Source: Takakia lepidozioides (lineage: Eukaryota > Plantae > Bryophyta). Taken from it: DNA of 64,000 nucleotides. The stretch covers positions 77,624,001 through 77,688,000 of the forward strand of contig CM060731.1 in the NCBI GenBank assembly GCA_030704615.1. The letters run 5' to 3'. Position numbers and translations under genes: made by a program. The notes under the pieces are model-generated. The model was given only the letters and a program-made list of their open reading frames with translations, ran no database searches and was not told where the DNA came from. Shown one piece after another: positions 1-64,000 of the stretch; the stretch's first letter is position 1, and each line of letters begins with the position of its first letter.

Positions 1-3000
1 TCGCTTAGGGTGAGCTTCCGTGGGCTTTTGCCCTCTACTGGCCCTTGTGCTAACCAGACCTGCATAAGGCTGTTATCCACCAAGCTGCTTGTGGTTCCCC
101 TGAGAGTTTGCTCCTCTCTTTGCTTATACAATTCCAACTGCTGTTGTAAAGCCTTCATGCGCTTCGCCTGTGGCTCAACCAATTGTGCATAGGCAGCAAG
201 TAAATTATTGGCTTCTTTCGAAGCCTTGTTACTGACCGCGATTTCATTTCTATTGGCCACGATGGTTTGTTGCAACTCCACGATGTATTTCTCATTCTCA
301 GCTTCCATCTGCCTGTATTGCTTGAAAGTATCTTCATTGCGACAGATTGTATTCTTCATATCGACAATGAGCTTCATGTGCTCCACATTCTCTTCTTCTG
401 CCTTCGTACATTTTTCCGCTTGACTGTTTATTTCTTTTGTTGATTGGTCAAGCATAGTTGTAAATGTAGCGCATTGTATCTCCATCCTGTTATGCACTGT
501 CTGCAACTCCGTATGTAGTGCATTCAGTTCTTGTAACTTGCTTTCATGCTGCACCTGCATTTGGTATAGCTGTTGCTTATGTGCTTCGTGCAACTGGTCT
601 TGCGCAAGGCCTGCTTCAATCAATTGTTGCTTGGCCAATTGCAAAGCCATTTCTGTATTGGCCAAGTCCTGCTTCATCTTGAGAGTGACCTCTTCATCGA
701 CCTTATTTGAACACTCAGTGGCAAGTCGAGCCTCAAACTCCTTCCTGAGTTCTTCTTTCAAGGCTGTCAATTGGGTAATTGGAACATGGGTTTTGACATA
801 AGTCCCCAACAAATTAAGTGTCCTGCCTATGGAATTCATCAGCATTGCCTGTTGAGGGTCATCATGGTGAGGTTGCTGCTGTTCCTCCCGATCTTCAACA
901 GTATGATGTCTCACTAACCATTCAGACCATTGTCCCACCGGATTTTCTTCCTGAACTACTTCATTTATGACCGGTGCTACAGTGTCATGGCCTTCCGCCT
1001 GTGGTACCTCCGACACAGGTGTGTGCATTATATGTACCTCAGGATTTTCTTGGGCAACTGTTGCACCTCTGGGATTTCTGTCTGCTTGACCAGACCAGAA
1101 TATTCATAGAGAAGGTCCCCTTTCTCTATTTCCGCCACTATCTGTTCTGTAGTTGGAATATCTATCCCTTCACTTTCCAAATCTATTATTTCGGGTTGAG
1201 CTGCATGGATAACTTGTGACCTTGTGACAAGTCGTTCAAGTGGCTGTGTTGGTTGTGATGCAGAAGTAACTTCTTCCTCCCTCTCTGAAGGTCCTGCTTC
1301 CAGTAATAACATTCTTTTGTGCTGCTGTGCCCCTCCCTGGTCATGAGCTTGGGAAACATTATCATGCGGAATCCGTGAAGCCAGTGGATCCGCCACTACA
1401 GTCTTTCCCCTTCTCTGCCTCTTAGTCTCGGGTTGTGCTGCTAGTCCACCCTCACTGTGTGAAGAGCCTTGCTCTTCCATTGCAGTTGTTTCTGGCTCAA
1501 ACACTCCCATTTCCTTCCTTTCTTGTGCATTAAGTATGCCAGAACTAAGGATTATTTGAGCAATGATTGGGCCAGACACTATGATAGGAGATTTTGCGGT
1601 AGTACCTTGTAATCTTTTCATCTCCTCTACCAGTGCGTTGTACATTATGTCCGCCCATGGTACCTCTTGTCCCTTCAAGCCTTTGAGGATTTCCTCTGTG
1701 AAGGATCTGCTCAAATATTGTTGGTTCTGTTTCAGGGCAATCAGAACGTTCAATACTTGGCCTATGTCTTTTAACCCTGGGTACACAGCTTTGGTACAAG
1801 CATAACCCTGAGTTTTAAAGAAACTCCCTTCTTGGAATAAATCCCCTATTTGCAGTCTTTCTCTGTGTTCCTCCACATACACATGACCTTCTGGCAATCG
1901 AAACAATTGCTGGAGGTATAGGGGAGTAATCATTAATTCAACTCCCTTCACCGTTGTTGTTCCTGTCTTTGGCTCAAAGTTCTGCAAAAATTGTAACATG
2001 TACTGTCTATGGTGTAGTGTCCAATCCATGCTTTGCAATCCTTCCAATCTCAGCTCCTTCAGTATCTTTATCGCCTGTGGGGTAGCCATCGTTTGTTTCT
2101 GCAGAATTGTGGTGCTCTTCACCCTGATTTCCTCCATTCCTCTCACTCTCTTCATCTTAGACTCACAGAACTGCTTTGGCTGTAACAACTGCAGGAATGC
2201 CTGTAGTGCACAAAGCAGAAACGTATGGTTGCCGCAGAAAGCTATGGGTAATCTCTTGTAAGCCTGCGGGGCTTGCAAGCATTGTTCAAGAGAAAAGCTC
2301 TGCTCTTTCGTTTCGTGTCTCTGCCATTGCGTAAATAATATTGCTAGCGTATAGTCTGTTAGTTCCTCCATAGTTTCCAAGTTATAGCATTTATGGCCTG
2401 TCCTGTCGAGACGCCCGTTACTCAGAACGACGCCGCCTCTTGCGCTTAATTTCCCTCCATTTTCTTGATCATTTCTCTGGTTTTCTATTGGCTGTATCCG
2501 CTGTGACTGGATTTTAACTTTTATCTTCTTTAGTGGACTTTTCCTGTTGGATAGTCCACTAGGATCACACATGCGACATGAATTCAGTTTTTCTGTACTT
2601 GCCGTTCGTTCTGTTTCCCTTTTTCCGTATTCATTAATGGGCCCGCCTTTCATCCCTTTTGACGGCCGTTCTTGTCCTCTTTCTTTTTGACACTTGTCCT
2701 TGCACTTCATTCTCTGCTGTGTGTCGCACCCTGACCTCCACGTGTCTATTTTTAAATTAATTTCCGTTTCTTCTTCCTTCAGCCATTTTCCTGAAGTTTT
2801 TATGTGTCCACTTGTCACTGATTCTATGGATCGTGTAACTTTAGTAGGCTGTGTTGAGCTGTGACAGGCTGTGTCATACTGTGTTACGCTGTGATAGGCT
2901 GTGTTGCCCTGTGGTAAGCTGTGATAGGCTGTGACACGCTGCGGTAGGTTGTGATAGGCTGTGTCACGTCGTGACGGGCTGTGATAGGCTGTGTCACGCC

Positions 3001-3229
3001 GTGATGGGCTGTGATAGGCTGTGTCACGCCGTGATGGGCTGTGATAGGCTGTGTTGCGCCTTGATGGGCTGTGATAGGCTGTGTCACGTTTGTTTTGCCC
3101 ACCCCGGTCATATATACTGGGCCTAGCGACAAGTGTTCCATACTCTGTTCGTAACACTGGTGCAGCCCGTGACTGCTCTTGCGGTTCAACATGCAAATTA
3201 TGCTGCAGGGGTTTGTCATGGATACCACT
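1..3229 (-). CDS. C-terminal extension of pol: 10-aa tandem repeat, linker, Athila 3'-ORF/'plant transposon protein'-like domain, then long coiled coil (frameshift near 1030)
   Basis: ORF 1028-5350 has no stop after integrase. The motif QFLQNF...TVKGVELMIT...QLFRLPEG resembles env-like 3' ORFs of Athila-type elements. A Q/E/K-rich heptad sequence continues to the window edge. Confidence 0.65.
2850..3090. repeat. 30-bp tandem repeat (~8 units) encoding RDTAYHSPSR
   Basis: GCTGTGATAGGCTGTGTCACGCCGTGATGG repeated in tandem. Confidence 0.95.
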
Positions 3230-5786
3230 GTACCCCTTCAACTTATTTGCATTGACTCTTCCCAGCATTTCTTTGTTAATGGTTTGTAACATGGCTGTGT
3301 TGTTATCATACATCTTTTGGATGACATAAGGTCCTTTCCATGGTGATTTAAGCTTAGAAGCTTGAATCTTTCCTTTCTTCTGCAACCATAGAACCAAATC
3401 CCCCGTCTTAAAAGTCTTTAATTTGCCTTCATCAAACTGTTCCTTTCGCTTCATCTGAATTCTGGTCATATTATCTGCTGCATCAGCACGTACTTCTTCC
3501 ACATGGTATAATTCATGTTTCCTGACCTTGATGGAGTCTTGCAATTCCATTCTTTTTCCCCACTCCGTTCTCATGGTAGGTAACAGGAATTCCACTGGAA
3601 GTAAGGCTTCCATACCATAAACTAATTGGAATGGTGTATACTTTGTGGTGACTTTATACGAAGTCCTGTATGACCATAAAGCTGTCAGCAGCTTTGTATC
3701 CCAATCCGTTCTGTTTGCATTGACTATCTTAGCCAAGATAGTACATAGTATTTTGTTGGTAGCCTCTGCCTGTCCATTACCCTGTGGGTAATATGTTGTA
3801 CTCTTTCTATGCACAATCATAAACTCTTTAGTCAATAACTCAATGGTCTCATTCATGAAGTGACTTCCTTGATCACTGATAAATTCTAAGGGACATCCAA
3901 ATCGTGTAAGTATGTTCTCGTACAGGAACCTTGCTGTGGACTTGGCTGTGTTGTCCCTCAAAGCTTTAGCTTCCACCCACTTTGTAGTATAATCAGTGGC
4001 TGTAATTATGTACCTGTTTTGTGTATTCTTGGATGGTGGATTAATTGGTCCAACAAAGTCTAGTCCCCATTTCTGAAATGGTTCCGTAGGCATTGTAGGA
4101 TGCAAGGCCATTCTTCCAGATCTCTGCAAAGGTCCTAGCCTCTGACATTCATCACACTTCTGACAATACTCATGTACATCTTTGAACAAAGTAGGCCACC
4201 AGTATCCTGCGAGTAGTATCTTTCTACTGGTAGTCTCTTCTCCAAAATGACCTCCAGCCACTCCTTTATGAACTTCCTCCAAGACTTTATTTACTTCATG
4301 GTGGTACAAGCATCGTTTTAGTACTCCGTCAGGTCCTAACTTATACATTCTGCTTCCTACCATAGTATAAGGTAAAGCTCTGATAGTAATTCTCTTCCTC
4401 TGCTCCTTACCATAACTAGGTGGGCACTGACCATGAACAAGGTAGTATCTGATTGGCCACTGCCAATCTAACCATTCATCTGCACTTCCTTGCACCTCCA
4501 TTACAAATAAACTCGCATCAGGTAACTGATCGTCCACTCCTGTGGCGGCCTCTCCTGTTGTTAGTCGTGACAAATGATCTGCCACAAGATGCAAACGGCC
4601 AGGCTTGTAAATAACCTCGAACTCAAACTCATGCAAGATTATTAACCACCTCGCTATCCTTCCACTTATCAAAGGTTTGTTCACCAGATATATCAGAGCC
4701 TGGTGATCCACATAAAACATAAACTTTCTTCCCAATAGGTAATGCCTGAATTTCTTCACTGCATAGATCATTGCCAATGCTTCTCTTTCCGTTGTGCTAT
4801 AGTTCCTCTCAGCACTGTTCATCAACCTGCTAGCATAGTACACAGGTGAATCTATATTCCCTGTAACATTCTGGGCTAACACCGCTCCCAACGCTTCTCC
4901 TGATGCATCGCAGTGAACATGAAATACTACATGCCAGTGAGGGTTAATCAGCACAGGTGTAGTTGTTACTGACAGTGTAAGTTCCTCAAACGCCTGTTGA
5001 CATTCAGCTGTCCATGCAAACACTGCATCTTTCTTCAGAAGCTTGCTCAATGGTGCTGCTATTTGTGCATACCTTTTGACAAATCTTCTGTAATAACTGG
5101 TTTGCCCAAGGAATCTCCTTAAACTCTTAACATTCACTGGTGGTGGAGAGACTTTAATGGACTCTATCTTCCTGGGATCCACAAGGAGTCCCTTCTTACA
5201 CACAATGTGTCCCAGAAGCACCCCTGAGTTCACACAGAAAGTACACTTCTCTGGGTTCAAGCCCAGACCTCTCATCCTGCATCTGGCCAGGCATAACTCC
5301 AATTTATGCAAGTGCTCATTCTTAGAGCTGTACACACTGAAATCATCCAAAACACCTGCATGAAATCATCCAGATACTCTTGAAAAGATTCACTTATCAC
5401 TATCTGAAAGGTCGCTGGTGCATTACAAAGCCAAAGGGCATGACTTTGTATGCATAAGCCCCCCAGTCTGTGATGAAAGTTGTTTTCCCTTGGTCTTCTT
5501 CTGCCACTTGCACTTGATTATAACCACTGAAGCCATCCATGAATGAGTACATCTCATGGCCTGCCACAGTGTCTAATACTGCTTCTGTGAATGGCAAAGG
5601 GAAAGGATCTTTCTTCGTACAAGCATTCAGCTTCTTATAGTTCACACATACTCTTAGTTTGCCATTCTTCTTGGGAACTATAACAATGGGTGACAACCAA
5701 GTTGTATACTCTATTGGGTATATAAACTTAGCCTCAGCCAACTTCTTTATCTCTTCTCCAACCTTCTGTGCGTAGTTGGGATTCAT
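3230..5786 (-). CDS. pol: Pol: reverse transcriptase, RNase H, integrase (small frameshifts near 5350-5430 and 5845)
   Basis: RT: SPIVIVPKKNGKLRVCVNYKKLN, DGFSGYNQV, MPFG, LDDF. RH: HCDASGEALGAVL, NYSTTEREALA. INT: HHCC zinc motif, WGLDFVGP, SDQGSHF, GNGQAE, W.GPY. Confidence 0.96.
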
Positions 5787-8700
5787 TCTATACCTCGCCT
5801 GCTTGATTGGTACTGACCCTGGTTCCAGTTCAATTTTATGCTGACAGATTCAGGTGGTATCCCTTTTAGATCCTCATAGCTCCAAGCAAATACATCTCTG
5901 TATTTGATGAACAAGCTTTTAGCTTCTTCGAAGAACTCTGGCTCCAAATCAGCTCCTACTTTCACCATTCTCGGTTCCTCCTGAGTTCCCACATTTACTT
6001 CTCTCACCTGCTCATCAGCTGTGATTGTCCAACCAGTCACCACTTCATCCTTTAAGCTCACAGTGGCTGGTTCTTCTAGGATTTCTATCTCTCCCTCCTT
6101 TTCTTCATAGAAATGTGGTGGGTAACAGTTGGTTTCCTCTTCAATTGGTGTTGCTGTCACTACACCACAGCAGATACCTCTCAAACAACTTAGGCTTTCC
6201 AGCCGCATCTCTGCAACCTCCTCCCACTCTGGGTGTGCAGCAAATAGGGTAGCTTCCTGCTCCTCATCCAGTCCTCCCCTCCAGTCATACTCTCTGACTC
6301 CTCGAGGTCTTCTTGTAGCAGGTAATCTACTAGATTTCTTTGTGGTAATTTGTATCTCGTGCATCCCATTATGCACAGTTAGTAACTGAGAATTCCAGTC
6401 ATGGAATACCCTTGCCTGTTTCAGCCACGGACGTCCCAATAATAAGGAGTAAGCCTCCATGACTTCATCCATTTTTAATACAGTTACTGTGATCATAAAG
6501 ATCATTTTCTGTATCTGTATCTTAACTCCTCTTATTAATCCCAATGGCTGTACACTTCTTTGATCTGCCATTGTTACTGTAAATGGGGCTGGTTTCATGT
6601 TACTTAGACCAAGCTTCTTCCTTAATTGGTCTGTCATGATATTTACTCCAGAACCACCATCTATCAGTACATCAGTTAGTTCTGTGCTTCCAATTCTCAA
6701 TTGGATTACTGGCATAGAATCATCAAAGTCCATGACTGGTTCTCGCCCTTCCGGCTTCACATTATAACTGGTCACCTTGCTGTTCAGGTCTGTGTTTCCT
6801 GTCTCTTGGGCAATTCGATTGATTGCCTGATACAGCCTGTGCCTACAATAAGGTGCCACAGCTAATAGCTGTCCAATGGTAATTTCTGCTTTGGTCTGAC
6901 ATATTACTTCAGCCAAAGTCTCTTCATTACTTTGCATGTCTGCATCTTCTTTTTTCCTTTCTTCCTCACTCCCCTCTTTTTCTCCATCCGAATCAGAGGA
7001 ATCTGCCACAGGAATATCCGTACTCTTTTGCATTTCCCTTATAGTATCTGCCACTTCCTTGTGCAGTTCCTTCTCATCCTTCCAAGTCTCTTCATCTTCA
7101 GGCATATCATTGCCACTTCCAGTCTCATCTTCTTCCTCTTCTACTGGAGGTATTAGTTTGGCTTTACTTCTTGTTACTATCATTGTACTTACTTCTGGTA
7201 CAACACATGGCCTAACCATGTGAGCTGCCACCACTGGGCCCTCATTCACAGGAGCTCTCATCTCATTCTGGTGTCTTATCCAGAATGAACAGGCTGCCTT
7301 GCGATGTCCTGGCTGATTACAATAGTAACATAGCTCTTCACCATTGGGTCCTCGCCCTTGGTCTGGTCTTGGATTATTTCTATAATCCTGATTCCCGGGC
7401 TGGTAATTCCCCCTTGGATTACCCTGATAGTTGCCTCTGGAATTTCCTTGGTAATTCCCTCTTGAATTACCTCTCCCTTCCATGCCATTGTTATAACCAC
7501 CAGACCTACCATAGTGGTCCTGATCATTGCTTCTTCTTGGCTGGGGCTGCACCTGATGCACCCTCACTTGCCTAGGTTCTCTTGCAGCTGTCCTTCTGTT
7601 GTAGTAACAATTCTCAGTAGAATGGTTATCCATTTTACAGATAGTACAGTGTTTCTCCTTCATGTGGCATTCTGTAGTGGTATGGCCTTCATTCTGGCAC
7701 TTTGCACACCATACACCCTTCCTCCAATGTGTTGCAGCCTCTGTGGCATACTTCTTCAAGATTTCTTCCAATCTTTTCTCATAGTTATCCCTCTTCAACT
7801 TTTCCTTTCTCTTACTCTTTCTTTTTAGTTCTTGCTCTTCTTCTTCATCTGACTCATCTTCAGAGTCCTCATCTTCCTTTTTCTCTCTCCTGAGCATTCC
7901 CAATTGCTCAATTCTGTTTGCAGTTTCAAATGCCTCCTCCACTGTATTATGGGGTAACATATCCACTTTCTTTGCAACTCTGGTCTTAGTCCACTCACAA
8001 ACCAAGTCTTCTGTAAACCGGGTGCTGGTACTGCAGCCAGCTTTTTCATCATCAATTCCATCTTCTCCATATACTCTTCAACAGTTTCATGCTTCTTCTG
8101 CTTCAGCTGTTGTAAACTTCCATACACTTCATCCTCAGTTTTACTTGTCCTGAACCTATTTCGAAATGCTGTATTCAAGCCATTCCAGGTTAGGAAATGA
8201 TTATCAGGGAATCTTGCATACCATTCACTTGCTTTCTTGATAAGTGAACAAGGAAACAGTCTCATCTTGGCATCATCGCCATTCTCATTGTTCACTATAC
8301 ACATGTGCTCAAATTGGCTAATGTGTACATCGGGATCCCCTTTTCCTGAATATATTGGAAAGGGTGGTTTTGCCCGTGTTGGTTGTAACGCCATCTGTGG
8401 CCCTACCTTCTGCCCACTGACAGGTGCTGGCACCCTTGCTGGTGCTGGTCCTTCTGGACCTGTTGTTTTTGTGGTGGATCTTCCACCAAGTGGTGGCCCT
8501 TGAGCACTCCCTGCTTCTGGCCCCACGATATTCACAGTATTCCCAGCTTCAGTTGCACTACTTCCCACACTCCCTGTCCCCCCAGAGCCAGATCCAGGCA
8601 GCCCGCCTGATCCCCCTGAGCCGACACCTTCGTTGGCCTGTGATCCAAGTGCTCCACTTGATCCAGGTCCAACGGGTTGGGATGTCCTGGTTGTAGTCTC

Positions 8701-9225
8701 AACCTCAGCTGTTGGGTCTACTTCTTCATATTCTTCCTCTTCCAATTTCTTCTCTCTGTTTTCATCCTCCAAGTTCTGCCCTTGGGTTTCTTCTTCACTC
8801 ATGTAACTCAACTGTAATGGTGTTGGAGAGTCTGAACTCTCCGTTGGCTCTGCCACATCCTCATCTCCTTCTTCATCTTCTGCTTCAGAAACTGGAGTTC
8901 CTGCTTTTGGTGTTCCATGCCAACTCTTATCAAAGATTTCTGTCAAGTCTTTTATCCAAGGATGTACCTCAGATCTTTCACCTCGTGATTGATCTTCTTC
9001 CTGTACCAATTCCCTTAATCTTTCTTGCAAAGAAACAGAAGGAGTGGCATCCAACTCTAGTTCTTCCGGTATAGGTGATGCACTTTTTGATCTTGATGGT
9101 GTGAGAGGTCCAGATGATTCCCCTATGTCTATTCCTCTCTCCCAAAGATATGGATAATTAGCTTTCAGATAGCTTTCTCTTTTTGATGAATATCTTTGTC
9201 GTCTAGCTTCTCTTTCATCACTCAT
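5783..9225 (-). CDS. gag: Gag + aspartic protease (1-nt frameshift near 7975)
   Basis: Retrotrans_gag-like segment (DPDVHISQF...LFPCSL...ASEWY...F). Three CCHC knuckles: CAKCQNEGHTTTEC, CTICKMDNHSTENC, CYYCNQPGHRKAAC. Protease motif LIDGGSGVNIM. Confidence 0.93.
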
Positions 9226-9246
9226 GTCCCATGTCTTTCATTTCTT

Positions 9247-9941
9247 TTAATGTGGCAATAACCAAAACTCTCTTCTGTAATATCTCTCGTATATGCCTGG
9301 ATTTCTTTCAAGCTTCAATGCACCCTTGGCTATACTTGAAGTCTCCGTTACCATATAACCATATGGCAAACAAGTCTGAAAAGCTGTTCTTGGTGTGAGT
9401 TTGATCCACAAAATATCCTTTGGAATCCAATTCTTTACCAGTACAAGCTCTTCATGCATATGAGTATAAACATTCACCTTTCTTTCTTCCCAGCCTTCAA
9501 ACTCTACTCGTTTAATGGATAGCAACGCTATCACATAAACTAATGTTGGTAACCAACGTGCTCTTCCTCTACAGGCTACCTGATAAATCTTTATCACTCC
9601 TTTCTCCAGACCCCATTCTGGATCAGCATCATGCACTCGTTTAAGAATATTTTCTTTACATCCGTCTGGCAATTCCAAGAACCTTTGAAAGAATTGTTTG
9701 GACAATCTTTCTTCCTTCGTTCCACAGGGAATTTGATTCACTTCAAATCTTTAATGGTCCAACCACCATGATCCCACCAGATGCCTGTCACATCTGGTTG
9801 TTCATGTCCCAGGTCCCCAGTATGGTCGCCAAATGTCGCGCGGCTTTTACTCACCCATCCCTTCGCTATCCGAGGCGGAAACTCCAAGATAGAAGAGTTG
9901 GAAATCTCTAAGTACTCAGCCCGCGCAGAACAATCAGTCAT
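9247..9941 (-). CDS. Extra upstream ORF (ORF0) of the Gypsy element, ~230 aa, function unknown; one frameshift near 9740 in this copy
   Basis: ORFs 9738-9941 and 9247-9741 join into one protein. Copy B has a near-identical protein with many synonymous differences. Confidence 0.7.
9814..9831 (-). other. Primer-binding site TGGCGACCATACTGGGGA, tRNA-Arg-like
   Basis: Starts with TGG next to the LTR end and is identical in copy B (58009-58026). Resembles the tRNA-Arg PBS of Ogre-type elements. Confidence 0.8.
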
Positions 9942-10945
9942 GACCTACAGCTAGTGTATCATGGGGGTGTTTCCTATTTGTTTCCTTTTCCGCATTCATC
10001 TTAGCTACCTTACCATTGATAATTAAGTATCAGTTTGCTTCATCAATTATCGGTTTCCTTAACTCCTCCATTCAATCCACAGCTTCACTCAGATCTCTCT
10101 ACACAGTGTGATTGTATCGTATAAGTATCAGATTATGATTTATCAGGTATCAGGCCGAAGCCATTATGTCTCTAATCTGCTCTACAATATCACTCTAGCT
10201 TTGCATATGACAAGCATCTACTAATCCTCTTTTCTCCTTCATCGTGCTCTCCGATCTCCGCTCCCGCCTGTCTCCGAAGTCCTCCCCGAATAATGATCCC
10301 CTTCTATTCCCCGTTCTTCCTTTATCCTCCTATCCGCGGTTCTAACCGTTTCCCTCTCTAACCGTCGTATGTGAACTAACATGTTCCCTTCACTGGTGTT
10401 GTTCCCCACAGTCGTTCCCTGTCCTACTCTTCGTTCCCTATTATCGTGACAGCTGTGTCAAGCGGTGACTGGCTGTGTTTGGCTGTGCGGGGTGTGGATG
10501 TGTGAGGGCTGTGTGGGACTGGCTGTGGTGGGCTGTGTGTGCTGTGTGACGACTGTGAGGGCATGTGTGTGGGTGTGTGTGGGACTGTGACGAATGTGTG
10601 GGCTGTGACGACTGTGACGGGCTTTGTGTGGATGTGTGGGCTGTGACGGCTGTGTCGGCTGTTTGTGGGAGCTGTAGGACGTGTTGACGGTGACGGGCTG
10701 TGTGGAGTGTGGGTTGTGACCCTTGTGACGGGCTCGGTGTTGAGGTTGTGGGGATGTGTGACTGTGTGGGGGTTGTGATTGTGTGTTGGTGTGACTGCTG
10801 TGTCGGCTGTGTGGGCTAGGTAACCCCCCTCTTACAGTGCGCTGCTGTCAACCCTACGGGTATTGTTTGTCTCAGTCTGTGCAAAATTAAAGGGTACCCT
10901 ACAGATCCCGGATTAAGTGTCTAAGTCCCCTACAGTCCTCTAACG
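9834..10945 (-). repeat. 5' LTR of Gypsy copy A (~1.1 kb), with an expanded CACAGC-type simple repeat at ~10450-10820
   Basis: On the minus strand it starts CGTTAGAG (TGTTAGAG in copy B) and ends ...CGACA two bases before the PBS. Both ends align with 57168-58006. Confidence 0.85.
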
Positions 10946-11238
10946 TAGCCAGTATATATAGGAGCGAGATGGACACTCTCATCTCGCCAACCCAGTGCAA
11001 GTTACTATGTTTCTAGTACTCAGTACCTAGCCCAGTTTCAGTACCTGGTATCCAGTCCAGTTTCCAGGCATTCCAGTATTCAAGTCGTGTTCCATATCTT
11101 GTACTCGTGTTCATTGTTTATAAAAATCGTCTGATCCTATTTACTCATCGTGCATTCGGCCACGACGACGTGACTTCTGTCTGCCTTGTACCTTAGTCTT
11201 ATCTCTTGTTTGTGTTCAGTCATGTTCTCGTCATTACA
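10946..11238 (+). mobile_element. Possible 3' half of an older LTR into which Gypsy copy A inserted
   Basis: TATATATAGG near 10953 followed by ~280 bp ending CGTCATTACA, a typical LTR end. No partner sequence in the window. Confidence 0.3.
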
Positions 11239-11884
11239 GTTTGTCGAGACTGAAGTTTTATTCCTTAGTTAGTTAAGATGGAAGACACATTGCGGAAATG
11301 GCGCACATTGCAGAGTCTTTCAGCTCAGATTGCAAGAAAAGAATTTTGTGCTTCTATGCCCAAATTCAAGTGATCAGTTCAGACCTGGTATGCTCTTCAC
11401 AATTTGCAACAACAAATTTCAAAGTTTGAATGAGTCGAACAATGGATCGTCAACCTTACGAGTCTCTACTACAACCAAATTCCTCTGTAACGGTGTCCTC
11501 CCAAATCTTAAAAGATTACAAGGGGAACCAAAAGGTCAGCATGCAGAAAAAATTTGATGGGAGAGTCAAGATTTCGTTGGTTTTGTCAAACAAGTACGAT
11601 TGTTCTACGACTACATCCACAACGCTAATCTTGATGAAGGTATTCAAGGGGATTCGTAGGGACCATTCTATGCAGGCACTGCCGGTGCTTGGTTTGCAAC
11701 GCTATTAGTGAAAAAAAAAATCGCCCTTACTATACAATATTGAAGCGTTATGTCCGAGTCACTGCAAAGTTTGAAGAAGCGAATGATTAGAGCGAGTGTG
11801 CACAGAAAAGATCCAAAATCTTCGACAAGGAGGCACACGGTCAGCTTCCGTTTTTAGCTGCGAAATTTTGACAACTTGCATGGA

Positions 11885-12384
11885 NNNNNNNNNNNNNNNN
11901 NNNNNNNNNNNNNNNNNNNNNNNNNNNNNNNNNNNNNNNNNNNNNNNNNNNNNNNNNNNNNNNNNNNNNNNNNNNNNNNNNNNNNNNNNNNNNNNNNNNN
12001 NNNNNNNNNNNNNNNNNNNNNNNNNNNNNNNNNNNNNNNNNNNNNNNNNNNNNNNNNNNNNNNNNNNNNNNNNNNNNNNNNNNNNNNNNNNNNNNNNNNN
12101 NNNNNNNNNNNNNNNNNNNNNNNNNNNNNNNNNNNNNNNNNNNNNNNNNNNNNNNNNNNNNNNNNNNNNNNNNNNNNNNNNNNNNNNNNNNNNNNNNNNN
12201 NNNNNNNNNNNNNNNNNNNNNNNNNNNNNNNNNNNNNNNNNNNNNNNNNNNNNNNNNNNNNNNNNNNNNNNNNNNNNNNNNNNNNNNNNNNNNNNNNNNN
12301 NNNNNNNNNNNNNNNNNNNNNNNNNNNNNNNNNNNNNNNNNNNNNNNNNNNNNNNNNNNNNNNNNNNNNNNNNNNNNNNNNNNN
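11885..12384. other. Assembly gap (500 N)
   Basis: Run of N. Confidence 1.
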
Positions 12385-12637
12385 AGTAGGAGATCTCATC
12401 AAACCAGGATAGATTCATTCTTCCAGCATGCATAGATTGATGCCAGGCCATCTCAGTCAGGTGTGATACTCACCGCAATGGTGAGTCGATCGTGTTATTT
12501 TTATAATTGTTAATTTTAATGACCTAATTTTTCATATGTGTTAATTTTGTAAGTGTTAAAGATTGTAACCCTAAACTTCCTAACGGTTGAACTGTTAATA
12601 CTCTATTTCTGTTACGTATTTTCCTACTCCCAACCCC

Positions 12638-12663
12638 TAACACTTAGCCAGGTCCGACTGTAG
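12638..12663 (-). repeat. Orphan pogo/Tigger-type TIR (TA|CAGTCGGACCTGGCTAAGTGTTA)
   Basis: Identical to the TIR at 14817-14841 and flanked by TA. Confidence 0.7.
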
Positions 12664-13473
12664 ATTAATAAGCGAACCTAATATCATAAAGTCAACGCAT
12701 GGAGCAAACACTCCAACACTCCACCACAAAAGTGCATTTATAAATTGATTGTGATCTTGTCCCGTTTTTACCATTATCCCAAAAATAAAAGCATGGATAC
12801 TTCTGTGTGCAGATGTCGTTAGGAAACCATAGCGTCGGCCAGGCCTCATCACTGCCTTCCGAGCAACATGGGGGAAGTAGGGGATCATATGCAGCTGCAC
12901 TGATGCTCTCACCTATTCTTGGGCGAATAGAATTCCCTCCCACTAGCAAGGTCACAGAGCCCAGCTCTTCAGCGTCCCCACAGTTTGAGAAATCCGATGT
13001 CAACTGGAAGCATATCAGGATTGCTTCTTCTACCAAGCTTCCCTTCCATGTATAGCTTGGCTTAGCTTCTTCATTTTGCCCTGGCCCTTCAGTAGGTTCT
13101 CTCTCTCCTTCAATCAGGGGGCATAGGCTATTACATTTCTCTGGTCTTGCAGGCGGCAGACCAACCCTTTCCTCTCCTTCTTCCCTTTCTTTTGCTTGGA
13201 CTCCCTCTTCCTTCTGCTCGCCATGCAGAACGGTTAAAGGTTCTTTCTATAGTCTCTCTTCTTTATTGGGCTTGGCCTGCTTTATTGTTCATTGTTCATT
13301 GCTTTATCGACTAAGTCATACACCAGTAGGTTCATTGTTTGAGAGTTATCTAACACGGTCCATCGTGAGCACATGCCTTATGGCGACATTCGGGCAGACA
13401 AGGGTTTTAATTTTTTTTCCCTTCAATAATTATATCAAATAAAATTTTATCAGGGCCACTGACCCCTGTTCTG

Positions 13474-13520
13474 GAAAAACAAAACAAAACAAAACAAAAC
13501 AAACAAACAAACAAACAAAC
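13474..13520. repeat. (AAAAC)n/(AAAC)n microsatellite
   Basis: Seen directly in the sequence. Confidence 0.9.
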
Positions 13521-13629
13521 TATTGCATCTTGTTTCAAAAACCACAACCAGCTAATAATTTGGCTCCCTCCCCTACCTGGGGAGTGCACCATGAAACCTT
13601 TTGGTAGCAAGGGTACGATTTGATTCTAA

Positions 13630-14841
13630 TTATCTGTAAAACAAGCCAGTTTTATCCATGTTAAAGATGTCATAGAGATTGTACCTGGAGACAATTTCCT
13701 TCACTTCTTCCATCCTCCTCAGAACCTCCGGTGAAACTTGTCGGTCGAAGCGTCTTCTCCGTGACGAGTATAACCTTTGATATGGAATCTTCGTTTGAAG
13801 CCTTCCACCCAACCGTGAGAAAATTGCAGCTCCTTCTCATTTGCTACTCTTGGTGTCATCATGTAAAATCTCTTTGCAGCAGCCACCACAAGAGCATCAG
13901 ATAGAGCAATGGAATTTTCTTGCATTTTGATGAACCATGTGAACGTTGCTTATTCCACTTCTGGACACTGTGGCTTCCTCATGCGTTTGGGAGTCACTGT
14001 TATGATCAACCTTCATAACCAACAAATCTTTTCGTTTCAATTGTCAATGCACGGTTAGTGATTTTCTGACCGCTTGACAACAACGTCTCATGATGTTCAA
14101 GAATTTCTCGTTTCTGTACCAGCCAATCAATCACCTCACAACTAGACTAGAGCCAAAACTCAATATGATGAGACTATCATAACTAGATCATTGGTACAGA
14201 TTGATTGTAATGTTGTAGGAACAGAAACGAGCAGACAAAACTCAGAATTTCAAGTAGCATTTACAACGTAGCCTCTTTTTTCTGATAGCAAAATCTAATC
14301 CAAGAGAAGACCGAAGATGAAGTCTACATGTGCATTTGGGATGTGCATTTGATAACCACCTCCAAGCAGTACAATTGATAGACATACAGTTCTTACATAT
14401 GTGTGCTAGCCTCAAATAGATTCAAGGTTTTCCGCATGGTATGCAGACTTCTCACTGATCGCAGTTCACATCGCAGTTCATGTCGCTGGTTTTGGGTAAA
14501 GGTTGCATTTGTGGAAGTGGTGATTAGGAGCTAATGAATCTATGGTGAGGATTGGTTGGTACTTTTAGTAAACAAATTGTGACCACATCAAGAGGATTTG
14601 TTTTAGATCAGCTGATATGGATTATTACTAGCTACTTTCATGCAAGCCTTATCATGATCCTAATCCATTATCCTCACCCTTAACACTTACATGGGTCATT
14701 TTAATGAAGAAGGGAGTAAAACTTTTATAACACTTAAACACTTAACACTTGCTAGTGTATTTTCTAGGGGAGTAGAAGTTTCCATAGTAGTTATGGGTTC
14801 TTAACACTTACAGAGGTAACACTTAGCCAGGTCCGACTGTA
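13630..14841 (-). mobile_element. Truncated pogo/Tigger (CENP-B-like) DNA transposon
   Basis: Left TIR TA|CAGTCGGACC... at 14841 with subterminal TAACACTT repeats. HTH fragment (FSHGWVEGFKRRF...RHGE) and DDE start IFNMDKTGLFYR at 13630-14000, frameshifted. Confidence 0.85.
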
Positions 14842-17099
14842 TGAATGATTTGGACTTTGAACAAAATCACAACCATAATAGAAAGTATAAAATCAATCTT
14901 ACAATTCAAAAAGCTGTAACCTCTCTTTGATTTTAGTCTATTGTATACTTTTACGCAATCATGTAAAACGCTGCATCTTGTGAATTTCTTCGATTTTTTG
15001 CAATGTGCCTAAAATATCTAAACTATTTTGAGTTGTGCATATGATAAACAAATCTAGCTCGCAAAGTGATCATTATAACGTGTGGGTGACAAAATGAGAT
15101 AGGCCCATTGGATTCTATTGTGTATAACATAGTTGTGGGCTTACTGTGGGTTTGGGTTTAAAAAATTGTCAAATAATCATTGTTAAGTTATTGAAAGAAG
15201 TCCATGTTGCTCGAATGTCCATGAGCATAACAAATACCATGAGTAGAAACCGATTTGATTGTAACGTTACAATTTGTCTTTATTTGATTGGTAATGCCAA
15301 TGTTATTTCACATGTACAATAAGCCCAATGTTTGATATACCGTGAAATGATTATTTGGAAGAACTTCTATAACGATGTGGAAGTACTTTCAATCCCCGCC
15401 ACTTTACAAGGTCTAACATGAGATGTGACTTTAAAATGTATATGTCTAACAAACCAATGTACTAAAGCGTGGCTTAAGAAAAATATCTTTTTGCATGTTT
15501 AGTTTGTAAGTATGTTCATAATCTTGAGGTCAGTCTGGGCAAAGACCATGTTGTGGACTTCGGGTCATGGTCGGAGGATTGTGATCATGTTGATGGTCAA
15601 GGGGCTAGAAAACAAAAGAGATGTAGTATATGTGTATAGACAACTTTATCACTTTTGTTCGTCTCTCCATGATTTATTTGATAAAGACATTATTGCATGT
15701 ATGTGGCACAACTTGTACTGTAGCAAAAGCTCGAACCTCCATCCCTTGCTGGACTTGCCCGAAGAATGCAAAATGGGCAAGGCCAATTTCCCACCTCAAT
15801 TGGCTTTCAAGGGTTGAGCGGACGTGCTAAAGGATTAGTATGTGCTAAAAGAAAATATGTTTCTGCGGCACCCTTCTCGCAAAGTATCTGGGCCATCGTT
15901 TGTTCCCAACATTCACCACATGACCCATTTGTCTATGTATGTAGTGGAACAAAACTTGATAATTAGATATCAACACTTTTGAGCCACATGTACTCGAACG
16001 GTGGTGTTCAAAGTATGCTTGTGAAGTAATCGAATGGACTTAATCAAAAAGCTATATAGTGGTGTTGAATCGAATAAAATCCTCAAAATTAGTACGTAAA
16101 GTCAAGTACACAAGAGAATTGTGTGAGAATATAAAATAGATAGCTAGGATTCCATGCAATTTGTAAGATTTTCGTATAAGTAGTATTGGGGAGTCACTCC
16201 CTCACCAGAGGGATTTGGAATTTGAGCAATATTTCATAGCATCTTGTGGAGGCCAAATCCCAATTTCTAAATCTTTATAATGAAGGTAGTTTGCATCCCC
16301 CCCCCCCGAAACACATACAAAGCACCCCCATGCTAAACCTGACATTTGCCCCTCATTTTTTGCATGGACATGGCATTCCTACCACAGATTAGGAATGTGT
16401 GGAACACTCCACAAAAATCTAAAGCTCTCAAATTAGTTGGTCAAGGCTAAAAAACCATGTTTAAAAAAAATAAAAAATAAATAAAATCCTCTCTAAAACC
16501 ATATAATCTCCCATATTTCACAGTGAAACAATTTCATTTTTTGGTGAGTGCATGCAGGTGCCAAGTGTGCACCTACGTGTAAGGTTCATTTTTCTGGATG
16601 ATTTTTGATAGGTAGTTAGCCTCATTTTACTGATCATGGATAGTAATTTTTAGGTGTCAAAAAATGAACCATGTAGGAAGTTAAGGGTTAAAACATTATA
16701 ACTTCACACCTACACCCTGGTCCAAATTATGCCCACATCCAATGGTAGAAATTGTAAAAATTGACCCCCCAGTGTGCGGTTTTTGGAAATTTCTGGACGT
16801 GGCAGACTTTCTCCAAATGGCATGCTGCCAATTGGAGATGATCTGTCATGTTGTCAGATCATTTATTGGCTCCTCCCTATAAGGCAGAGACCACGCATTG
16901 GTGCCAAAAATGAGTAAGATCCTGATATACCTCCACTAGATAATACCTACATGAAGCAGATAATCCTCCCCCACTTAAATATTTGCTTGAATGTACCTTG
17001 ATTGGATAAGACCGATAAGTGAATCTTACACATGTAAACTATTCATAAATGAAGACCCATAACAAGCAGCACACACAAGAGGTCATTTTGGGTTGATGG

Positions 17100-17945
17100 T
17101 CATGACTCATGAAAAAGGTCAAGGACAATGTGGTGAGGGCACCTTCTTCTTCACATGTATGCCAAATGTGGGAGCATTGAGGATGCAAAGGGAGTGTTCA
17201 ACGTTATGGCTGAACGAGATGTGGTGTCCTAGAACGCGATGCTTGCAAGGTATGCACCAGCAGGGTCGCGGGATGGAGGCTTTGGAGACCTATGAGCAAA
17301 TGATGGGGGAAGGCTGACCACATAACCTTTGTGTGCGTATGCAGTGCGTGTGCAAGCCCGGCAGCCCTGGTAAAGGGCAAAGAGATCCATGGTTGCATCG
17401 TCAAATCTGCAATTGTATCAGATGTCATCCTGAACACTGCTCTAGTGGACATGTATGCCAAATGTGGGAGCATCGAGGATGCAAAAGGAGTGTTCAACAC
17501 TATGGCTGAACGAGATGTGGTGTCGTGCAATGCGATGCTTGCAGGGTCCCGGGATGGAGGTTTTGGAGACCTATGAGCAAATGATGGGGGAAGGGGTGAA
17601 GCCCGACCACATCACCCCTTCCCCCATCACGTTTGTTTGCGTTTGCAGTGCGTGTGCAAGCCTGGTAGCCGTGGAAAAGGGCAAAGAGGTGCATGGCTGC
17701 ATCACCAAAGCTGGAATTGTACTAGATGTGATTCTGAACAATACCCTCGTGGACATGTATGCCAAAGGTGGGAGCATTGAGGATGCGGAGGTATGGAAGT
17801 GGTATCATGGAACGCGATGCTTGCAGGATGTGCACAGCAGGGGCACGGGATGGAGGCTTTGGAGACCTATGAGCAAATGATAGGGGAAGGCCAACCACAT
17901 CACGTTTGAGTGCTTTTGCAGTGCGCGTGTGCAAGCATGGCAGGC
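17100..17945 (+). pseudogene. PLS-class PPR fragments
   Basis: Motifs such as NTALVDMYAKCGSIEDAKGVFNTMAERDVVS and ITFVCVCSACAS, with several frameshifts. Shares a linker (GGACAATGTGGTGAGGGCACCTTCTTC) with the minus-strand array. Confidence 0.9.
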
Positions 17946-18642
17946 CACTCTTTTCCTGGAAGATAAGTTTCTATTTGAGGCCTTGAAATGTCAAAAACCT
18001 ACAGGTGTTGACCACTCGACTAAGTACTCCGGTCATGTTTGCCCTTATTTACAGCGAGCTAGTGAAAAGATTACAACGGATGAGTGTCATTGATTTCTCA
18101 GTGGACATGGAGCTTCCACTAAATGTTGTTGATCTTCCTCACTCCCGAGTTGCTTCTCAAATTGGTACACCAAAAATGACTTCAGCCTTTCAATATATCA
18201 GACGGCCGTGTGCATGGGGAACTCACATACTTTTAGCAAAATCTCTTACGTATTGGAGTGATCATTTTCCCTAAGTACCATGGATGCCTCCTGCCTCTAG
18301 GATATTTATTTGCAGCATTTGCGTGGATTCAGGAGGCAATCACCACTCGTTGCTTCGCACACCCCAATTGCTTTTAGTAGAGGTGTGTTGCATTGCCTCT
18401 TGAGTTGGGTTACTTGATGGAAAAATATGTACTCCCAATTTTTCAGCTTTTGTCCTTCATTTAATTTTCCAATTTGCATGCTAATTGAATCAATTGAGCA
18501 AGATGGACTGGTTCTGGAAAGTGGAAATCTTTCGATTCAAAGTGTCATGAGTGGTGGCAGGTGCTAGGTCATTGAAGCAGCTTTACTGGCCATGGCGAGC
18601 TGCACTAGAAGCATTCGTGTCATTTACCACTGGGGTAACGAC

Positions 18643-19412
18643 CAGTGTTGGTCGGTTACCCGCCGGGACCCAAGTTAACCGCCGGTTCAGGTTCAGGTTA
18701 ACAGGAACCGGACCAGAACCGGGCCCATTCCTACAGAACCTTATCCAGAACCGGAACCTGTCAATGGGGATCGGCGCAGAACCGAACTGGCGGTTCCTGC
18801 TGGGTGTGAGAACCGGAGAACCGGGGCGCAGGGGGATAAAAACAGGTTCCGGTTCTTGACCCCTTGGTGGGGCTGGTGGGCCCAGGGCAAAACTTATTTA
18901 ATGCTCTCAAGCTCCTGAGATCCTGGGTTCGAGATTCTATGTTCAATGCTTCAGCGCCATGAGATCTTGGGTTCAATCTCCAGCTCCATGATATCCTGGC
19001 TAAGTTCATTAATAAAATGTTTGAAGATGCCAATACTTGCCAGGTAGCTGAATAGTACTTTCAACCCAAAAAATTTTACCCATTTTCTTCTACCAGTTTA
19101 TTTAGAGTATTTTTGTTTGTTTTTTTGTGTTAGTGAAAACTAACAAAATCGTTGGATTTTAGTTCAAATATGTGAATACACTGCTATTTAATCTACCGGA
19201 CTGATAAAATATTTTAAATCTAATAAAAAAAAATAAAAAAAATAGAACCGGAACCTAACCGGGAACCGATGGTTTTTATCAGCAACTAACCGGTAACCGG
19301 AACCGGCTCAATAAATAAATAAAACCGGAACCGGATCCGGAACCGTCTCTTGAAATAATTGTGGAACCGGAACCGAAGGTTCCTTCACAAATGCAAGAAC
19401 CGCCCAACACTA
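18643..19412. mobile_element. hAT-type MITE (770 bp) with GAACCG subterminal repeats
   Basis: Termini CAGTGTTGGTCGGTT / AACCGCCCAACACTA. Perfect 8-bp TSD GTAACGAC at 18635-18642 and 19413-19420. Confidence 0.92.
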
Positions 19413-19776
19413 GTAACGACTCATTTTGAGTCGTAAAAGTCAAAAAACCGGGATCGACTGGAAGTTACAAACGACTAGTTACAACAGACGTGGAAGTTGG
19501 GTCGGACATCCAATGATTGGAGTGGTAAAGGACGCAGACGTGCGAACAACTGCTCAACGATTATTGCGATTAATGCTGAAGAACCACGTGGCGTAACCAG
19601 GCCGGCCGCCCGTGGGTATGACCTTTTGGGATAACTTTGACTTTTCCCTCCGGATAAGTGGACTGACTCACCGGAGCGCGGTGACACATGGACGCGGACG
19701 ATGATGTGGACGCCGACGTGGCGGCGCCGCGACGAGCAGCACTGCTGCCACCAGGCCACGGGCCCGGGTGCCACGT

Positions 19777-20055
19777 CAGTGTTTTTTTTTCAAATTTGGA
19801 AAAGAACAGGAGTGGCTACTGAGTTTTGCAGGAAGTAGCCATATTTTCTGCTCATCCACTGATATTTGGACAGAATCATCCTCCTCTATACTTTCATCCA
19901 CGTATATCATCCATATTAGGCGAATTCATCCAAGATTTATATTTTTGAATTTTGGCGATTTCATCCATGAGAAAATAGGGAATTTACGACAGAATAGTCG
20001 ATTTTGATTTTTGAGGTCGAAAAAGTGCGAAATTTCCCCAGAAATAAAAACACTG
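19777..20055. mobile_element. hAT-type MITE (279 bp)
   Basis: TIR CAGTGTTTTT / AAAAACACTG. Perfect 8-bp TSD TGCCACGT at 19769-19776 and 20056-20063. Confidence 0.92.
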
Positions 20056-20529
20056 TGCCACGTGGTAATCGACCACATAACTTGCTACATGCCCAGTGGC
20101 AACTACGACTGCAGAAGTCGGCGCAACCACTGCTTTACTAGTTTAAATGAAGTGCTCGAAATTACTTGAACAATCACTCATAGTGGTTCATGCTTTGAAG
20201 TTCTGGTGTTTGTAGTGAGCCGACTAGTACATATGCATGTAATGCCATACAAGAGAACTAATCATGTCATTAGAAATGCAAAAACGATGAAAGACATGCC
20301 ATGAAACAAAACAAAATGAAAATGAAATGAAATGAAACAAAATGGTATTTTATTACATCTGCAGAAAGCTCAAAGAGCTTATGGTACAAAATGAAAAAAC
20401 CAAAGTAAAAAAGCAGCCCAAAGCTACTACTGCTCTGGGGATTGCCTAAGGGTCAAGGCCTCGTGCAGGTAAGCTGCCAAGCAATTGTGATCCTCATAAT
20501 GCAAGACTCAGTGACAGATTGAGTCCCAC

Positions 20530-23500
20530 GGAATAGACCATCTACCCATGCAGGTTTCTTGTAGCTATTGATCCAGAGGGAATCATAGGTAATCTTCTGC
20601 TTGAAATCTGGCCCTCTTGGATGAATCTGGACCCACACTCTCTTTGCTCCTTCAGCTACCCATGCCTCTGCACAAATCATGCATTAATCCTTGCCTTGCT
20701 GCTAGTAGCTGACAATGACAGCCTAGATAATTTATTCTAGGAAACACCCAACTCAGCTTCTCACACTAGTTCCTATGCTGAATGCGTCTGCTACTCTATG
20801 AAATGTAACATGCATTCACATTTTTTTCCCATCATTGACTGGGGCAGAAAAGTATTCATTCCACAGCTTCTCCTCATCTCTGTTACTTGTTTTTTGATAC
20901 TTTCCTGTTGTCACATTGGCAGTATCATGTCAAAGTCACCCCAAACTAGATTCACTCAACTAGCTAACTTGCAGAATTCAACATGGAAATGCAGGGCCGA
21001 TTCTGATAAGAGGGAAAAACAAGGTGAAATGTGTTGAAGAAGATGCCTACATTAGCAGTGTCTGATTTTATAAATTGTGCCGCTGCTGCCAGTTGACCAT
21101 CTACCCACGCATGTTTCTTGTAGCTACAGAGTCAATCTGGAGCTTGAAGCCCGACCCTCTTGGGTGAATCTGCACCCACACTCCATCCCTGCTCCTTCAA
21201 CTATCCATGCCTCTGCACAAATCATGCATATATCATTGCCTTGCTGCTAGCAGCTGACAATGACAGCCTAGATTTGTTCTAGCAAACATCCCAACCCTAC
21301 TTGGAAAAACAGGCTGAAATGTGTTGAGGAAGGTGCCTTCATTAGCAGCACCTCATTCTATCAATTGTGCTGCTGCCGCTACTGTTTCCACTTGCAACAA
21401 TTGACCATCTACTCCAGCTGATTTTTTGTAGCTATTGATCCCTTAGCCCGAACCTGAACATGAATCTGGACCTCTATCCCTGGTCCCTCAGCTATCCCCG
21501 TCCTTTAGCTATCCCTGCCCGTGTACAGATCATGAATGCATCCCTCAGCCTTGCTGCTAGCAGCTGACACTGACGGCGTGAAGTTCTTCAAGAAAACACC
21601 CCAACCCTACTTAACAGTAGTTCCAATTCTGAAATTGCAACTGCTTCTCTCTGTAGTCGAACAAGCACTCACCTTTTTGTCTCCATTGTCCCCCCACTGA
21701 CTGGGGTCGGAAAAGTGTTCATTCCAAAGCTTCTCTTCATCTTGTTATCTGTTTTTGGGTACTTTCCTGCTGCCACATCAGCAGTAACTTGTCAAAGTCA
21801 CTCCAAACCACCCCACATCCACCCAACGAGCTAACTTACAACATTCAATATGTAAATTCAGGGCTGAGTCTAATGAGAGGGCAAAATAGGCTGAAATAGG
21901 TCGAAGAAGAAGTTGCCCTCACCACATTGTCCTCGACCTTGTGTCATGACCCATGGAGAGTTTGACTGACCATGCACCCAAGAGGACCTCTTGTCTGTGC
22001 GAGGTGTGTGCTGCTTCCACAGGGAATTGTAGGCGATCTAGAGCTTGAAATCCGGCCCTCTTGGATGAATCTGGACCCACACTGCTCCCTGCTCCTTCAG
22101 CTATCCATGCCTCTGCACAAATCATGCATACATCCTTGCCTTGATGCTAGTAGCTGATAATAACACCCTACAATTGTTCCAGCAAACACCCCAACCCTAC
22201 TTATCGCACTAGTTTTTACTTGCGTCTGCTTCCAATAGGCATTCACCTTTTTGCCTGGATTGTTCCACCATTGACTGGGGTCGGAAACATATTCATTCCA
22301 GAGCTTCTCTACATCTCTATTATCTGTTTTTCGATACTTTTCTGTCGACCACATTGGCAGTAACATGTCAAAATCACTCCAACACCACCATAGATCCACC
22401 AACAAGGTAATTTGCAAAATTCAACATGAAAATTTAGGGACGACTCTGATAGCAGGGGAAAACAGGGTGAAATATGTTGAAGAAGATACCTTCATTAGCA
22501 GTGGGCCTTGTTCTATCAATTGTGCTGTTGTTGTTGCTGTTTCCAGTTGACCATCTACCCACTTATAGCCGCTGTGCTATTGAAGAAGGTGCCCCCCTTC
22601 CCCCATCATTTGATCATAGGTCTCCAAAGCCTCCATACCATGTCCCTGCTATGCATACCCTACAAGCATCGCGTTCCATGACACCACATTTGGTTCAGCC
22701 ATAGTGTTGAAAACTCCCTTCGCATCCTTAATGCACCCACATTTGGCATAGACGTCCACCAGGGCACTGTTCAGGATGACATCTGGTACAATTCCAGTGG
22801 TTGGGCTTCACCCCTTTGCGCAACATTTGCTCATAGGTCGCCAAAGCATTCCTACCATACCCATGCATGGTAAATCCTGCCAACATTATATTCCACGTGA
22901 TCAAAGATCACTGAGGCATTCTGTAGAAATCTTGGCGAGCATCCATGATGCTCCCGCACTTAATATACATGTTGACAAGGGTGTTGAGTAGAAAAAACAT
23001 TTGGCATGAATCCACTTTGGATAATGTGAGTGTGCACCTGACTCCAGCTTCCAGACCTAGAGCCTTTGTCAGTCTACTTGCCTCACAAAGCATCTTCACA
23101 TGCCCCGCAGAAGAGGCATTGTGGACTCCCTCTCTTGATCCTCTTTCAGAAGTTGTGGTCATGGTTGAGGTGCCTGATTTTATCAACTGTGCCGCTGCAG
23201 TTGCTGCCTTTAGTTGACCATCTACCCATTTAGGTTTCTTGTAGCTATTGATCCACATGGAATCACAGGTAATCTGGAGCTTGAAGTCCAGCCCTCTTGG
23301 ATGAATCTGGACCCACACTCTATCCCTTCTCCTTCAGCTATCCATGCCTCTGCACAAATCATGCATTCATCTTTGCCCTTGCTGCTAGCAGTTGACAATG
23401 ACAACCTAGAAACCACCCAATCAAACTAGTTCATATGCTGAATTGCGTCTGCTACTCTCTGTCATCTAACACGCATTCAACTTTTTGCCTCGGTTGTCCC

Positions 23501-23570
23501 ACCATTCACTGGGGTCAACAATGTATTCATTCCACACCTTCTCCTCATCTCTGTTATCTGTTTTGGATAC
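20530..23570 (-). pseudogene. Tandem decayed OSB-type PDF motif units (about 5-6 full or partial copies), split by a ~175-200 bp putative intron
   Basis: Half 1 is EK.WNEY..DPS.WWDNRGKK; half 2 is IHPRGPDFKLQIT.DSLWINSYKKP.WVDGQL. GT donors at 21672 (GTGAGT) and 22246; CAG acceptors, e.g. at 22071. Confidence 0.75.
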
Positions 23571-26500
23571 TTTCATGCTACCACATCGGCAGTTACTTGT
23601 CATAGTCATTCCAAACCACCATAGATCCACCCAACGAGCTAACTTACAGAATTCAATATGCATCTTAGGGCCGAGTGTGATGAGAGGGCAAAACAGGCTG
23701 AAATAGGTCAAAGAAGAAGGTGCCCTCACCACATTGTCCTTGACAATTCAATATGCATCTCAAGGCCGAGTCTGATGAGAGGGAAAAACAGGCTGAAATA
23801 GGTCAAAGAAGAAGGTGCCCTGACCACATTCTCCAAGGCCTCCATACCATGCCCCTGCTGTGCACACCCTGCAAGCATCGTGTTCCACGTGATGAAAGAT
23901 CGTTGAGGCATTATGTTGAACACTTGGTGAGCATCCATGATGCTCCCGCACATAACATACATGTTGACAAGGGTGTTGAGTAGAAAAATATTTGGCGTGC
24001 ACTTTGGATAATGTGAGTGTGCACCTGCTTTCCAGCTTCAAGGCCTTTCATCTTGATGCACTTATGCAAGAGATAGACATACGTATCTGAATCTGCTGAA
24101 ATGCCTCCTTGGTTTAAAGTCAGTAGAGCCTTTTTCAGTCTGTCTGCCTCACAAAGCATCTTCACATGCCCATAAGTGCCAAAAGAGGCATTGTGGACTC
24201 CCTCTCTTGATCCTCTTCCAGAAGCTGTGGACCGTGGTCATGGTTGAGGTGCCTGATTTTATCAACTGTGCCGCTGCAGCAGCTGCCTTTGGCGATGCAA
24301 CCATGCACCTCTTTGCATCTGGTAATTTGACAGGCATTCACCTTGGTACAATTCCAGCTCTGAAGATGTCGCCATGGACCTCTTTCCCCTTTTCCAAAGC
24401 TGCCAGGGCAGTGTTCAGATTGACATTTGGTACAATTCCAGCTTTGATGATATCCCCATGCACCTCTTTGCCCTTCTCCAGGCCGGCTGCCAGGCTTGCA
24501 CAAGCATTGCAAATGCACACAAACACGATGTGCTTCCCCCCATCATTTGCTCATAGGTCTCCAAAGAAACCATCCCATGTCCCTGCCGTGCATACCCTGC
24601 ATGCATTGCACTCCACGACACCACATCTCGTTCAGCCATAGTGTCGAACACTCCCTTTGCATCCTAGATGCACCCACATTTTGCAAACATTTTCACCAGG
24701 GTTTTGTTCAGAATGACATATGGTACAATTCCAGCTCTGAAGATGTCGCCATGCACCTCTTTCCCCTTTTCCAAAGCTGCCAGGGCAATGTCCAGATTGA
24801 CATTTGGCACAATTCCAGCTTTGATGATATCCCCATGCACCTCTTGCCCTTCTCCAGGGCTGCCAGGCTTGCACAAGCATTACAAATGCACACACACATG
24901 ATGTGCTTCCCCCATCATTTGCTCATAAGTCTCCAAAGCCTCCATCCCACGTCCCTACCGTGCATACCCTGCAAGAATCATACTCCATGACACCACATCT
25001 CGTTCAGCCATAGTTTCGAACACTCCCTTTGCATCCTAGATGCACCCATATTGCAAACATGTTCACCAGGGTATTGTTCAGAATGACATCTGGTACAATT
25101 CCAGCTCTGAAGATGTCGCCATGCACCTCTTTCCCCTTTTCCAAAGCTGCCAGGGCAATGTTCAGATTGACATTTGGCACAATTCTAGCTTTGATGATAT
25201 CCCCATGCACCTCTTGCCCTTCTCCAGGGCTGCCAGGCTTGCACAAGCATTACAAATGCACACACACATGATATGCTCCCCCCATCATTTGCTCATAAGT
25301 CTCCAAAGCCTCCATCCCACGTCCCTGCCATGCATACCCTGCAAGCATCACACTCCACGACACCACATCTCGTTCAGCCATAGTGTCGAACGCTCCCTTT
25401 GCATCCTAGATGCACCCACATTTTGCAAACATGTCCACCAGGGTATTGTTTAGAATGACATCTGGTACAATTCCAGCTCTGAAGATGTCGCCATGGACCT
25501 CTTTCCTCTTTTCCAAAGCTGCCAGGGCAGTGTTCATAATGACATTTGGTACAATTCCAGCTTTGATGATATCACCATGCACCTCTTTGCCCTTGTCCAA
25601 GGCTCGATGCACCCACATTTTGCATACATGTCCACCAGGGTATGGTTGAGAATGACATTTGGTACATTTCCAGCTCTGAAGATGTCACCATGGACCTCTT
25701 TCCCCTTTTCCAGAGCTGCCAGGGCAGTGTTCAGAATGACATTTGGTACAATTCCAGCTTTGATGATATCCCCATGCACCTCTTTGCCCTTGTCGAGCAG
25801 GCTTGCACAAGCATTGCAAATGCACACAAACATGATGTGGCTGGGCTTCACCCCTTCCCCCATCATTTGATCATAGGTCTCCAAAGCCTCCATCCCACGT
25901 CCCTGTTGTGCATATCCTGCCCGCGTCGCACTCCACGACACCACATCTCGTTCAACCATAGTGTCAAAAACTCCATTTGCATCCTCATTGCATCCTCAAT
26001 GCATCCACATTTGGCATACATGTCCTGGTCAGGGCAGTGTTCAGAATGACATCTGGTGCAATTCCAGCTTTGACAGATGTCACCATGGACCTCTTTCCCC
26101 TTTTCCAGGCTTGCACACACATTGCAAACACAAACAAACGTGATGTGGTTGGGCTTCACCCCTTCGCGCATCATTATCTCACAGGTCTCCAAAGCATTCG
26201 TACCACGCCCATGCTTGGTAATCCTGCCAACATTATATTCCACGTGATCAAAGATCGTTGAGGCATTCCGTGTTGAACACTTGGTGATCATCCATGATGC
26301 TCCCCTTAACATACATGTTCACAAGAGTGTTGAGTAGAAAGACGTTCGGCGTGAATCCACTTTGGACAATGTGAGTGTGCACCTGTTTTCCAGCTTCCAG
26401 GCCTTTCATCTTGATGCACTTATGCAAGAGACACACATACGTATCTACATCTGCTGAAATGCCTCCTTGGTGTAAAGTCTGTAGAGCCTCTTTCAGTCTA

Positions 26501-26980
26501 CCTGCCTCATAAAGCATCTTCACATGCCCATAAGTGCCAGAAGAGGCATTGTGGACTCCCTCTCTTGATCCTCTTCCAGAAGCTGTGGTCATGGTTGAGG
26601 TGCCTGATTTTATCAACTGTGCCGCTATAGCTGCCGCTTCCAGCTGACCATCTACCCATGGAGGTTTCTTGTAGCTATCCTTCCACAGGGAACCATAGGT
26701 AATCTGGAGCTTGAAATCCGACCCTCTTGGATGAATATGGACCCACACTCTATCCTGCTCCTTCTGCTATCACTGCCTCTGCACAAATCATGCATACATC
26801 CTTGCCTTGCTGCCAATGCGATCATTGCACTCCACGACACCACATCTCGTTGAGCCACAGTCGAACACTACCTTCGCATCTTCAATGCTCCCGCATTCAG
26901 CATACACGTCCACCAGGGCGGTGTTCATAATGGCAAACCCTACAATTCCAGCTTTCACGATGTCACCATGGACCTTCCAT
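22600..26980 (-). pseudogene. PLS-class PPR array, scrambled and tandemly duplicated
   Basis: Repeated GKEVHG.I.KAGIVP.VILN.TLVDM.AKCG.I.DA..VF..MAERDVVSW. ~370-bp duplications at 24620/24990/25360. Many frameshifts. Confidence 0.92.
26248..26730 (-). CDS. Exon-like segment joining a PDF half-motif in frame to the first PPR motifs
   Basis: IHPRGSDFKLQITYGSLWKDSYKKPPWVDGQL, a linker, then GRLKEAL...TYVCLLHKC...GKQVHTHI...NTLVNMY, all in one open frame. Confidence 0.7.
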   Translation of the reverse strand, partial: PRGSDFKLQITYGSLWKDSYKKPPWVDGQLEAAAIAAQLIKSGTSTMTTASGRGSREGVHNASSGTYGHVKMLYEAGRLKEALQTLHQGGISADVDTYVCLLHKCIKMKGLEAGKQVHTHIVQSGFTPNVFLLNTLVNMYVKGSIMDDHQVFNTECLNDL

Positions 26981-28384
26981 GTCACTTCCAGGTGGAGGCA
27001 GTACATATTAAAATATGCAAGCCCCCAAAGGCCAGATTTTGTTTGCCTGTTCTTGTGAAACACACGTCTGCAAATGTCCAGGTGGAATCAATGCGCAGTG
27101 GTTCATGGAGTCGTTGAGTCGTCTACATATTGACTTTAATGAATAAATATGTTTATTCCATTAATCAAATTCGAAATGTAAATTTTTAGTCGCATGTGCA
27201 GTAAACCACTTGTATTTTCCGCTTTTTAAAATTTTATGTATTTACACAATTAATTAAATAGCCGCGATTATTGACCCAACTTCTATCCGCCGTCTGAAAT
27301 GCCCCCGTGGGCCTTCATTGTCCGTTTCGACTCTCTAGTAGTCCCGTGTATTGCCAAGTGGTTCCCGGAGTGGTTGGCGGACTCCCAGTCGATTCGGAAA
27401 AGACACGAATGCTTCTAGTGCTGGCAGTAGCACTGGGGAAGAGACTGGGTTCTGCAAGCGGCCACTGCAGCCAGCCATGGCACAGGCAAGAATGCCCCAT
27501 TAGTCCATTTGAAACTCTTTTCAATGCCCCTTCCAGCAGCAGGTTGACCCTGGTACCCCTCTCACTTTTGTGTTGTCTGTCTCTCAGGGTGGATTAAATT
27601 TTTTATTATACCTTGACATCTTGAGTCTTTTACCTTCACTATGGTTCAAATGTGTTGTTTCTCTTTTCCATCCATTGAGGGAATTGTTCCTATACCTCTG
27701 TTTACAAATTTTGAAAATCTTGAGGCTGAGCCAAAAGCCCAGGCCCTTTTGGGGTATAGTTATTGGGCAAATCACGCACAACAGATTGATGTTTGTGTGA
27801 AGGGATTTCTAGAGGATATCTGAAAACTTGGATCAATTATATGTTTCAAGGTAAGTCATGCTACCGGCGTCAGCCCCTGACAAAGGTAGTTTCTATCCCT
27901 TTGTGTTCCGTCGCGGGGTTAATGGCCACAAGGCATTGGTTCCATTCCTTTTACGATGAGTCACACTCACTCTTTTTGCAATCTGCATCTTTGCCGCTAA
28001 CCTTGGCTGCTTAGGGCCACGGGGTCTAAGTCATGCTTGCTGTACCAAGGCTTTGTGGGGTCTGCTTGGTTAGTATCTGTCCATAATCAGCTTTCTTTAC
28101 CTTGGCACAAAATCTATATAAAGTACCATTTCATTTCATTTACCTTGGCATAAAATCTGCTAGTTCTCACTGCAGTAGTTACAATGTTGCCATGAAGCAT
28201 ATTATTTAGACAAGGTTTTATGTGATCCGATCCACAAGTGGATGTGCAGCTTGCAATCTTAGGAACATTCACTGGGACTCTATTTCAGTATCTATTTCAG
28301 TATTTCAATATTTCAATGAAGATTTTCAGCAAGTATTTCAGTATTTCAGCAAGTATCTCAGTATTTCAGCCAGTTCTTCAACAA

Positions 28385-28580
28385 CTATTTGTATAATGGC
28401 AGAAACTGAGGTAGTGGAGCAAGCCAAACTCATTGTGGACATGAAGAATACAATACGTCGCAACGAGAGTACTTTGCAGCAGTACAAACAGGTTGAGGCT
28501 AACCAGGAGAAGTACATTGTAGAGTTGCAACAAACACTTATGGCCAATAGGAATCAACTCTCTGTGGCTAACAATATTTC
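28385..28580 (+). mobile_element. Isolated fragment of the Gypsy 3' coiled-coil ORF, flanked by AGTATTTC-type repeats
   Basis: KLIVDMKNTIRRNE...EKYIVELQQT.MANRN matches the minus-strand translation of ~230-390. Confidence 0.75.
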
Positions 28581-30140
28581 AGTGAGTATTTCAACAAGCA
28601 TTTCAATCATTTAAATACCTAGGTAGTAAATCCGAAGATCAGTTTTGTAATATCATACATCAATATTTAATTCACACATCAATAAAGTTCTGCCATGGCC
28701 TCTAGGCTCTGTCCCCGACATTATAAATAAATAATTTTTTCTCTTATGCAGAACAAGTTTGACATATAATTCTAATATGTGATATGTGATACGATATTAT
28801 ATTTCAATATAATATCTGTAGGAAATCTTTCAACTTTAGAGTTTTAGGGTGGAGCCATTACGCGACTAGCCGCTTGTTGCTGAAGGAACAATCTAAAAAT
28901 ATTAAGATCTGCAGAAGTTATGTTAATATATCATGGTCTATGAAACCCGAAACGGGTTCCATAGGAAGTTAAGGGTGAAGAAGATATCAAGACTAAAAAT
29001 ATGTTTATTTATTTGTTTGTTTATTTTAAATACATATTTTGTAATTTTTTCTTAAAAACAATGAAGCTAAACACCCAAAACACCACCAAACGCCACCACC
29101 AAAAATTCAAGCTAAACACCAAAAACCATTAAATTTAGGAATGATCTTGGACAGGCCCATTCCAACATTTGTTTGAAGAATTTTTCTTTTCTTTTCTATT
29201 TTCGGTAAGAGACGACGACACACTATCAATTTAATTGTTGAGTTCTGGTGAATGGAATTACGTCGTCTGAAAGTGCCAATGGGCGAAGGCAAGAGCATTG
29301 GAACCATTGCAACCTATATCAAGACATACGCAAAAAATAAAAAATACTGCATGCGAGTATGAGTCCAAATCATAATTATATGTGATGTTGGTAGCATTTT
29401 AGGTTTTTCCTCTTTGCAGGTAGAGCCACATCCTCACCCACCAATGAACTATAGGCCATAGGCAATGTCTCACAGCTCCCGTTGTGTGCAATTTGGGCTG
29501 GTGACACTTGGCTGTATATGACTCATTTGGAAGAATCTAAATATAGCTCCACTACGACGTCATCGGCAGGATTTAAATCTAAATAGATCTCCAGCTGTCT
29601 TGTTTGGACTGATCTCTATATCCAATGTTGGAGTCACCGTATTTTGATCTATTTATAGAGATTATTAATGTTTGGTAGGAGTTCGTACAAATATTTGTCT
29701 ATTTCTTTAAATTCTTTTTAGTCTCAACGTGTTGTGGGAGGATGTATTGTGGTTTTCTTCTAGATCTTCTTTCTTTCTCGTCATTACACATATATGTCTT
29801 GTTATGTTTTCACATGAGGTTTGAGTGATCTAGATCTGCAGTAATTCATGTACCATTTTATGAGTATCATATGGTCTATTTCTCATGTCTGATATCTTCT
29901 ATACCCTTTTACGTCTTCTGACGTTTTTGGCCCCCAACTAGCTCATTGTATGGATCTGCAAACCTTAATATATGCAAGCAGGATACATTTCTCTCTCCAT
30001 CTTCCTTCTGTGAATGAGACTTTCTATTTTTCTGGAGTAGACCCAATAGATCCGTCCATCTTCTTCCATATGTATATCATGTATACATTTTCAAACACAT
30101 TTTGATGTTCAATGTTGATGTTAGGTTGTTCGCAGCTAAT

Positions 30141-32138
30141 ATGCTGCGATACATTTCTCTTATTATTTTTGGCATTGTGCATGTTTTTGGTCAGGAGACC
30201 CGTTTTAACTTCGACAACTTTGATAACTCTAGCAAATTTATTACATATGTGTCTGGTGCAGCTGTACTCATCAACGGTTCTGTGCTCGTATTGAATCCAC
30301 AAACTTTGGAATTTGGAAGTAATGCAACGAGCTTTGGTAGGGCTTTGTACTATGAAGCCGTGCAGTTTCGAAATCCTTATTCCCGGAGTATGGCTTCTTT
30401 TTCTACATCCTTCTCATTCTCCATCCACGTCCAACATGGATCATGTTCTGGTGATGGGTTCACATTCATGATTGGGCCTGATGATCAAGTAATTATGCCC
30501 CATTCTGGTGGTGGGAATCTAGGGGTTGTCAGTACACAAAGCTATGGTAATATTAGTAATCACATATTTGCAGTAGAGTTTGACACACATCGAAATGCGG
30601 TATATAATGACCCAAGCAATAGTCATATAGGCGTCGACATCAATAATTTGACATCGATTAAGTATTATGATTTTTGTCCCCCGTCTTATCCAAATTGTTC
30701 ATATCTGACTAGCGGATCAATTTTCACTGCATGGATCAATTACAATGGCTCAACCGATATACTTGATGTTAGAGTGAGCAAGGCTTCTTCAAACACCGGA
30801 GATGTTGCACACTTACAAGTTACCGACTTGGGCTTGTACGACAAATTTTTGGATCGGATGTACGTAGGATTCTCAGGAAGCACTGGGCATTGTAGAGAGT
30901 CACACACAATCTACTCGTGGTACTTCACAAGCAGTGATTTATCTGCCGTCAACTCTAGTACTGTCGATATGACTACAGGGCCAAGAAAAAGACCGGTGGG
31001 CCTATATTGCAATGGTGAAGACTGCGAAGATCGTCGGTGGATTTATCAGCTGATTATTTTCTTAAGTGTTTGTGGCGCTATTATAGTCATCATTGGCATA
31101 AGCTCTTGTCTTGCATGGGGTACGTACAAAAAACATCATAGTAAAGAATTTCAAGAACCAGTATACGATCTAGAACAAGTCTTGGATGGGCCGCGCAGGT
31201 TCACATACAAGCAACTCATCAATGCGACTAATTCATTTAGTCCAAAGCAAATGTTGGGGCGGGGTGGGTTTGGAAGTGTATACAAAGGAATTTTGCGGGA
31301 CACCGATAATTCTCTTGTTGCAGTAAAGCAGATGGCACGAGATTCTCAACAAGGAGAACGCGAGTTCCTCGCAGAAGTCGCCATTATTAGCAAAATCCGT
31401 CATCGCAATCTAGTTCAACTACAAGGATGGTGCCATGAGAGAGGGAAACTCCTCCTTGTATATGACTATATGCCAAATGGTAGCCTTGACCAACTATTGC
31501 TTAAGGGAAATAGCACAGTGCTCACATGGGATATACGGTACAATGTTCTGACTGGAGTAGCTGCGGCCCTAGCATACCTACATGAAGAATGGCAGCAGTG
31601 CGTTTTGCACAGAGATGTAAAACCCAGCAACGTACTATTGGATGCTGATTTTACTGCACATCTTGGAGACTTTGGTTTGGCAAGGCTCATTGATCACAAC
31701 AAAACCTCGCAAACCACTAATGTTGCTGGAACGAGAGGATATTTGGCCCCTGAGTTTGCACACACAGGTAAAGCAACAACAAAATCTGATGTATTCAGTT
31801 TTGGGATTCTAGCACTAGAGGTCGTTTGCGGACGACGTCCTATAGAGTGGACATTGCCTGAAGAAGAAATGGTCCTATTGGATTGTGTATGGCGGGCACA
31901 CGAAAGTAATATGTTGCTGAATATTGTGGATCCTAGGCTCAAAAGTACCTTCGATGTGGAGCAGATTACATGTGTGCTACATATTGGGCTTCTTTGTTGC
32001 CATCCTGATCCCAACGCTAGACCAACCATGAGATATGTTAGGCAGATTTTGACTGATGATGGTTCTCTCCCGAAATTGTTGTCGGATTCTAAGCCAGTGG
32101 TTTCTTACTCTCCACTAGTTCCTAAGTCTTCACACTAA
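30141..32138 (+). CDS. L-type (legume) lectin receptor-like Ser/Thr kinase, intact and intronless, ~665 aa
   Basis: Signal peptide MLRYISLIIFGIVHVFG. Lectin motifs GRALY, GDGFTF, AVEFDT, HIGVDIN, YVGFSGSTG. TM helix. Kinase motifs GRGGFG, VAVK, HRDVKPSN, DFGLAR, GYLAPE, DVFSFG. Confidence 0.97.
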   Translation: MLRYISLIIFGIVHVFGQETRFNFDNFDNSSKFITYVSGAAVLINGSVLVLNPQTLEFGSNATSFGRALYYEAVQFRNPYSRSMASFSTSFSFSIHVQHGSCSGDGFTFMIGPDDQVIMPHSGGGNLGVVSTQSYGNISNHIFAVEFDTHRNAVYNDPSNSHIGVDINNLTSIKYYDFCPPSYPNCSYLTSGSIFTAWINYNGSTDILDVRVSKASSNTGDVAHLQVTDLGLYDKFLDRMYVGFSGSTGHCRESHTIYSWYFTSSDLSAVNSSTVDMTTGPRKRPVGLYCNGEDCEDRRWIYQLIIFLSVCGAIIVIIGISSCLAWGTYKKHHSKEFQEPVYDLEQVLDGPRRFTYKQLINATNSFSPKQMLGRGGFGSVYKGILRDTDNSLVAVKQMARDSQQGEREFLAEVAIISKIRHRNLVQLQGWCHERGKLLLVYDYMPNGSLDQLLLKGNSTVLTWDIRYNVLTGVAAALAYLHEEWQQCVLHRDVKPSNVLLDADFTAHLGDFGLARLIDHNKTSQTTNVAGTRGYLAPEFAHTGKATTKSDVFSFGILALEVVCGRRPIEWTLPEEEMVLLDCVWRAHESNMLLNIVDPRLKSTFDVEQITCVLHIGLLCCHPDPNARPTMRYVRQILTDDGSLPKLLSDSKPVVSYSPLVPKSSH

Positions 32139-33169
32139 CAATCAGCATGCGAGTGTTCTTCAACCAACGAGAGACGCCCATTTGCTACTGATTAGAATAT
32201 GTATTCGGCCGCCGATAGAAGTCCTGGTACCGTAATATAAAATCCACGACATGGATAATTGAGAAAACTGATACCCTCAAAATTGATCATGTCATCCCCA
32301 ATACATGTTACACATTCAAAGGCAAGTAGTAAATGACCACTGCAAAATCAAGTACATTTTTTTAGAGATTACAAACTGATTTTTTCGCGATTCAAGATCT
32401 CTAAGTGCAAACAATTTTGTATTGGATCCCTATATGGGTTAGTTTATCTTGTTCACAAGAAAGGAAAATAGTCCATTCTAAAATTTCAACTCATAGTTAA
32501 AACTCAAATGTGGTTGAGCCACTATATTTGTCGCATGAAAAAAAATTGAGGTAACTTGACTCGACTGAATTTTTTGGGTTTAAATAGGATCGGAAGTGGG
32601 TTTTCAATATGAATTGTCATTAAAATATTTGCATTTCTTTCCATTGTATATGATGCTAACCGTTCTTGCACTTCCCACCTTTTTTATGAACATAACTATA
32701 GTCTTGAGCTATATTATGCACGCAAGTATGTGTATCAGGAAATTATTTGAACTTGCAAGCGGTACCAAAGGGTGTACAACTTACATCTTAGTCACGATAA
32801 GTCAACCTCATGATCTTCAGACAATAGTAATTTAGCTATCTTTCTTCTAGAGTTGGTATAAATTGAGCTAACTATGCATAATATTCTTATGGTCCCTATT
32901 CGGTGTTTCCATGTTTTATTGGAGACCATGTGTGTAGATTAGTTATTAAATAATAAGTTCAAGGCTGGAGAGGTCACGCAGAGAAAAGCCCTCCTCCCCC
33001 TTCTTTATATACCTTCTCCAGACGACGGCCCCGCCCTATCAAGAGGCGCGCTCGAGCCTTCCAAATGGCTGGTCCTCGCAACGTGTCCACAACCCTAACA
33101 TGACGCCTAGACGAACACATGTCATCCTTCTGCATCGCTCTACTGCACCTGTTCCTGCCTCCCCATTGG

Positions 33170-35520
33170 TGGTCATGCTTGTTTTTTAAAGGCTTTTGAC
33201 CGTATCAATTGGCCTTTTTTTATTGGGGGCCCTTATTGGGGGCCCCCCTTTTTTACCTCCTGGGTCACTATCCTCATTTCTTCTGCCTCCAGCCATGTAA
33301 GTACTAATGGTCATCTTTCAAGACCTTTCCCCCTCGAAAGGTCCGTCAAGGTTGCCCTCTCTCCTATTTGTTGTTTCTCATTGCAGCTGCCTGTCTTGGC
33401 TACATGTTTGATGCTCATTTGATTCTTGGCTTATCCATCCCTCACGGCCAGCCATCTAATTTCAATATTAACATTTTTTCCTATGCTGATGACACCACTT
33501 TTTTTCTGCGGAATGACCTGATGACTAACATTGTCAATGCAAGCCTTCTCTACTTTAAACTCTTTCTGCAGTGCCTCAGGTTTTAAAGTTAACTGGCGCA
33601 AGTCTAAAGGTCTGCTCTCTCTTCCCTCAGCCTTGCCCCCCCCCCCCCGCACCTTCCTGCTTGGGGCTCTGATTGGGGTCTGTCTTGGCTGGCTCATGGG
33701 GAATCTCACCCTCTACTCGGTCACTTGATGGGTCATGGTTTATCTAGGGAACAACATTTTCCGCCCATTCTTGCTCGCCTTAAGTCTAAGTTATCCTTTT
33801 GGTACTCTTCCAGATTATCCCTTGCCGGTCGTGCTCTTGTTGTTAACCAAATCCTCGAAGCTTCCCTCTGGTTTATTGCGCCGGTTTGGAGCCAGCCTGG
33901 CTCCCCTATCATCAAGAAGATTAAAGCTTTGATTAGAAACTTTTTGTGGGGTGCTGCTGATGCGGGAGTCTCCCTAGTTTCCCAGGTCACAACTCTGCCA
34001 AAAATAAAACTTGGTGGACTGGGAATCTAGACCTCAATTCTCAAATTACAGCTCTCCTTGGTAAGTGGGTGCCCAGGTCTTTTCTTCCTAATGCAGGCCC
34101 ATGGAAGTTTCTTATTATTATCTTGCTGCTGCAACACTAAAGACTGAGCCGCGCTGGAATGTCTCTTTACAGTGGATGACACAAAAGGGTAAGTTCAACT
34201 GTTTGCCAGCAAATGGGTCTGAGACCTGGTGCTCCATATGGGGGGCTTGGGTGAGGCTTTGGGAGTACTTGTATCATCGACCCTCTACCTATTGGGAAGA
34301 GGTAATGCGGCAGCCTCTGTTCGGAAATCTGCAACTCGATAATGAGGTACTGGCTAAATGCTCCCTCCCCTAGGCACTCTGGGAAGCAGCGGGCTTCAAC
34401 TCTGTGGCTTCTATATGTAATAATGGTATTCTTTCTCCCCCCCAACCTTGGTCTTTGCTTGGCCCCCGTCGTTTCTCTCGTTCCTAGCCTTGTTTAACCT
34501 CAATTGTCCATTCTAGGTGGGGCTTGCTGCTCCAAGATGGCAGGGATAAATGGAAGTCTCGGCCATCATGGATAGGATGCATTGGGGGTATTCCTTGTGA
34601 TGTCCTGTTCGTTTCTGATCCCAGGGTCTCGGTGGCCTCTGGCTTGGGTTTCTTGGCTTCGTCATTTGGTGCTCTTTCCCCCATTGCCCTCATGTCAGTC
34701 CATGCTGCATCTCTTTTCCTAGTACGAGTCATGGACTGCTCTTCATGAGGTAAATTGAATCCCCTCCCTCTAGGCTCGGGTTCTCTTGCCCAATGGGGTG
34801 CGATACTTCCCTTTCTTTGGCTGTTCGTCTTACTAGTCTCTCAATTACCTTGGGACCCGGCTGACTGGGCCTAGCTTTATAAGGATAAGCCGGCCCCTTT
34901 CTTCTCTTATTCAACAAAGATAGGGTATAATCTCCTCTTACCCCCCTTCCCCACGGAAGCTAAGATGTGTGGCAAGTGGTCTCATCTCTCTATCCCTAGA
35001 GGGGCTTGGCATGGTATTTGGTCTGATATCTGGAATACTCATAGGGCTGCAAAGCTGAGTGCTTTCTTATGGAGGATGACTCACCGCATTCTCCCTGTGG
35101 CTAGTCATATGCAGGTTCCCCCTTCTGATGTCTACACTTTGTGCCCCTCACTTTTGCCTGAGTATTTGGAACACTGCCTGCTTCATTACATCTTTGCTTG
35201 ACAGGTTTGGGTGCGAATTCGGTCCTTCTTCCTCCCATGGAAGACTCTTAACATAACTGATAACTCTCTTTTGCTTTTTAATATCTCTAATGGGATTCCC
35301 TGGTTGTCATGTCAGCTTTGGCAATGTCTCAGAGCCCTGGGTCTTTGGCACATCTGGAAGTCTAGATGTGCTTGGCTGTATAATGGTACCTCCCCTTGCC
35401 CTCATGCCACTCTAGCACGTATTCATTTTGATCTAATTATTCAGTGTTGCAAATTGTGGGATTTGCTGGTGTTGGCAGTACTCAGATGTTCTGAAGACCA
35501 ACGTGTTGCTCGATTTGATT
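33170..35520 (+). mobile_element. Decayed, 5'-truncated L1/Tx1-type LINE ORF2 (RT + zf-RVT region)
   Basis: KAFDRINW, QGCPLSP, YADDT, SGFKVN..KS, LSLAGRALVVNQIL, GGLGI, FLWRMTHRILP, E.LEHCL; stops and frameshifts throughout. Confidence 0.9.
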
Positions 35521-35530
35521 TTGATTCTTA

Positions 35531-35760
35531 AATTAAGCGACCGCCGTTTGGCGGTCGCTTACTTAATATATATTTTTAAATGAAGCGACTGCCAAATAGC
35601 GGCGGTCGCTTATTTATATTTTGAATCTTGAATTAAGCGACCCCCAATAGGCGGTCGCTTATTTACTATATATATTTTTTAAAGCAGCGACCGCCATGCG
35701 GCGGTCACCTGTTTTTTTATTTTCTTAGAAATCCAGGGACCCGCCGTGTGGCGTTTTGTT
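35531..35760. repeat. Array 1 of the palindrome AAGCGACCGCC-N-GGCGGTCGCTT (~5 units)
   Basis: Seen directly; units are separated by AT-rich spacers. Confidence 0.92.
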
Positions 35761-35969
35761 TTTAATTTTTTAATCATGAAGCGGCGCCTGGCCAGCCACG
35801 TGGCGAGATGAAACAAATGGGATGGGGGGAGGTGGTTTTGAACTCTTGACCTCTCCCATGTGGGTGCGAGTGGCGAGGTGCGACTGACCAGTCGCGCCGC
35901 TCTGACACGTGGCAAGGCGCCACTAGCATATCGTTCCTTTTCAAGCATAATGCCATTTTGGGGGGGGTG

Positions 35970-35990
35970 GGCGCCTATATAAACCATTCC
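35970..35990 (+). promoter_or_regulatory. TATA box of the kinase gene
   Basis: CCTATATAAACC after a G-run and CACGTG boxes, followed by a pyrimidine patch, ~320 bp before the ATG. Confidence 0.55.
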
Positions 35991-36300
35991 CCCCTCCTTT
36001 TCTGATCACTTTTGTCCCTCTCATGGTGCGGTTCCTTGGCATCCTGTAGTCCTTTCGGACTTCGTTGCTTGGCACTGCCAACGGGAGGTGCTAAGGTGAT
36101 TATTTGGGGGGGGGGTTTTTGTCGGTTTTTTATTGGTCAGTCCCACACACTTGTTCACGGTTCAATCATCGTATCATCATTTTGCCGTTTTCGGATCTCC
36201 GACGGTCTGTTTTTTTGCAAAAACTACAAAGGCACCATCCACACGCGTTCATTGCTGTTTTCTGAGGTTTTGAACCCTGTAGTGGGCAAAGGTTTATACA

Positions 36301-37746
36301 ATGTCGGGGGTTGTGAATTCAAGTTCTAGGGCGGGGTCGTCTGGGGGTCGGAGGAAGAGAAAACGTGCCCACGAGCGGGATAGCCAGGTCAACAAGCCCG
36401 ACTACCCGGGACCGGATGCCTTGGATAGGATGAAAGAAGTGGTAGTGGATTATTTCAAGGGTAGGGACAGGCATGGATGGGAAGGGTTTCAGATTTTCCA
36501 GCAAAATATGGAGAGAAAAATGACAAACGCTTTGGCGGGGGCTAAGTGGACGGCGGACAGGGATAAGCCGAAGTTCAATCGGTGGATCCAAAGCAGGGTG
36601 AAAGACGCCACGTGAAATTTGAGGCAGCTAATGAAGACATGGAAGGGTAGAGCAATCGAGGGTCGATTGCCCTCCGTCGAAACTGAGTTAATGCGGCGTG
36701 TTGAGTATTGGGCTTGCTCGGCAAGTCAGAATTCACATCGCCGGACTAGGGTTGTCCCTTGGGAGACGGGGTCATCAGGCGGGGGAGGCACGACTGGTCT
36801 TTATTACCTGAACTCTACTGCAAAGATGGTAGAGATTGGCTCTTACAAAGAAGGAGGGTATGCTAAGGTCCGTCAGTGTAGGATTGTTGGCAATTCTAGA
36901 ATACCGGAGCATTGGGAGCTAGCGGGAAAAAATCCCAAGTCCAAAAATCCAGAAAAGACGTTGAGACAACATAACGACGAGTGTTTGGCAGTGAAGTTCC
37001 AGCATCCAGGTGTTATCTCATATTTTGTTATGAATGCACGTGAGGTAGAGGGTTACACTCGCTGGTGGAATGGGGGGACAATACGCAACATGATGAATCT
37101 TGACAGAAAATGGAGCAACGATTCGGACAACAGGGTGATTTTGGAACAAATGGGAATGAAAGCAGAGTTCCAGGAATGCGATCGCTTGCTTCGTTTCCGG
37201 AAAGTGCGAAGTTAACTTGCATGGGCACTGGTGTACATCATGGATGTTGTCCAGAAGAACGGTGTCCTGCACAACGACTTGTCCCCCGACAACATCTTGT
37301 TGCATTTTCCAGATGGCACCGAGGAGATCAAGATTCAGGTGTGTGATTGGGGCTTAGCCACCCCATTGGGCATAAGCAAAGCCTCACCGTACCAGTTTGA
37401 AAACCAAGACAAGCTGGACCGGGAACTCGAGAAAAGATGGTGGGTGGAAAAAGATATTGCATCGGTTTTCAATGCGAATGCCACCCCCCCCCCCCCCCCC
37501 CCGCCCTACCAGGACATGACGTCGGAGGCCTTTGCCATTGAGAAGATAATGGTCCGAATAAATGGCGGCGCTAATTATGATCAAAGTATCGAGGACCAAT
37601 TTACGGGAGGTTGTTGGCATTCAGTGCTACAAAGGTTATACAACAATAACAAGAATGAGAGAGTTACATTAGCCCATGTAGTACTTCGGTTCATGGGCAA
37701 GCCATTCAACTGGCCTGAGCCGAAAGACGTATATAGGACGGAGTAG
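36301..37746 (+). pseudogene. Atypical protein kinase (~481 codons) with two in-frame premature stops
   Basis: ORFs 36301, 36619 and 37231 share one frame. NLS-like RRKRKR, G-loop EGGYAKV, LAGK, HPGVI, catalytic HNDLSPDNILL, and CDWG in place of DFG. Confidence 0.85.
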
Positions 37747-37812
37747 ACCAGTCTCATAGATATGAGATTTGTGGCGGTACAATGGTTCTTTTATGAAGAC
37801 ATAACTCAATTT

Positions 37813-38380
37813 TGATCGTGCATGTAATAAATAAAGTCCCATTGTAAATACTACATTGCATATGCTCGACCCTGGCACCTGTCATCGCAACATAAATGGT
37901 TTGTGTACTGGCTCACTGTTTATATTTGTAATGTTCCAAGGTTTCGGATAGGGTTATGAGAAAACGATGTATTAGTTCCGTAAGAGTTAGACAACAAACG
38001 TCTCACATCTCATTCAACTGTGCGACACTACCATGAAAGGCATGGATCGGAAAGTAATAGGTGCACATGCGACCTCCGAACGTTTGATACTAGGTCCAGC
38101 GAATGGTCTACTTGAACGTCCGGAGGTCGCATGTACACCTATTACTTTTTGATCCATGTCACTCATGGTAGTGTCGGCATTTGAATGAGATACGGAACGT
38201 TTGTTGTCTAACTCCTATGGAGCCAATATATCATTTTCTCAGTACCCTGTCAGAAACATTGAAACATTCGAAGTTACAAACAGTACCATAATACACGGCC
38301 GGTTTTGTTGAAATGACATCTGTGAGGTTCGAGCGTATGCAATTTTTTATTTAAACGGAATTTTATTACTCGAGGGATCG
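37813..38380. repeat. Long imperfect inverted repeat (hairpin 1, ~250-bp arms)
   Basis: For example GAGTTAGACAACAAACGT pairs with ACGTTTGTTGTCTAACTC, and AAAGTAATAGGTG.ACATGCGACCTCCG with CGGAGGTCGCATGT.CACCTATTACTTT. Confidence 0.92.
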
Positions 38381-38419
38381 GTACTGCTGCTGGAGCGCAA
38401 CTGATGGTGCGAGTTCTCT

Positions 38420-38830
38420 ATTGATTAGAGCTGTCACAACCAATGTCAACAATCATATTTACGGTAAGGTGTTTCATGCTATTGTTGTTTATCTAGTTGA
38501 ATTTTGTAGTACTCTTTTTGCTATTCACATGCCAACGTCATCTGAGACTGTCATGTTCAAACGAACGTATCAGCTACCCCGGCCAGCTTGCAGGCTGCAG
38601 GCCCGGCCCACCATAAATTGAATGAATTGGAGATTTTGTGCAAAGTTCCTGGTTTCATGTCCGTGGTGGCTGATATGGAATTCGGAATATGGCAGTCGCA
38701 GTGGACCTGATGTCGTTGGCATGGGAGTAACAAAACGATTCATAAAGAATTTAGCTACGTGAACATCGGCTGTATGAAACATCTTGCAGTACATATGATT
38801 CTTGAGATTGTTTGTACGGATTATTTGTGT
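38420..38830. repeat. Imperfect inverted repeat (hairpin 2, ~155-bp arms, ~90-nt loop)
   Basis: AATCATAT..AC...AAG.TGTTTCAT and CATGCCAACG.CATC recur reverse-complemented at 38667-38830. Confidence 0.8.
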
Positions 38831-38881
38831 TTGTGCTTTCAAGTGGCGAACATTTCCGCCATGGTGCGGAAGAGGTGCATT

Positions 38882-38971
38882 GGCCACATTAAACGGTTGA
38901 TGTGATACCATTTCACAAATGTATCACATCACATTTGTGAAAATGTATCACATGAACCGTTCCATGTGGCC
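38882..38971. repeat. Near-perfect 90-nt hairpin (hairpin 3)
   Basis: GGCCACAT..AACGGTT.ATGTGATAC..TTTCACAAATGT - loop - ACATTTGTGAAA..GTATCACAT.AACCGTT..ATGTGGCC. Confidence 0.92.
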
Positions 38972-39108
38972 TACAGGAGTCTTCGATGGATGCGAGATCA
39001 ATGTGGCCTACGAGATCTGCTTCCACCAACAAACATGTGATCATTTCAGAAGCGCTTGAACTTTGAAACGACGATGGGCAAGGTTCTTCGTCAAGATGTT
39101 CAACATAC

Positions 39109-39415
39109 TGAGGTCTTCTGTAATGTCTCTTGCTTCGTAATGAGGTGCTTCTCTAACTCTTATTTTTCCAATGTTGATATCTTCCATCTGGAACATATCC
39201 ACACATGCATATATAAACACTTAAAAAACCAAATGACCATCAAAACTGGAAGTTGGGTATGAGGCTTATAAAAGTGGAGATGGTCATTTGCTTATTTAAG
39301 GATTTCTGCACACATTTGTGGATCTGTTCCAGGTGGAGAACATCAACATATTGGATAAAGTGAACATGGAGAAGCACCGCATTACGAGGCAGGAGACACT
39401 ACAAAAAGAGCTTCA
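39109..39415. repeat. Imperfect inverted repeat (hairpin 4, ~130-bp arms)
   Basis: TGTCTC.TGC.TCGTAATG.GGTGCTTCTC pairs with GAGAAGCACC.CATTACGA.GCA.GAGACA; CAAATGACCATC pairs with GATGGTCATTTG. Confidence 0.9.
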
Positions 39416-39429
39416 AAGGGCATACCATG

Positions 39430-41850
39430 TAACAGGTCCCAGTATAATCGAAGACGAAACCCCATTCATTCAATGGGCGATTGAATGGTTGCCCATCCAA
39501 ATGATTTTTGTTTGTTTTCAATCTTTGCCACTATGTTCAACATACCATGTATCAGGTCCTGGACTAATATGAGATCAATCGAAATTCATTCGATGGCTCA
39601 ATGGATGAATGGCCATCGAAATGATTTTCGTTCGCTTTGAGACTTGGCCACTATGTTCAATGTGCCATGTAAGAGGCCCCTGAGTAATATGAGATCAATC
39701 GAAATTCGTTCAATGGGCCAACGGATGGTTGCCCATCCAAATGATTTTCGTTCGCTTTGAAACTTGGCCAGTGTGTTCAATGTACCCTCTGATACGTCCC
39801 AGTGTAATATGAGATCATTAAAAAATTCATTCAATTGTCCAATGAGGCGTTTACTTGTCATCTGGTTTTTGTTCAATGCGAAAAAGAAATCATGCAATGC
39901 GTGCACGACTATTGCACCCATTGAACGGATGTGGTTGAAGTCCCTCTTTTGCCCCCATGTGCTGGAACATGTGTGGAGACACATTAGACGAATAAATCAT
40001 TTGTCTCCCCATCGACGCGTTCACCCCTCAAGCCATTCCACAATTTAATTGAATTTAAACTCATTTTAAGCCAAAAATAGGTTTGCACTGCCTTTCATTG
40101 GGGGTTTCTGGCACGTATCGATTTTGTTTTTTGCTCAATTTCGTTCTGCGGCTTCAAGCATCCCACCGCTACTCCCCCGCCAAAATTTGGACCAATCAAA
40201 AATGCCCCCCAAAAAAAGTGTTTTTTCACTCACTATTGCAGAACTCTCTATGAAGAAGGCATGAAGTTGTACACAAAAGTTTGGAGTGCAAAACAGGGAA
40301 GAAACTGTGGTTTTGGGTCCAAATGAATTATGTTCGCTCCCAAATTTGGCACGCACGTTGCATATGGCTACATTATACGCCCCATTAAAAAACGGAATGA
40401 AAAAAAAATCATGAGCATACGAAACACAGTCCAACAGGTCCCAAAACAATAGTAGGTCCAACGGAATATATTCAACGGGTGAACGGATGGTTGCCCATCC
40501 AAATCATTTTTGTTTGCTTCCAAACTTTGCCAGTACATTCGAGACACCCTTTCATAGGTCCCGGACTAATATGAGATCAATCGAAATTCATTCGATGGCT
40601 CAACGGATGGTTGGCCATCGAAATGATTTTGGTTCGCTTTGAGACTTGGCCACTATGTTCAATGTGCCATGTAAGAGGCCCCAAAGTAATATGAGATCAA
40701 TCGAAATTCGTTCAATGGGCCAACGGATGGTTGCCCATCCAAATGATTTTCGTTCGCTTTGAAACTTGGCCAGTGTGTTCAATGTACCCTCTGATACGTC
40801 CCAGTGTAATACGAGATCAATCGAATTCGTTCGATTGTCCAATGAGGCGTTCACTTGTCATCTGGTTTTTGTTCAATGTGAAAAAAAAAAAATCTTGCAA
40901 TGTATACACGGCTATTGCACCCATTAAACGGGGTTGAAGCCCCTCTTTTGCCCCTATGTGCTTGAACATGTGTGCGACACATGTGCGGAGACACATTAGA
41001 CGAATAAATCATTTGCCTCCCCATCGACGCGTTCACTCCTCAAGCCATTCCACAATTTAATTGAATTTAAATTCATTTTAAGCCAATAAATAGGTTTGCA
41101 TTGCCTTTCATTGGGGGTTTCTGGCACGTATCGATTTTGTTTTTGGCTCAATTTCATTCTGCGGCTTCAAGCATCCCACTGCTACTCCCCCGCCAAAATT
41201 TGGATCAATAAAAAATGCCCCAAAAAAAAAGTGTTTTCTTCGCTCACTATTGCAAAACTCTCTATGAATAGTGCATGAAGTTGAACACAAATCAAGTTTG
41301 GAGTGCAAAATAGGGAAGAAACTGTGGTTTTGGGTCCAAATGAATTATGTTTGCTCCCAAATTTGGCATGCACGTTGCATATGGCTACATTACACGCCCC
41401 ATTAAAAAACAGAATGAAAAAAAAATCATGTGCACGCGAAACACAGTCCAACGGGTCCCAAAGCAATAGCAGATCCAATGGAATACATTCAACGGGTGAA
41501 CGGATGGTTGCCCATCCAAATCATTTTTGTTTGCTTCCAAACTTTGTCAGTACGTTTGACACACCCTCTCACAGGTCCCGGACTAATATGAGAACAATCG
41601 AAATTCATTCGATGGCTCAACGGATGGTTGACCATCGAAATGATTTTGGTTCGCTTTGAGACTTGGCCACTATGTTCAATGTGCCATGTAAAAGGCCCAG
41701 AGTAATATGAGATCAATCGAAATTCGTTCAATAGGCCAATGGATGGTTGCCCATCCAAATGATTTTCGTTTGCTTTGAGACTTGGCTAGTATGTTCAATA
41801 TACCCTTTGATACGTCCCAGTGTAATATGAGATTAATCGAAATTATTTTG
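39430..41850. repeat. Hierarchical tandem repeat: ~120-bp subunits nested in a ~1.0-kb unit (~2.3 copies)
   Basis: ATGAGATCAATCGAAATTC at ~39569/39689/39809, 40571/40691/40810 and 41588/41706/41826. Unique spacer 39850-40470 is repeated at 40850-41490. Confidence 0.95.
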
Positions 41851-42308
41851 TGCTTTGAGAATTTTGTGGGTATGTTCGTAGAAAGATCATAGATTTTGCG
41901 AAATAATTATGAAATACGCAGGGACCAGGCGAAATTTGTTTGGAAGACGACCGTTCGTAACTCGTTATAACTTATTGGTTAACATCAATTTTCCTTGTTC
42001 TCCAGCTTTCGGAGTTCATTGCAAATACCCACATACACGTCATGACCAAATATGACACCATTGTAAATTTGTTTACAGGGTGAACTAATTCTTCCCCATC
42101 ACATGAGTGTAAATATGAAGAAAACGCTGCTCATGCAATTGAAATTGGCAGGTGCCGCACATGTGCATTGTGTATTAACAAAATTGGTGATATACAAAAT
42201 TGGCAGTATACAAAATTGGCGGAATGCCATCACTGTGTTTTCCAACAATATTCAAGGTACAACAAAAATGCACATTGTATATGTACTACGCTGCCAGTCA
42301 TTAAAAGC

Positions 42309-44647
42309 CTAGTCGTCACTGTCCGAAGACAAGGAATTTGATGTTGTGGCCTGATTTGCACTGCCAATTGCCAGAGCTTGCGACCGTGATCTCGTGGTCA
42401 ATGAGGGGCCCAATGGCATGTGATCAATTCTGGCCTGCATCCGCCTACTTCGCGGCGACAGTTGACTTTCTTCTTCACTCTCACGACGTGGCGGAGGTGG
42501 ATCGAGAACAAGTGTTCGGGCTGCATGCAAATCGGCAACGAGGCCGTCCATATCCGGCAATAGAGCCCCCGAAACACGATGATAACGGTCTGTCCATAGT
42601 CGCCTCCATTTCTCTACAACTGCTTTGATCGTACTTTTGAAACTTTCCAACTGCCTCTCGCGGGCCCTGTCCCTAATCATTGTGTCGTTTCGACGATAAG
42701 CCGCCTTGTACGCCTCATTCATTCGGCGTTGACATATTATAGCATCTTCCAGTTCGGACAACAATAAATGTCTCCCAATTGGTTGTCAGTCATACAATCC
42801 GTTCTCCTCCGGCACCCATGGAACCTGTGGGAGCCGGATAAACCTGGACCTTCTTTGACTCCAATGCCATCCCAGATTGTGGCAAAACTGCTCTCTCCCC
42901 CACGAATCTCAATGCCTTCCGCACGTATGGTTATCTCCCAGTCAGATGTGACCCAGAAATACTGGAGATCTTTGATGTATGCCGGGTTTCCGGCATGTAT
43001 GCCATGCATATCTCTGTCTGCATCCCATACCAAGTTCTTGCCCCAATGCACACAATTCAGAAATGTGAATGGTAACCCATCCAATGGGAGGTTGTGTCGA
43101 TTGTATTCAAAACCTATGGGCATCCGTTCCTCCAAGCCCACCAGCTCATAGAAACGGCGATGGATTGGTGTACGACATTCTGGGCAAGTGCTCATCCGCA
43201 AGGCTTGCGGAATAAGACATGTGAGATGAAACATATGTCCACATAATCCAAGTACATGACATCCCTTTGGGCCGTATGGATTCCTACACATCGAACAAAC
43301 TGTGTCATCTGATATCCATGACGACAAAACGCCTCGTGGTATCTCCTCCCTCTGGGCCGGTTTGATGTGCCTGATCATCCTTGTTGTGGTGTCCTACTCT
43401 TCCTCTATCTCCAATTCCCAGTTTATGCTTCTGTTCGATCCCGAAATTTTGTGCTCATATCGATCGAACATAGAATCCACATCTGCCCAATTGGTAGACC
43501 CGACGAACACGCTTGATGCGATGCGAAGATTGTTATACCTTTGCATGTTGACATAAATGCTATCCACGCTACGGTTCGACATGCGTGTGACACGTTGCAA
43601 GCTTGACAGTGCCCGCTCTATCCGTGCTTCTCTGGAGGCCAAATGGGTCGCCCATTGTACCCAATTCTCCCAATCGCCATTCAATAGGACCCATGCCCGA
43701 ATCTCCAGCGTTTTGGACAAGCGCCATGCAGTTGCCATGACAATGTCCCGCTCCTTTGTAACGCAGTCGACATCTAATATCGAGTTCATCTCGGTTTGAA
43801 TGGTGACCCTCGAGCATTCCCCGGTTTCCAGTACCGGTTCTTTTCCTTTCCTCCTTCACTCATCCGCAATTTGCTGTTCCTCAACCATGGTTTCATCGGC
43901 CACAGGGTCAAGGACGTCCGTATTTTCGTGAATGATGAGGTCAATACTGCGATCGGGCATCGCAAACTCCGCGTCCATGTCCACGACGTTTGTTCGATCT
44001 TCATTGTGGACAACAATGCCTTCATTGTTTGGAGGCATGTCTTGCAATCTAGCTTCCAACTCGGCTATGCGCAGTGTTTGTCAGTCTAGTCGGTCCTGCA
44101 GGGTCCTGATTCGCTAGTCTCTTTCCGCCAGTTGTTCCTCTAACATTGCAGCTGGTTGTATTCCGAACGTGTCCGCGATGTACTCCAAATCGTATAGCAA
44201 CCTTGCGTTCCTCCTACTAGCAGTTTGCCAATTCACTGGACGCAAGAGTATGACCTCTACGTACAACATGGCTGCCAATGTGTACGGGATTTGGCCCTTT
44301 AAGAGAGGTTGACCCCACAATGTGCAATGCACCTCATTCGCTCTATGCTGGAAATGCAAGTTCGTGCAAGACCTTGACTCTGCGTAATTGTTTCGGGTTG
44401 GCACGTCATGCCTATCCAAAGGCCACAATCGATTGATGTGGTACCATTTCACGAATTTTTTGCATCTTGCCATCGGCCACCTAAACTCTTCCGGAACATC
44501 CTCCCAGCCCTCTTTTGCTAGTATGCTAGGGTCACCATATACTTTCCAATTCAAGTCTTGCCTTGCCTATTTGATTTTCTTAGGGGGCGGTCCATGTTCA
44601 TTGGGGTCATCTCTTCCATGACGGTCATTGTCCTGGCCCTCTGCCAT
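42309..44647 (-). pseudogene. RING-H2 domain protein (~780 codons); four in-frame stops and one frameshift near 42900
   Basis: ATG at 44647 (MAEGQDNDRHG...PPPKKIK). ORFs 44114-44554, 43856-44059, 43394-43789 and 42737-43378 share one frame. RING-H2 CSMC...CGHMFHLTC...CPEC. Confidence 0.82.
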
Positions 44648-44939
44648 TCTGCAACAAATCGGAGCAACACTAAACGAGGTTTACTATTGTAGAATAAAAT
44701 GATCATGGAAGCCAGATGAGGGCATATGGGAGCATTCTGCAACGACCTCACAGAAATCGCGGCAAAAAATACCCCCCACCCAACCAATGGCCTCCTTCTC
44801 CACGTGACTACATGTCGTGGAATAATGAAATGTCACGCACACATAAGTTGTGTGGAGAAGAAGTGAGGGGAGAATGAGCCTCCCTTGGCTTATATGCAAC
44901 CCCCCCATTCCTCGGGCCACGTGCAGGGCTAACCTTCTA

Positions 44940-44977
44940 GAAGCGACCGCCAACTTGGCGGTCGCTCCATTTTTCGG

Positions 44978-45026
<49 letters not shown>

Positions 45027-46470
45027 GACCGCCAGAACTGGCGGTTGCTCCACTTTCCGAAAATAAAATAAGTAAGCAACCGCCAACATAGGCGGTCGCT
45101 ACATTTACAGAGACATTAAAAATTGAAGCGACTGCCAGTAATGGCGGTCGCTTCATTTTCAAAACAATTAAAATAAAAGCGACCGCCAGTCACGGCGGTC
45201 GCTCTATTTCCAACAAATTTTTAATAAAAGCGACCACCAGTAGTGGCCGTCGCTGGATTTACCAAAAAATAAAACAATTGCGGCGACCGCCTGTAATGGC
45301 GGTCGCTCCATTTGTTTGTCGAGGTCGCTCCATTTCCAACCAAATTTAAATAAAAGCGACTGCCACTAATGGCGGTCGCTGCAATTACAAAAAACAACAA
45401 TAGCGGCGACCGCCCCTAATGGCGGTCGCTCGATTTTCCTCCAAAAAACAAAAAAGCGACCGCCAGTAACGACAATCGCTTCATTTCCAAAATAATTAAA
45501 ATAGAAGCGACCGCCAGTAATGGCGGTCGCTTCATTTCCAAAATAATTAAAAAAAAAACGACTGCCAGTAATGGCGGTCGCTTTATTTCCAAAATAAATA
45601 AAATAAAAGCGACCGCCATGTATAAACCCCCCCCCCCCCCCCCCCTTCCTCGCTCCACGCGCAGGACAGACCTCGTAGAAGCGACCACCACCTTCGCGGT
45701 CGTTCCATTTAAAAAAAAACTGACCGCCAGTAATGGCGGTCGCCCCATTTCCAAAAATAAAAAAATTTAAGCGACCCCCATTACTGGCGGTCGCTGCATT
45801 TAAAAAAATAACCATTACAGCGACCGCCAGAAATGGCGGTCGCTGCATTTTGTAAAAACAAAAATTGCCAGTAATGGAAGTGAGGGGAGAATGACTGGGA
45901 GCTTATACCCCCCCCCCCCCCCCCCCCCCCCCAAATCATTCCTCGCTCCACGCGCAGCGCATCCATTTCGCAAAAAAAAAAACAAAAACGATGGCGGTCG
46001 CTGCATTTATAAAAACAAAAAACTTCAAGTGATCGCCTGTAATGGAAGTGAGGGGAGAATGAGTCCGAGCTTATATGCCCCCCTTCCCCCCCCCCGCCTC
46101 ACTCCTCGCACCATGCACAGGGCACACCTCGTAGAAGCGACCGCCAAGGCACCTCAGCTTCCCCGCACAGAGGACGTATTGTACACGAACACCATCAGCA
46201 ATTTTCGTGCTACTGGTCTTCGTCCTTGGTGGTCGCTCCATTTAAAAATCCCAAAAAAACGACTGCAAAATATGGCGGTCGATCCATTTTCTAAAATTAA
46301 AAAACAACCGACCGTCACTATTGGCGGTCGCTGGATTTTCAGAAAACATAGAAATGAAATCGACCACCAGTAATTTTACGAAGAAACAAAAGACGATCGC
46401 TATTACATCGCGTTCACTGTATTTACAAAGAATAAAAAACAAATGCGACCGCTAGTGATGCCGGTCGCTG
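44940..46470. repeat. Array 2 of the AAGCGACCGCC/GGCGGTCGCTT palindrome (>20 units) with embedded repeated promoter-like cassettes
   Basis: Seen directly in the sequence. Confidence 0.95.
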
Positions 46471-46739
46471 CATTAAAATAAAAATGAATGCAGAGTTGGA
46501 AGCATGACACAATTGTTCTTCATTCCACAAGCAAATCACCGAACACAAACATGAGCAAGTGACGGTGCCTTTGACCGACATTTTGGCTGGTATACATATG
46601 AACAACATCTTTTATTTTCCAACACATACACAACAGCAATACAAATACTCATAGTGACAATGATCACACTGATATTACTTCACTATAGAAATATAAACAT
46701 GTCTACTAAAATGTGCTGATGCATTCCTACAGCTGTTTT

Positions 46740-49700
46740 GCTTCAATTCCTTGTACTGCTTCGATGGCGAGACGAAGAAGATCATAATCCTAATGCTCCG
46801 ATGGATTGAAAATCCGCGTCACTCTCGACTTCACTACCATTGTCATGATCAGTGCTGGAATCGTCTTCCATATCCGACCTCATATGTCCAGGCCTTTGAA
46901 TCTGCAAGCGACCTCGAACCACATTTAGTTCTCTCTAAGGTCGACTCCCATTCCAATCTTGAATACCATCCACGGTATCTGGCCTGTTTGTGGGCCGATC
47001 GTCTACAAAAGGTTGGACTGTTCTCTGTCGTTTATGGACTTGGGACGCAATCGAAGGTGGTCTCGAAGGAGGTACCGAAGGGGGGTCTGCCCGTGATGGA
47101 CCGACATTAGATGGTCCGGTAATCTGCTGCGCAACACGTCGATTAAGGTGGAATTGTAGTGGCAGGTTGTCATCATCTGAGGCTTCAACTTTCGCCCGGT
47201 CCAATGCAGCACAATGATGTGTGCGTGTAGAAGATAGATCAACCCTGTTGCTCTTTAATGTTCGCTGTGTTGATGGGAAGCTGGATCGGTTTTGGCATTG
47301 TGGTGGAGCTGGTCGTATCGGTGAGACATGATCCCGTCCCGTCGACTGTACAATGGGTTTGATACCATCGTTTGTATGAACAAGGTTGCGTACATCGCTC
47401 GGTCCTGGAAGTTCATCACCCCTAAGCTCCATTGGGGCACTACTGGTGGCTTCAGCGTGTAGTGGGGGGCGAGGGTCTACCCCAACTTCATTTTGAGGAC
47501 CATGTTCTGGGGATGACACAATTGCAGCTTCACTTTTATCTGCAATACGCACTTCTTCAAGAAGGTCATCAAAGGTCGGCTGGATATAAGCATCCTCCTC
47601 TGTGAATGTAAACGGGTCATACGCATTTTTGGGAGCATCATCGGATCCATCTTCACTATCGGAGGCAGATAATTCCCTCTGGGATGATTCTTTCTGAGGC
47701 TCAATATCGTCACTCATCGAATCTACCTCAGAAGCAGAGTCTTCTGAATGCAAATTCCTCTCATACCATGCTACAGCATCATCCGCTGCCCTCTCACGTA
47801 GCAGTCGACAATTGGTATACACATATACCAATTTGTCAACCTTCGTGGGATTCAACCTGTTGCGAATTTTGTTGTGAACAAATGATTAATTGCTCCAATT
47901 GCGTTCGCAAGATGAGACAGAGCACATTTGAGCAAGAATACGCTTCGCAATGGGAGCCAATGTTCTTGCTCCAGCTCCAATCAGATCCCACCATTCATGT
48001 GGTAATATATTGAGTTCTTTTGGATCTCGCATGTCCTCAAAAGGGCCGCGGCGATCTAAGAAGCATTGGTACTCGGATATAGCTCTCTCTGCATGGTTCG
48101 GCGGAGCCAGTCGCATGACACTCGCACGAGGTCGGCCTTGGCATCAGCGTCATCTCGGAGCATGGTATTGTTGAGCAAAAATGGATTGAACAAAGCCCCC
48201 GCATAATGCAAGTCCATTCGAACCATCGAACGACGGTCGTAAAATGCATCCTCAGCACTGTCCGCAAATTTAGGTTCCAAGGAGAATGTAGGATGACTCA
48301 AGGATTGGACGTGCTTCTCAAGATTTTGCATTAGTAACCATGCCTTGCCCATTACTGGTTGTTTTCCATCAAACTCCCGCAAGACGATTAATACCGGCTC
48401 TACCATATAAACAAAGTTTTCACATTTCTTCCAGAAATCATTGCTGCGAATGTTATTTCGAACTTTTCGACTTTTGCCCAATGACTTGGCTTTTCTGGAG
48501 TCCCGCAATATCCGTGTGTACGCATCCCATTGAGGATCGATGATGGTTTGCTCCAGACTTCTTTTCACCGTCACTAACCGATCCACCATCAAGAAATTAG
48601 TGGCAAAACGAGTTTCGCCTGGATTGTGGAGGCTGTATTTGGGTTCGTGCCTCCTATATATTGCCAAAGGGATGTGGTGTGTGCGGATGAACGACACAAC
48701 AGTCTTCGCTCGCTTGACAAGTTGTTTTACCCACTGTTCTTTTCCCCAATCTTCCAAAATGAGGTCAAGGATATGAGCAGCACAACCTTGATAGTACATA
48801 TGGGGATAACGTGCCAACAACATGTCTGCAGTGTTTCTCATGTTAGCGGCATTATCTATGCATATTTGCACGATTCTATCACTTCCGACCTGTTCGATGA
48901 AGTCCGTCAATAGTTGACATTGATAACGTCCATCTTTTTTCTCGCCGCTAGTGTCGACCGATCCCAAGAATTGTTTCCCAACTGGACATACGAGCATGAC
49001 ATTGAACAACGGTCTATTTGTAACAGAACTCCAATCATCGGCACATATAGTGCTTCCATATTTTCTGATGCACTCCCCGTTCTATCGTTGACCTTTTGGG
49101 TAAGCTCGGTCACGACATCTTCTAGCAATCTTGTGCGGAGATTGTGATAAGTCGAAGGCACGTACGTGGATCTGGACTCCGAGGTTGCTCTAACGGCAGA
49201 AACAAATGCCGGAAGCCTTGCCACATTAAATGGTATGTTGACCTCAAAGAAAAACTGCGCCCATTTTTTATCCAACTGTCTTTTCGCAGACAAGTTAAGA
49301 CCTTCCTGCATGGATTGCTGCCGTAATCTTCTACTCCGTTGAAGTGTAGGGGTACAAAGAGGTGATGAAACAGGTGTTACTCCGGCACAACCCACTTGTC
49401 CAAGGACACCCGAAGCCTCACAAGAGTCGTCCTGGATACTAATCGGGGCATCATGATGGGAAGATGTAGTGTTCTGCTCATAAGTCATGTCCAGATCCAA
49501 AGACATTGGAATATTGCCTCCACACTGGGCAAAGTGGCTTTTTACCCGCATAGATGCTTTAGAGCATAAACCCACCCCAGCGCTCTTCACACCTTTATAG
49601 CCGAGGTGAGCGAGCAACCGATCCTTACGATAAGAAAGCTTTAATCCACGTGGGTTGCACTCAACACTACCAGTGGCACTGACAGTGTTCGGGATTGCCG

Positions 49701-49760
49701 TATACCAAGGACTCCATTCCTCCCTCATCTTCACCCAATATCCACTCCCCTGGGCCCTAG
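46740..49760 (-). pseudogene. hAT-superfamily transposase (BED-like, DUF659, hATC dimerisation) with a long acidic/low-complexity tail; frameshifted
   Basis: NIPFNVAR, TICADDWS, FLGSVDTS, IDNAANM, CAAHILDLILED, PGETRFAT, WWDLIG, SSCERNWS, RNRLNP.KVDKLVYV. Confidence 0.92.
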
Positions 49761-50159
49761 CGATGTAAGCAACAAAAAACAGTCACCTATAAATGAACGT
49801 GTTGTGAATGTAGAGTGCAATGCAATAGCCCAACACTATTACACCTGTCAGCAACCCAAGTGGGTCGATGTGGGTTGTAGTGTTGAGCTTATATACAATC
49901 TGCTGAAATGGCTTTGGTGGAAGCCACAATGGCAAAAGGTGCGCACCCTCCTCTTGGGCTACACTTTCTTTCAATGGAAAAGAACATCGAAAGCAACCTT
50001 AAGTGTTTGCGCCAAAAGAAGTGAGGAGTTTGGTGACCCTCCTCCCTTATATATGATCCAAGAAGGATAAAAGTGAAATGAAAGTGAAATGAATAAATGA
50101 CGAACCAATAGCGCCCACCCGAAAAAGGTTGTACAACCATATTTGTTATAATTTTGAAA

Positions 50160-51080
50160 TTAAGCGACCGCTAATACTACGGTCGCTATTTCTATTTTTT
50201 ATGAAAAACAAGCAACCGCCACTATTGCGGTCGCTTTTATTTCCTCTTTTTTTGTGCAATATTGCAGTCACTTCTATTTTGTATATTTTTAAATTTAAGC
50301 GACCGCCTGTATGGCGGTCGCTATTATTTTTTATTTCAAAATATAATGCGACTGCCGGTATGGCGGTCGCTTCATTTTTAAAAATATTTAAAATAAAGCG
50401 ACCGCCAATATGGTGGTCGCTTTTATTTTTATTTTTATTTTTTAAAACGCAACCGCCAGTAAGGCGGTCGTTTTTAATCTTTATATTTTCAAGTTTAAGC
50501 GACCTCCAGGTTGGCGGTCGCTTAAACTTAATATATACTTTAAAATTGACGCGACAGCCGGTTTGGTGGTCACAAATATTGTACTGTTTTAAAACAAGCG
50601 ACCACCTGTGTGGCAGTCGCTTTTATTTTCATATGTCGCTTGTTTTATTTATACAATTCTAAATTTGTTAAACTTGTCGTTTGTTTTTCTATATATATAA
50701 TTAAGCGACCGCCCAATGGCGGTCACTATTTTTTCTAATATATTTTTGAAATTATCCGACCGCCATATGGCGGTCGCTTGTTCTGTACATATTTACAAAA
50801 TTGTGCGACCGCCAATACGGCAGTCGCTTGTTTTCTTTTTTAAATTAGGCGACCGTCAATGCGACTGCCAGTCTTGTTTTTTTTTTAAAATAAATTGAAG
50901 CGACCGCCAAGATAGCGTTCGCTATATATATTTTTTAATTCAAAAATAAAACGACCACCAATTCGACCGCCAATCTGGCTTCTTAAAAAAATAAATTGAA
51001 GCGACCGCCAATTATGACGGTCGCTATTTCTTTTTTAATTTCGAAAACAAAGCGACCGCCATAATTGGCGGTTGCGTTCA
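50160..51080. repeat. Array 3 of the AAGCGACCGCC/GGCGGTCGCTT palindrome (~15 units)
   Basis: Seen directly. Lies upstream of the minus-strand TATATAAG (~50047-50055) of the hAT gene. Confidence 0.95.
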
Positions 51081-52419
51081 TTTTGTTAATTTTCAAAATG
51101 TATTTGCCACTGCCAACGTGTCGGCGACGTGGCTGCTTAAGTGGCAGTATTTTACCTGGTACTATTTTTACCAGAATATTCCCCGAACCTGACGTGACGG
51201 AGGTCCCATCAGCGTCAGGTCTGACGTGACCTGACGATGACGGACGGACGTGACGCTGATAACCGGGTCGAAAGCTAAGAAGCACATTGATGGCCCTTAT
51301 CTTATTACTGACATTTTACCTAGTAGATAGTATGTTCTTCTTACACAGTATGCCTCTACTCCTCATTTGGCTAGTTCAATTCATGTATCTCTCTTAGTTC
51401 CATGCACTCTAACGTTTGACTTGACATGTTTGAATGTGGAAAATAGACAGGTGATTTACACCCCTACTAGGGCTGCCCTCTCCCGCAGTCCATCCTGTTT
51501 CGTGTACCTTTGCATCCTTTTTGTGTACCTTTGCATCAGCCAATATTCTCATGAGTATTTGCCTTGAGCTACCAGAGCATCTATTCATGTACAGACACGA
51601 GTTCATCGTGTAGTCACATTATGTTCAAGCACATTAGTGTTTGTTTTAGGTTTTAGAGATTTCAAGGTTTGCTTCATTTCTATTATTTTTCACCGTTACA
51701 TACCTTAGTCTCCCTACTTTTTTACAATTATTTATTTAACTATCATCAATGCCTCATTCACTTGGATGATTTATTCATCCATTTTTTATTCATCCATAAT
51801 AACGTCGACATTAGTGTCAAGGTATGGATTCTAGAGACTTAGTCTGGTGGAGTTATCAACCCATATAGCAGATCCGTACTCCAAGGCAGGTCTAATAACG
51901 CGGCAAAGTAAGGTTTTCTTGACCTCAGAGTTAATGGATTGTTGTTTAAATACAAGCTAAAGTCTCATCACTTGACCTTCACTCTGTCCCACATCACATT
52001 TCTTCTTCATTTATTTTTATTTTTTTTGGGTCTTCATTCACATATTCACCTACTTTATTGAATGACTCTATATTAGGATATCCAGTAAAGGCTGTTATTT
52101 TTTCTTCTATCTATCTCTATCCGTCGAGACTAAAGAACGTTGACATTCATATTGACGTTCTATTCTTTATATCATTTCTTATTTTTCTTGGTCCTCATCG
52201 ACACATCCACATGACATATTCTAATTCTCTTAATATTTCTTCACCGCGGGGAATCACAATATCGCCTTTTTTGTGTCTTTGCAAAGGTCATGGCAGCATG
52301 AACGACTACATTGATTACATGAAAACACGAAGGTTTGTGGTTGATGACATCATCGGAGGAGCAGACGTGCGCGATCGCGTGTGCTTCATTCAATGCAAAT
52401 CGTCACCTACAGAAGCCCT

Positions 52420-52840
52420 ATTGAACAATAGCTAATACCAAACTGTACGTTTATCACCATTTTCAGATGAAAGAACTTGCTTGTAGTACTCAGCTTGAAA
52501 AAACACTCCTATTTCACCAGAACATTCATGTCTAAAAAAAGATGTAATTTTGGCCTTCCATATCCAATCATGATGTACAATTCCTCCTTTCTGGTTTGAT
52601 CACCACATTGTCTCCCACTCTATAATTATTTCCCCCATGTAATAAAAATTTCGAAATTACAATGTTGTCGTCGAAGCTACTCCAATTGTGATCAGTGAGA
52701 ACTCCTCGATTTTTCCAATATTGTTCTAAATATGACTTTGTTTCCTCCGTTAGTTTTATCCTTTGAGGCCGTTTTCGTCCGACAAGTATGCCTTTTTTTA
52801 GGATCATTTCCAGACATGGACTTTTGAAATTGGTCATTTA
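52420..52840 (-). pseudogene. Probable C-terminal part of the CMC-type transposase, inverted relative to its core
   Basis: Protein-like frame KGILVGRKRP...YRVGDNVVIKP...WKAKI..FF. It abuts the N-terminal part, which is on the opposite strand. Confidence 0.45.
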
Positions 52841-52844
52841 TCGA

Positions 52845-55650
52845 ATAGGAGGGCAAGGAGAAGCTGGTGGAAGTAATGTTGATATTTCTATGGAAAGACA
52901 AGATAGAAGTGTAGACATGGATGGAAATAGATTATTATGTTCATGCAGGTTTTGTGATGGAAAAAAGATTGTTGGTCGTTCAACATTCTATAAACATAGG
53001 GCACTTGATACCCTCAACAGAGTATTTATGGGAGTACGAGCAATTCTTCCATTGGATAATGCAATTTCCGACCAAAACCATGACTTTATAGGTTTAGGGT
53101 TTTATGGTGGTGATCACATGGCGAATGTGGGAGATTTCAATGGGGTGATAGATAGTGGAATATTACCTCATGGACATGATGGAAGAGATTTTACAGGAAG
53201 TCCGCCTCTACATTTTAGAAATGAAGTTTCTGCAATCAAGACTAACTCTAAAACATAGTATCTTTTTTCGTATTATTCAGATGCAAGCGGATTGGGATTT
53301 ATACAGAGTTCCCATTGAACTCCAAGATCTTATGTTGAAGAGATTATTTGGGTCACTGACAAGTACGAGTACCCGTGAAATACAGACAAATGATTACAGG
53401 AGCAAGTCATTGGGGGAACTACTTTGTCAAGTACCGGGTGACTGGAATGGAGATTTAGACAGCTTACAAATACCAACCTCCTTCAAACAACTTTCAGGTA
53501 AGGTCGAAATATTCTCAATTGGAGGTGTTTTATCAGCGGAACGACAAGTAAAGCTTCCTTAAGAAAAGATTGTGAAAATTGCTGTGAAAAATGTGTGATC
53601 TGTGGAAGAAAGAGGCAATATGCATTATCTTTTGATTACTCACCTTTCACTGCCCAGATTGCAGCATTGTGTCGAAGTAGAACCCATTGCCATGAATTTC
53701 TTACAACGTGGAGAATCAGAGACAAATGGTTAGGAATTACATTAGAAGAACAACCAGAAACTATCCAAGAACTTTGGGATGGAGCAAAAATGAGGGAGTG
53801 GCAAGATTTAAGGAATCCCTCTACTGAGTGGGAACTCCCACTTGTTTGCCCAAATTTGCTCTGTGACAAAACATTTCGAGTGTTCCCTGCAAATTCTAAG
53901 TGTAAGGAAATGCTCGATGGGTGGGATTCCTAGAAAAATGAATATATATTTCCTTGTCCCGATTGTTCAACATTGGTGAAAGGGAAAAGAAAACTAATAC
54001 AGGATGATCCAAGAAATATTGAACTGATGGCTCACCGGAACGGATTCCAAGCTGCAAAAATAACTGTGAATGATAGTTGGACAGTCGAAGTGGTGGTTAT
54101 GAATGGTGGAAAACTATCCTCTTGGGACCTATCCCATTTTATTTATTCCCTACAGTGCCAAAAACTTAGTGAAACAGAAGAAAATAATAATATGTTGAGT
54201 CCTTTTTTGGATCCATTCATTAGGGAACTTCATACAGCTTTTGTGGATGGATTTGAAGTTGAGTATGGATACCCATCAAAGTTGATTTCTGGACACCTTC
54301 CACACTGTGAAGCAAGGGCTACAATTCGGTAATATTCTTCCCATATATTATTTGTCTTAAAGTTGAAGTAATTAAGTTTTGACATATAGTTAACTAGTTA
54401 AAAAAACCATGCTACTATTGAAATGGCCCATTTCAACTATTGAAATAATCATTACAATAGTAAGATGGCTCATTTGAAAGATTAAAATGATATTTTATAT
54501 ATTTTTTAGTTTCCTTTTTAACTTGTGATGGTATACTAACTTTTGGGATCAATTTTTTGGGTACAGGATAAGGGCTTGTTTGATGCTTTTTACTAGTGAT
54601 CACCCGGCGCAGTGTAAAGTTGGTGGCCTTGAGGATGGGGGCTATTCTGCTTGCAGGAGACATCAAATGGCTGAAAAAGTTAACACTAATACGAGGGGTA
54701 TTGTTGGTGCCTCAGTTGAGTATACAAAAAACCGAAGGCAAGTAAGGTATCCACCACCGAAAAGGACAATCGAGAATATGTGTGATTCCATGGTGGAATT
54801 TAAACAAGCTTCAAATACACTGGAGAAGCAAAATGCAAGTAAAAAAGGAGGAATTTCTGGACTCTCCATCCTTTGGCGTTTATATGATTTGTACGGATTT
54901 AATATTTCAACAGATTTGGTGTTTGATGCAATGCACACTTTGGCTCTATGTGTACTGAAGAAGTATACGGAGTTGTTTGTTGGTACTGTTGCAAAAACAC
55001 CGTCTGAAAGGGCAGAATTGGAGAATGCATTGAGTATAGCTACAATTGCTAGACCACAAGATGACCACAATTTCCTACAACCCGTCTAGGATTTTGGAAG
55101 ACAGAAGAATATCAAAATTTTGTTATGTGGTGTCTCCCATACATACTGGATCATATGGGTATTACAAAATACTCAATCTTGGGTGGTTTGGGGTTGATCC
55201 TTATTGAAGTATGTCGATTTTTTTATACACATACTAGAGAAGCAGGTTGGACAAAATAAAGTTTGCAGGTGGCACGTACACTTTTCAATGCTTGGCGTGT
55301 GAGATCGGAGGAGGGTTTCGGATCCAATTCATCCCCCATTGGAGCATGTGGCAGGTACTCTATTATGACCTATTAATTTAAAGTTATATTATAAATTGGA
55401 TATACTTATTGTTTACTTGTCATATGTGGTGCAGGAAGTGGAGATATTTTGGATGACGTTATAAGACATGGAAGTCATGATATTTACTGGTGTTATGCAT
55501 TTGAACGTGAAGTAAAGCATTATGTGAGTATTTCTACCAACCAGAAGTTAAATAAATTTACGTATACCAAATTTCATGCTTGAACATGGTTTATCCATAT
55601 TTTTACTCAACTACAAGAGGAAAAAGATGGTCTTTTTTCCAGAACAGAGG
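52845..55650 (+). pseudogene. CACTA/Mirage/Plavaka-like (CMC) transposase, intron-containing, decayed
   Basis: CSCRFC...H N-terminal motif, ELWDGAKM, PRNI.L...GFQ, FL.PFI.EL, DHPAQCKVGG...YSAC, DAMHTLAL, YWCYAFER. Putative GT-AG introns at ~54329-54567 and ~55355-55435. Confidence 0.8.
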
Positions 55651-57167
55651 ATAACTGAAGTTTTTCATAAGGCTTTGGTACAACCTTTTAATTGGAGGCA
55701 ACATGAAGTAGAGGTGGATTGTATGGAGTGACATACACAATGGTAGTTCCATCCCAAGAGAAAGCCAGAACGATATGGAATTTGCATTCAAGCGATGTTG
55801 ATAATATGTAGCATCCCTGGCGTAGTATATCTTATTGTCTTGTGAAGCTTTTTGATGTCTAGAGACTTAGTGGTATATAATCAAACCTTCCTGGTTTATG
55901 GCTACACTTATATGTACAGTCACACCTCACTTTTTTTTTTACCCCCACTCATCATTCTAACTCATCTACACATATGATACAATGGAGTACTTGGGATAAT
56001 ACATAAATAGTGACATATAAGTTCTCACAAACAGAACAAATAACTAAAAGCAAAGTTCTCTAAGCTTGTGGAGAATAAAATAGAGGGTCTAGAATGAAAA
56101 TTTTAGAATACAGAATAATGGAAATGGAACATAGCATAAAAGGGTAAACATGACACCTCATAAGATCTTAGATCGATCTAAAAAGGAATGGGATGATGAA
56201 GGCCTACAACAATAGAGATGACAAACTATGATCACTGAGTGAAGCAGCTCGACGCTCCCGCCAGTGAAGCTCGCGCCACTCGAGGACTTAGGGAAGTTTC
56301 ACGCACCAAAAATATCTCCAATTTCTACTCAGGTGACTACGTGGCTAAGTAACAAAATTTTATTGGTACACAGACAACTTTAGATTTTCCGCGAATGAGG
56401 GTTTGCCAAATCAACCTGTCTAATCAACTTTGGAGTATAATATAAAACTTTCTGGTTTATAAAATTATCTTTTATCATCTGAAAAAATGTTTCTGTATAT
56501 AGGTTTTGTACTTCTTTGGTTGTCCCCTTGAAGAGACTTCATTCCCAAATATTCCCTACATCTCTATGGGAATAAGTTCTTCTACATATGTCTACATGGG
56601 AATACCCTGAAAATTCCCACCACTTCGAGCAGGGACTATACCACAAGCTCCTTCCGGACTAGCTCAATAAGCGCAAGAGGCATGAAAAAACTTGAGGCAA
56701 TTCCACAGTACATTCAAGTTTTAGATTGAACCACCATGAATGCTCATGTGTCCAGCTGCATCAGAACCTGTAGAAATCTATGCTTAGGTATGCTTCAAAA
56801 TTTGACTTGAGCACTGGAGGCCTGATCAAATCTCAGGGTACTGGCCCATTCCCATATAAAGTTTACAAAACAAAAATTATTGCCTCTCATTTTACAATAT
56901 TTGCGACGTTATGGCGCACGCGCGGCCTGAGCGGTGGGCCCCGCGCACGGTCGCCCGGCTCCCCCGCGCGACCCCCCCCCGCCCGCCGCCCCGCGCGGTC
57001 CCCAAGTCGCGCCCGCTACCCCTGCGGCTGCAACAGCCGCGACCCACCAGCCATGCCCGCGACCCCAGTCCGGTCCGCTGTGCCAGTCCCCTCACGTCCA
57101 CCCTGTCAGTCTGCCCGCCAGTCCGCTGCCCATGAGTTTGTCCTCGCCAGTCTGCCGGATAGCCAGT

Positions 57168-58006
57168 TGTTAGAGGGCTGCTTGGGACTTAGACGCTTTT
57201 ACGGGTTCTGTGGGGTACCCTTAATTTTTGCGCAGATTGAGACCAACAGGAGCCTTAGGGGTGGCAGCAGCAGGCTTTAGGGGGGTTACACAGCCCGACA
57301 CAGCTTCACACAGCCCGACACAGCTCCACACAGCCTGACACAGCTTCGCACAGCCAGTCACAGCTCGGCACAACTTGACACAGCCTGTCACAGTACATGG
57401 GGAACATTTATCATTGACAGGGAACGACTGTGAGGGAACGACATCTGCAGAGGGAATGTGTTACTTCAGGGGTGACGGTTAGTTAGTTAGTTAGGTGGTT
57501 AGAACAGCTTGTGGGTAGATTAGGAGAGCGGCAACGGGAAAGGGATCACTTCTGGAAGAGGGCAAGAAACGTAACAGAGAGCGGAAAACAGTGAAGAGGA
57601 GATGATGACTTGAATGAGGCTTAGATCATGCAAGCTGTAGAATTATACAGTAGGATAGAATAGAGACACCATGGCATAGGCATGATACATGATTAATCTT
57701 AATCCGATACTGAATCGATACAAACATACTGTGTAGAGAGACACGAGAGAAGCTGTGGAATGAATGCATGATTAACTGGAACTTAGTAGATACTGAAGCA
57801 ATCTGATGCTTCAGTATACACGGTAAGGTAAATTGATAACATGAAGGCAAGAATGAATACAAATAGGAAGCACAACCATGATTCACTAGCTGCAGGTCAT
57901 GACTGATTGTTCTGAGCGGGCTGAGTGCTTAGAGATATCCAACTCTTCTATCTTGGAGTTTCCACCTCGGATAGCGAAGGGATGGGTGAGTAAAAGCCGC
58001 TCAACA
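57168..58006 (+). repeat. 5' LTR of Gypsy copy B (839 bp)
   Basis: TG...CA ends, adjacent PBS, and homology to 9834-10945. Confidence 0.9.
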
Positions 58007-58593
58007 TTTGGCGACCATACTGGGGAACTGGGTCATGGCAACCAGATGTGACAGGCATCTGGTGGGATCATGGTGGTTGGAGAATTAAAGAATTTGATGT
58101 GAATCAAATTCCCTGTGAAACTGAGAAGGAAAGATTGTCCAAACAATTCTTTCAGTGGTTCTTGGAATTGCAAGATGGTTGTAAAGAAAACATTCTTAAG
58201 AGAGTGCATGATGCTGACCCTGAGTGGGGTCTGGAGAAAGGAGTGATAAAGATTTATCAGGTGGCCTGTAGAGGAAGAGCACGTTGGTTACCAACACTGG
58301 TTTATGTGATAGCATTGCTATCCATTAAGCGAGTAGAGTTTGAAGGCTAGGAGGAAAGGAAGGTGAATGTTTATACTCATATGCATGAGGAGCTTGTTCT
58401 GGTAAAGAATTGGATTCCAAAGGATATTCTGTGGATCAAACTCACACCAAGAACAGCTTTCCAGACTTGTTTGCCATATGGTTATATAGTAACGGAGACT
58501 TCTAGTATAGCCAAGGGTGCATTGAAGCTTGAAAGAAACCCAGGCATATACGAGAGATACTACAGAAGAGAGTTTTGGTTATTGCCACATTAA
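57899..58593 (+). pseudogene. ORF0 of copy B (1-nt deletion near 58038; TGG>TAG at 58348)
   Basis: Colinear with ORF0 of copy A. Confidence 0.7.
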
Positions 58594-58613
58594 AGAAATG
58601 AAAGACATGGGAC

Positions 58614-61600
58614 ATGAGTGATGAAAGAGAAGCTAGACTCCAGAGATATTCAGCAAAAGAGAAAGTTATCTGAAAGCTAATTATCCATATCTTTGGGAGA
58701 GAGGAATAGACATAGGGGAATCATCTGGACCTCTCACACCATTAAGATCAGAGAGTACATCACCCATACCGGAAGAACTAGAGTTGGATGCCACTCCTTC
58801 TTTTTCTTTGCAAGAAAGATTAAGAGAATTGGTACAGGAAGAAGATCAACCACGAGGTGAAAGATCTGAGGTACATCCCTGGATAAAAGATTTGACAGAA
58901 ATCTTTGATAAGAGTTGGCATGGAACACCAAAACCAGGAACTCCAGTTTCTGAGACGGAAGACGAAGAAGGAGGAGAGGATGTGGCAGAGCCAACGGAGA
59001 GTTCTGACTCTCCAACACCATTGCAATTGAGTTACATGAGTGAAGAAGAAGAAACTTGGGCAGAACTTGGAAGATGAAAACAGAGAGAAGAAATTGGAAG
59101 AGGAAGAGTATAAAGAAGTAGACCCAACAGCTGAGGTTGAGACTACAACCAGGACATCCCAACCCGTTGGACCTGGATCAAGTGGAGCACTTGGATCACA
59201 GGCCAACGAAGGTGTCAGTTCAGGGGGATCAGGCGGGCAGCCTGAATCTGGCTCTGGGGGGACAGGGAGTGTGGGAAGTAGTGCAACTGGAGCTGGGAAT
59301 ACTGTGAATATAGTGGGGCCAGTAGCAGGGAGTGCTCAGGGGCCAGCACTTGGTGGAAGTACCACCACAACTACAACAGGTCCTTAAGGACCAGCACCAG
59401 CAAGGGGGCCAGCAGGTCTGATGTTGGGCTAGATCTTCCAAGAGAAAACCCACAGCAAGATTTCCAAATATGCCATAAAGATGGAGCCTGCAAAGAAGCC
59501 CAAACCGGGCAAGAAGTCCATCTAGGTGGCCCATTGAGGACATTGAACAAAGTGAGAGCAGAATTGCCAAAAGAAGGACGCTGCTAGGGGGAGTAAAAAT
59601 CCTACATCAACTGCCAGGGCAGGAGGTAGGGCCACAGATGGCGTTACAACCAACACGGGCAAAACCACCTTTTCCAATATATTCAGGAAAAGGGGATCCT
59701 GATGTACACATTAGCCAATTTGAGCACATGTGTATTGTGAACAATGAGAATGGCGATGATGCCAAGATGAGACTGTTTCCTTGTTCACTTATAAAGAAAG
59801 CAAGTGAATGGTATGCTAGATTCCCTGATAATCATTTCCTAACCTGGAATGGCTTCAATACAACATTCCGAAATAGGTTTAGGAGAAGTAAAACTGAGGA
59901 TGAAGTGTATGGAAGTTTACAACAGTTAAAGCAAAAGAAGCATGAAACTGTTGAGGAGTATATGGAAAAGATGGAATTGATGATGAAAAAGCTGGCTGCT
60001 GTACTAGCACCAGGTTTACAGAAGACTTGGTTTGTGAGTGGACTAAGACCAGAGTTGCAAAAGAAAGTGGATATGTTACCCCATAATACAGTGGAGGAGG
60101 CATTTGAAACAACGAACAAAATTGAGCAATTGGGAATGCTCAGGAGAGAGAAAATGGATGATGAGGACTCTGAGGATGAGTCAGATGAGGAAGAAGAGTA
60201 AGAGGAAGGAAAAGTTGAAGAGGGATAACTATGAGAAAAAATTAGAAGAAATCTTGAAGAAGTATGTCACAGAGGCTGCAACACATTGGAGGAAGGGTGT
60301 TTGGTGTGCAAAGTGCCAGAATGAAGGCCATACCACCACTGAATGCCACATGAAGGAGAAACACTGTACTATCTGTAAAATGGATAACCATTCTACTGAG
60401 AATTGTTACTACAACAGAAGGACAACAGCAAGAGAACCTAGGCAAGTAAGGGTGCATCAAGTGCAGCCCCAGCCAAGAAGAAACAGTGATCAGGACCACT
60501 ATGGTAGGTCTGGTGGTTATAACAATGGCATGGAAGGGAGAGGTAATTCAAGAGGGAATTACAAAGGAAATTCCAGAGGCAACTATCAGGGTAATCTAAG
60601 GGGGAATTACCAGCCAAGGAATCAAGATTACAGAAACAATCCCAGAGGGCGAGGACCTAATGGGGAAGAATTGTGTTACTATTGTAATCAGGCAGGACAT
60701 CGCAAGGCAGCTTGTCCATTCTGGATCAGACACCAGAATGAGATGAGAGCTCCTATGAATGAGGGGCCAGTGGTGGCAGCTCACATGGTTAGGCCATGTG
60801 TTGTACCAGAAGTAAGTACAATGATAGTAACGAGAAGCAAAGCCAAACTAATACCTCCAGTAGATGATGAAGGTGATGATAATGAAGATGGCAGTGATGT
60901 ACCTGAAGATGATGAGGCTTGGAGAGATGAGAAGGAACTGCACAAGGAAGTGGCAGATACCATAAGGGAAATGCAAAAGAGTACTGATATTCCTATGGCA
61001 GATTCCTCTGATTCTGCGAGAGAAGAGGAAGTGAGTGAGGATGAAGGGAAGAAAGAAGCTGCAGAAATGCAAAGTAATGAAGGGACTTTGGCTGAAGTAA
61101 TATGCCAGTCCAAAGCGGAGATTACCATTGGACAACTATTGGCTGTGGCACCTTATTGTAGACACAGGCTGTATCAAGCAATCAATCGAATTGCCCATGT
61201 GACAGGGAACACAGACCTGAACAGCAAGGTGACTAGTTATAATGTGAAGCCGGAAGGGCGAGAAACAGTCATGGACTTTGATGATTCTATGCCAGTAATC
61301 CAATTGAGAATTGGAAGCACAGAACTAACTGATGTACTGATAGATGGAGGCTCTGGAGTGAATATCATGACAGACCAATTAAGGCAGAAGCTTGGTCTAA
61401 GTAACATGAAACCAGCCCCATTTACAGTAACAATGGCAGATCAAAGAAGTGTACAGCCATTGGGATTGATAAGAGGAGTTAAGATACAGATTCAAAAGAT
61501 GATCTTTAAGATCACAGTAACTGTGTTGAAAATGGATGAAGTCATGGAAGCTTACTCCTTATTGCTGGGTCGACCGTGGCTGAAACAAGCCAGGGTATTC

Positions 61601-62650
61601 TATGACTGGAATTCCCAGTTACTAACTGTGCATGATGGGATGCACAAGATACAAATCACCACTAAGAAATCTAGTAGATTACCTGCTACGAGAAGACCTC
61701 GAGGGGTCAGGGAGTATGACTGGAGGAGAGGACTTGATGAGGAGCAGGAAGCTACCCTGTTTGTTGCACACCCAGAGTGGGAGCAAGTCGCAGAGATGCA
61801 ACTGGAAGGCCTAAGTTGTTTAAAATGTATCTGCTGTGGTGTAGTGACAGTAACACCAATTGAGGGTGAAACAAGCAGTTACCCACCACATTTCTATGAA
61901 GAAAGAGAGGGAGAAATGGAAATCCTAGAGGAACCAGCCACTGTGAGTTTACAGGATGAAGTGGTGACTGGTTGGACAATCACAGCTGATGAGCAGGTGA
62001 GAGAAGTGAATGTGGGAACTGAAGGGGAACCGAGGATGGTGAAGGATTTGGAGCCAGAATTCTTTGAGGAAGCTAAGAGTCTGTTCATCAAATACAAAGA
62101 TGTATTTGCTTGGAGCTATGAGGATCTGAAATGGATACCACCAGAGATCTGTCAGCATACGATTGAACTGGAACCAGGGTCAGTACCAATCAAACAGGCA
62201 AGGTACAGAATGAATCCCAACTATGCACAGAAGGTTGGAGAAGAGATCAAGAAGTTGGCTGAGGCTAAGTTTATATACCCGATAGAGTATAAAACTTGGT
62301 TGTCACCCATTGTGATAGTTCCCAAGAAGAATGGTAAACTGAGAGTTTGTGTGAACTATAAGAAGTTGAATGCTTGTACGAAGAAAGATCATTTCCCTTT
62401 GCCATTCACAGAAGCGGTATTGGACACTGTGGCAGGCCATGAGATGTACTCATTTATGGATGGCTTCAGTGGTTATAATCAAGTGCAAGTGGCAAAAGAA
62501 GACCAGGGAAAGACAACTTTCATCACAGACTGGGGTGCTTATGCATACAAAGTCATGCCTTTTGGACTTTGTAATGCACCAGCAACCTTTCAGAGAGTGA
62601 TAAGTGAATTTTTTCATGAGTATCTGGATGATTTCATGCAGGTGTTCTTG
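58614..62650 (+). pseudogene. gag-pol: gag-pro-RT(partial) of copy B
   Basis: Same motifs as copy A, with lesions at different positions. Confidence 0.93.
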
Positions 62651-63138
62651 TGTCGCGCACCTCACTTCGGTAAACTCCCCTTCAAGTCATAGTTACTCGC
62701 TTTGATGCGCGCGCCTGACTCCCAACCTGGCCGCCAGGCCAACTTGGAGCTTCGGCTGCTCACCGAGACATAACGGTCCCCCTTCGCTTCCCTCTAAAAC
62801 CCTCCACCTAATTGGGACTAGGAGAATTCCCTTTGGTAGATGGCAGTCCGGAACAGCTCCCCACTCTTTGGTCGCTTTCCGGCTCGCTCGCTTACTCACT
62901 AGTTTTTGGTCACCAACGGGCTTGCACCGTTCTCGGGGTTACTACTCCATATATATACTTCTGTAGCTGTCCGCGGGGGTTTCACAACCAGCCATGCCAT
63001 TTTATGGCGAACCACCACGAAGACCCTCGATTCCCGGTGGTGAGTCGCGGTGAGTCTTGGCCCGCTCACCACGGCCCCTATGGACCGTGATGAGTCCCAA
63101 GACTCCCCACGACTCCCACCACGAGGTCTCCGCCCCCA
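62651..63138 (-). mobile_element. LTR fragment of an unrelated retroelement interrupting copy B
   Basis: Homology to copy A stops abruptly at TGTCGCGC (minus strand ...GCGCGACA). TATATATA at ~62950-62957. Confidence 0.55.
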
Positions 63139-63462
63139 TTGGAGCTGCCGGCAAACAGCAAGGTGCACCCAGTATTCCATGTCTCTCTTTTGAAACCTTA
63201 CTTCAAAGATGAAGCGCGTCCGAATCGGCATCAAGTGTTGCGTCCGCCACCTATGCTGTTGGATCATGAAAATGAACCTGAGTACGAGGTGGAGGCAATA
63301 CTTAAGTCGAGGAGGTTCAGGAACCGAGAAACGGAGTATCTCGTCAAATGGAAGGGCTATCATCATGTGGAGGCATCTTGGGTGCGTGCCTCAGAAATGG
63401 GAAACGCATCCGAGGCGGTTGCAGCTTTCGAAGGGCGACCTCAAAAGCGGAAGAAGCGTTGA
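63139..63462 (+). CDS. Chromovirus (Gypsy) integrase C-terminus with chromodomain, 5'-truncated
   Basis: VHPVFHVSLLKPY, EYEVEAIL..R....EYLVKWKGY....SW. Confidence 0.93.
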   Translation: MELPANSKVHPVFHVSLLKPYFKDEARPNRHQVLRPPPMLLDHENEPEYEVEAILKSRRFRNRETEYLVKWKGYHHVEASWVRASEMGNASEAVAAFEGRPQKRKKR

Positions 63463-63478
63463 TGGGGACATCAACCTT

Positions 63479-64000
63479 GGAGCGTGGGGGAGGAAATGCA
63501 TGCTTAGCCCGGTTTAGCTAGCTCAGGAATCCGATTGCAAAAACTTGTATTGTACAAAAATTTGTTATAAAGGAAATGGGTTCCAAATATTGTGCGTCCT
63601 ATTGTGTTTGGAATGGTGATGCATGGTGTGATTGGCTAGTGTGTAGAATACATGCTAGCTTACAAAAGTGGGAGAGGTAAATTGGGTTAATCGTGTGTTT
63701 GCGCAGTGCCGAAATCGGGTGACTTCCATCCAAGGGGCAAGGAAACTTGCGCCTTCTTTGGGAGTTCACGTGCTAGTGCGCACCTGGCGCGTGCGCGTAC
63801 TATAACTGCGCTACCGAGGGGGTTGCCTTGTAGTGCGGGCTAACGCGGAAGCTACGTGCTTCCGTTCACATACTATAATCGTGTAACCTCGGGACGAAGT
63901 CGTAGTGCGGCTTCGGCGTGTTCCCGTACCTCAGGCCAGCATTCCAAGGCGGACCCAATTGTAGTGATTGGGGCACACGGTTGGTTCAAGGTTATCTTCC
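63479..64000 (+). mobile_element. Polypurine tract and 3' LTR of the chromovirus (LTR from ~63497)
   Basis: GGAGCGTGGGGGAGGAAA just after the stop codon, followed by TG. Confidence 0.65.

Follow-up and report, generated by a model that had tools for sequence, protein, structure and literature searches.

A probable multi-gene hAT-superfamily transposon with accessory kinase and RING-H2 genes in the bryophyte Takakia lepidozioides

A 64,000-nucleotide stretch of the Takakia lepidozioides genome (the window; GenBank assembly GCA_030704615.1, contig CM060731.1, positions 77,624,001 to 77,688,000 of the forward strand) contains, at 35535-51267, what we take with a probability of about 0.78 to be a decayed copy, truncated on the left, of a multi-gene hAT-superfamily transposon (DUF659 clade), in which a kinase gene and a RING gene are accessory. 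To our knowledge, a hAT element is generally regarded as a cut-and-paste transposon with a single gene; classical members encode one protein, and we know of none described with accessory genes. A full-text literature search, with Repbase outside its reach, found no description of a hAT element carrying kinase and RING genes. The preliminary description of this DNA had proposed a mobile unit of at least 16 kb, a cargo element of which the hAT gene was a mere component. The single mobile unit is retained here, with the difference that the hAT gene is the unit's own transposase, which makes the unit a hAT-superfamily transposon with two accessory genes rather than a cargo element containing a hAT gene. 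Its features, and the sequence flanking it on the left, are the following.

33368-35531 (+): decayed LINE (non-LTR) reverse transcriptase, C-terminal part only; flank, outside the element
35535-35760: array 1; four dyads AAGCGACCGCC-N4(7)-GGCGGTCGCTT with a ~50-bp period, then degenerate copies
35761-36300 (+): putative kinase promoter and leader; CACGTG boxes, G-run, TATATAAA at 35976-35983, CTCACTT-like start region
36301-37746 (+): kinase-like pseudogene; one frame, 481 codons; Pkinase E 9e-6
37830-38367, 38436-38815, 38882-38971 and 39116-39406: four unrelated long hairpins
39464-41844: nested tandem repeat; about three 1-kb units, ~91% identical, each with about three 120-bp units
42740-44650 (-): RING-H2 protein pseudogene; one frame, about 637 codons; zf-RING_2 and zf-RING_5
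44651-44940 (-): putative RING promoter and leader; CACGTG, G-run, CATATAAG (44889-44897), CTCATTCTCCCCTCACTTC
44941-46470: array 2; 17 dyads, 6-nt spacer; broken up by A48 and C25 runs
46938-49734 (-): hAT transposase pseudogene; DUF659 (E 5e-27) and Dimer_Tnp_hAT
49735-50161 (-): putative hAT promoter and leader; CCAAT-like box, CATATATAAG (50047-50056), CTCCTCACTTC
50162-51075: array 3; 15 dyads, mostly 5-nt spacer; acts as the right-end subterminal array
51100-51267 (-): right subterminal region and terminus; CCCGGTTATCAGCGTCACGTCCGTCCGTC in reverse complement from 51267

The three genes are linked by a common upstream architecture. As previously noted, a palindromic array precedes the TATA-like box of each gene, and its motif is absent from the rest of the window: allowing at most one mismatch, the 11-mer AAGCGACCGCC has 53 matches (0.25 expected), every one of them inside the three arrays (35535-35695, 44941-46333 and 50162-51060). 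These include 36 full dyads (half-site, 4-6 nt spacer, inverted half-site), distributed 4, 17 and 15 among arrays 1, 2 and 3, with an array period of about 50 bp and a dominant spacer of 4, 6 and 5 nt, respectively. Array 2 also harbors extra partial copies of the promoter junction at 45860-45965 and 46030-46140, and a likely third near 45620-45680, which was recognized by eye only. Each array is followed by a common putative core-promoter module (G-run, TATATAA, CTCACTT), the TATA boxes lying at 35976-35983 (+), 44889-44897 (-) and 50047-50056 (-); promoter activity is predicted from these sequence features. Among 85 fetched loci, the window motif (GCGACCGCC) was absent save for one chance match.

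All three genes are pseudogenes: seven internal stops and two frameshifts break the copy. They were searched piece by piece, stops inside the pieces being represented as X in local tblastn. The hAT gene exhibits both the catalytic core typical of this superfamily (DUF659, E 5.3e-27, 48059-49009, minus strand) and the dimerization domain (Dimer_Tnp_hAT, PF05699, 22.3 bits against a cut-off of 21.4, 47889-48059, minus strand), which is cut by an in-frame stop at 47886-47888; the reading frame changes twice, near 49000 and 48058. Its N-terminus contains a C-x2-C...H...C finger in which the second cysteine is replaced, and the C-terminus is extended into a long tail. An N-terminal zinc finger is a conserved feature of the transposase, and relatives of it, 42-54% identical, likewise contain DUF659 and Dimer_Tnp_hAT.

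The RING open reading frame (44650-42740) matches zf-RING_2 and zf-RING_5 at E about 1e-4, below the Pfam cut-offs, and is interrupted by five internal stops (44569, 44116, 44083, 43858 and 43396). The corresponding protein of the lineage, about 750 amino acids long, comprises an N-terminal domain, a coiled coil, the RING-H2 domain and a C-terminal domain, and its family has only 296 representatives among 1.84 billion. A fold search with a structural model of this protein yielded weak matches to RING domains only, and none for the N- and C-terminal domains. The kinase-like open reading frame has two internal stops (36613 and 37213) and a Pkinase match (E 9e-6) that falls below the Pfam cut-off. 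It retains the family motifs EGGYAKVR, GYTRWWNGG, LHNDLSPDNILLHFP and VCDWGLA, which belong to a multi-copy kinase family with motifs of its own; the best PDB sequence match reaches just E 1e-5, and the structural model is a generic kinase fold that matched kinases generically, without a specific group. A lectin receptor kinase gene, with best homologues (48-50% identity) in Sphagnum and Diphasiastrum and an architecture unrelated to that of the element kinase, is located 4 kb away.

The element's right boundary is a hAT-type terminus at 51239-51267, homologous to the termini of relatives, namely CAGGGTTGTCAACGTGTCCGTCCGTCCG in L001 (ENA ERZ25073694), CATGGTTGTCAT...CCGTCCGT in Ceratodon purpureus and TAGGGTTGTCA in L093/L094, and starting with CCCGG rather than YAGGG. 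Two further loci (L037/L049) have TTTCGACCCGGTTGTCA in common with it and nothing past about 20 bp. The earlier description reported no TIR/TSD pair around the hAT gene; a hAT-type terminus does exist, on the right only, and no partner for it was found on the left. A left-terminus candidate at 35299, CCCTGGTTGTCA, falls within the LINE open reading frame, and comparison of the next 235 bp with the right subterminal region gave no match (score 18, shuffle mean 16.4); a TTAGGGTTGTGG-like site at 33085-33100 exhibits no significant similarity to the element. The LINE fragment, which had correctly been described as abutting the left end, adjoins array 1 and occupies the expected position of the left terminus. 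It is recognizable by YADD, FLW and zinc-knuckle motifs in its translations, and, weakly, by similarity to zf-RVT at 34965-35198 (E 1e-4, short of the Pfam cut-off). Degenerate and without its left end, the window copy is not a working system: it is dead, and none of its parts works any longer.

That the three genes belong to one kind of mobile unit is supported by their relatives. Homologues of all three genes (25-50% amino-acid identity) occur together at many independent loci, in an ENA assembly, in JGI metagenome contigs and in C. purpureus, and lie inside shared element boundaries with hAT-type termini; the three genes travel together in mosses. Neither an independent existence of the genes elsewhere nor an origin of the arrays as separate MITEs was found. 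Kinase and/or RING homologues accompany the transposase in 16 of 29 hAT-anchored loci of at least 15 kb, and in none of the 21 shorter than 5 kb. All three homologues are present in L001; a sister copy, L002, is 88-91% identical to it at the nucleotide level, has the same left boundary (CAGGGTTGTCAA), lacks the RING segment and is the only one of the pair with the inverted terminus at its right end, where the flanks CCCCTCCT and ACCCTCCT agree at 7 of 8 bases, a probable 8-bp duplication. Two-gene elements (hAT plus RING) are represented by L011, L013 and L089. In C. purpureus, the kinase cluster numbers 95 members at 90% identity or above on many chromosomes; all seven copies fetched have the hAT gene followed by the kinase gene on one strand, with a RING homologue upstream in the three whose locus extends far enough. 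These copies are 96-97% identical up to a common right end (ATGACAACCATG), beyond which the flanks are unique, and contain intact open reading frames for the transposase (1148 amino acids) and the kinase (522 amino acids). Dispersed multi-copy families with shared boundaries were found for the relatives only (L001/L002 and the seven Ceratodon copies).

Comparison of these families defines a lineage with three intronless genes, encoding the transposase, a RING-H2 protein and a divergent protein kinase of eukaryotic type. Each gene forms a self-contained cassette of family-specific short-motif array, shared putative core promoter and open reading frame, and an additional array constitutes the subterminal region beside the terminus. 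Cassette order and orientation vary by family, as does the motif itself; the shared array layout that had been described for the window recurs in the relatives, where one family-specific motif cluster again precedes each gene. The family motif is CGTCGTCGCCCGA in L001; in Ceratodon, GC(A/T)CGCGCCCG precedes both the hAT gene and the kinase gene and recurs at the terminus, and L011, a two-gene element, has CGTCCGCTCC at either outer end. For GGTGACCAAA, 114 of 188 matches fall in the 1.5 kb preceding estimated start codons, a zone representing 17.6% of the sequence, with a p-value that is overstated because the loci are partly related.

The window copy itself might be a composite rather than one insertion. 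The order of its genes (hAT and RING on one strand, the kinase convergent) was absent from all fetched relatives, its central region has no homologue among them, nested transposable elements abound in the region, and two-gene hAT-plus-RING elements do exist; the kinase cassette could belong to a second, adjacent element, a fragment with array 1 and the kinase then being separate from a hAT-plus-RING element that ends at 51267 and whose other end was lost in the hairpin and tandem-repeat region. We regard this arrangement as unlikely, given that the same 11-mer, not found in any of the 85 fetched loci, occupies all three arrays, that 37746-42740 contains no terminus-like sequence, and that in L001 and the Ceratodon family the kinase adjoins the shared hAT-type terminus on its element side. 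Far less probable still is an origin of the kinase and RING genes as host genes or fragments that a hAT element acquired by Pack-type transduplication, or as a host cluster with a shared regulatory repeat, even though both domains are common in hosts and the receptor kinase gene lies so near. Both genes are intronless, multi-copy and under purifying selection, they are conserved alongside the transposase across families of only 25-50% amino-acid identity, and they have no close cellular relative; the neighboring receptor kinase differs in architecture. Pack-type transduplication typically leaves a close host parent and usually fragmentary copies, instead of which we find families of their own with full-length intact open reading frames and, between L011 and L013, a dN/dS of 0.42 for the RING gene (transposase, 0.34). 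The accessory genes are not recent captures.

The four long hairpins and the nested tandem repeat between the kinase and RING genes are both real. No relatives of the hairpins were detected in any fetched locus, the Ceratodon and L011 elements lack them, and they are probably lineage-specific additions. Their identification as MITEs was rejected, as their borders lack target-site duplications and no further copies occur in the window or in the fetched loci. The small-RNA functions once suggested for the unit gained no support. Rfam and tRNA scans of the whole window gave no match.

Among the known plant transposons close to this lineage are hAT elements of the Ac/Ds type, with which it shares a transposase containing the hAT core (Pfam DUF659) and C-terminal hAT dimerization domain, short YAGGG...-type termini, short subterminal repeats and, in one relative, the probable 8-bp duplication. 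In contrast to these elements, it adds a kinase and a RING protein, all of its genes are intronless, and its arrays, up to 1.5 kb long, are also internal, before every gene. In MuDR of maize, mudrA and mudrB are driven from the TIRs. The present lineage resembles MuDR in having more than one gene, and its two-gene relatives L011 and L089 also resemble MuDR in having convergent genes, each behind a terminal repeat region; MuDR, however, is a MULE with long TIRs, whereas this hAT lineage has short-dyad arrays and accessory genes that encode enzymes. TNPA, encoded by the CACTA element En/Spm, binds 12-bp subterminal motifs, partly arranged as inverted dyads, that overlap the promoter. Short motifs, partly inverted dyads, likewise occupy subterminal, promoter-overlapping regions here, where an element-encoded binder may also act, but the arrays are in addition internal, one per gene, and both the CACTA transposase and a TNPA homologue are absent. 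TnpA is reported to be transposase-derived and a transcriptional regulator (bioRxiv 10.64898/2026.08.24.746577).

The preliminary description had also drawn an analogy with VANC, which is apt as a possible mode of action and not as family membership. In VANDAL21/VANC of Arabidopsis, family-specific motifs are amplified as tandem repeats that differ sharply between related families (PMC5735166), and family-specific short motifs in tandem are likewise located in the non-coding parts of a multi-gene DNA transposon here. The transposase, however, is of the hAT/DUF659 type instead of the MURA type of MULEs, the accessory genes encode a kinase and a RING protein, and Pfam scans of the three gene bodies recognized only the kinase, RING, DUF659 and hAT-dimerization families, with no VANC-like protein.

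We suggest that the dyad arrays serve as binding sites for a dimeric, element-encoded DNA-binding protein, of which the likeliest candidate would be the transposase, acting via its N-terminal zinc finger; such a protein would mark the element ends and switch on all element genes together, in keeping with the report that transposases are sequence-specific activators of cognate copies (bioRxiv 10.64898/2026.08.24.746577). Each added gene may have gained its own promoter when the terminal array-plus-promoter module was duplicated, and the kinase and RING protein of intact copies would serve as accessory factors with targets among the proteins of the host or of the element. Families agree in the terminal 30 bp and differ in their arrays, an argument that the reader of the arrays may not be the conserved transposase core. 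With the identity of the transposon unchanged, the arrays might instead be targets of a fast-evolving accessory regulator (for example, the N-terminal domain of the kinase or of the RING protein) that activates or de-silences cognate copies as VANC does in VANDAL, the kinase and E3 ligase acting on host silencing or chromatin factors. This alternative, which we consider rather doubtful, fits arrays that are wholly different between families next to a conserved terminal YNNGGTTRTCA (followed in some families by GTCCGT repeats), as well as accessory proteins whose divergence outpaces that of the transposase core (25-40% against 45-50% identity; dN 0.078 against 0.022), a RING N-terminal domain that is confidently modelled and matches no known fold, and the precedent of VANC targets, which are tandem repeats varying among related elements (PMC5735166). 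Against it, neither accessory protein has a recognized DNA-binding domain, no protein resembling VANC was observed, and the CpG-transition decay exhibited by the window arrays fits past methylation.

A broader and tentative proposal, which we hold to be less likely than not, is that of a bryophyte-wide hAT lineage with its own toolkit of kinase and RING-type E3 ligase, composed of interchangeable array-promoter-ORF cassettes, in which a fast co-evolving element-encoded protein would read the arrays and activate or de-silence cognate copies only, while the kinase and ligase would modify host silencing, chromatin or cell-cycle proteins and thereby open a window for transposition. The anti-silencing or toxin-antidote system previously envisaged found no supporting evidence, and both roles are speculation.

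If the transposon reading is true, a transposase repeatedly linked with a kinase and a RING protein, across families of 25-50% amino-acid identity, would represent a departure from the single-gene hAT element. A plant DNA transposon would then encode these enzymes as accessory proteins, whose likely targets would be proteins of the host or of the element. The layout of one array per gene, with family-dependent motifs, would provide a second natural system beside VANDAL/VANC and En/Spm, usable to study how transposons recognize and co-regulate their own copies. C. purpureus is a named moss with high-copy, apparently intact copies. Enrichment of hAT content has been reported on the U and V sex chromosomes of this species (PMC8245031), in which pieces of the element kinase are annotated as ordinary short host proteins.

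The element at 35535-51267 is a decayed copy whose transposase places it in the hAT superfamily; support for this placement from ends and duplication comes from its relatives only. It carries a kinase-like, a RING and a transposase gene, all intronless and all broken, each with its own array of palindromes (dyads):

35535-35760: array 1, upstream of the kinase-like gene
36301-37746, plus strand: kinase-like gene, single frame, 2 internal stops
44650-42740, minus strand: RING gene, single frame, 5 internal stops
44941-46470: array 2, upstream of the RING gene
49734-46938, minus strand: transposase gene, two frame changes and a stop within the hAT dimerisation domain
50162-51075: array 3, upstream of the transposase gene

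With the broken genes searched in pieces, the transposase gene matched the Pfam domains DUF659 (E 5e-27) and Dimer_Tnp_hAT (slightly over the cut-off), and the kinase-like and RING genes gave weak matches to Pkinase and RING, respectively.

The preliminary description had placed a shared palindromic array before each of the three genes and nowhere else in the window, and this is borne out. Scanning of the whole 64-kb window for the 11-mer AAGCGACCGCC, allowing a single mismatch, yielded 53 matches (0.25 expected from shuffles), all confined to the three arrays (35535-35695, 44941-46333 and 50162-51060). Whole dyads, defined as a half-site, 2-8 nt and an inverted half-site, number 36 (4, 17 and 15 in arrays 1, 2 and 3, respectively), with an array period of ~50 bp. 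The commonest dyad spacer is 4 nt in array 1, 6 nt in array 2 and 5 nt in array 3; since each array has its own dominant spacer, each has grown by local duplication. Observed/expected CpG is 1.4-2.1 in the arrays versus 0.58 in the window, and internal mismatches of the half-sites are mostly CpG transitions (GCGACTGCC, GCAACCGCC, GCGACCACC), which points to past methylation of the arrays despite a CpG content that is still high. Every array is adjoined by a core promoter of one kind (a G-run, TATATAA, then CTCACTT ~30 bp on), and each gene begins 240-320 bp beyond its predicted core promoter. Array 2 also contains runs of A48 and C25, along with additional partial promoter-junction copies.

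The right end of the element, which we take to be 51267, was recognized by comparison with the termini of related loci (numbered L; L001 is from an ENA assembly):

51239-51267, reverse complement: CCCGGTTATCAGCGTCACGTCCGTCCGTC
L001: CAGGGTTGTCAACGTGTCCGTCCGTCCG
Ceratodon: CATGGTTGTCAT...CCGTCCGTTAGTCCGT
L093/L094: TAGGGTTGTCATGG
L037/L049: CCCGGTTGTCAA

No left partner for this terminus was found, and array 1 directly abuts a LINE fragment, confirmed as the C-terminal part of a non-LTR reverse transcriptase; the window copy is therefore left-truncated and its target-site duplication unreadable. Left-end look-alikes at 35299 and 33085 were rejected on closer comparison. The latter (33085-33100, reverse strand) resembles a hAT terminus of the TTAGGGTTGTGG type and lies ~90 bp from CTCCTCCCCCTTCTTTATATA (32985-33010), a stretch similar to the element promoter; not significant by BLAST, it may be chance or what remains of another copy.

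The proposal that the kinase, RING and hAT genes belong together held in ENA, metagenome and Ceratodon purpureus loci, where all three are linked. Relatives found with a piece of the window transposase show only 46-51% identity to it, and most related loci come from metagenome assemblies. In L001 (ERZ25073694), homologs of all three genes lie within 11 kb. A second copy of this family, L002 (88-91% nucleotide identity), shares with L001 the left boundary (C/T)AGGGTTGTCAA and ends on the right in the inverted terminus, where the flanks agree at 7/8 bases; it lacks a 5-kb RING segment, as would be expected of a deletion derivative. The kinase family is highly repeated in the organism of the ENA assembly. 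A transposase-alignment scan of metagenome contigs added 80 loci. Among hAT-anchored metagenome and ENA loci (L001-L085), kinase and/or RING homologs occur in 16 of the 29 that are at least 15 kb long and in none of the 21 shorter than 5 kb, the latter as expected if the three genes are neighbors. The RING region of L001 includes an inverted, perfectly matching copy of the element terminus (TTGACAACCCTG, 5725-5736), and downstream of the RING gene sits a hairpin whose 303-nt arms are 92% complementary (7503-8173); nested insertion or internal rearrangement is possible.

In C. purpureus, the kinase has 95 members in one 90% cluster, spread over many chromosomes including U and V. All seven fetched loci have the hAT gene followed by the kinase on the same strand, and three of the seven have a RING homolog upstream, close to the locus start. 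These copies are 96-97% identical, all finish at ATGACAACCATG followed by unrelated flanks, and have unbroken reading frames (transposase, 1148 aa; kinase, 522 aa). Further families in Ceratodon and the metagenomes are arranged differently: hAT and RING converge, the kinase precedes hAT, or all three share a strand. Gene content is thus conserved, but neither order nor orientation is. The paper describing the Ceratodon genome mentions hAT elements only as enriched on U and V (PMC8245031), and no description of hAT elements carrying kinase and RING genes was found in the literature searched. The 175-aa Ceratodon protein KAG0595207.1 and about 94 others of that length, publicly annotated as 'hypothetical' or 'protein kinase domain-containing', are fragments of the transposon family's 522-aa kinase ORF. 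Between the RING and transposase genes, the Ceratodon element (L086-L092) also contains a 143-bp satellite that ranges from 2 copies to >3.4 kb among these otherwise 96-97% identical copies (e.g. L087 2989-3282; L086 1-3425).

An array before the genes is a general feature of these elements, with a motif that differs by family. The window motif was not found in the first 85 loci fetched. Many metagenome loci show clusters of GGTGACCAAA ahead of each gene, as in L061, where they span 621-952 (kinase), 3767-4021 (RING) and 8265-8484 (transposase). Overall, 114/188 GGTGACCAAA matches fall no more than 1.5 kb ahead of an estimated start codon, in zones that make up 17.6% of the sequence (p = 2e-39, overstated because the loci are partly related). 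Arrays of GC(A/T)CGCGCCCG precede the transposase and kinase genes in Ceratodon and also lie beside the terminus, CGTCGTCGCCCGA arrays precede the RING gene and transposase in L001, and CGTCCGCTCC arrays occupy both outer ends of L011, a two-gene element. Arrays are thus subterminal as well as gene-proximal, and do not represent independent MITEs. The recurring unit is a cassette of array, core promoter and ORF.

We propose that the dyads would be read by a dimeric DNA-binding protein encoded by the element, the best candidate being a conserved C-x2-C...H...C finger at the transposase N-terminus. Because sites lie at the ends and before every promoter, a single protein could mark the ends as well as activate all genes together, and a recent report of transposases as intrinsic sequence-specific activators of cognate copies (bioRxiv 10.64898/2026.08.24.746577) would fit such co-activation. 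The main alternative is that the arrays may be read by an accessory protein resembling VANC, the anti-silencing protein of VANDAL elements, for which there is precedent (PMC5735166): arrays differ completely between families, whereas the terminal 12-30 bp are conserved, and the transposase core evolves more slowly than the accessory proteins. In its workings the element somewhat resembles MuDR, En/Spm and VANDAL, but it belongs to none of these groups.

The kinase and RING genes are long-standing genes of the element, not recent captures. The kinase family has a signature (EGGYxKVR, GYTLWWNGGS, ILHNDLSPxNILLHFP, VCDWG) and keeps the catalytic Asp, the Asn and the metal-binding Asp; its top PDB sequence match has an E of 1e-5, and the predicted model comprises a helical N-terminal domain followed by a generic kinase fold. 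For the RING protein, matched by only 296 of 1.84 billion representatives, the predicted model runs from a confident N-terminal domain through a long coiled coil and a RING-H2 domain to a C-terminal domain; the RING-H2 part bears a weak similarity to E3 ligase RINGs, with Foldseek E values no better than 0.14. The comparison of L011 with L013 gives dN/dS values of 0.42 (RING gene) and 0.34 (transposase). In these two elements dS is threefold higher in the RING gene than in the transposase gene (0.184 versus 0.063), which could reflect cassette exchange between lineages.

The central hairpin cluster and nested tandem repeat noted in the preliminary description are real:

37830-38367, 38436-38815, 38882-38971 and 39116-39406: four hairpins
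39464-41844: nested tandem repeat

The small-RNA role suggested for the hairpins found no support: they have no match in Rfam, no relatives of them were found, and the Ceratodon and L011 elements are without hairpins.

In the surroundings, two oppositely oriented copies of a Ty3/gypsy LTR retrotransposon (1028-10178, minus strand; 57657-62692, plus strand), encoding gag, protease, RT, RNase H and integrase and sharing ~92% identity across 4.8 kb, flank the entire central 47 kb. Dense direct and inverted repeats (~370-bp units plus others, 76-95% identity), unrelated to the element, fill 17153-26975. An L-type lectin receptor kinase gene (30102-32138, plus strand) that is intronless and has an intact 678-codon ORF, with top full-length relatives in Sphagnum and Diphasiastrum (48-50% identity), appears to be the sole ordinary host gene near the element.
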